Shown in pieces: positions 1 to 64,000 of a stretch of DNA of 64,000 bases (position 1 is its first letter; every line of letters begins with the position of its first letter). The notes beneath the pieces are model-generated. The model was given only the letters and a program-made list of their open reading frames with translations, was not told where the DNA came from and made no database searches. Both the position numbers and the translations under genes were made by a program. Origin of the DNA: Selaginella moellendorffii (lineage: Eukaryota > Plantae > Lycopodiophyta); the NCBI RefSeq assembly GCF_000143415.4, contig NW_003314280.1:496001-560000 (forward strand). Reading direction: 5' to 3'.

Positions 1-448
1 ACTATACTTTTGGAACCCCCTGCAGCCCCCCCCCCCTGGGAGACGCACGCTTTGGGCTTTCACCCCTTGACCCGTATTAGTATTTGGACTTAGTCTCTGG
101 CTCGATCTCGGACCCGATTTCGGATCCGACTTCGGATTCGGGTTCGGACTCGATCACGGACTCGATCTCGGACCCGATCTCGGACCCGACCTCGGACTCG
201 ACCTCGGACTCGGTCTCGGACCCGATTTCGGATCCGGACTCCGTCTCGAACTCGGTCTCGAACTCGGACTCGAACTCGGTCCCCGAGTCGGTCTCGGATT
301 CGATTCCGGACTCTATCTCGAACTCGGTCCTAGAGTCGGTCTTGGACTCGATCCTCGACTTGGTCCCATCCGATGAACTCTTTGTCACTTCGGTCAAGCT
401 TTTGGGGATCCTTTAGCCTACGACATCTCGGGGAGTCGGTTCCTTACA
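1..448 (-). repeat. 3' LTR of family A copy 1 (partial)
   Basis: Direct repeat of 6383-6830; begins TGTAAGGAAC on the minus strand right after the PPT. Confidence 0.96.
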
Positions 449-460
449 ACTCCACCACCC
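449..460 (-). promoter_or_regulatory. Polypurine tract (PPT) of family A copy 1
   Basis: GGGTGGTGGAGT immediately 5' of the 3' LTR on the minus strand. Confidence 0.8.
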
Positions 461-469
461 ATAGAAGAA

Positions 470-756
470 GTTCGATGCCCACATCGAACGTCTCGTTTTA
501 TCCTACGACTTGTTGTCCATGTCTCCGGGGGCATCCCCCCACTTAGCGGTGTGCCTAAGTTAGCCTCCCCGGCCAAGAGCCCATGACAACGGAATATAGG
601 TGTCCCTATATTCCTCACCTCACCACGCCCTAGTATAGGGTCGGGACTTGAACCCAGCCTTGCTTTACTAGGGGGTTGGGACTCGAACCCAACCTCCGTA
701 GAATACGTCTACGGATTCGACATCCCCGCAGGGAGTCGGGCGTAGTGCCCTACGCC
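470..756 (-). other. Array of consecutive stem-loops in the 3' UTR of family A, including two TPsiC-arm/B-box-like hairpins
   Basis: Inverted repeats at 470-489, 527-539, 541-560, 591-614, 639-659, 674-694, 695-715, 718-738 and 739-756. Confidence 0.75.
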
Positions 757-1233
757 TGGTCGACCTATCCAACCCATGCTAATTAGCTTACCTTTGGCGC
801 GCCTTCGGGTCCCAACATATGCCATTTGCTCAACTTTGCAAATTGATATTTTTAATTGAATTTTGCATAAGTACATAAAGTTCTGCCTTACAGAAATTCC
901 TCCACTAGATCTCGTGCGTTCGCTAGGTTCTCCTCCGGTTCCCATGTTGCTTCGCAGTGTGGAAATCCTTTCCACTTCACATGGAACTCTCTCACCTCGC
1001 GTCCTTGTCGCTTGCTCTTGCGCGCATTGAGGATGGCCTCGACTTCGTATTCCTCTTCCCCTTGGATAACCTCAGGTAAAGGTCTCACTTGGTCCTTGCG
1101 AAGCGGATCCTCAAAGTACGGCTTGAGTAAGTTCACGTGGAACACTGGGTGCATCTTCCCCATCTCTCGAGGAAGTCGGAGTCGGTAAGCCACTTTACCG
1201 ATTCGTGCCTCAATTTCATAAGGCCCCGCGAAC

Positions 1234-1285
1234 CTGCTTAAGGAACTCAAGATCAATTCATTTACAGGAATACATGCGTCTTTAC
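1234..1285 (-). other. Intron 2 in integrase of family A copy 1 (52 nt, GT-AG)
   Basis: CAAAG|GTAAAG...TTAAGCAG|GTTC; removal joins KLTQR to FAGPY. Confidence 0.88.
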
Positions 1286-1703
1286 CTTTGGGTCAACTTT
1301 CGGCTGATCCAGCTTGGTAGTCTGAGGTTCTTGGTGTTCAGCCACACCTTCTCCCCAGCTTGGAACTCCACATCCCGACGCTTTTGGTTCGCGTACTTAG
1401 TTTGCCTTTGTTGAGCCCGTTCCAAGGAATCCCTCACTAGATTCCAAATGTTGAGTCTTTCCGCCGTGAATGCCTCCACTGCGGGTAACTCTCCATGATA
1501 CTCGGCCACGCCGAGTTCCACAGGACCTTCAATAGCTCGCCCATTGATGACTTCCCATGGACTCACCCCGATGCTTGAGTGTGGTGAGTTGTTATAACAC
1601 ATTTCCGCAAGTCCCAAATGACTTACCCAGTCGGTCTGGTCTCCCGAGACATAGCATCGCAAATAATCCTCCAGCTGCCTATTCACCCTTTCCGTTTGTC
1701 CGT

Positions 1704-1750
1704 CTGTCAAGAAGTGTTAGTGCCATCAATCTTGACTTAATACCCATTAC
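1704..1750 (-). other. Intron 1 in integrase of family A copy 1 (47 nt, GT-AG)
   Basis: ACAG|GTAATG...CACTAAC...TTGACAG|ACGG; removal restores HPQTDGQTERVN. Confidence 0.9.
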
Positions 1751-4700
1751 CTGTCTGTGGGTGATAGGCTGTGCTGAATTTCAATTTGGTGCGATACTGT
1801 TCTAGGAGTGTCCTCCAGAACCTACTAGTGAAGATCTTATCTCGATCTGAGATAATCTCTTCCGGCCTTCCCCGCACTCGAACCACTTGTTCAAAGAACA
1901 GCTTCGCCACACCTTCTGCATCCACGTCCGTTGTGGTGGGTATGAAATGTGCCATCTTTGAAAATCGGTCCACCACCACGAATATCGCATCAAACCCCTC
2001 GCTTGGGGGTAGTCCCGTGATGAAGTCCATCGTAAGACATTTCCACGGGCGATCTGGAATTGGGATGCTTTGCAACAAGCCCCCACTAGCCTTAGTCACG
2101 GCTTTGACCTGCTGACATGTTGGACATGTCTTTACATAGTCTTGGACGTCCTTAGCCATATCTGGCCAATGGTACTTCCTCTTGAGTAAGCCCATCGTCT
2201 TGGGCACTCCGCCGTGTCCCGCAAGAGGTCCGTCATGACACTCTTCTAAGGCCACCTTCCTTAGTTCCCCTTCTGGAACATACACCCTCGTTTGCTTGTA
2301 ATAAATGAGTCCGTTGCGTTCCGCATAGCCCGTTTTCTCTTCCGTTGGCAGCTCACCTCTCTGGTGAGCTTCCCGCGCCTCTAGATTCCTCAGCAACACT
2401 TCTTGTGCTAGACCATCGTTCTCATATGCTGTCCGCACATCGTCCCAGAAGGTTGCTGTTGCGCTGGATATTGCCAACTTCAAGCTCGCTTTTCGACTTA
2501 GCGCATCCGCCACGATGTTGCTCTTCCCAGGCTTGTACAGAATTTCGCAATCAAACTCGGCCAAGGCATTGGCCCACCGACCTTGTTTCCCTCTTAGGTC
2601 GGGCTGTGACAAGAAGTGTTTCGTCGCCACATTGTCCGTGTAAACCTTGAAGTGTCTCCCAAGGTAGTGTCGCCACTCCTTGAGTGCCTTGACCACCGCA
2701 AACAATTCCTTCTCATGGGCAGGCCACTTCCGTTGAGCCTTGTCCAGCTTCTTCGAGAAGAACGCTACCGGATGGTTGTCTTGCTTCAGGACTGCGCCCA
2801 ACGCAAAGTCCGAAGCATCCGTTTCTACCTCAAAGTCCTTACCAAAGTCTGGCAATGCCAATACGGGAGCCTTCCTCAACTTCCCTTTGAGGTGGACGAA
2901 TGCCGCCTCGCATTCTGCTGTCCATACCATCTTCCCTTTTCCTGTTTGGTCCGTTAAGGGCAGGGCTACTCTCGAATAGTGTCTGATAAACTTTCGATAG
3001 TAGTTGCATAGCCCCAGGAACGCCCTCAACTCATGTACATTCGATGGTCGCTCCCATTCCTGGATCGCTTGGACCTTCTCCGGGTCCACCTTGAGCCCGT
3101 CCTGGCCCACCACATGCCCGAGAAACTTTACCTCTTGTTGAGCAAAGTCACATTTGCTCTCTTTAGCATACAGCTTGTGTTCCCTTAGTTTCTCAAACAC
3201 CTTCGCCAAGTGTTCGGCATGCTCTTCTAGCGTCTCGCTATAGATCAGGATGTCGTCGATATAGACGACCACGAAGTGATCCAGATAGGGTACAAAGACG
3301 TGGTTCATTAGCGCCGAAAACGTTGCCGGCGCATTACATAGCCCGAAGGGCATCACCAGAAACTCAAAGCTCCCATACCTCGTTCGACAGGTTGTCTTCT
3401 CGACATCTTCCTCGGCTACCCTGATCTGGTAGTATCCTGACCTTAGGTCAATCCTCGAGAAGTATTTTGCCTTTCCCAACCTATCGAACAGGTCCTCAAT
3501 CCTTGGCAAAGGGTACTTGTTCTTCTTTGTATACTTGTTGAGCAAGCGGTAGTCTATGCACATGCGCATAGATCCATCTTTCTTTTTCACAAATAACACC
3601 GGCGCCCCATACGGCGACTTGCTCAACCTAACATACCCTTTGTCCACCAACTCCTCTAGTTGGCACTTGAGCTCCTTGAGTTCTTTTTCGTTCAAACGAT
3701 AAGGGGGACGAACCACTGCCTCAGCACCCTCGACCAGCTCAATCTTATGTTCTATCGGTCGTGCTGGGGGCAGCCCCGCCGGTAGCTCCTCCGGCATGGT
3801 ATCCTGGAATTGGTCCAACACCCGCTGGATCACTAAAGGCACTTCTTCCGTTCTTGTCTTTTTGTCACTCTTCACCGAGAGTAAGCACAAAAAGGCTGCC
3901 TTAGTTCCTTTAGTGAGTTGTCCTCTCGTGGACACCAGGTTTAAGCAGGATTCTTTGGCCTTGCTTTGCCCTACCTTTAGATCCTGGGCTTCCACCCTAG
4001 ATCTTCTTCCTTGGGCATTCGCCAGTACCACAAGGTTCCTACCTTGTCCATGTAGGGCTACCACGAACCGATTGAACCAATCCATTCCGAAGATCACGTC
4101 AAATCCCGCCATGTCCAACACGGTGAAATCCATGTCTACCTTCCAAGTCCCTACTTCGACTTTCGCTTGTCGAAGTACCTCATCGGTGCTTTGGCTACCT
4201 TGAACAAACTCTATAGTCCTTGGTTCGCCTAGCCGCTGCACCGTTAGTCCGGCTTGCCGGACTATGTCTGCAGCCACAAAATTATCCGAAGCACCCGTGT
4301 CAATAAGGATCTTAACAAAGCTACCTCCGAGCTTCCCTCGGAGGGCTAGTAGATGTCGCGAACGACTCTCTACCAAAGTTGCTCGTGTAATGAGTAACTT
4401 TGAGTTAGGGACTGGATCACATACCTCATTTTGGACTTCGCCCGACTTGATGGCCATATTGGCTCTGGCCTTCTTCGGGTAGGGACATTCCCTTGAAAAG
4501 TGTCCCGCTTCACCGCAGTTATAGCATACGTTGTTTCCCACGCTGCTATATGACTTGACCTTCTTATCCGTGGGTTTGTCTCTTTTCGCTTGACTCCCCC
4601 ACGTACTTGCTCGCTGGCCACCGGATTTGCCTTTCCGAAATCCCGAGGACTCATTCTTAGAGAAACTCTTCTTGAATTTCCCCCTGCTATATGTTCCCCT

Positions 4701-5667
4701 CGGTTTGGCCCCTTTGTGAAATGTGGATCCCGACCCCGTCGTGTTCCCCTTTCGCAGGTTATCGTTGAAATGCACCTTGATGGCCGCATCCAACGCTTCC
4801 TTGTAGTTGGTCGGGTTCCAGCGCATCACCTCACCGCGAGCCCAGGTTTGCAAACCTGATATAAAGGCATGGAACGCATCCATATCCCCCATGTCCGTGA
4901 CAAGTATCCTCTTTGCCATGAACCCATTCACATATTCCTGGATGGTTCCAGTCTGCTTCAGCCTACTCAGCTCATCTCTCAAATGCAGAGTGGCATTCGG
5001 AGGAACGTATGTCGCGCGGATCCTCGCCTTCATCATGTCCCAGGTGGCCACCGGTCCTTCGTTGGCCTCCGTTGTTCTCCACCAAGACTTGGCATTATCT
5101 GCCAAGTATGGTTTTGCACATGGGACCTTCTCCGAGCTCGGTAACCGTAACGCTCGGAAGTAGTCCTCCATATCGTAAAACCAATCCTCCACAACCTTAT
5201 AGTCGTTCACTCCCTTGAACACCGGTGGGGGCTTTGGTTTGTACTTGGGAACTGCCTGAGGGACTGATTCCACTTCGGTCTGTTCGACCTTGTCTGGTTT
5301 TGCCTCAGTCCCTGCCGAAGGGTCCGCACCTTCTGCGCTGCCAGCATCCGCAGTCTTTCGCCTTTTCTTCCGTTTTTCGTCACGCTTTAGCTTGCGTACG
5401 AGAGTCTCCAGCAGGGCATTGGTCTACGCCAATTGACCTTCTAGAACGTCCAATCGAGCCTTGGACGACCGAACCTCGCCACCGGACTCCTGTTTGGAAG
5501 TTTCCTCACTAGAGTCCTCCTCATGCAAGGATTCCTCATCCATAGCCTCTTGTTCGACCGGAGGCTCCAGCTCTGGCGGAGGTTCTGTCTCCGCCTGGGT
5601 TCGCTTACGCCCTGCCCTTGCCATCTCCCAGCAATCCGCCTCTATCCTTCGCTAGAACTGAGGAGAA

Positions 5668-5680
5668 GGCTCCGATACCA
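5668..5680 (-). promoter_or_regulatory. Primer binding site, initiator tRNA-Met type
   Basis: TGGTATCGGAGCC 3 nt inside the 5' LTR, one mismatch to the canonical TGGTATCAGAGCC. Confidence 0.9.
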
Positions 5681-5683
5681 AAT

Positions 5684-6830
5684 TGTAAGCCACAAATTTT
5701 TCCTTTCCAATTTGCCAGTTTACCTCGCCTATCCGACCAACTCCGCCTTGGCTTGTGCTAAGTTCCCTCGCCAAGGTTCTCGCCTATGGTGCCAGCTCCT
5801 ACTTGGTTTCAACTACTTACTGCACGAGCAACGGAGTGTTAGCCATCCATCTACGGATTCCCAAATCTCTCCCAATCCCCCTCCCCGGGTTAGACTGGAC
5901 TTAAGGTTCGGCTACACTCCCCGCAGGCACAAGCAGCCAAGCACACCAAGCCTCCAGATTCCTAACTCCCCAAGGTATCACAAGGCTTGATCATGGGACC
6001 CTCTAAATCCCAAGCCTTGGGTGCAGCACTTGCTTCGGGACGTCGGGGCGAAACACCGTGGCCTAACGGCCCGGTATGGGTACCTCTAGCCCCCCTCTTC
6101 CATCCCGAAGGAAAGGCCCAAGCCCCCGGAAGGGCGAGGACCAATGAGCCACAAGGTACTCAAGTGGGGCACCACTCCACCTGAGCCGGGAGCACCGCAA
6201 TCGGTTTCCCTTTCGGGAGTGGGAGCTGCTCTTGAGCACTTCCTTGGATGGCCCCTCCGGCACCAGCCAAGTCCATGCTCACTCCCACCCAAGGCCCCTC
6301 GGTCCCAGTCCCAACCTCAAGTCGGTTTGGAAGCCCAACTGGAGAGTCCCTTCTAAACTGGTTCCTGGACCTCACTATCCCTACTATACTTTTGGAACCC
6401 CCTGCAGCCCCCCCCCCCTGGGAGACGCACGCTTTGGGCTTTCACCCCTTGACCCGTATTAGTATTTGGACTTAGTCTCTGGCTCGATCTCGGACCCGAT
6501 TTCGGATCCGACTTCGGATTCGGGTTCGGACTCGATCACGGACCCGATCTCGGACCCGATCTCGGACCCGACCTCGGACTCGACCTCGGACTCGGTCTCG
6601 GACCCGATTTCGGATCCGGACTCCGTCTCGAACTCGGTCTCGAACTCGGACTCGAACTCGGTCCCCGAGTCGGTCTCGGATTCGATTCCGGACTCTATCT
6701 CGAACTCGGTCCTAGAGTCGGTCTTGGACTCGATCCTCGACTTGGTCCCATCCGATGAACTCTTTGTCACTTCGGTCAAGCTTTTGGGGATCCTTTAGCC
6801 TACGACATCTCGGGGAGTCGGTTCCTTACA
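5684..6830 (-). repeat. 5' LTR of family A copy 1 (1147 bp) with CpG-rich 6-nt-periodic tandem repeat at ~6480-6745
   Basis: TG...CA termini; same length as and near-identical to 57936-59082; repeat units such as TCGGAC/TCGATC/CCGATT. Confidence 0.96.
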
Positions 6831-9051
6831 CTTCACTGATTATAATGTACAATTTATATATGTAATAAGATGGCACTGAACAGGCACACTTAGGCTTTCT
6901 TACATCAACACATCTTCAAGACCAATATTAGAAGCATCCACACGTAAAATGAAAGGTCGAGTGTAGTTAGGATATGCTAAAACCGGAGGAGTTGTTAATA
7001 ACTCTTTGAGATCCATGAATGCTCATTCAAAGTCTACAGACTACATGAAAGATGACGTTGATAACTTCAACAACACTTGCAAGAATGTAGTGCGATCAAA
7101 AAGATGATCCACAAAACAACCGAGATACTACACCTTGCCCAAGAAGCGGTGCATATCATTCACACACTTCAGAGTATGGAACTTTAGAATAGCTACAAGA
7201 TTTTCAAGATCAACTTACAAACCCTCATGAGAAATATGATACCCAAAATAAGTTGTGTCCTTGGACCCAAACACGCATTTCGACCACTTCAACTTTAAAC
7301 TAATTTCCCATAGACTATCTAACACTTTATGAATATCATAGATGTATTCCTCTGACATCCCTTTCGAATGGATCAAGACACCATTAATGATGTCAATAGT
7401 CACTTCTAGCATATCATAAAGAATCTCATCTATTATCCATTGGAAAGTTGCTAGAGCATTGTTTAAATTAAACGGCATTACCAAGAATTTATACAAACTA
7501 AACGGTGTAAGAAAGGTAGTTTTCATCACTTCGTTTAATAGACAATAGTCGATGCAAAAATGAATACTCTCATTAGACTTTGTAACAAAATGAGGTTTAC
7601 ATGCCCAAAGACTTAATAACTTTCAAATAACACTCTTTTCCAACATCTCTTTGACATTTGCATGTAAAATCTTAATCTCTTTGGGTGACTGATGACAAAT
7701 ACGAACCTTGATTAGACGAGCATCCCCAGTTAGAATTGGATGACATATGGCAATCTTAGCCCCAAATGATAGGTTAAATTCAAATAGATTGGTGTACTCC
7801 TTCATGAGCCGGTCAACTGCTACAACACAAAGACCGTTAGAGGGATCAATAAAGGGAAGGGCAAAACAAGATAGAAACTTAGGAAAAAGTAATGAGGAGA
7901 CAAAAGTAATGGAAGCAAAGATATAAACAAAGGGACAAAAAAGTATAGAAGTAAAAAGAATGGATGAAATATAAGGAAGTATGAGACAAGGGGAGAAGTC
8001 TTAAAGTCACACTTAGTATGATTGTGTTGCAATTAATCCATAAAAAGGATAAAGTTAAAAGCTTGACTTGGTACCACTTACAATGACTGCAACCCAAGCT
8101 CAAGATCACCCACACCCATAATTAGGTCTGCCTCATCCCATACACATGCATGTGTACGGCCGTTGCCATAAAGAATGAAAATTGGCTCTACTGCATCACA
8201 CAAATGTAAATAGTAACATATGGCAACAGATCGAGCAATAAAAGATAAACTCAAACCTATATCAACCAACATGGAGAGAATAATAGGAGATTTTTTATTA
8301 TAAAAATGAGCTTGAAAAGTGAACACTAAATGAACTAGTGCTGAGTGAACCCCTTGATAATACTCCTAAAAAAAAGATAGAGGGGTCACTGATTTATTCG
8401 TGCAAAGTCCCTCTGTTACTCGCTCGACTCCTCATTTCCCGAATGCATCTCAATGTCCAGACTTTCCACTGCAATAACACGAATAGGATGTTGTTGACGC
8501 CAAGGTCTCCACCCAGAAAATGGAGGTTGCCAATCCGGAAAACGCTAACAACGCTAATAAATGTGACCAACTTTATCATATGCCCAGTAGTGAACATCAC
8601 GACCATGACTGCATCCTCGCCTTTGTCTTTGAACTTGAGTAGCAATAGCATCAACTTCCATTGGAACAAAACCATCTCCCATAGGAAGTGGAGTTGAAAG
8701 ACAACACAAGTCTTACAAGGTTTTGATAAAGTGTTGCCCACAACATTCCCAACTTGATCCACTCTGATATATTTAGCTCCACACAAAGCAAAAGGCTTCG
8801 GAAACGAATGCCAAATTGCATCACCAACTCAAATGGCCCTTGATAAAGACAATGCAATTGTTGGAAGGCATCATCACAATCATTAATATGTCCAAATGTG
8901 TGTTTGAAGACGTCCAGGAGAATACTCCAATCTTTACAAATGGCTGCACTCAAACTATTGTACCATTGCAATGCCATCTCTTGGAGACACATGGAAACTC
9001 ACGCAAAAATCAAGCATCAACCCAAGAATGATATGTCACAATCATCATGAA

Positions 9052-9763
9052 TGTAAGCAACCAAAGGGAATGACTCGAGAGACGATCCATGGGGTTCAAA
9101 TATAGAGGGAAAAGGCCCATGAACAAGAGTGCACCCTCTTTTCCAATTGGTTAAGGGTCTTGGGATAGTTGGAGTTAAGCGTTCTTGGGTTTGAATAGTA
9201 CTGGGCTGGGTGACCTCCCGGGAAGTCCAAACTCAAGGAGCTTACATTTGGTATTAGATGAGTCTCAGGTCCGACTTTGTTGGTTGGCTAGGGGAATCAC
9301 ACCACATGTTGATTGACATCTGGCTAGTCCAGTTTGCGGGAAGTCCAAACTCAAGGAGCTTACATTTGGTATCAGATGGGTCTCGGGTCCGACTCTGTTG
9401 GTTGGCTAGGGGAATCACACCATATGTTGATTGACATCTGGCTGGTCCAGTTTGCTCCTGCTGGGCTCGACCCGAGGGGTAGAGTGTCAAGAGAGCGAGG
9501 CTCTCAGGAGAGCTGCAGCTCTTAGCTTCTGTTCACGAGGGCATGAACTTGCAAGGAAGCGTGGTGGATTGTAAGCAACCAAAGAGAACGACTCGAGAGA
9601 TGATCCATGGGGTTCAAATATAGAGGGAAAAGGCCCATAAACAAGAGTGCATCCCCTTTTCCAATTGGTTAAGGGTCTTGGGATAGTTGGAGTTAAGCGT
9701 CCTTGGGTTTGAATAGTATTGGGCTGGGTGACCTCCTGGGAAGTCCAAACTCATGAGCTTACA
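9052..9763 (+). mobile_element. Cassandra-type TRIM with 5S rRNA-derived segment in both LTRs
   Basis: LTRs 9052-9246 and 9570-9763 (TGTAAGC...GCTTACA), 5-bp TSD ATGAA (9047-9051 / 9764-9768), PBS TGGTAT(C/T)AGA, purine-rich PPT, no ORF; 9172-9228 matches the 5S rRNA A-box to C-box region (AGTTAAGCG...GGGTGACCTCCCGGGAAGTCC). Confidence 0.92.
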
Positions 9764-10107
9764 ATGAAGTGATTGAACCAATGGTATACATCATCCCCAG
9801 GATTCCCATGAAAGAACTCTAAATGCACGAAGAGTAGGAGTTGTGCCATGTGCCATGAATGCCACCATCAATTGAGTTTGGTTGTTCAACTGCAATCACA
9901 TAGCATCGAGCAATTGCACCAATTGCTGCTCTAGAGTCAAAAGAGGAGAAGATTGTTGCTTTGTTGTCGCAAATGTGACTTTGAGTATTGAAAAATACTT
10001 GTCAGCAAGTTCTTACATACGCTCTCTCTTTACTTCCATGATGGCAGGAGGTCAATACTACTAATTCCCTTTATTAGCCCCTCTTGTCCAAGTGTTACTA
10101 AATGTAG

Positions 10108-11474
10108 TGCATATGATCATGGGATGAGATTTGGATATATTATCATCGTGGATCTTTAGAACTTTGGAGGATAAATGGGGATAAAATAGCCACTAAGGGC
10201 TCTCTTATCAAACAATTCCTCTTTTTCTAATTGGCTTATTCGATATAGTATCGGCAAATGGCATGGGTTTGATTCCCATTGATTAGTGGCTACTCAAAAA
10301 AATATAATATACCCTTGAGCAAAGTATATTCCTACTCCTAAATTTGAAATTGTACGTATTGGGCATCCATGTGTACGTCTTTCCTCTTGTGTGGAGTATC
10401 CACGAACGAAGGTATCCACTATGGGATTACGGTACAGGTGGATGATTAGTTGCCTCACATGGAATAAGGGTGGTGAGTGTAACCCATGTGATCATCCCAC
10501 GGTACGGATGGATGATTAATTGCTTTACATGGAATAGGGAGGGTGAGTGTAACCTATGTGATTATGGGATGAGATTTGAATATACTGTCATCGTGTTTAT
10601 TTAGCTAAGCATACTTAGCTCAGTTTGTTAGTTCTTTTTACTCTATTTTGCACTAGTTTAGCAAGAACCCTCACATATTGAGACTAGTCCCTCAATATCG
10701 TTGGATGATAACTTACTGTGTTTGCCAACACCCTCACTATCATGCCTTTTGTGTTAGTCTCATTTCAATCCCAAATGTTATTTCATCCTGCATATAATCA
10801 TAGGATGAGATTTGGATATATTGTCGCCGTGGATCCTTGGAACCTTGGGGGATAAATGGGGATAAAATAGCCATTAAAGGCCCTTTCATCAAGCAATCAC
10901 CCTTTTTCCAGTTGATTTATTTGATATGGTATTGGAGCAAATGGCATGGGTTTGATTCTCATTGATTAGTGGCTACTCAAAAAAATATAATATACCCTTG
11001 AGCAAAGTATATTCCTACCCCTAAATTTGAAATCATATGTATTGGGCATCCATGCGTACATCTTTCCTCTTGTGTGGAGTATCCACGGACGAATGTATCC
11101 ACTGTGGGACTGCGGTACGGGTGGATGATTAGTTGCCTCATATAGAATAAAGGGGGTGAGTGTAACCCATGTGATCATCCTACGGTACGGGTGGATGATT
11201 AATTGCCACACATGGAATAGAGGGGGTGAATGTAACCCATGTGATCATGGGATGAGATTTGAATATACTGTCATCATGTTTATTTAGCCAAGTATACTTA
11301 GCCCAATTTGTTAGTTCTTTTTACTCTATTTTGCATTGGTTTAGCAAGAACCCACACGTATTGAGATTAGTCCCTCAATATTGTTGGATGATAACTTACT
11401 GTGTCTGCCAACACCCTCACTATCATGCCTTTTGTGTGAATCTCATTTCAGTCCTAAATACTATTTCATCCCGT
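10108..11474 (+). repeat. Two ~680-bp tandem units, probably a decayed tandem-array TRIM
   Basis: Unit starts 10108 and 10789; each unit has a Met-PBS-like motif (TGGTATTGGAGC at 10927) and purine tract plus TGTAACC LTR-start motif (10478/10548, 11161/11231). Confidence 0.65.
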
Positions 11475-12160
11475 GTCTAAATTCGCAATCTAACATTTAG
11501 TAAATTTGGAATTTATTATCAAGGTTCAAATGTATAGTAGGGATAGTGGTTAGAATACATGTTCAACCACTTAAAACATTAGTTTAACTTCTGTTTGGCT
11601 GTGTTGTTCCTTGTTTTACATCCAGCTTAGGCCTAAACCCAAACTCTACACTGTGTTAATTGGTAGGGTGCCCTCCTCATATTAGGCCACTAGTATGCCA
11701 AAATTGTGTTAGACACCGTCTAACACCATTTTGCATGTAGGTGCATATGGGGAGTTGGTGTTCGTGGGATTGTATTATACCTTCATTTCATAGTGCAACA
11801 AGTTTAGAGTTCAGCTCTAAATTCAAGTGTGCTACATTTGCTATGAAGATGAATGAAAAGGTAAAAGCAAAAGAAATGAAATGAAAAAAACTAGAAGGAA
11901 AGGGAGATTTAGATAATGCAAAAGCTAGATCTAAACGAAAGAAGATGAAAAAAGCTAAATCTAGATAATGCAAAAGTTTCCACCAATATAAGTGCATGGA
12001 ATATAGAAAGGGAGTATAGAAAATGTGCATATCAATTAGCCAAAACCCTAGTTTATATACAAGAGCAAGTGGTCTAGATTGAAACCAATTCGATGGCTAT
12101 AAAAATCCCACTATGGTAATATTAGCATAGGGCATCGTAGTCATATATTTGGACCTCACA

Positions 12161-13072
12161 ATACAATATATTTATGATTTAGTAAATAAAATAAATTTAT
12201 TTAAATTTTAAATAAATAAAATTTACTTATTTTAGTTGAGTTGACAATAACATTACTATCACTATTGATATACCATTTTGTAATTTACTTTAATTATAAA
12301 ACTAGTTAACAAAATTTTTATAATTTTGAAGGTCATTTTGTAACTTATTGAAAGCATATAAAGTGATCCAAATTTAGATAGTTTACCCACTTATAAAGTG
12401 ATATCTCTATCATAAATAATAATTGTTTTAAGTTACAAAAAATTATAAAGTTCTTTGTCTCATAAGCATCAATAAAACTTAATTTTAAACTCAACCATGG
12501 ATAAAATTGTTTATTTAGGGATGTTATTATAGGAATAATCTTCTAACTTTCAACAACATTTATTTTGATAAATATTGTTGCTTTTTGTGGTTAATAAATG
12601 TCTTTAATCAATTTAAATTAAAAAGATATTGAAAATGTTTTAAATTTGTATTTAAACTTTCAAGTAATCTTTATAAAATAAATAAATTGTTAGAAAAATT
12701 GAGAATTCTAAGCAAAATAAATACAAATAACATAATCTTTTTTTATATAACTCATTGTTTATTACTTTTACCACTTGGTTTTTTCAATGCTAATGTTAAA
12801 TATATTTTTTAATAAATGTAAAATATTAATTTCTATTTATTATCACAGTAATATTTAATATTTATGTTTCTTTTTAGATTTTTGAAATATAGATAGTAAA
12901 AGTCGAGATACAATTCAAAATCACTTTTTTATCTTTATATCAAGGGAAACAAAGAAGGAAAAAAAAGAAGGCACAATCATCTCTTTTGATTTTAAGTATG
13001 TGTATCTTTGATCGTTAGGAGGAACAGAAACAACAATGCCAAATAACAATTATCCAAATCAAAATTTAATAT
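12161..13072. other. Extremely AT-rich non-coding spacer
   Basis: Long A/T runs, almost no CpG, no ORF. Confidence 0.6.
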
Positions 13073-13479
13073 TGTGAGGGCCAAGTGTACGGCTACGATG
13101 CCGTATACTAATATTAGCGTAGTGGGTTTTTGTAGCCGTCGGATTGGTTTCAATCCGGACCACTCGCTCCTGTATATAAGCTAGGGTTTTTGGGCTAATT
13201 GATATGCACATTTTTGTATTCCCTTTCCATATTCCATGCACTCACATTGGTGGAGTTGAAGGGCACCTTTGATTGTCCCTGGGGAGTGTTTGGATTTGGG
13301 ATTTCGGTTTAGATCTAGCTTTTGCATTGTCTAGATCTAACTTTTTCCATTTCCTTTCTTTTGTTCTTTCCTTTTAGGATTTTGGTTTAGATCTAGCTTT
13401 TTGCATTGTCTAGATCTACCATTTCTTTCCAGCTTTTTGTCATTTCTCTTCTTTTGCTCTTTCTTTCTCATTCATTTTC

Positions 13480-14412
13480 ATGGCCGATCCGCAATCTCCT
13501 CCTTTGACTCTAGAGTAGCAGTTGGTTCAATTGCTTGATGCTATGCGCTTGCAATTGAACAACCAAACTCAGTTGATGGCGGCGTTCATGGCACATGGTA
13601 CAACTCCTCCTGCTTTTGGTGCCAATCCTTGTGTTCGGCCGGAGTTCTTTCGTGGGAATCCTAGAGATGATGTGTACTATTGGTTCGATCACTTCACGGT
13701 GATTGCCACATATCATTCTTGGGATGATGCTTGACGTTTGCGTGAGTTCCCCACATGTCTTCAAGGGACGGCATTGCAGTGGTACAATGGATTGAGCGCA
13801 ACTACTCGTGGCGATTGGAGTGTTCTTTCGGACGTCTTCAAACGTGCCTTCGGACACGCCGACGATTGTGATGATGCCTTCCAACAATTGCATCGTCTTC
13901 GCCAAGGGCCATCTGAGTCGGTGATGCAATTTGGCATTCGTTTCCGAAGTCTTTTGCTTCGTGTGGAGCCAAATATGTCGGAGCGGATCAAGCTAGGAAT
14001 GCTGTGGCCAACACTTCGTCAAGATCTTGTCGGACTTGTGCATGCACTTGCTCCTGCCACTCTTGACGATGCTCTTCGCTTGGCACAACGTTATGAGACG
14101 TCGCCTCTTCCACTTCTTGCTACACGTCCTTCAGCTCCACTTCCTATGAGTGATGGTCCTGTTCCCATGGAGGTTGATGCTGCTGCTACTCGAGTCCAAG
14201 GACAAGGGCGAGGACGTGGTCGTGGCCGTGACGTTTGTTGCTGGGCGTGTGATGAAGTTGGTCATACTTATCGGCGTTGTCAGCGCTTTCCGGATTGGCG
14301 ACTTCCATTTCCTGGGTGGAGACCTTGGCGTCAGCAACGTCCCGTTGGTGCTGCTGCGGTGGAAGGTTTGGATACCGAGGTGCATTCGGGAAACGAGGAG
14401 TCGCGCGAGTAA
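13480..14412 (+). pseudogene. gag of family B (two premature stops)
   Basis: ATG 13480; TAG at 13516 and TGA at 13732 interrupt the frame; PVPMEVD motif and CWACDEVGHTYRRC zinc knuckle. Confidence 0.85.
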
Positions 14413-14451
14413 TGGAGGGACCTTGCGCGAATAAGTTAGTGACCCCTCCAT
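14388..14451 (+). promoter_or_regulatory. Programmed -1 ribosomal frameshift signal (G GGA AAC plus H-type pseudoknot)
   Basis: Slippery heptamer 14388-14394 in the gag frame, 6-nt spacer, stem1 14401-14409/14422-14430, stem2 14412-14419/14444-14451; pol lies in the -1 frame. Confidence 0.85.
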
Positions 14452-17400
14452 CTTTCTTTCGGGAGTATCATCAAGGGGTTCACTCGGCACCGGTTCATCC
14501 AGTGTTTACTTTCCAAGCTCGTTTTTATAACAAGAGGTCTCCTATTCTTCTCTCCGTGTTGGTTGATACAGGTTCGAGTTTATCTTCTATTGCTCGACCT
14601 GTTGCCACACGTTGTCGTCTACACGTGCGTCGTGCGGCGGATCCAGTTTTCATTCTTTATGGCAACGGCCGTACACATGCATGTGCACGAGATGAGGCGG
14701 ACCTGGTTGTGCGTGTGGGCGATCTCGAGCTTGAGTTGCAATCGTTGCGGGTAGTGCCGAGTCAAGCTTTTGACCTCATTCTTGGTATGGATTGGTTGCA
14801 GCACAATCATGACAAGTGTGACTTTGAGGCTTTTCCCCCTTGTCTCATACTTCCTTATGTTTTATCCATTCCTCTCACTTCCGTACCTCTTCGTCCCTCT
14901 ACTTTTACCTCTGCTTCCATTACTTTTGTTCCCCCATTATTTCCTCTTGTGTTTCCATCTTGTTCTGCTCTTCCCTTTTCCGATCCCTCCGATGATCTTT
15001 GTGTTGCAGCTGTTGACCAGCTCATGAAGGAGTATTCTGATCTCTTTGAATTTGACCTATCGTTTGGGGCCAAGATTGCCACACGTCATCCCATTCCAAC
15101 CGGGGATGCTCGTCCAATCAAGGTTCCTGTTCGTCGTCGGTCACCCAAGGAGATCAAGATTTTACATGCAAACGTCAAGGAGATGTTGGAGAAGGGTGTT
15201 ATTCGGAAGTCACGGAGTCCTTGGGCATGTGAACCTCATCTTGTGACGAAGCCTGATGGGAGTATTCGTTTTTGCATCGACTATCGTCCGTTAAATGAAG
15301 TGACGATCCTGGACGTGTACCCTCTTCCTCACACTGCTGATCTCTTGGATCGTCTGGGGCGAAGTCGTTGGTTCACCAAGCTAGATCTTGCTTCTGGGTA
15401 TTGGCAAGTACCGATGGCTGAAGACGATATTCCTAAGACTACTTTTCGTACACCATTTGGTTTGTACGAGTTTTTGGTGATGCCGTTTGGTTTGAACAAT
15501 GTTCCAGCAACTTTTCAGCGGATAATGGACGAGGTTCTTTGCGATATGTCGGAGGTGACGGCTGACTTCATTGATGATGTCTTGATCCACTCGGAGGGGA
15601 CGTGGGAGGAGCATGTTCGTGATGTTTGTAAAGTGTTGGATCAGCTACGCGACGTTGGTTTAAAGCTGAAGCGGTCGAAGTGCGTGTTTGGGTCCAAGGA
15701 CACAACTTATCTTGGGTACCGTATTTCTCGTGAGGGTTTGCAAGTTGATCCTGACAAACTTGTGGCTGTTCTAAAGTTCCCTACTCCGAAGTGTGTGAAT
15801 GATGTGTAGCGGTTTTTGGGTAAGGTGCAGTATCTCGGTCGTTTTGTGGATCATCTTTCCGATCGCACTATACCATTGCGAGCGTTGCTGAAGTCATCAA
15901 CGTCATCTTTCATCTGGTCTCTCGATTGTGAGCGGGCGTTTGTGAATCTCAAAGAGCTATTGACGACTCCTCCAGTTTTGGCATATCCTGACTACACTCG
16001 ACCTTTTATTTTGCGCGTGGATGCTTCTGACATTGGTCTTGGAGGTGTGTTGATGCAAGAGAGCTCGAGTGTGCCTGGTCAGCGCCATCCCATTGCATAC
16101 ATAAGCCGTACATTACAACTAGCGGAGATGAACTACTCCACGACGGAGAAGGAGTGTTTAGCAGCAGTCTGGGGTTTTGAGAAACTTCATGCCTATCTAC
16201 ATGGTTCTCGGACGTTACTTGAAGGTGACCATGCTGCTGTTACTTCATTATTGAAGCGGAAGAACCTGGTTGGTCGTACGGCTCGATGGGCTTTGAAGCT
16301 TCAGATATATGATTTCGATGTTATTCATCGCCCAGGGAGTTCTATGGCTGATGCTGATGCCCTTTCTCGAGCTCCTCTTCCTTCTCCACTCACTTCTCAT
16401 GTTTCTGACGAACCTGTTGTTCCAGCATCGGTGGATTTTCTAGATGAGGATTCTGTGCTGTCGGCGGTTGCTGTCCTTGACGTTCAGTCTCCACAGGGCG
16501 TAGAGCAAGATCTACCTTCTCTGGATGAGGTTCGCGAGGCTCAAAAGATTGAGCCGTGGATTCGAAGGCTTCGAGATGGGTTTGAGAATCCTGCATCACT
16601 TGCTGATGACTTGCCTTTTCGGCATTTACATTCTCAATATCGCCTTGAAGATGGCCTTCTTTATTTTGTGGGGACGGATCCTGATGCTCATTTACGGCTG
16701 GTGGTGCCTTCGGTGTTTATTCCGCGGTTTCTCCATGCCTACCATGATTCTCCTATTCTAGGTGGGCATATGGGACACCGTCGTGTCACCGAGAAGCTGC
16801 GCAGATCTTTCTATTGGCCAGAGATGCGACGTGATATTATCCGGTATGTGCGTAGCTGCGTTTGGTGCCAAGCTCGTAATACTCCCCCTTGTGCTGCGGA
16901 AGGACGGTTGGAGTCAATTGCAGTTTTTCGTCCGTTTGAGTTGGTGGCGTTTGATCTTATGGGACCTTTTCCGCGATCGACTGCTGGCAATGAGTATGTT
17001 ATTATTGCTTCTGACTACTTGACTCGTTGGGTGGAAGTTGGTACTCTTGCTAGTGCCTCTGCAACTGCTGTTGGATACTTCCTCCTCAATCGAGTGGTGT
17101 TCCAGCATTCTTGTCCAGAACGGATTCTTTCGGATAATGGTCCTGCATTTATGGCTGAGGTATTTCATGTTTTGACATCTCAGTTGGGGATACACCACAC
17201 TTTTACGAGTGCTTATCATCCACAATCAGACAGTCTGGTGGAATGGCTCGTTCGGACATTCAAAGGGATGATTGCGAAGTATGTGAACTTTCAACATTCG
17301 GATTGGGATGGTTATTTGCCGTCTCTTCGGTATGCTTATGTCACAGGGGTGCAGAGTTCTGTTGGTGCTTCACCATATAAACTTCTATATGGTCATGATC

Positions 17401-17876
17401 CAATATTACCAACAGAGCTGGGTTTACCTTCGCGATTGCCACGAGCTTCTGATGCTAGGTCATGGGATCAATATTTGACAAGCATTCTTCCACTTGTCCA
17501 AGCAGAGTCTGCTGAACACTTAGGCCGCGTATAAGTGGGACAACAACGGCGCTACAATTCCCATCATCGTCCACCAGCGGAGTACAAAGTGGATGATTTA
17601 GTGTTAGTCCCTTTTCCCCATCTTACGGTACGTGGTTTATTTAAGGGGCTCCTTGCGCAGTGGAAAGGACCATATCGGGTGTTGTGGCAAGTTGGACCAC
17701 AAGTTTATGAGGTTCGGCATGACGTTCAGCAGGCCGATCCTCCGGAGATTGTGCATGTGCAGCAGTTAAAACGCTTCATACAAAGGGATCAGGAGCAGTT
17801 CATACCGTCTACAGATCCACCGATGCCTCCTCCTGACGTTCCTCCAGATCCCGGCCCATCTACAAGAGAACCCTGA
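14388..17876 (+). pseudogene. pol of family B (PR-RT-RH-IN; stops at 15807 and 17532)
   Basis: LVDTGS protease, FIDD RT, VDAS RNase H, GGHMG..C..C zinc finger, DLMGP/SDNG/YHPQSD integrase, KGPY; three ORF pieces in one frame. Confidence 0.9.
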
Positions 17877-18261
17877 CGGCCTTCCATTATTCCGAGAGGA
17901 GGGGATGATGTGAGGGCCAAGTGTACGGCTACGATGTCGTATACTAATATTAGCATAGTGGTTTTTTGTAGCCGTCGGATTAGTTTCAATCTGGACCACT
18001 CGCTCTTGTATATAAGCTAGGGTTTTTGGGCTAATTGATATGCACATTTCTGTATTCCCTTTCCATATTCCATGCACTCACAATATTATTTTTTAATAAA
18101 CTTTTGAAATATATTTTATTTCAAACAGTTAATAACAAGCAATATTAAAAGCAAAGATGTTCTATAAGGTACTAATACTTTTTTTAACATTTGAACCTCA
18201 GTTGGTATATTTGTTTATGAAATGTATAATAGTGTGTCTTAAATGGAATTCAATTAAAGTA

Positions 18262-19873
18262 TTAGTTAAGTTTTTTAGCCTGCAGAGTAAGAAATTGAGC
18301 TCTGGATTGTGCCTGGCTCCTCCACTGAACCATCGGAGGAGGGGGAATTCCTTCGTGCTCTATCACTGTACCAATGGAAACAAAAAAATGTCAAACGTTA
18401 TTCAAGAAGAAGGCTCTTAACTGAAGCTTGCGGAAACGCTTCCCCAAACAGCAGCTTTGAGCAAATCCCTCGTCTTCCGCCACCCAATCAAAAATCCACC
18501 GCAAAATGTGTTGCCACAGCCAGTCGGGTCCACAACCCTCGAGTTACTGGCGACGTGATCGTGTTGTTCGTTGTATTCTACTTCCTGTTTTTGCTTCAAC
18601 ACACTGTGAAATGCGGGGACTTCCCATGTCTCACCGCTATCAGCCCTGTAGAAAAGAATAGAAAAAAAACTTCTTCTTTTTGCATATTTCTTCACCTGTG
18701 AGCTAGACAGCCCAAGTGTCCTCGTCTTAACACCACCACCTTGAGGAAACAAAAGGAAGAGAAACTCACGAGACAAGGTGGAAACCAATGCTTACCTCGG
18801 CACCGAGCTCCGCAAGCCTGCCTATGAGTTCCATGGATGATCCCGGGCCAACCAGCGAGGCTGCCTCTTTCTCGTTTGGGGAGAAAATGTGCCCCGCAGA
18901 AACGAGAGCCCTGCACGAAGGAGAAAAAAAAAAAAAAAGAAGGCAAAAAGGTCAGCTCTGGAAAGAAAACTCGAGAGAAGAACCATAACTTGAGTTCTGA
19001 GCGTGTGAGAATTTCTAGAGCATGCGTGTAAACCTCAACACTCACAACTTGAGCACCAGTAGATCGTAGAGAGTGAATAAAATCCACGTCCCTGCCGCTG
19101 GGATGCACTCCGATGTGGTATGTTTTGGCTGTCCTGTCGTAAAAAAGAGAGGGACGATCGCAGTAAGATTGGTAAAGAAACAAATGTGAAAGCCATGAAG
19201 AGAAACGGGAAGAAAAAGTTGGATGCTTCACTGGTATGGAGGTGGGAGTCTCTCGATTGGGGTTTTGAGCATGTCCCAGACATCATCTCCCATATTGACT
19301 CTCCAAACCTTAAACTTTCTTTTGAGAAAAAATGGAAGAAAAAAAGAGAGAGATAAGAGTACCTGTGTTCTTCGGCCATCTTCCTCCAAGATCTAGAAAG
19401 CAAATGCCAAAAAAAAATAGGAAAAATCAACGAAGAGAGGAACGTTTTCTTTGTGTTTAACCTGCCAAGCTCGAAGAGTTGGAGACACCCATTCCAAAAG
19501 TCCAGAGGTGTCGATTCCCATATTCTCGAGCCATTCTCGACAAGCTCCAGGAAAATCCGATCCAATCCCAGCTGCTAAACCGATTCTGTTTCACAGGAAA
19601 CAGAACAAAATAAAACACACACAAAGAGTTGAGAAGAAAGATGGATGGAAAGAGGAATTTTTTTTCTTCTACTACCTCTTGTCTTGAGGAGTCCACACTT
19701 GTGCTCCAAATGCAGTTTGTGGACCTGCGAGAAAGAAAAAAAATCTAAGCAAAGATTTCTTGATTCTCGTCCGCCAAACCTCCACCGCCAAGCAGCGCCA
19801 TCGCTGTTCGCCCATCCGGGTAAACAATGTCGTCCACTATGATCGTGAACGTCACCATCTCCAGCTCCGCCAT
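18262..19873 (-). CDS. pfkB/ribokinase-family carbohydrate kinase (multi-exon)
   Basis: N-terminal FTIIVDDIV..LGGG and pfkB signature VVDPTGCGNTFCGGF..AAVWGSVSAS; GT-AG introns. Confidence 0.8.
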
Positions 19874-20158
19874 GGAGTTGGAGCTTCTCGCCCTAATCGC
19901 CAGGTGCTCTGTTTCTAGGTCAAGAATCCAGCCTCGCGAGATCGGCAAATCCAGCTCGTGGGTCTTGCGATCGAGCGCATTGGGTTGCCCGATCGCCAGC
20001 CCGATCGCAAAACCACTCACAATCGCAGATCTCCCGCGTTTCGCTCAATCAAGCCCAAAAATCAAGTCGCTCGAAACTAAGCTCTCTCATTCTCAGGGCA
20101 AAACAACATAGCCATTGATAGATAGATTGGGAGAGATCGAGGAGGGAGATTGTCGATC

Positions 20159-20859
20159 ATGAGCTACGTACACCCAGTCGTGGGCGTTCCTCCACCGGCA
20201 TTCAATGTGGTGGCGCCGTCCACGGCGGGCACCAAAGATTTGCAGGGAATGCCAGGCACGGCGGGGAGCCTGGCGCTGCGAGTCCTCCAGTTTGGATTCG
20301 CCGCCATCGCTCTCAGCGTCATGGCCTCCATCAGCGATTTCCAGACCGTCACAGCCTTCTGGTAAGTTTTTGCTGGATCCTCGTCTCGCATTTGGGCTGG
20401 ATTGATCATCGCTCATTGCTCTAGCTTGGAAAGATGGAGCTTGCTTTGATCCATTTGCTTGCCTCGCAGCTACTTGGTCGTAGGGACCGGACTCCAGAGC
20501 TTGTGGAGCTTGTCCATGGCAGCGCTGGATGGCTACGCGCTCCTTCTCAAGCGAAGCATTCGAAGATCATCGCTCGTCACGCTTTTCGCCGTGGGTGACT
20601 GGGTAAGAAGAGGTTATATGTTTCTCTCTTTTTTTGTTCTTCCGGTGTTCACGGGACAATTGATCAGCTCTGTGCCACTCTCACGCTCGCCGCCGCATGC
20701 TCCACCGCTGGAATCACTGTGTTGCTGGCCAAAGACTTGGATCAATGTGGCCCCAACGACTGCAGCAAGCTCCAAGCGTCGGTGGCGCTCACTTTTCTCG
20801 CATGGTTCTTATCTTCGTGCTCCTTTTTCTTCTCGTTTTGGGTTATGGCCACAAGCTAA
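20159..20859 (+). CDS. CASP-like protein (CASPL5-type); exons 20159-20361, 20470-20602, 20668-20859
   Basis: [36 protein letters not shown] motifs; four hydrophobic segments. Confidence 0.88.
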
Positions 20860-21041
20860 AGCCTGTTTTTTTCTTTCTCTCTCTCTCTCTCTCTCATTCT
20901 CTGCTCAAGCCCGTTCTTCCAAAGCTTTTTCAAGATCTTTAGTGTAAAATCCTCTAATTTGATACAACAATACAAATACATACCACTGGCAATATATAGT
21001 TGGAGTTGTCTCTCTCGCTCTCTTGGTTCTTCGCGACGATC

Positions 21042-24000
21042 TCACGCGACGATGGACCAGTCCGTGAACATAAAAGCAATGCACACGACCGCGCCATCGT
21101 CGTCGAAAACCTTCCAGGCCATTGCTCGATCGTAAGTCACGGGGTGGCCTTTGCTGGACAGACGTATCCCACCGTGGAGATACGCATACCCCTGCGGAGC
21201 ACAAAACCGAAATGATAAGCAACAAGGATGGCAAACAGAAAATCGAGAGAAACGCGTCAAACGACCGTCACTCACCTGATGGATGACTTGCGCAAAGTCG
21301 GAGTAAGCCGTCTCTCTTCCTGTTGCATCGAATGTGCGCTCGTAAGGAAGGCTGTGCAGATCACGCCAAGTGGTTTCCATCATTTCCAGTCCGGCTCTGT
21401 TGGCGAATATGAACTCCGGTATCGCCTGTTTCACATCAACACAAGCTGAGACCATCCGTATCTAGTCTTGAAAGAGAGGCTTTGTCACTCACCTTCCAAG
21501 TGCAGCAAAGGATTGCGTTCTTGTCGTGCCAGAACGCATCGGTGCTCTCCGGTTGGGATTCATTGAACTCCACGTTGAAACTCGCCCTGCAACGTTGCAA
21601 GCCAAGGCTTTAGCGAGAGAACTTTAAAAAACTACGGACGAAGATGTGATGTTTTACCTGTAGCTACGCATTATCTGGAGGGCAAAGATTTTGGCCTCCT
21701 GCTGCTTCGGGCCTTGCTGTGGAGGAGACAGGCGGTACGAGGCCAGTGCCATGGCAATGCTCTGGACGGAAACCATGACGTTTCGGACGTACTGTCGAGC
21801 ACTGGCGATTATCTCCTCACGGTTGTGAGCTTCAAACACGAACTGAAAGGCCATGGTCAAGACGGAGCGCATGTTGCCTCCTGAACCAGAAAAATCGTCG
21901 GGAAACTTTCCGCCGTCAGCACTCCCTTCGAGTGTCGAAGTGAGATCTAGAGTGCGAGACAAGGCTGACGCATCCTGCAAGACAATGCTCGTTAGTCACC
22001 AAGAAACTAAACCGTGGAACACCTACAAGGCCGTTGTCAAGGGGAATAACTCGAAATCCCGACGGAAGAAGGGGGATATCGTTCGAAACAGCTGGATCAA
22101 CCGGTGCAAACACAAGCTGAGCACACGTCCCAGATGCAGTGTCTTCGTATCCAGTACATAACTGCATCCAAGTTTATTATATCACGTCTCAGATAAGTTA
22201 TTCGTCCGTATACCTGGAGAAGGACCGTGTCTTTTGGGAGCATTCCGTTCCCATATCCTTCCATCTTGATAACTTCCAGCAGCTGTATGACGCGATCATA
22301 ATTATAAGCGGCACAGTTCTCTAATGCATAACCAGTACCTCTGGAAAAAGACACTCCTCATCAGCATTCCCTTTCGACGTACCGTATCCACCAATCTTTA
22401 AAGTAGATACGGAGTCCGAGGCAATGTTAACTCCAGCCCACTCTGAGCGGTGCTCACGCAAGAAGCGAATCAGCGTAGCCGCGGGCACATTCTGCAGTAA
22501 AGGAATTCAGAGTCGGATGAACGAAAAGACAAAAACACGATTAGACCTGTAGAAGCATGGATGACTTAGCACACAAGATGCCACCGAAGGCACAGAACCT
22601 ATCACCGCCCTGAGCACCAGCAGCTTTTGCACCCAGTGCCGTATTGATTGAGATTGTAACATCATCGCCACCATCAGAAGTCCAGCCATCTTCTGCGAAA
22701 GCGTTAACTGCATCGTTAAATCCCCTGCATATACGACTCAATGTGAGTATCTTTTCCGTTGTGGCAGCACCTCACCTTGCAATGCGGTGACTAAATGCAC
22801 GTAAAGCAGCTGGCTGTTGCCCGCCTCTCATCAACACTTCACCGGACGACTCTTGCGAAATCCGCTTCAGATGGTGCAAAGCCTGCTTGAGAAGATGAGA
22901 CATTGCTTGAAGACTACCAACACATTACCCCGAGAGTAACTCGCTGAGCAAGGATGACGGACGACTCGTACAAAGGTCGCAGCACCTCCAGCACTTTCCA
23001 CGACTGAAACAAGAGAATTCATCAACCGTAAACACAAACAATCTACACTACCTCCAAATCCCAATGATCAACAACGTGGATGCTGGAGACACCACCCTCA
23101 TAAGGCCTGATGAGAAATCCACTCGGCAACATCTCTGCCCTCTCAAAGTCGCCATTTTTAATAGCTGGTTTGTTGTGAATGCCAGTTAGCGATCTCTCAC
23201 AAACCTGCAAGAAAAATTACAACTAATTCCCGAGAGCATTAACAAAGTTTGACATACAGCTAAACTCCTGTCCTCAAGAAAGATGGTATATCGCAACGTC
23301 CAAAAGTCGCGCGCAGGAGCTAGCGTTGTGGGAGCATACATCTGCAAGATCAGGTATATTTGAGCGCAAAGCACTGCCAGTCGCCGCCTTACCTGAGTGT
23401 AGACAAGTTCTAGAGTCCCACCATTTGGAGTAGGAAACGATCCCACAACTTCCAAACGACGACAGTCCCACAGCCAAGAGGGACGATCTTTCAGTATTTC
23501 CGCGACCTGCTCATGCATATCCATGTCAAAAAAGCACAATAGAATAGAAAACATTACCCTGATGGGCTCCAACTCTACTAAACCCCAAGCGCGAGCAGCT
23601 ATACCAGCACCAGCATGTGAGATGGCTGCAGTGCCAATTGAATCCGGACCAGGCTGCAAGAAAAAAAGTCGAGTTGTCAGACACGAGTTATCCGCTGGAA
23701 AGGAAAAAAAGGAGAAAAACGCATGCCTTCATCCCAGGAATCTGGATCCAGTCCACCGCAGTTCCTGTTGCCTTTGCAAGAAATGAGTTCAAAGTCTCCT
23801 CTGCAATGCTCAACAGTCTGCAAACGAGACAAAACACCTTGAGATAAACGACCAGCTTTTTCCAAGTATTCTCACCCAGCGGGGCTTGAATCTCGTGGAC
23901 TCTGAGGTGTAATTGCTAAATGTTGAGGCACTCCTCCAGTAACCTCCGAATCGGGGCTTCTGTCAGCCAAAGCCAACGCTGACTGCTCACACACACACAA

Positions 24001-24810
24001 CAAACGGACACATCCAGCAAACAAACGTTACGTAAGCTCTTTAAAAAAACAAAGCACCACCTTCATGAATATCAAATCTCTCACCCAGATGCTCTCACTC
24101 ACCTGATCATTAAATCGGTCAGCAGCCGCGGCGGACTTTTTATCAGGATCCGCGGCGCCACCACCACTTCGGATCTGCTGGAGCTGCTGACGGAGGCACT
24201 GATTCTCCAGAGCCAGCTGCGAGCTATGCTTCGTAAGTCGCTCGTTTTCCTCCATTATAATCTTGTTCATGGCCGTGAGCGACGAATTCACGCTTTGGAG
24301 CCGAGACGTCTCTTTTCTCTGCTTCTCACGGCATCTGAAACAACACCAAGGGGAGAGGAAAAGTTAAAAAATGGAAAAGCGAAACAGCACTAGAGAACAG
24401 TGATTCAAACAAAGCATAAAAAAGGTTCTAGCGAGAGTCAATAACATCTGGCTTGAAAGATTGCTGCTGAGAGCGACAACAAGTATCCAATCCAACCCAC
24501 AAAGGAAAACTTCCTCTCACGCATCACCAATCTCACACTCAAGTTCTAGAGCAGCCAATCTCACACCAAGTTCTAGAGCAACACGAAAGTTCCTACGTAA
24601 GATGGAAACATACCTTCTATTCTGGAACCACACTTTGATCTGCCTGGGCTCGATGTTGCCAAGAACCGGGTAGTCCCTCACAATCTGCTGCCTCCGGATG
24701 GAGCTGGGCTTGGGACACTCATGGTAGACGCGCTCCAATGCCTCCACCTGTTCGGGAGTGTAGCGGATGTACTTGCCGGTGTCGAAATCGCTCTTGTCTT
24801 TCACCTTCAT
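21042..24810 (-). CDS. Class III HD-Zip transcription factor (homeodomain, leucine zipper, START, MEKHLA)
   Basis: GKYIRYTPEQVEALERVYHECPKPS..WFQNRR; KATGTAVDW..PGMKPGPDSIG; LAPARDFWTLRY; FANRAGLEMMET. Confidence 0.96.
23645..23736 (-). promoter_or_regulatory. miR165/166 target site split by a 73-nt GC-AG intron (23654-23726)
   Basis: Spliced sequence GGGATGAAG|CCTGGTCCGG; donor reads GCATGC. Confidence 0.85.
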
Positions 24811-27471
24811 CCTTGCAAAGGCGCCCTTGGCGCTCGAGGCTAGTACACGAGGAGACGAAGAAGAAACGCGCTGGAAAGGAAGGAGGAGAATCTTTCAGCA
24901 CGCCCAGCCAAGGACGCCTGGATGGCCTCTACATGCTGCGCGCTATCAAGCGCTCCGGCCAGCGAAAGAGAGGACGAAGAGCAAGCCCGGGCAGCGCGCC
25001 GCCATGGAAATATTTCGGCCTCTATCGATCGATGCCAGACTCCCTGCAATGCAGCTCCCGGCGCGTGGATCTTGGAGCGAGGAGGCCGCGGCTGAGCAGC
25101 AGCGATGCAGCGGATGGAATGCCGCCCGGGCGAGCAAGAAAGAGCCAAGCCAAACCAAGGATCGCTGCGCGCGCTCGAAATATCTCTCCGCCCTGGCGCA
25201 GCCGATCGATTCGCGCTTGGAAAGATCAGAGGAAGTGCATCTTGGAGCTGAATCTTAGAGCGCCGCTCGTCATGATAGCAGATCCAGCGACATCCTCTTA
25301 AAAACAAGAAAGAAGAAACAGTGATCTATGATCCAAGACGCGAGATGCGCACAAAGAGAGAGAGGCAACAAGAGGAGCGCAGTGGGGCAAAAATGAGAAG
25401 AACACGCGGAGGAGCGAACAAGAACATTAGAGAGAGAGCTATAGCTATGGCCGACGATGCCACGCCATGCCTCGGACATACGGCCACCATACGCGAGCCA
25501 CATGCATACATGATCATCCTGCATACGTATATTTAACTATTAAAAGTGCGTGTACGGAGGGATACGCGTGGAATAAAACAAGCAAAAAATAACTGCTACG
25601 GCTTCAGTTAAGTAAGCCGCCGGACCAGTTAAGTAAAACACCGGCGCGCTAACGTTTGTCCTAAACAAAACCCGGAGATTAGGATTAAGATGATAATGTC
25701 CGTACCCCCCGCGACAGGGACCGTACAGGGACCCCGAATAAAAACTTTGTTCTGTTGCTGCTGCTGCTGCTGGTTCTGGCACTTTCATTGAATGTCGTGT
25801 CGAATCCATTCCTTCTCGCGTATGATCCATCCATCCATTGCTTAACAAATCGTTTTTTACGAGTAAAGAAACTTGCAAATTCGATCGCCCAAATCCCATA
25901 CTTTCGATCAGGTTAGAAAAACCCAGGATTTAACCCTGTGCCTTTCGCGTGTGGATGGATCCTCTGCCGAATTCAATGCCCAAGGAGGAAGTGTTCTTCA
26001 GAGGCGCGATTTGGGCTGACCGAGTAGCAGCAATTGCAGTAGCAGCAGCAGCGCTAGCAGCAGCGAGAGAAAATTCCAAATGCCATGGGATGGATCCAAT
26101 CAATTCAACCAACTTGATTGCCGGGATAGGAACTCGTTGTCACCGTCTCACAACTTAAAGCACTGCTTAATTGTTGCTTCATCCATCCATCCTCTTCCCC
26201 TCCTCTCTGTGGATCTCGGACGAAGGGCTCGCTCCTCTGCGCTCGCTTTGACCCCGCGGGCGAAGAACTCGGAGCAGGAAAGAAACCGGTGGATGGAAAC
26301 AGGGACTTTGATTGATTGACTGATTTCGATTGCCGTGTCTTTGTGTAGTGTTCTTGGTCTGGATCCGCCCCTTGCTCGCTAAGATTTCTAGGCACAACGA
26401 TTAGACGTGTAGCTCGCACCAGTATAGCGAGCATGAGCTCACACACACAAAGACCCTCTCTCCAGTCGATCGCTTTCGCCATCGCTCCTGCCTAGGAGGC
26501 GTCTCTTTCGTATCAGTTCCACAGTTTTCTTCTTCCTCCTCCTCGCACAAGAGATAAATCCCATCCACACTTTCGTAGCCCAGCAAGTAGAAGACCGAAA
26601 ACGAAAAAGTTCGATCTCATTCGAGCTACACAGCTACGACGACCTCCCGCGAGCGAACGAGCGAGCGAGCGATCTGCTCGGCGCTACTCATAATCCTACC
26701 GCCCGTACAACGACGTCGCGGAAGAAAATCTCTCCGCAACTGTGATTGATTCTACGTTAAGACCGGCGTACAATCCTTTGATCTTCCGTTCGAGCGAGTA
26801 AAAGAACTTATAGCGTAGACTCATACTTGTGTGTGTGTGTGTGTGGGGCTGATGCGTAGCTCGTAGAGCCCTATTTGCGAAATCTTTGTTGTTGACTTGT
26901 GCCGCTAGAAATCTTTAATTCGCTCGAGAGATGGGGGAGCGGGAGATCATCGAAATCCATGCGTTTGCGTTTCTCAGTGTTCTCACCCCCTGGCCAGCCA
27001 AACAAAACAACATTGGCACCACTGTACGGAGGAGCGCACTTTTTCATTGTCCGCCACCTTTGCGCCCGTGATTGCTGTCTCTTTTAGTTTTTTGGCACCG
27101 CCTTGCCTGGCATGCTGGAGTTGCGTATGATTTTTCCCATGAATTGTTTACATCGGGGGGGCTTAGATCCTGCCGAGAGCTCCAGGTTTGAATGGATCGA
27201 GGGCGCTCTAAGTTTACAAAATTTTTAGAGAGTGTGTGTGATGTGGGAGTGACAAGCAGTGGGGGGGCATCTTGGGAAGAGGGGAAGGGGGCCGCCCAGC
27301 AAGCACCAAAAGAAAAAGGGCGACTGGATTTGCCCCTGCCGCGGCTTGCCAGCTTAATGTATCTAGTCGCAATGGGGGCATCTCAATCATCTGTGCAGCG
27401 TCCGTACGCCTAAGCGTGCTTTCTCTCCTTTTCCTGAGATCCGAGCTCCCAACGAGACTCCCAGTCCACTC

Positions 27472-27497
27472 TGTGTGTGTGTGTGTGTGTGTGTGTG
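27472..27497 (+). repeat. (TG)n microsatellite
   Basis: Direct reading. Confidence 0.8.
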
Positions 27498-28695
27498 ATA
27501 GCTCAGTCTGTCTGGCAAGAAAGAGAATTTTATTTTATTTTATTTTTTGTTTAACTGTTTTTTTTGGCTTTTTCTTACTTTTGTTAATTTTTTAGCTTTT
27601 TGTTTTTTCTTGCAGAAAAGGCAAAAATCTGCTCTGCCTGGGGCGGCTCCAGGCCTACTGAATCTCCGAGGAGGATCGCCAGCCCACGCGGCGTACGAAA
27701 CGGTATGGCACAAATGCGCCACATGGCCCATGGCGGGCAGACAGAGATCCTGCGTCGACGTCACGGATGCGTGGGTGGTATCCTGCGGCGCCCTAAAAGC
27801 ATATGCTATGCCACCTTTTGCGAAAACTTGAAGCTGTGTAATCTCTTTCTTGATCTCCTCCTTGACTGGAGCGCTTAAATGTGGCCACTCCCCTTTTAAT
27901 TTCTAGGTAGTGCAGAAACAGCTCAGCGGTAACCCCACCAGGCCTTACGGCATACGAACTCTGTCTGTCTCTTATCCATGAATGAAAAGAAAAGAAAAGA
28001 AAAGAAAAACAAAAGAGGAAAAATTAGTAAAGAATCAAAAGAAAATGCCAGCCGAAATTCTCGAGAACAAGTTTTGGAAACAAATCCCGACGCCAACAAC
28101 AAAAACTATTCAGGCCGACAGCGATGGATAGATATATTGGATATATTATTAACTATACATTAGCACTACTCCTTGTAGCACGGAAGCACACAAGTCCCGT
28201 GGAATGAGAAGATTCACGGGAATGTGCCGCAGCCTGGCATTTTGCAAGCGTAATCTTTGGGCCTGCAAATGGGGAATATGGGTCTAGACTAAACAAGGGC
28301 AAGCTTACTGTGCGACCCGACCGCTTTCCAGCATTCAGGAAGTAGTAAAATGCCCACTCACCCGTCTCCACAACCCTAGAAACCAATTTTATATGGGAAA
28401 AAGGGGGGGTGGCAGAGCGTGATCCCTATTTCCCAGCGATGTTGCACGAAGAAGCAGACAAAAGCTAGGAGGCACCCAAGAACGCGAAAAGTAAAGAAAG
28501 CCGCAGCTGCACCACCACCACCTTGCACAAAAAATCAGAAGCCGCCAGCGCGCCAGCCAGCGGAGATCTAACGCTAGATTCGAATGTGCCAGTCGCCGAC
28601 TGTAAAAAATGTACATAATATTATTTGTTTTACTGCGCATGGAGAAAAACGTTACGCTCCAGCAACATGATGCCATGTGGCATGGACAGCAAACC

Positions 28696-28767
28696 GGGGT
28701 ATTCCGAGAATCGAACTCGGGACCTCTCGCACCCGAAGCGAGAATCATACCACTAGACCAAATACCC
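28696..28767 (-). tRNA. tRNA-Pro(CGG)
   Basis: GGGTATTTGGTCTAGTGGTATGATTCTCGCTTCGGGTGCGAGAGGTCCCGAGTTCGATTCTCGGAATACCCC; cloverleaf with CGG anticodon. Confidence 0.95.
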
Positions 28768-28904
28768 ATTTCGTTGTTATTATCATTCAATTTATCACAA
28801 CCCTAAACCCTATAAACCCCACACTATCCACTATCTTACACAAACTTTTAGAACGAACGAGAGAGAAAACGAGAGAGCAACGAAAGAGAAAAAGAGAAGC
28901 TCTT

Positions 28905-31900
28905 TCACACAAACATATGAAGCTCGGGCCGGCTGTAGATGTTCCTCTCGTCATCGTCGAGAATCGGATACGCCGCAACCAGCCCGTCCTGCGACCCGAT
29001 GTAGAGCGAGTTGTAAATCTTCCAGTACACCTCGCGGACCTTCCTCGCCGGATGGAACAGCCCCTGGAGGCAGTAGCTCAGCACGATCACTGGCCCCAGC
29101 GACACCCGCATCGCCTCGATCGCCTCCATCACCGCGTTGATTACGTGCGGCGACGTCTCGAAGATGTTCGGCCACACGTAGTTCATGAGATGGATGAGCG
29201 CGTCCTCGCACCCCAGCCCCGCCACCCCGAGCGCCATATGCTTCACCGCCGACGCCGCCGTCTGCCTGTGCACCAGGTCCCTGTCCATGAGCGCGTCCTC
29301 GAGCAGCGGCGTCACCGCGTAGATGTAGTCCTTCCCCATCTCGCCGATGTACTCGAACAGGAACGAGAGCGACTTGAGCACGCCGTTCTGGACGTTGAGC
29401 TCCGGGACCCGGTACTCGTTCATCAGCGCCGGCAGCACCGTGAAGGGCGAGCACGTCTCCGCCACGATGGCGATCGCCACCGTCGTGCACACCCGGTTCT
29501 GCCGCTCCTGCACCTTCAGATTGTTGAGCAGCGTCGCCAGCACGTCCTGCGGACCGATCGCCTTGGCGATGTAGCCGAACGTGTTCACCGTCGCGCGCCG
29601 GATCCCCTTCTTGTGCGCCTTGAGCATCTCCAGCAGCTCGAAGCAGATGCGCATCCACTCGCGCGCCGGGACGTAGTCGGCGCCGCGGTCCGCGATCCGG
29701 CCAACCAGGTCGATGCAGTTCTCCTGGACCTTCTCGTGCCTGTTCTTGAGGATGGGAGTGAGCCGCGGTAGCAGGTCCTTGATCGGGGGCGTCATCTTCG
29801 ACATGCCAATCACGTTGACGATGGCTTTCAGCGCGCCCAATATGGAGCCCAGCACCTCCGGGTACTCCTCACCCAGGTATTCGTACAGCACCACGCCTAA
29901 GTGTCCCATGAGCTGCTCCTCACCGCACTGCTTCATCACCACCGCGATCCGGGAGATCAAGTCCGCCGCCTGCTGCCGGACCTTTGCGCTCTTGTTGTTG
30001 AGCCGCCACTTGATCGTCCCGCATATCTGAGGCAAGTATGGCTTCGCGCGCTGGCCCATCGCGTTCACCACGGCTCCGAAACCGTTGAGCATCACGTTCG
30101 CGTCGTCGCTCGTCTGCTCCTGGAACGCGTACAGGATCCCGTCCACCAGAAACTCCTCCAGCCGGGAGTCGATGTCCGAAGCCCCCAGGTTGGACACCAC
30201 CTTCTCGATCGTTTCCATAACCATCCGCCTGTACGGCTCGCTCTCGTCCTTAAGATCTTCCACCACCCTGCTCACGATGTCCGAGACACCAACTTTGTTG
30301 GCAATCTCCACGGTGGTGTCGACCAGCTGCCTGTAGTTCCTGCGGTCCAATGCCATCCTCCTGACCCAAAAGAACTTGAAGTACTGCGGGAGTATCTCTG
30401 TCTTGATGTAGTCCGCTTCCACACCCTCGGTGCTCACGCACTGCTTCACCACCTTTAACACGATCTTCTTCATTTCTTCGTCAGGAGACTGGAATTCCCG
30501 GATCAGGATCACCATGACTTCTTTGGTGTAGTAGTTCGCATAGACTGCATCCATCAGCGGAATGATGAACCCGATGGCCTTCAAGAACGCAGCTAGAACC
30601 TTGCCCCTGTGATTCCTGATGCCCTTCCAGAGAGGCTTCAAAACCGAGTCGAAGCTTTCTATACCGTAAGGCGCGGCAGCCTCGGCCAGAGCAGCCAAGG
30701 AGAGCGCGGTAATAGTCTTCACCTTCTGATTCTCGTCGTTAAGACCGTGCTCGATGATCTCCACCAGTGACTTCAGGTGCGGCAGTACCGCACACCCCAT
30801 GAGAATTGCAATCTGCTGCACGATCTTGATGCCCGTGTGCCGCGCTTGCCACGACTTTTTGCTCTGACACACCGCCTTGAGGAACAGGAGAAGAGCTGGG
30901 ATACCAAGTGCCGAGGCCACAACACTGAACGCTCGAGCCGTAGTGTTTCTTACGTACTCATCGATGTTGTCAATGTCGGGCCTCATTGCAGCGATCATGG
31001 TAGCCAGCCCCGCCGCCTTGCTGAGATTCGAGATTATTTCTCGGCCTTCAACTCGAGCATAATAATCCTCGTCAATCAGCAGTGGCTCAATCACCACCAG
31101 GATCTTGTGCACGAACGGCCTGACCAGCTCGTCCAGTTTGTACAAGACCCTGTCGATGACTTTCACCAGAAGGTGGCGCTCCTGATCCTCAAGCGTGGGA
31201 GACATTAGCAGTGGCAAGATCTGGTTGAACAGTGGACCAGCCCCGAACTCCCGAGCCTTGTCCGTCAGCTGCCTCAAAGCCGTCTTCCTCTGCGGAGGAG
31301 TACCGTTCTTTACCTTAAGTAGGAGCTTCATGATCTTCCTCTCTTTGTTTTCTTCAGGTGACATCTCATGCTCCTCTTTCTCTTGCAGCAGAGCACTGAA
31401 GTACTGGTAGTCCTCGGGCTTGATGAAAGGCAGGCCCTCCGGGGTTTCCTTCGGCACGTCGTACTGCTGGTTGCGATCCTCCTCCGGAATAGAGTACAAA
31501 GGCGTGCCACCCATTGGCGTCGGTGTCGCCAGCAACTTCCTCGCCGGAGTTCTAATAGGCACGTAGGACGCAGGAGCTTCGAGTACCTTGTACCCCTCGG
31601 TCGGAAGAATTGCGTCCAAGTCCTCGTCCGAAAGCGGTCGATTCCGCTCCTCAATGTCTCTCTCCCATCGATACATGTTGTACTGCTCCGGAGTCATGGT
31701 TGCCGCTCGCAGAGCAATCTGTCCGGGAGTAGGAGTCGCAAGGTCGGCACCTCCCATCGGCGTGATCCCCGGAGTGTATCCCAGAGGTGTAGCTCCAAGG
31801 ATTGAAGGAGCACTTCCAACAGGTGTCTCATCCCAGCGAGAACGCTGCTTCTTGGGAGTGGCGGCTCCCGGTACGCCTCCAATGCTGGGTGTAGCATCCC

Positions 31901-32714
31901 ACGCCACGCCAGGACCAGGAGTGACACCACCGCCAGGTCGAGGCGTCTCGTCCCACCGGTTCCGCCTTGGAGTTACAGGAGTCGCATCCGCGGACGCAGC
32001 TTTCCCCGGAGCAGGAGTCGCGTCCCAGCGGCTTGGAGCTGGGGTTGGAGCATCGGGAGCGTCCCACTCTGAGATCTTGGCCTTCTTTGACTCCTCCTCC
32101 TCCTTCGCTAAGTCCCATCTGTTCTTCCGCTTGGCAGCGGCAGCAGCAGCAGCAGCCGCGGACGACAGCTGCGCTTTCGTCGGAGCCTCGGAGGGCTCCT
32201 CTTTCACTTTCTTCTCCGTCTCCTCTTGCTTCTTCTTCGCAATTGCCCGGAGAGTCTCTTCCTTGTCCCGCTTGAGCTTCTCGTCCATCATCACCTCGGC
32301 ATAAGTCCTGGTCGTGGGAGCTGGCGTCTTATCCCCCATGGCGAAGGCATCGTTTCTGTCTGGCGAGAGAGCTCTCTTAAACCTCGACTTGCGGTAGTCA
32401 TCCTCCCTCGCGGCGATGGGCTGCGGCTTCCTAAACCCCAGCTCCTCGTCTGTCACTTCTCCGCGTGGCATCTCCGCTAGCACAGATTTGGGCGCGGTGT
32501 ACGAGCTGAGCTGTCTACGCGATGCGCTAACCTGTTTCTCCCTCTCATTCCCGTCCTGATCCTCCTCCTCCTCGGTCGTGGCGATGGAATTCACATACTC
32601 CATCTTGTCCCCGTACAGATCATTGTCGAAACTTACAGATGAGAGCGCGGCGAGCTCCTGCTGCTTCTGCCGCCGCTCCTCCTGCACGCGCTCGATGTCG
32701 TCGTCCAATGCCAT
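28905..32714 (-). CDS. SF3B1: Splicing factor 3B subunit 1 (intronless CDS, 1269 aa)
   Basis: RWDETP repeats, [15 protein letters not shown] repeats [23 protein letters not shown]..., C-terminal [10 protein letters not shown]. Confidence 0.98.
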
Positions 32715-32914
32715 AGCTGGGAAGAATCCACACAGAGTGAAACCAAGAGCGCCAAGAGCGCCAAGAGCGCCAAGAACCCTACCTGGAAATGCGACGCCCT
32801 AAACTCCCAGGATACCCTAGCGCGCAAGGCCTATCTTTATAGTAGTGGAATGGACGGTTACGATCGTCTCACATACAACCAACGGCTGCTGACTTGCTTT
32901 CTTAGGAATATGCT

Positions 32915-45758: not shown

Positions 45759-46824
45759 TTACATGATGGTGCATCTGCTCCGGCTCTCCTCCGGAGCTCC
45801 ATTCTGCTGAAGAAGACGCCTCGACTCGGATGGTGTGTAGGAAAACTCCCCGGCATACTGGAGAAATCAAAATGTTTGCATTGTGAACGCTGAAATGAGA
45901 TCGAAGAAAAAAATTTGAGAACCTTGTCTCTCAGCTTGGTGCTCCGTGTCGATGATAGCTCTGGTGGCGATCCTTGACGCCGAACGTTTGATCTTGTCGG
46001 AGGTCTAACGTAGTCGTCGTCACTGTCATAGCCGGACCTGTTAAAGTCGCCGATCACGGCTCTCAGGATCATTCCAAAGAGGAGGCCCAGAACCTGTGCA
46101 AGACATTCTCGGAAAATACCAAGAGGAAAAAAAAAGAGATACCTCCACAATGACAACGGTCAACCCGATCCACTTGCAGAACTCGGCGTTTTTCTCCACA
46201 AACTTCCTGATGCTGTGGATTTCACCAGTGGGATCTTTTGGAAAGTCCTGGATACGAGCCTTGAGAAAACAAAAACAAAAAGGGAAGAACGAGATAATTA
46301 CCCGTTCCCATGACTTGTCGAAGAAAATGGTGGCAGCGAGAGCTGCTTGGAGCAGAAGAAAAATTCCCAAGAACACAGAGCTCTGCAAAACAGAAAAAGT
46401 TCCATTCGACACAAGAAAAGAAAATTGGAGAAACTTACGCAGCACAGGCAGCATCCACTGGCAGCTTCGGCCGCAACGTATCCCGAGAAAGAGATTATGC
46501 AAACAAAGATGCCAACTCCCATGAACGCGTACACAAACCTTACACAAAGCAAAAGAGAAAAAAAAATCTGAGTAGTAGTAAAAATTACAGGCAATACCAT
46601 GGAACCGGAAGAGAGAGCTCCACTCCAATCCGCGACGAATTTGCCATCGCCCCCAGCAGCTCGGATCGAACAACCGGCAAAGAATTCAATCCATCGTCGT
46701 CATCCCCGTGCTTGTGGAGCTGATTGAGCATCCACACCGAGTAGAGGATCATACCTAGCCCAATCACGAACAGCAGCAAGTTGAGGAGCTTGACGACGAT
46801 CTGGAGGCATCCCCGGCATTTCAT
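45759..46824 (-). CDS. Tetraspanin-like TOM2A-family protein
   Basis: MKCRGCLQ.VVKLLN, PWF.YAFMGVG, GCCLC, DPTGE..IRKFVEKN..FCKW, DSDDDY, spliced C-terminus ending in CaaX (CTIM). Confidence 0.85.
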
Positions 46825-46971
46825 CTTGCGCGCGCGGCCGAGCGATGGAGCTATGGCGCAATGGCGCAGCGTGGCGCACGGCACAGATCTACCAGCTAAG
46901 CTAAATTTGCTTCCTCCAAAAAATAGGGCTCTTGTATTGGGTCTTTAAAATCTTAAATTTAAGGGAACTTT

Positions 46972-49964
46972 TTAACTACTGTCGTCCTCGTTCTTCGTAC
47001 TGCGATGGTTTATCTTTTGTGCGCGATACAAATCCACTACCTGAGAATGCAAAGAAGGATGTTATATATTACAATGCAACACGAACAGCCGAAAGAGTGG
47101 AACCTGGTCGGAAGAAGTTGCTTGCTCGGGTTTTTTATCCTCCCTCATTCTTAGCAGCCGAGGAAATCGAAGAGAGATGCCCTGGCAATGCAAAAGAATG
47201 GAGATGGAGAATTCCTTTTTGTCACTACAAAGAACATACCTTGCTTGTCTCCAGCTCGCCATACGCAGCTTTGTGCACGGGACTGATGCTTAGATCAGCA
47301 GCCTTCACCTCCCAGACCTGCAAAAAGCCTTAGCTCTCGAATCCAACTTCTTCTCAAACTTCTGCCAGTACCTCTACAGGATCGAACCAAACGTCCACCG
47401 CAAGCGTTTCACCGTATCGGTAGTAAGGCTAAAGCGCAAGGATTAAGTGGAAACATTAAGTGGAAACTATGGGGCGAATACGTACCCTTGGAGTGTCAAT
47501 GACGTGCTTTCGAAGAGTGTTGGACCGCTCCTCGAGAACAGCTTCAGTAAAGCCCGTGCCTGCACAAGCGTGGTTTTAGTCGAAGTGATTCAGGAGCTGT
47601 GCGCAATCTACCAATTTTGCAAATGCTTTGGTATTCCTCCTTGTCGGGATCATAGCATGCCAAGAGGAACGCACCATAGACGCCTGTTCAGTAAAACGTG
47701 TAGCAAGAAAAAAAAGTACAAGAGAATGCAGTCTTACCAACTCGCTTTCCTCGCCCATGGAATGCACCGATCGGAACCAAGTCCAGCGAATCTCCTATGC
47801 TGAGAAACAGAAGTTTAGCTTTGAAGAAAAACAAGGAAAGAAAGCAATGCTTACGTATCCATGTAATCCTTTTTGAGCTTCAGCCAATTGTTTGAGCGCT
47901 TTGCGGGCTCATACGTCGCATCCTTCTCGAGTGTCTTGACAATTAGTCCCTCGCAACTGCGCCACACAAGTCAGACTATCGAAACCCAACCACGATAGAG
48001 ACGAAACCTATGATTGATGGCATCGTCCAGAAAGCTCTGAATCTCTTCCAGCTCTTTGGAGTTTGTTGCGGTTGCAAACTGGAACTCTCCAGGTTTCTCG
48101 ATAAAGGATTGATATAAGAGCTGTGAAAACGTCCAAAAGTTAAGTCGCAAAGCTCAGAAAGAGTCTAACCTCGCGCCTTCTAACAAGTTGTTCTTGCAAT
48201 AGTACTCTACCATTTAGATATAAGAGATCAAACGCAAATATGAGAACTTTCACTTTGATATCACTTAAAATAACGCCCTTCCTTGCCCGCGTGCTCAAGA
48301 CCTACAAAAAATACTTAATTTCAAACAATGAAAAGCTGATCGCATCTTACTTGAAAAGGCAGGATCTTGTTGCTTTCCTTGTCATATGCAACTATCTCGC
48401 AATCCATTACAAATGAAGACACCTCCGGTTTCATATAGCTGTATCAAGAAAATCAAGCATGTCTCGTAGGAAACAAAAATACAATTCGTACCCACTTATG
48501 GAAGAAGTTACATCTGGAAACTTCCCAGTGTTGCGCTCTGCATTTCTGCTATAGACTTCGACCCTGCCATCCTCGAAGTAATGAATCTGTGAAGCGCACG
48601 TAAGAATAAGCAAAAAAAAATGTTCTTAGCTACCTGTGCTCTTTCTCCATCGTACTTGTATTCACAAGTAAACACGGTGTTCTGGAACTTGTCCAGGATT
48701 TCCGATACACCTTTTGTGGGCTTTGCAAGCATGGGCCCAACCGGAACCCCTACTGTAAACGCACAAACTTCAGGTAGCTTGGAGATACCATCTGTCAGTA
48801 AAATAGGTACTATCTTCTCAAAAATTGGAAGAACCGAGTACGTTTGTTTCATAATCTCCGCTGCCTGTTTATCAAAAGAACATGTGAGCTACAAGATATA
48901 CAGACGAGAAGCACAAACTATATCACCTCTTCTAGCCGACCTGGGAGCATTGAACTAGATACAGGTGGCTGCTCCGCATATACTGCGGCTTGAGCTAATG
49001 CAACCAAAACGGTGGCCTCTGCAAGTCCAACACGAAGCTTTGCCTGAAATTTTAAGAAAAAGAAACGTTGGAAAAGTCCATCAAATGAACCAACTCACCT
49101 GAAGCAACCGCACGAGGTATTGAGGTTCACAATCAGTCGCAGCAACAAGAAGCGACTTCATTCTAGATCTTTTCTTTTCCTGGCTATCCTTGCCACTTTC
49201 CTAGTGGAAGAAAGCTTTAGAAAGTAAATAGAGTTATAAAGATCGACTCTACCTTGGCTATGGAGCGGAAGGTTTCCAGTACTTTTGCGCAGGTTAAAGG
49301 AGGATGTTTGAACATCAGTCTTTGCGTTGAGCGACTGGCCTTAGCCACAAGTCCCAAGTCTCCAAGAGCCTGCATTCAGCCAGTATAAACAAAAGCTAGA
49401 GGCAATAAAAACCGAACCTTCATCTGGCTCTTTATCTGGTCCTCCTTCCTCCCAAAGGCATCAGCAAGAGCTTTGATGATCGAAGCGTCACCAATTCCAA
49501 GCTCGATACCATCGTGAGCAGGAGCGATTTTATTTGCGGAGAGGTAAACCACCGGAAGCAAGTCCTGCGGCGTCGTTGCTATGACTGTCCGAAAAGCGTT
49601 GCAAAGAATCTCTGTCATGACAAGCCTCCCACTCTCGTTCGAGATCACTGCAAATGAAACTAAGTTTCCGAAAGAGCAAAGACAAAAAAGAGAACTTACT
49701 GTCCATCACTCTTGCGAAGAAGAGGAATGGGACTGGCTCTTTGTCTTCCCAGAACGCTGCTTTCCTTGGATCAAAAGGCTTGGAACGCAGCGCGTCCATA
49801 GCTTGATCCACGCCTGGCATCTCCCCTGTTACCTGTTGAGTGGAAGAAGTGGAAACTTCCCTCGTCCCCTTAGACGAAAGTGGAGCTCGTCCCTTGTTTG
49901 AAGCAGCGGCAGCGCTGCTCCGAGCAGCGCCCATGAGAACATCGGCCACAGTCCTGCCCGACAT
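46972..49964 (-). CDS. LIG1: DNA ligase 1
   Basis: [54 protein letters not shown]; possible upstream presequence ATG at 50141. Confidence 0.95.
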
Positions 49965-50579
49965 CTCTAGAGCGTTTCAATGAGGCAAATCTCTAGAAAG
50001 CTGCGAGAGAATTTACGTGTAGTGTCGGAGACGATTCAGCGATGGGAGAGCTCGGATCGATGGCGCTGCTGCTGCGACGAACAGGCGGCCCTGTAAACAC
50101 GCTCGCAGTGTCGCTGTGGACGCCGATCGCGCCACGAGCATTCTAAAACCCTAATCTACTAAACCCTACAAGATGGAAGCTTTCTTTTTCTTTTTTCCCG
50201 CCATAGCCGCTATTTTACTCCCTGTGAGTGTTCTTCCATGGGCTGGGGCTGCGCTACCGCCGCCAGTCCTCCAGCTTCTTCTTGCTGCTCCAGCGCTCGT
50301 TTGTACCATCGATTCATCGAAAAGATTGTCTGGATCAAACAAATCAATTGATCAAAGCAGAGAGAGAGAGAGAGAGAGAGAGACTAGGGCATATAGACAA
50401 TCGAGAATTTCGAGACGAAGAGAGAAGAGGTAGCTTAGCTGCATTACCTGAATGCCGGCAGCCCAGGCGAGGAGCACCGCCACTCCGACAGTGCGCTGAT
50501 CAAACTTCATTCACGCCTAGGGTTTATGGCTCGGTCGAAGAGGTTTTTAGCAAAAAAACGAGACAACGCTAGCTAAGAT

Positions 50580-50821
50580 CTAGAATTCCTCCTCCAGATC
50601 GTCGCTAGGCCTCTCTTCTCTGATCGGCGCTGCTGGAATTTGCTCCACCTCGTCCACTCTCCCAAACTTCTCATTGAACCCGGGCTGCCGTTTGAGCCAA
50701 GACATATGCGCCTACAAACGAAGAAAAGAAAGAGGTCTCTTGCCTCTAAATCATCTTCGCAAACCTGTAACGCGGCAGCCCAGATGATGAGAACAGTAGC
50801 CGCGATCGCTCTCTTGTTCAT
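50580..50821 (-). CDS. Small single-TM protein (about 62 aa; intron 50712-50764)
   Basis: Spliced product MNKRAIAATVLIIWAAALQ|AHMSWLKRQPGFNEKFG...EEEF; GT-AG intron in phase 0; an upstream exon is possible. Confidence 0.5.
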
Positions 50822-51597
50822 CCCTCTAAAATCGAGTAAGTATACAGAAAGCTTAAGAAAGGAATATCTTACAATATATTCTTTACACCCTTTGGTTTAA
50901 TCTAGTGACTGATTTTAATTTTTTTTCTCTAATCATATTTAGCTCTTCCTAATGAGAAGGATCGCGGTTTTACCATAGCGCTGCCTCCATGATTAATTAT
51001 CGTTGAGAATGTTGCCAATGGGGGTAGCATATGCAATTGCTTTATGCCACCAGACATCACACGGGTGATATTTATTTATATAAAGACGGACATATGGATT
51101 GCTATAATCATGTGATAATAGATTTTCCTGCTTTACTTTCTTTTCGTTCCATCTTGATAATTTTTTACACAGTAAGAAATTTTGATGCAATAATAAGCAA
51201 CCTCAAGTGAAATCACCAAGACTAAAATTTGCAATTACACTACAATTTTATTGCTCATTATTGCCCAAGTGAAATTTAGACCGAATGTTATATTTTAATA
51301 CTTTATTTCACTCTATTATTTATTTATATAACTACTGCTTTGCACTTCTTCAGAGTTCCCTACTGTCTCGTTTTTGTTCTAAATGTTATGTTTTGCTTGA
51401 AGCCTTTTACTATGATCCAGTTGCCAAAAAACTGCCTAACTTGCAAGGGCAGAACTCATCACACACTGATACTAATATGGTCATCATGCAAACTTCAAGG
51501 CTTCTAGATTCTGAAGCATGGGGTAAGCATCTTAATAAGGCAAAGGGGAAAGTGTTGATAGATAGGATTCTATTATTGGACAGTTCGCTAAACGTTT

Positions 51598-52613
51598 CTA
51601 GTGAAACTCGCAATCGTCACTGAGATCGCGATGCCAAATTTTAGCTGCAAACTCGTCCACATCAGGGACGCATGTGTTTCCTTTGTCAACACCGGGTGGA
51701 TCCGCCCACTTAATTAGCGGGTCTGGATCCTCAACCAGAAATGCCATCATTTGCCTTCCCCGAATGACAGTGCCCTCCACAATTCCAATCACCATCAGGA
51801 TGTCCTCGTCGTTGGGCGGATAGAACCTCCAAGTCACCGCCGGCGTGATGTTCCTAGGAAAGGCCAGAGTCTCTAAAACAAGAAAGGAAAAGAGGAAAGA
51901 AAAGATACCGAACGTCCGTCACCTTGCAGAACTTGTTGCCAGTTTTGTCCTCCTTAAACAGTGAACAAAAGTCTCTCAAAAGCTTCCAGACTTCCAAAAG
52001 CTTTCTCACGCCATACCTGTGGCTCTCCAACTTGAAGATCCGCATCGCTTGGAGGCGGGAGGTCTCGGTTAACGGTAACATGAAACAGCCTCCTCACACC
52101 GTCCTTGGCCTGCGCATGGTCCACCACACCCTGATCGCGATGCCAGATGCGAGCTACAAACGCATCCACGTCGGGGATGCATGTCTCCGAAAATCGAACT
52201 TTGGGACGAAGAAGCGGCTCGGGATCCTCGATCAGGTAAGCGACTCTGACCATTCCCGGAACCTCGGAATGCATTATTCCCAGCACGAGCAACACCCCGT
52301 CCGCGTTGGGTGGATAAAACCTCCAGGCGACCCGTATCATACGAATCTTCCTGCTCACACACAATTCTCTTTGTTTTAGAGACAGAGAGAGAGAGAGAGT
52401 CAAACAAACCTGGTGTCGGTAACAGGGCAGAATTTGTTCCCACGTTTATCTGCCTGATCATAGAAAACCAGTCAATTTGCGATATGAGGAAAAGGCAACA
52501 GAGACCTGTAGCTGGCCAACTTGTAGATCCGAGTCGTTTGGAAGAGGACGAGAAGAGGTGTGCTGCGCTCGCTCAAATACCCTCCTCACTGCGTCCTTAG
52601 CCTGCGCCTCCAT
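51598..52613 (-). CDS. Uncharacterised 261-aa protein of two tandem homologous domains; exons 52613-52506, 52453-52410, 52350-52017, 51952-51909, 51853-51598
   Basis: Five GT-AG-joined exons total 786 nt in one open frame; repeated motifs AQAKDxVRR, DLQVG, GNKFCxVTD, WRFYPPN, EDP.PL, TC.PDVD.F.A.IWHRD. Confidence 0.8.
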
Positions 52614-54446
52614 CCCTTGTTGCCGAATTGCCCTAACGCTTTACGTGCTCTAAACGCTTTACGTGCACGTACACGTAAAGCCCAGACATAGAGCTGTTGA
52701 ACCGGATCGATTTCATGCCTGGATAATATGTTCTCTCTCAACATTGAGACCGCATCTCACACACCATAGAAGTCTAGCGAAACTCCTCGACCTCGAATGG
52801 CCAGTGCTGCTCGTGCCTCCCTCCATGGTGACTTCTACGCCTCAAGGGAAGCAAGCGAAAGCAAGCTTAAATACTATTTAGTACTCTCTAGTCACCTCCC
52901 AACTACTACTGTTACCCGGAGGCACATTAATATTCTAAACTAACACGATCTTGCTTTTCTCAGGAAGCTTTTGGGCGCTTCTGTCGCGGATCGTCCGCAA
53001 ACTTTTCTGCGAACTTGAAGAAATGTCGCATCATCAGTACGTTTGGTTTGTCCTCGTATTTCTTATCGAAGACCAATAAAGCAGAGCTACCGGTTTCGCA
53101 GCAGCTTTCCCCACTCGGATTCAAACAGAACCTGCGCAAGATGCGCACAAAGAAATGACACTGCAAGTAGAAGGAGAATGGATGGCGTACCTGACATAGC
53201 AACCAGTTATTCATCGTGTAAGGTTCACGTTTTGATGGAACCAAGCCTACATCTGGATCCGCTGTGAGACTCATAGTTGCATACACAAATGCCAGGTGAC
53301 ACGCCCGCAGTCCAGTGCTCGGGCCCTGTCCTTCATTTGTGCGAGAACCTGGTCTGGTGCTGGATGTATTGATGCCGACAGAGAAGCACATGTTGCTGCT
53401 TGCCAGTAGGCTGTGGCAAAACGCTCCTTCCTTTTCTTATGTCCCTCCTCTAGAGGTTCAACTCGTGCAACAGTTGTAAGAATTGATTCATTTCAGAATC
53501 ACGAATGTGTCTTACCAAGCCCCTTAGACGTTTGGAATTGTCACTTCACTGTTGCACCAATTAATATCTCCATGGAGAGTAATTGGTCTGGAGGATTGCC
53601 AAAGAGCTCACTCGCTGGTGAGGAGGCCAACATGAGCTACCAGACATGGCAGTTGATGGCACTCCCAGAGGGAGTGCCATCAACGAGAGTTTAACATTGT
53701 ATTGCTAGAAAGAGTTGCTCAAGACCCTCAGTGTTGAGTGAGAAGCAATGATGCTGCAAGCAACAAATAGTAGATACTAGAGAAGTAGAGAAAACTAAGC
53801 TATAGGAAGAATTCCCAGAGTCAAGAGCTTTATTTTTGTGGGAATTTCCCTAGTTAAAGGGAAGATTCTCAAGAGGATGTAGAGTTGTAACAGCAAAGGC
53901 TACAAAAATCGTTAGCAGCAGCTTTCACTAGGAGAATGTGTCATCTAGAGTTCAATGAGTGTCCAAAAGTCTTTAAGGATGATTTAGGTGATGAGTTTTT
54001 TTGTATGATTTTCTTATCAAATCCTTATGCTCTATCATCTTAGTCTTTATTAGACACGATCTAGGCTCTAGATCTGAAATGCCTTGATCATGAGTGGGAG
54101 GGTTCAGAGGATAAAATGATGTAATATGTAGTTATATCTATATGGTAAATTGCTCTTGTATTTATAACAATTGCATCCATGCATCATTCCCATTGTTTTC
54201 ACCAGGAAGGATATAAAGAACTTTCTTAAACTTCCATGTTACTTGCCATGCTAGGTGTATCCTTCTAACTATTAAATATAAACATTTTCTTACAAGTCTC
54301 TAGGAAAGAAATTTGAGTAATCTCAATAATAATTCCTCAATTCTGGATGAATAGCTCTTTAGAATATGCTAAGATGCCAAAATTTTGTACATATTTATAA
54401 GTGCCATAATAGGTTAAATAATTATCCACTTATTTAAATTAAATGT

Positions 54447-57400
54447 TATGAGGTCCAAGTGTACAGCTAGTGTAGTGGGATTTTAGTAGCTATCAGATTG
54501 GTTTCAAGCCGAACCATTCACTTTTATATATAAGTTAGAGTTTTTGGGTTAATTGATATGCACATTTTTTGTATTCTCTTTTTATATTCTATACACTTAT
54601 ATTAGGGGCAACTTTGATTGTCCTTGAGAAATGCTAGGATTAAGATTTTTGTTTAAATCTAGCTTTTACATTGTCTAGTTCTTCCTTTTTTATTTCTTTT
54701 TTCAACTTCTTCTCTTTTGCTCTTTCTTTTTTGTTCATCTTCATGGTAGAGTAGTAGTCTTTTCCTCCTTTAACTCTAGAGTAGCAATTGATGCAATTGC
54801 TCGATGTTATATAATTGTAATTGAACAATTAAACTCAATTTATGGCAACATTCACGACGCGTGGTATAATTCCTTTTGCTCTTACTAGAGTTCTTCCGTG
54901 AGAATCCTAGGGATGATGTGTACCATTAATTCAATCCCTTCACGGTGATTGCCATATATCACATATATCATTTCTGGGATGATACTTGATGTTTGTATGA
55001 GTTTTTCATGTGTTTTCAAGGGACGACATACTGTGGTACGATGGTTTGAGTGCTGCCACTCGTGAGAATTAGAATATTCTCTCAAATATCTTTAAATGCA
55101 CATTTAAACATGTTGACAATTGTGATGATACCTTTTAACAATTGCATCGTCTTTGTCAAAAGCCATTTGATTCAATGATACAATTTAGTGTTTGTTGCTT
55201 GTGCGAAGCCAAATATGTCAGAGCGGATTAAACTGGGAATGTTGTGGCTAACACTTCATCAAGATCTGGTAGAACTTCTGCATGTATTTATTCTAACCAC
55301 CATTGATGGTGCCTTTTGTTTGGCATAACATTATAAAACATCACCTTTTCCACTTTTTGTTGTATGCCCTTTAGCTCTACTTCATGTGGGAGATGATCTT
55401 GTTCCAATAGAAGTTAATCTTACTACTACCTAAGTTCAGGGACTAAGACGAGGATGTGGTCATGGCAATGATGTCCATTGCTAGGCGTGTGATGAAGTTG
55501 GTCACACTTATTGGCATTGTCAGTGTTTTTTGGATTGGATGGAGACCTTGGCTTCAACAATATCCTATTGGTGCTATTGTACTGGAAGGTCTAGACACCA
55601 AAATGCATTCGGGAAATGAGGAGTCACATGAGTAACGGAGGGACCTTGCGCAAATAAGTCAATGACCCATCCATCTTTCTTTCGGGAGTATCATCAAGGG
55701 TTCACTCAGCACCAGTTCATATAGTATTTACTTTCCAAACTTATTTTAACAAAAGGTCTCCCATTATTCTCTTTATGTTGGCTGATACAAGCTCAAGTTT
55801 ATCTTCTATTGCTTGACTTGTTGCCACACATTGCCGTTTATATTTATGTCATGCAGTAGAGCCCGTTTTCATTCATTATGGCAACAATTGTACATATGTA
55901 TATGCACAGGATGAGGTGAACTTAGTTGCGTATATAGGAGATCTCGAGCTTGAGTTGTAAGCATTGCGGGTGGTGCTAAGTCAAGCTTTTGACCTCATCT
56001 TTGGTATGGATTGGTTGTAACATTATCATGTTAAATGTGATTTTAAGACTTCTCCCCCTTGTCTCATACTTCTTGATCTTTTTTCCATTCCTCTCACTTT
56101 TATACCTCTTTAGTCCTCTACTTCCATTACTTCCTCTTAAGTTTTTATCTTGTTCCTCTCTTTCTTTATCCGATCCCTCCAACAGTCGTTATGTTGTAGC
56201 AGTTGACTGAATCATGAAGGAGTATGCCAATCTTTTTGAATTTGACTTATTTTATGGGGCCAAGATTGCAACACGTCATCCTATTCCAACTAGGGATGCT
56301 CATCCCATCAAGGTTCTTGTTTATCATCAATCACTTAAAGAAATCAAGATTTTATATACAAATATCAAGAAGATGTTAGGAAAGGGAGTTATTTGAAAGT
56401 TATGGAGTCGTTGGGCATGTGAACCTCATCTTGTGACAAAGCCTGATGCAAGTATTCATTTCTTCATTGACTATCGTCCGTTAAACAAAGTGACAATCTT
56501 GGATATGTACGCTCTTCCTCACACTGCTGATCTCTTGGATTGTCTGGGGAGAAGTTGTTAATTCACCAAGTTAAATTTTGTTTTTGAGTATTAGCAAATA
56601 CTAATGGTTGAAGAAGATATTCCTAAGACTATTTTTCATACACTATTTAGTTTGTACTAGTTTTTGATGATGCCGTTTGGTTTGAACAATGTTCCAACAA
56701 CTTTCCAAAGGATGGTGGATGAGGTTCTTTATAATATGTCAAAGGTGACTATTGACTTCATCAATGATGTCTTGATCCACTCAAAAAGAACATGGGAGGA
56801 ATATGCCCTTGATGTTCGTAAGGTGTTAGATTGGCTACGGGAAGTTGGTTTAAAGCTGAAGTAGTCAAAATGCGTGTTTGGGTCCAAAGACATGATTTAT
56901 CTTGAGTATTGTATTTTTCATGAGGGTTTATAAGTTGATTCTAACAAACTTGTGGCTATTTTAAAGTTCCCTACTCCAAAATGTATGAATGATGTGTAAT
57001 GCTTCTTAGGCAAGGTGCAATATCTTAGTCATTTTGTTGATCATCTTTCTGATCACACAGTACTATTGTGAGAGTCGCTGAAGTCATCAACCTCATTTTT
57101 CATCTAGTTTACAGACTATAAGTGGGCATTCACAAATTTTAAAGAGCTATTGATAACTCCTTTTAATTTTGGCATATCCTAATTACACTTGACTTTTCAT
57201 TTTGTGCATAGATGCTTCTGATATCAACTTTAGTGGTGTGTTGATGCAAGAGAGTCCAAGTGTGATTGGTTAGTGCCATTTGATTAGATATATCAACCGT
57301 ACATTACAACTATTAAAGGTGAACTACTCCACGACAAAGGAAAAGTGTTTAGCAGTAGTTTAGGGTTTCGAGAAACTTCATACATATTTACATGGTTCTC

Positions 57401-57935
57401 AGACATTACTAAAAGGTGGCCATACTACAGTTATTTCATTATTGAATCAGAAGAATTTGGTTGGCTGTACTATTTGATAAGTTTTGAAGCTTCAAATATA
57501 TAATTTTGATGTTGTTCATCTAATACTAATGCTCTTTCTTGAGCTCCTCTTCCTTTTTCATTCTCTTCTCATGTTTCTAATGCCAGCATCTATGGATTTT
57601 TTGGATGAGGATTCCGTGGTATTGCCAATTGTTGTACTTGATGTTCAGTGTTCATAAGGTGCAGAGCAAGATTTACCTTTTTCTAGTGAGGTTCACGAGG
57701 CCCAAAAGATTGAGCCATGGATTCGAAGGCTTTGTAATGGGTTTGAGAATCTTGCATCAGTTCCTGATAACTTGCCATTTCAGCATTTACATTCTCAATA
57801 TCACCTTGAAGATGGTCTTCTTTATTTTTTGGGGATAGATCCTAATGATCATTTATGGTTAATGGTGCCTTTGATCTTTATTCCACATTTTCTCCATGCC
57901 TACCATAATTCTCCTATTATATGTAGGCATATAAG
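54447..57935 (+). mobile_element. Decayed family B gypsy element (5' LTR ~54447-54601 through start of integrase), interrupted by family A copy 2
   Basis: Collinear with 13073-16770; pervasive C>T/G>A substitutions and stops. Confidence 0.9.
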
Positions 57936-59082
57936 TGTAAGGAACCGACTCCCCGAGATGTCGTAGGCTAAAGGATCCCCAAAAGCTTGACCGAAATGAC
58001 AAAGAGTTCATCGGATGGGACCAAGTCGAGGATCGAGTCCAAGACCGACTCTAGGACCGAGTTCGAGATAGAGTCCGGAATCGAGTCCGAGACCGACTCG
58101 GGGACCGAGTTCGAGTCCGAGTTCGAGACCGAGTTCGAGACAGAGTCTGGATCCGAAATCGGGTCCGAGACCGAGTCCGAGGTCGAGTCCGAGGTCGGGT
58201 CCGAGGTCGGGTCCGAGATCGAGTCTGTGATCGAGTCCGAACCCGAATCCGAAGTCGGATCCGAAATCGGGTCCGAGATCGAGCCAGAGACTAAGTCCAA
58301 ATACTAATACGGGTCAAGGGGTGAAAGCCCAAAGCGTGCGTCTCCCAGGGGGGGGGGGCTGCAGGGGGTTCCAAAAGTATAGTAGGGATAGTGAGGTCCA
58401 GGAACCAGTTTAGAAGGGACTCTCCAGTTGGGCTTCCAAACCGACTTGAGGTTGGGACTGGGACCGAGGGGCCTTGGGTGGGAGTGAGCATGGACTTGGC
58501 TGGTGCCGGAGGGGCCATCCAAGGAAGTGCTCAAGAGCAGCTCCCACTCCCGAAAGGGAAACCGATTGCGGTGCTCCCGGCTCAGGTGGAGTGGTGCCCC
58601 ACTTGAGTACCTTGTGGCTCATTGGTCCTCGCCCTTCCGGGGGCTTGGGCCTTTCCTTCGGGATGGAAGAGGGGGGGTAGAGGTACCCATACCGGGCCGT
58701 TAGGCCACGGTGTTTCGCCCCGACGTCCCGAAGCAAGTGCTGCTCCCAAGGCTTGGGATTTAGAGGGTCCCATGATCAAGCCTTGTGATACCTTGGGGTG
58801 TTAGGAATCTGGAGGCTTGGTGTGCTTGGCTGCTTGTGCCTGCGGGGAGTGTAGCCGAACCTTAAGTCCAGTCTAACCCGGGGAGGGGGATTGGGAGAGA
58901 TTTGGGAATCCGTAGATGGATGGCTAACACTCCGTTGCTCGTGCAGTAAGTAGTTGAAACCAAGTAGGAGCTGGCACCATAGGCGAGAACCTTGGCGAGG
59001 GAACTCAGCACAAGCCAAGGCGGAGTTGGTCGGATAGGCGAGGTAAGCTGGCAAATTGGAAAGGAAAAATTTGTGGCTTACA
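57936..59082 (+). repeat. 5' LTR of family A copy 2 (1147 bp)
   Basis: TGTAAG...GCTTACA; inverted near-identical copy of 5684-6830. Confidence 0.96.
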
Positions 59083-59141
59083 ATTTGGTATCGGAGCCTC
59101 TTCCTCAGTTCTAGCGAAGGATAGAGGCGGATTGCTGGGAG

Positions 59142-62100
59142 ATGGCAAGGGCAGGACGTAAGCGAACCCAGGCGGAGACGGAACCTCCTCCAGAGCTGGA
59201 GCCTCCGGTCGAACAGGAGGCGATGGATGAGGAATCCTTGCATGAGGAGGACTCCAGTGAGGCAACCTCCAAACAGGAGTCTGGTGGTGAGGTTCGGTCG
59301 TCCAAGGCTCGATTGGATGTTCTAGAAGGACAATTGGCACAGACCAATGCCCTGCTAGAGACTCTCGTACACAAGCTAAAGCGTGACGAGAAGCGGAAGA
59401 AAAAGCGAAAGACTGCGGATGCTGGCAGCGCAGAAGGTGCGGACCCTTCGGCAGGGACTGAGGCAAAACCAGACAAGGTCGAACAGACCGAAGTGGAATC
59501 AGTCCCTCAGGCAGTTCCCAAGTACAAACCGAAGCCCCCACCGGTCTTCAAGGGAGTGAACGACTATAAGGTGGTGGAGGATTGGTTTTACGATATGGAG
59601 GACTACTTCCGAGCGTTGCGATTACCGAGCTCGGAGAAGGTCCCATGTGCAAAACCATACTTGGCAGATAATGCCAAGTCTTGGTGGAGAACAACGGAGG
59701 CCAACGAAGGACCGGTGGCCACTTGGGAAATGATGAAGGCGAGGATCCGCGCGACATACGTTCCTCCGAATGCCACTCTGCATCTGAGAGATGAGCTGAG
59801 TAGGCTGAAGCAGACTGGAACCATCCAGGAATATGTGAATGGGTTCATGGCAAAGAGGATACTTGTCACGGACATGGGGGATATGGATGCGTTCCATGCC
59901 TTTATATCAGGTTTGCAAACCTGGGCTCGCGGTGAGGTGATGCGCTGGAACCCGACCAACTACAAGGAAGCGTTGGATGCGGCCATCAAGGTGCATTTCA
60001 ACGATAACCTGCGAAAGGGGAACACGACGGGGTCGGGATCCACGTTTCACAAAGGGGCCAAACCGAGGGGAACATATAGCAGGGGGAAATTCAAGAAGAG
60101 TTTCTCTAAGAATGAGTCCTCGGGATTCCGGAAAGGCAAATCCGGTGGCCAGCGAGCAAGTACGTGGGGGAGTCAAGCGAAAAGAGACAAACCCACGGAT
60201 AAGAAGGTCAAGTCATATAGCAGCGTGGGAAACAACGTATGCTACAACTGCGGTGAAGCGGGACACTTTTCAAGGGAATGTCCCTACCCGAAGAAGGCCA
60301 GAGCCAATATGGCCATCAAGTCGGGTGAAGTCCAAAATGAGGTATGTGATCCAGTCCCTAACTCAAAGTTACTCATTACACGAGCAACTTTGGTAGAGAG
60401 TCGTTCGCGACATCTACTAGCCCTCCGAGGGAAGCTCGGAGGTAGCTTTGTTAAGATCCTTATTGACACGGGTGCTTCGGATAATTTTGTGGCTGCAGAC
60501 ATAGTCCGGCAAGCCGGACTAACGGTGCAGCGGCTAGGCGAACCAAGGACTATAGAGTTTGTTCAAGGTAGCCAAAGCACCGATGAGGTACTTCGACAAG
60601 CGAGAGTCGAAGTGGGGACTTGGAAGGTGGACATGGATTTCACCGTGTTGGACATGGCGGGATTTGACGTGATCTTCGGAATGGACTGGTTCAATCGATT
60701 CGTGGTAGCCCTGCATGGTCAAGGTAGAAACCTTGTGGTACTGGCGAATGCCCAAGGAAGAAGATCTAGGGTGGAAGCCCAGGATCTAAAGGTAGGGCAA
60801 AGCAAGGCCAAAGAATCCTGCTTAAACCTGGTGTCCACAAGAGGACAACTCACTAAAGGAACTAAGGCAGCCTTTTTGTGCTTACTCTCGGTGAAGAGTG
60901 ACAAAAAGACAAGAACGGAAGAAGTGCCTTTAGTGATCCAGCGAGTGTTGGACCAATTCCAGGATACCATGCCGGAGGAGCTACCGGCGGGGTTGCCCCC
61001 CGCACGACCGATAGAACATAAGATTGAGCTGGTCGAGGGCGCTGAGGCAGTGGTTCGTCCACCCTATCGTTTGAACGAAAAGGAACTCAAGGAGCTCAAG
61101 TGCCAACTAGAGGAGTTGGTGGACAAAGGGTATGTTAGGTTGAGCAAGTCGCCGTATGGGGCGCCGGTATTATTTGTGAAAAAGAAAGATGGATCTATGC
61201 GCATGTGCATAGATTACCGGTTGCTCAACAAGTATACCAAGAAGAACAAGTACCCTTTGCCAAGGATTGAGGACCTGTTCGATAGGTTGGGAAAGGCAAA
61301 ATACTTCTCGAGGATTGACCTAAGGTCAGGATACTACCAGATCAGGGTAGCTGAGGAAGATGTCGAGAAGACAACCTGTCGAACAAGGTATGGGAGCTTT
61401 GAGTTTCTAGTGATGCCCTTTGGGCTCTGCAATGCGCCGGCAACGTTTTCGGCGTTGATGAACCACATCTTTGTACCCTATCTGGATCACTTCGTGGTCG
61501 TCTATATTGACGACATCCTGATCTATAGCGAGACGCTAGAGGAGCATGCCGAACACTTGGCGAAGGTGTTTGAGAAACTAAGGGAACACAAACTGTATGC
61601 TAAAGAGAGCAAATGTGACTTTGCTCAACAAGAGGTAAAGTTTCTCGGGCATGTGGTGGGCCAGGACGGGCTCAAGGTGGACCCGGAGAAGGTCCAAGCG
61701 ATCCAGGAATGGGAGCGACCATCGAATGTACATGAGTTGAGGGCGTTCCTGGGGCTATGCAACTACTATCGAAAGTTTATCAGACACTATTCGAGAGTAG
61801 CCCTACCCTTAACGGACCAAACAGGAAAAGGGAAGATGGTATGGACAGCAGAATGCGAGGCGGCATTCGTCCACCTCAAAGGGAAGTTGAGGAAGGCTCC
61901 CGTATTGGCATTGCCAGACTTTGGTAAGGACTTTGAGGTAGAAACGGATGCTTCGGACTTTGCGTTGGGCGCAGTTCTGAAGCAAGACAACCATCCGGTA
62001 GCGTTCTTCTCGAAGAAGCTGGACAAGGCTCAACGGAAGTGGCCTGCCCATGAGAAGGAATTGTTTGCGGTGGTCAAGGCACTCAAGGAGTGGCGACACT

Positions 62101-63914
62101 ACCTTGGGAGACACTTCAAGGTTTACACGGACAATGTGGCGACGAAACACTTCTTGTCACAGCCCGACCTAAGAGGGAAACAAGGTCGGTGGGCCAATGC
62201 CTTGGCCGAGTTTGATTGCGAAATTCTGTACAAGCCTGGGAAGAGCAACATCGTGGCGGATGCGCTAAGTCGAAAAGCGAGCTTGAAGTTGGCAATATCC
62301 AGCGCAACAGCAACCTTCTGGGACGATGTGCGGACAGCATATGAGAATGATGGTCTAGCACAAGAAGTGTTGCTGAGGAATCTAGAGGCGCGGGAAGCTC
62401 ACCAGAGAGGTGAGCTGCCAACGGAAGAGAAAACGGGCTATGCGGAACGCAACGGACTCATTTATTACAAGCAAACGAGGGTGTATGTTCCAGAAGGGGA
62501 ACTAAGGAAGGTGGCCTTAGAAGAGTGTCATGACGGACCTCTTGCGGGACACGGCGGAGTGCCCAAGACGATGGGCTTACTCAAGAGGAAGTACCATTGG
62601 CCAGATATGGCTAAGGACGTCCAAGACTATGTAAAGACATGTCCAACATGTCAGCAGGTCAAAGCCGTGACTAAGGCTAGTGGGGGCTTGTTACAAAGCA
62701 TCCCAATTCCAGATCGCCCGTGGAAATGTCTTACGATGGACTTCATCACGGGACTACCCCCAAGCGAGGGGTTTGATGCGATATTCGTGGTGGTGGACCG
62801 ATTTTCAAAGATGGCACATTTCATACCCACCACAACGGACGTGGATGCGGAAGGTGTGGCGAAGCTGTTCTTTGAACAAGTGGTTCGAGTGCGGGGAAGG
62901 CCGGAAGAGATTATCTCAGATCGAGATAAGATCTTCACTAGTAGGTTCTGGAGGACACTCCTAGAACAGTATCGCACCAAATTGAAATTCAGCACAGCCT
63001 ATCACCCACAGACAGGTAATGGGTATTAAGTCAAGATTGATGGCACTAACACTTCTTGACAGACGGACGAACGGAAAGGGTGAATAGGCAGCTGGAGGAT
63101 TATTTGCGATGCTATGTCTCGGGAGACCAGACCGACTGGGTAAGTCATTTGGGACTTGCGGAAATGTGTTATAACAACTCACCACACTCAAGCATCGGGG
63201 TGAGTCCATGGGAAGTCATCAATGGGCGAGCTATTGAAGGTCCTGTGGAACTCGGCGTGGCCGAGTATCATGGAGAGTTGCCCGCGGTGGAGGCATTCAC
63301 GGCGGAAAGACTCAACATTTGGAATCTAGTGAGGGATTCCTTGGAACGGGCTCAACAAAGGCAAACCAAATACGCGAACCAGAAGCGTCGGGATGTAGAG
63401 TTCCAAGCTGGGGAGAAGGTGTGGCTGAACACCAAGAACCTCAGACTACCAAGTGGGATCAGCCGAAAGTTGACCCAAAGGTAAAGATGCATGTATTCCC
63501 GTAAATGAATTGATCTTGAGTTCCTTAAGCAGGTTCGCGGGGCCTTACGAGATTGAGGCACGAATCGGTAAAGTGGCTTACCGACTCCGACTTCCTCGAG
63601 AGATGGGGAAGATGCACCCAGTGTTCCACGTGAACTTACTCAAGCCGTACTTTGAGGATCCGCTTCGCAAGGACCAAGTGAGACCTTTACCTGAGGTTAT
63701 CCAAGGGGAAGAGGAATACGAAGTCGAGGCCATCCTCAATGCGCGCAAGAGCAAGCGACAAGGACGCGAGGTGAGAGAGTTCCATGTGAAGTGGAAAGGA
63801 TTTCTACACTGCGAAGCAACATGGGAACCGGAGGAGAACCTAGCAAACGCACGAGATCTAGTGGAGGAATTTCTGCAAGGCAGAACTTTATGTACTTATG
63901 CAAAATTCAATTAA
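59142..63914 (+). CDS. Gag-Pol polyprotein with chromodomain, 1557 aa after splicing; exons 59142-63015, 63063-63480, 63533-63914
   Basis: Exon lengths 3874+418+382=4674 nt form one frame; all gypsy domains plus chromodomain present. Confidence 0.92.
63016..63062 (+). other. Intron 1 in integrase of family A copy 2 (47 nt)
   Basis: GTAATG...CACTAAC...GACAG, identical to 1704-1750. Confidence 0.9.
63481..63532 (+). other. Intron 2 in integrase of family A copy 2 (52 nt)
   Basis: GTAAAG...TAAGCAG; two substitutions relative to 1234-1285. Confidence 0.88.
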
Positions 63915-64000
63915 AAATATCAATTTGCAAAGTTGAGCAAATGGCATATGTTGGGACCCGAAGGCGCGCCAAAGGTAAGCTAATTAGCATGGGTTGGATA

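What the first reader, a model, noticed from the sequence alone, without database searches (positions are those of the whole stretch)
63016..63532. LTR retrotransposon whose integrase is split by two retained spliceosomal-type introns (splice-gated integrase)
Seen: the 1295-aa gag-pol ORF stops at ...[10 protein letters not shown], and the rest of integrase and the chromodomain lie in two other frames. The gaps are AT-rich 47-nt (63016-63062) and 52-nt (63481-63532) segments with G|GTAA donors and CAG acceptors; intron 1 has a CTAAC branch-point motif. Their sizes match host-gene introns in this window. Excision rebuilds [12 protein letters not shown] and KLTQ-R-FAGPY to the nucleotide and yields a 1557-aa polyprotein. 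Known: the Glu of GxTER is the third residue of the DDE triad, and elements copied through spliced RNA should lose introns. The spliced plant LTR elements I know of (Ogre, copia subgenomic gag RNAs) splice elsewhere, not inside the integrase core. Inference: unspliced RNA is the packaged genome and encodes Gag-PR-RT-RH with a dead integrase stub, while only doubly spliced RNA makes active integrase plus chromodomain. Host splicing would then set integrase dose. I cannot check the literature for prior description.
Basis: partly seen in the sequence, partly recalled or inferred. Interest (0 to 1): 0.95.

Follow-up and report, generated by a model that had tools for sequence, protein, structure and literature searches.

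The report
Intron-split integrase in Selaginella retrotransposon
A high-copy jumping gene of the spikemoss Selaginella (the published SM1-Galahad element) has its integrase gene cut by two tiny intron-like segments that survive copying through RNA, which would explain why it was described as having no intact copy.

Summary
The window is Selaginella moellendorffii scaffold GL377584.1. It holds two copies, 98.4% identical, of a Ty3/gypsy chromovirus. In both, the 1295-aa gag-pol ORF stops four codons into a 47-nt GT..AG segment. The rest of integrase and the SH3 and chromodomain parts follow in two other frames across a 52-nt GT..AG segment. Removing both gives a 1557-codon reading frame that aligns without gaps to 13 intronless relatives. 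The Glu of the D,D35E triad lies four codons into exon 2. Differences between the copies are strongly synonymous only in the spliced frames (exon 2: 7 synonymous, 2 not; 0/8 and 1/7 in the other frames), so intron-bearing lineages have been replicating under selection. The element matches the published SM1-Galahad (2012): 1295-aa ORF, two short downstream ORFs, hundreds of copies, "no intact copy". That paper never mentions introns. Its sister SM2-Galahad has one 1577-aa ORF. Best reading: real spliceosomal introns retained in the packaged RNA, whose removal is needed for complete integrase. No RNA evidence could be obtained, and "splice-gated dose" remains inference. This is a new variant of the Ogre-type intron-bearing LTR retrotransposon.

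The parts
57936..59083 (+). Copy 1, 5' LTR (1148 bp, TGTAAG...CTTACA). It holds a 12-nt-unit tandem array at 58031-58283 and a G11 tract at 58347-58357.
59087..59099 (+). Copy 1, primer-binding site TGGTATCGGAGCC, tRNA-Met-like, 3 nt after the LTR.
   Evidence: It matches the 13-bp tRNA-Met PBS reported for SM1-Galahad. That it resembles the tRNA-Met primer sequence rests on my own knowledge.
59142..63015 (+). Copy 1, exon 1: gag (CCHC), protease, RT, RNase H, integrase zinc domain, and the integrase core up to ...AYHPQT. This carries the two Asp but not the Glu. Unspliced, the ORF runs on to the stop at 63027-63029 (1295 aa).
63016..63062 (+). Intron 1: 47 nt, phase 1, GTAATG donor without +5 G, CTAAC branch motif 63046-63050, acceptor GACAG. 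A 7-bp hairpin GUCAAGA/UCUUGAC encloses the branch site.
63063..63480 (+). Exon 2: the rest of the integrase core, (D)GRTERVN...KLTQ(R), including the catalytic Glu.
63481..63532 (+). Intron 2: 52 nt, phase 2, GTAAAG donor without +5 G, TTGAT branch candidate, tandem AAG/CAG acceptor. TAA lies in frame at its very start.
63533..63914 (+). Exon 3: integrase C-terminal SH3-like domain and an HP1-like (group I) chromodomain, then the stop.
63915..64000 (+). Copy 1, start of the 3' untranslated region. The element runs off the window end.
5683..6830 (-). Copy 2, 5' LTR.
1751..5624 (-). Copy 2, exon 1. It has a premature stop in gag at 5424-5426, where copy 1 has Gln at 59340.
1704..1750 (-). Copy 2, intron 1, identical to copy 1.
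1286..1703 (-). Copy 2, exon 2. It has 9 differences from copy 1, 7 of them synonymous in the spliced frame.
1234..1285 (-). Copy 2, intron 2: same length, 2 substitutions, both outside the splice signals.
852..1233 (-). Copy 2, exon 3. It has a stop at 888-890, near the C-terminus.
1..460 (-). Copy 2, polypurine tract (450-460) and the first 448 bp of the 3' LTR, cut by the window start. There is 1 difference in 448 from its own 5' LTR.

Best explanation
The element is SM1-Galahad, a Galadriel-related Ty3/gypsy chromovirus of Selaginella moellendorffii. Its integrase gene carries two genuine short spliceosomal (GT-AG) introns.

The RNA that is reverse-transcribed keeps both introns, so new copies inherit them. 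Three products are possible:
- Unspliced RNA translates into Gag-PR-RT-RNase H plus an integrase stub that lacks the catalytic Glu.
- Removing intron 1 alone restores the D,D35E core, but translation stops at the first codon of intron 2.
- Removing both introns yields the full 1557-aa polyprotein with the SH3-like domain and chromodomain.

Complete integrase therefore depends on host splicing.

Shown here: the anatomy, the exact restoration of conserved sequence, retention in two diverged lineages, and purifying selection on exons 2 and 3 in the spliced frames.

Inferred: that splicing occurs, that only unspliced RNA is packaged, and that partial splicing limits the amount of integrase. The last is suggested by both donors lacking the +5 G; I give it roughly 0.4.
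For: 1. Canonical signals and exact frame restoration.

2. Gapless alignment of both junctions to 13 intronless homologues. The spliced product is collinear with a 1561-aa intronless relative.

3. Substitutions between the two copies:
- exon 1: 60 synonymous, 7 non-synonymous;
- exon 2: 7/2 in the spliced frame, against 0/8 and 1/7 in the other frames;
- omega 0.03 for exon 1 and 0.08 for exons 2+3, at dS about 0.06-0.08.

4. Copy 2's own LTRs differ at 1 of 448 sites, but the two copies differ at 6-7 of 448. Most of the divergence therefore arose in replicating lineages that carried both introns.

5. Intron 2 lies inside a high-divergence tract and itself carries 2 substitutions, so the diverged lineage also had the intron.

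6. Apart from the two segments, copy 1 has no stop or frameshift in 4674 nt.

7. The published SM1-Galahad consensus, built from hundreds of copies, has the same 3885-bp ORF and downstream ORFs of 316 and 309 bp. The window has 318 and 309 bp. The interruptions are therefore family-wide.

8. Host introns of 53 and 59 nt are inferred in the same window. The host's intron-length distribution is of the fungal, short-peaked type (PMC6157073).
Against: - There is no transcript evidence of any kind. No S. moellendorffii copies or cDNAs of this family exist in the protein or contig collections searched.
- Only two copies were read directly.
- The 47- and 52-nt introns are shorter than any host intron I could infer here (53-87 nt).
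- Both donors deviate from the GTAAGT seen in the host introns.
- If spliced RNA could be packaged, intronless and fully competent copies should arise and spread. Nothing here explains why they have not.
- The 2012 authors found no intact copy.
- Divergence between the two copies is mosaic (0.3% to 6.3% per 300 bp), so recombination complicates the selection argument.
Confidence: 0.75

Rival explanations
1. The two segments are inactivating insertions fixed in a non-autonomous family. SM1-Galahad makes no integrase of its own and is mobilised in trans, for example by the closely related intronless SM2-Galahad.
For: The 2012 description found no intact SM1-Galahad copy, and an intact single-ORF sister family sits in the same genome. 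Copy 2 has extra stop codons. There is no RNA evidence for splicing.
Against: - Two independent random insertions would not both start GTAA, end CAG, carry branch motifs, and leave conserved residues and spacing exactly restorable.
- Exons 2 and 3 would then be untranslated, yet they show omega about 0.08, and only in the spliced frames.
- The diverged tract around intron 2 kept the intron, so it was not imported from an intronless donor.
Confidence: 0.12
2. The introns are real and are spliced efficiently like any host intron. They have no regulatory role and are neutral passengers. A minor unspliced fraction happens to be what is packaged.
For: The evidence is the same structural evidence as for the best explanation. 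The introns are typical of the host in type and composition. Nothing measured here speaks to dose.
Against: - Both donors lack the +5 G present in the inferred host introns.
- Each intron places a stop codon at or within four codons of its start, giving defined truncated products.
- Persistence over about 7% synonymous divergence and hundreds of copies, without replacement by intronless cDNA copies, suggests either a benefit or a packaging rule.
Confidence: 0.3
3. The gaps are crossed at translation, not by splicing. The ribosome would hop between matched codons, ACA to ACA over 47 nt and AGG to AGG over 52 nt, the latter followed by a stop as in phage T4 gene 60.
For: The direct repeats ACAG and AGGT at the boundaries provide matched take-off and landing codons. 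TAA follows the second take-off codon.
Against: - The repeats are simply what the AG|GT splice consensus produces.
- The first site has no stop after its take-off codon.
- From my own knowledge, programmed bypassing is known only in phage T4 and some yeast mitochondria, not on cytosolic eukaryotic ribosomes.
- GT-AG ends, a branch motif and host-like size are unexplained by this model.
Confidence: 0.02

Closest known systems
SM1-Galahad (Novikov, Smyshlyaev & Novikova 2012, PMC3350952)
   Same: Same host. About 7.5 kb, LTRs about 1.1 kb with a poly-G tract, and a 13-bp tRNA-Met PBS. The ORF is 3885 bp and 1295 aa. Two short downstream ORFs follow, and the last carries a group I chromodomain. 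This is almost certainly the same family.
   Different: The paper treats the layout as a consensus of a family without intact copies, and it never mentions introns or splicing. Here the interruptions are read as two introns. On that reading copy 1 is intact, and copy 2 is a young insertion with LTRs identical at 447 of 448 sites.
SM2-Galahad (same paper)
   Same: Described as closely related. Same genome, hundreds of copies, tRNA-Met PBS, group I chromodomain, 7.35 kb.
   Different: One uninterrupted 4731-bp ORF of 1577 aa. The introns were therefore either gained in the SM1 lineage or lost in SM2.
Ogre (Tat lineage Ty3/gypsy elements of legumes)
   Same: An LTR retrotransposon whose polyprotein ORF is interrupted by an intron. 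The intron is kept in genomic copies, is spliced from only part of the transcripts, and must be removed to translate the downstream part.
   Different: Ogre has one intron, in a gap that averages 274 bp between gag-protease and RT, so it gates all of Pol. Here two introns of about 50 nt lie inside integrase, in a chromovirus, and gate only the integrase Glu and the SH3 and chromodomain parts. Splicing is shown by experiment for Ogre and not here.
Subgenomic gag RNAs of Ty1/copia elements (Drosophila copia, BARE, EVADE; sunflower Tyran and Varan)
   Same: Host splicing of retrotransposon RNA changes which proteins are made, while unspliced RNA serves as the genome.
   Different: In those elements splicing removes pol to raise Gag output, and the full ORF is uninterrupted in the unspliced RNA. 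Here the unspliced ORF is incomplete.
Penelope-like elements
   Same: Retroelements that keep introns through retrotransposition, including one in Selaginella.
   Different: They use a different mechanism (GIY-YIG endonuclease, target-primed) and their introns are mostly in the 5' UTR. They are called 'highly unusual among retroelements' for retaining introns.
Ginger DNA transposons and GIN host genes
   Same: Gypsy-type integrase coding sequences interrupted by 1-4 GT-AG introns.
   Different: They are DNA transposons or host genes with no RNA genome, so keeping introns poses no paradox.

Membership tests
Ty3/gypsy chromovirus (LTR retrotransposon) | Long terminal repeats ending TG...CA | tested here: met
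   LTR 57936-59083, TGTAAG...CTTACA. The same LTR flanks copy 2.
Ty3/gypsy chromovirus (LTR retrotransposon) | [quoted passage not shown] | tested here: met
   TGGTATCGGAGCC at 59087-59099. GGGTGGTGGAG at 450-460 of copy 2.
Ty3/gypsy chromovirus (LTR retrotransposon) | Domain order gag, PR, RT, RNase H, IN, with a chromodomain after IN | tested here: met
   Pfam hits in that order. Chromo and SH3_Tf2-1 are in exon 3.
Ty3/gypsy chromovirus (LTR retrotransposon) | Target-site duplication | not testable with these tools
   Both copies run off the window at their 3' ends.
SM1-Galahad family | ORF of 3885 bp and 1295 aa, followed by two short ORFs, the last with a group I chromodomain | tested here: met
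   59142-63026 is 3885 bp. ATG ORFs of 318 and 309 bp follow. The chromodomain has Y, W and F in the cage positions.
SM1-Galahad family | LTR longer than 1 kb with a poly-G tract of 11-25, and a 13-bp tRNA-Met PBS | tested here: met
   1148-bp LTR, G11 tract, 13-nt PBS.
SM1-Galahad family | At least 80% nucleotide identity to the published consensus | not testable with these tools
   The consensus sequence is not in the paper text or the held supplement.
U2-type spliceosomal intron | GT at the 5' end and AG at the 3' end | tested here: met
   Both segments, in both copies.
U2-type spliceosomal intron | Branch-site motif 10-40 nt upstream of the 3' end | tested here: met
   CTAAC with its A 13 nt upstream (intron 1). 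TTGAT with its A 19 nt upstream (intron 2).
U2-type spliceosomal intron | Length and composition within the host's range | tested here: inconclusive
   The segments are 47 and 52 nt with 62-63% A+T. Inferred host introns in the window are 53, 59 and about 64-87 nt, but those gene models were reconstructed, not given. The literature says the host has a fungal-type short-intron distribution.
U2-type spliceosomal intron | Removal restores the reading frame and conserved protein sequence | tested here: met
U2-type spliceosomal intron | Excised from RNA in vivo | not testable with these tools
   No transcript data were reachable. Protein and contig collections hold nothing close to this family.
Ogre-type intron-bearing LTR retrotransposon | Intron between the gag-protease ORF and the RT-RH-IN ORF; Tat/Ogre lineage | tested here: not met
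   Gag through the integrase core is one ORF. The introns lie inside integrase, and the element is a chromovirus. It works like Ogre but is not a member.
Programmed translational bypass (T4 gene 60 type) | Matched take-off and landing codons, with a stop right after take-off | tested here: inconclusive
   Matched codons exist at both gaps. A stop follows take-off only at the second gap. The other required signals were not examined.

The most novel reading that the evidence does not exclude
SM1-Galahad is an autonomous, recently active family of hundreds of copies that acquired two spliceosomal introns inside its integrase after splitting from intronless SM2-Galahad. The gain may have come from reverse splicing into its own genomic RNA, followed by its own reverse transcription. 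The family has kept the introns because only unspliced RNA is packaged. Host splicing would then act as an obligatory and limiting gate for active, chromodomain-bearing integrase. RNA spliced at intron 1 alone would give a chromodomain-less integrase. That would make it the first chromovirus with integrase expression under splicing control, and a natural system for watching intron gain and retention in a retroelement.
Probability: 0.35. Interest if true: 0.85.

Novelty: new variant of a known kind. Interest (0 to 1): 0.68.

Why it matters
Retroelements copied through RNA are expected to shed introns. Among LTR retrotransposons only Ogre is established as needing a splice to translate its polyprotein, and a 2025 review lists just Ogre and EVADE as intron-bearing plant elements.

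A chromovirus family with hundreds of copies that keeps two introns of about 50 nt inside the integrase catalytic core would have four consequences:
- It would overturn the published view that SM1-Galahad has no intact copies.
- It would show that annotation pipelines demanding one uninterrupted pol ORF misclassify such elements as dead.
- It would give a tractable case for asking how unspliced RNA is selected for packaging in plants.
- It would offer a dated contrast for intron gain or loss, SM1 against SM2, in a molecule that carries its own reverse transcriptase.

Tried and rejected
Searches for close relatives, with or without the introns, all failed:
- Integrase region of the 1295-aa ORF against proteins of 712-2266 aa: best 40-48% identity.
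- Exon 2 alone against proteins of 76-241 aa: nothing.
- Integrase N-terminal part against proteins of 163-518 aa: best about 50%, all contiguous through HPQTDGQTERVN.
- Exhaustive representative search with exon 2: best 50%.
- Metagenome loci: only short matches at 64% identity or less.
- The 1295-aa ORF is not a called gene anywhere on record.

The closest hits were followed up:
- A Logan contig ORF of 1561 aa and Haematococcus gene models are intronless.
- The metagenome family behind P0271 is degraded and uninformative.
- Many short proteins start 10 residues before GQTERVN. This looked like a shared intron, but it is explained by a conserved Met ([10 protein letters not shown]).

Host gene models:
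- Exhaustive splice-chain enumeration was underdetermined or timed out.
- A restricted search on the Smg8/9 3' end and Pfam-coordinate mapping of the O-FucT gene gave only a handful of plausible host introns.
- I looked for single-exon host genes near the element, to see how the public annotation treats it. None was found.

Other checks:
- Rfam on the tRNA-like 3' UTR found nothing, and ARAGORN found no tRNA there.
- SM-Tcn1 was considered as the identity and rejected: 5.7 kb, 440-bp LTRs, two ORFs, no PBS.
Full report
**Where the window comes from.** The 1269-aa intronless SF3b1 ORF at 28905-32714 (-) matches a called gene exactly. That gene lies on NCBI assembly GCA_000143415.2, scaffold GL377584.1. 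From my own knowledge this assembly is Selaginella moellendorffii, and the element's match to a published S. moellendorffii family (below) agrees. Window position plus 496000 gives the record position. Neighbouring called genes are ordinary plant genes: Smg8/9, O-fucosyltransferase, Yippee, an HD-ZIP III gene, CASP-like and PfkB.

**The observation.** It holds to the nucleotide.
- The ORF 59142..63029 is 1295 aa and ends [10 protein letters not shown].
- The reading continues in a second frame as DGRTERVN...KLTQR*. It then returns to the first frame as RFAGPYEIE... up to the stop at 63912-63914.
- The gaps are 63016-63062 (47 nt, GTAATG...CTAAC...GACAG) and 63481-63532 (52 nt, GTAAAG...AAGCAG). 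They are 62-63% A+T in a region of about 50% G+C.
- The joined coding sequence is 4674 nt, or 1557 codons plus a stop.
- Pfam places gag, a CCHC knuckle, protease, RT, RNase H, the integrase zinc domain and rve in exon 1. It places SH3_Tf2-1 and Chromo in exon 3.

**Anatomy of the element.**
- Copy 1 has a 1148-bp LTR (57936-59083, TGTAAG...CTTACA). The LTR holds a 12-nt-unit tandem array and a G11 tract.
- A tRNA-Met-like PBS lies at 59087-59099, and the gag ATG at 59142.
- Copy 1 runs off the window end.
- Copy 2 lies on the minus strand from 6830 down to 1. It aligns to copy 1 over 6068 nt at 98.4% identity without a single indel. Its polypurine tract is at 450-460, and the first 448 bp of its 3' LTR are present.
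- Both segments are present in copy 2 at the same positions and lengths. Intron 1 is identical and intron 2 has two substitutions.

**Is the excision exact?** I joined the three pieces with X at each junction codon and aligned them to 13 full-length relatives.
- Junction 1 falls on the invariant D of HPQ(T/S)-D-GQTE.
- Junction 2 falls on a column that is R, K or P.
- There is no gap at either place.
- The alternative acceptors of segment 2, which give 40- or 49-nt introns, keep the frame but add residues. The 52-nt form is therefore the one that fits. AAG/CAG also looks like a tandem acceptor.
- The spliced product is collinear with an intronless 1561-aa gag-pol ORF on a Logan contig.
- Counting from the SDRD aspartate, the Glu of GRTE is the 36th residue. 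It is therefore the E of D,D35E, four codons into exon 2.

**Are the downstream exons translated in the spliced frames?** The two copies differ at 98 sites.
- In exon 1, 60 changes are synonymous and 7 are not. In the two wrong frames the counts are 5/62 and 8/59.
- In exon 2 the counts are 7/2 in the frame reached by removing 47 nt, and 0/8 and 1/7 in the others.
- In exon 3 the counts are 3/2, against 1/4 and 1/4.
- Nei-Gojobori estimates give omega 0.027 for exon 1 and 0.08 for exons 2+3, with dS of 0.06-0.08.
- Copy 2's two LTRs differ at 1 of 448 sites, whereas the copies differ at 6-7 of 448. Most of the divergence therefore predates insertion and arose in replicating lineages under selection.
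- Intron 2 sits inside a high-divergence tract and has two substitutions of its own. The diverged lineage therefore carried the intron too.

This is the strongest argument against dead insertions. The caveat is that divergence is mosaic, from 0.3% to 6.3% per 300 bp, so recombination between lineages has occurred.

**Comparison with host introns.** I could not obtain exon tables.
- Full enumeration of splice chains that fit the called gene ranges and product lengths was underdetermined or timed out.
- For the 3' end of Smg8/9, the best-scoring solution has introns of 53 and 59 nt, each with a GTAAGT donor and a T-rich acceptor, plus one of about 63 nt.
- Pfam-coordinate mapping in the O-FucT gene suggests introns of about 64-87 nt.
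- The HD-ZIP III gene has 1246 nt of intron for 840 aa.
- One paper notes that this species' intron-length distribution clusters with fungi and is 'sharply different' from other land plants.
- The element's introns are therefore of the host's kind but at the short end. Both donors (GTAATG, GTAAAG) lack the +5 G of the inferred host donors. That is compatible with inefficient splicing but does not prove it.

**What the unspliced and partly spliced RNAs would encode.**
- Unspliced RNA gives Gag-PR-RT-RNase H and an integrase with its zinc domain and both Asp, but no Glu.
- RNA spliced at intron 1 only reaches KLTQR and then the TAA that begins intron 2. That is a complete core without the SH3-like domain and chromodomain.
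- Only doubly spliced RNA gives the full protein.
- Gag and pol share one frame with no recoding site. The introns are therefore the only visible device that makes part of Pol sub-stoichiometric.

**RNA folding.** An 11-bp pairing between exon 1 (GCCUAUCACCC) and exon 2 (GGGUGAAUAGGC) would loop out intron 1 (z = -2.8). A 7-bp hairpin encloses the branch site. These are leads only.

**Relatives elsewhere.** Nothing closer than about 50% identity exists in the collections searched. Every relative examined is contiguous across both sites. These include Haematococcus gene models and the Logan ORF. The unrelated gypsy element at 13738-17876 in this window reads AYHPQSDSLVEW without interruption. 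The introns are therefore specific to this lineage.

**What is already known.** The element matches SM1-Galahad of Novikov, Smyshlyaev and Novikova (2012, PMC3350952) on every reported number:
- about 7.5 kb;
- LTRs of 1076/1146 bp with a poly-G tract of 11-25;
- a 13-bp tRNA-Met PBS;
- a single ORF of 3885 bp and 1295 aa, with no chromodomain at its end;
- two further short ORFs of 316 and 309 bp, the last carrying a group I chromodomain. The window has 318 and 309 bp.

The authors report hundreds of copies at about 95% similarity. They found no intact copy and built a consensus. The words intron and splicing do not occur in the paper, and no other paper in the library mentions the family. 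Because their consensus has the same 1295-aa ORF, the interruption is family-wide and not peculiar to these two copies. The sister family SM2-Galahad has one ORF of 4731 bp and 1577 aa with the chromodomain.

Intron-bearing LTR retrotransposons are otherwise known from Ogre, where the intron lies between gag-protease and RT and is partly spliced. Splicing that makes gag-only RNAs is known from copia, BARE and EVADE. A December 2025 review says plant LTR retrotransposons 'generally lack introns' apart from Ogre and EVADE. Penelope-like elements are called 'highly unusual among retroelements' for keeping introns.

**Verdict.** The intron reading is well supported by sequence and evolutionary evidence but has no RNA support. 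The regulatory 'gate' is plausible inference. The element itself is already named, and the intron interpretation appears to be new. I rate it a new variant of a known kind (Ogre-like dependence on splicing), with an interest of 0.68.

Noticed in passing
window 57936-64000 against 766-6830: Divergence between the two copies is mosaic: 6.3% at 59136-59435, 0.33% at 61836-63035 and 3.3% at 63336-63635. Non-coding parts (LTR, leader, introns, 3' UTR) differ by 1.15%, against a dS of about 7%. This suggests recombination between sublineages, constraint on non-coding parts, or both.
   Followed up: partly
window 62997-63007 with 63080-63091: An exon 1 stretch, GCCUAUCACCC, can pair with an exon 2 stretch, GGGUGAAUAGGC, across intron 1 (z = -2.8, 2 of 200 shuffles fold as well). 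A 7-bp hairpin inside intron 1 encloses the CTAAC branch motif and abuts the 3' splice site.
   Followed up: partly
window 620-780, minus strand (3' UTR of copy 2): Two stretches resemble tRNA T-arms (GGTTCGAGTCCCAACC and GGGTTCAAGTCCCGACC). They lie between the chromodomain stop and the polypurine tract. ARAGORN and Rfam call nothing there.
   Followed up: partly
window 13738-17876 (+), 57003-57932, 6840-7147: A different Ty3/gypsy element has no chromodomain hit and an uninterrupted integrase motif. Fragments 75-78% identical to it lie directly upstream of the 5' LTRs of both SM1-Galahad copies. This suggests nesting in, or targeting of, the same repeat.
   Followed up: partly
window 888-890 and 5424-5426 (minus strand): Copy 2 has two nonsense changes relative to copy 1, one in gag and one near the C-terminus. 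Its LTRs are nevertheless 447/448 identical, so the defects were probably inherited from its template or arose very recently.
   Followed up: no
window 28696-36275: The splicing factor SF3b1 gene is a single 1269-aa exon. It sits head to head, about 200-250 bp apart, with the nonsense-mediated-decay factor gene Smg8/9. A tRNA-Pro(CGG) gene lies just past the SF3b1 stop.
   Followed up: no
window 58018-58283 and 58347-58357: The LTR carries about 21 copies of a 12-nt unit (GATCGAGTCCGA-like, with a higher-order period of 48) and a G11 tract. The published family description reports that tract as variable in length.
   Followed up: partly
proteins P0270-P0314: A metagenome-borne chromovirus family is the closest match to the integrase N-terminal part (47-54% identity). 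It has many ORFs ending at the same points...TERVNLVI(Q) and ...NYVAA(N)QQD. This could mark shared stops or introns at other integrase positions. The contigs looked degraded.
   Followed up: partly
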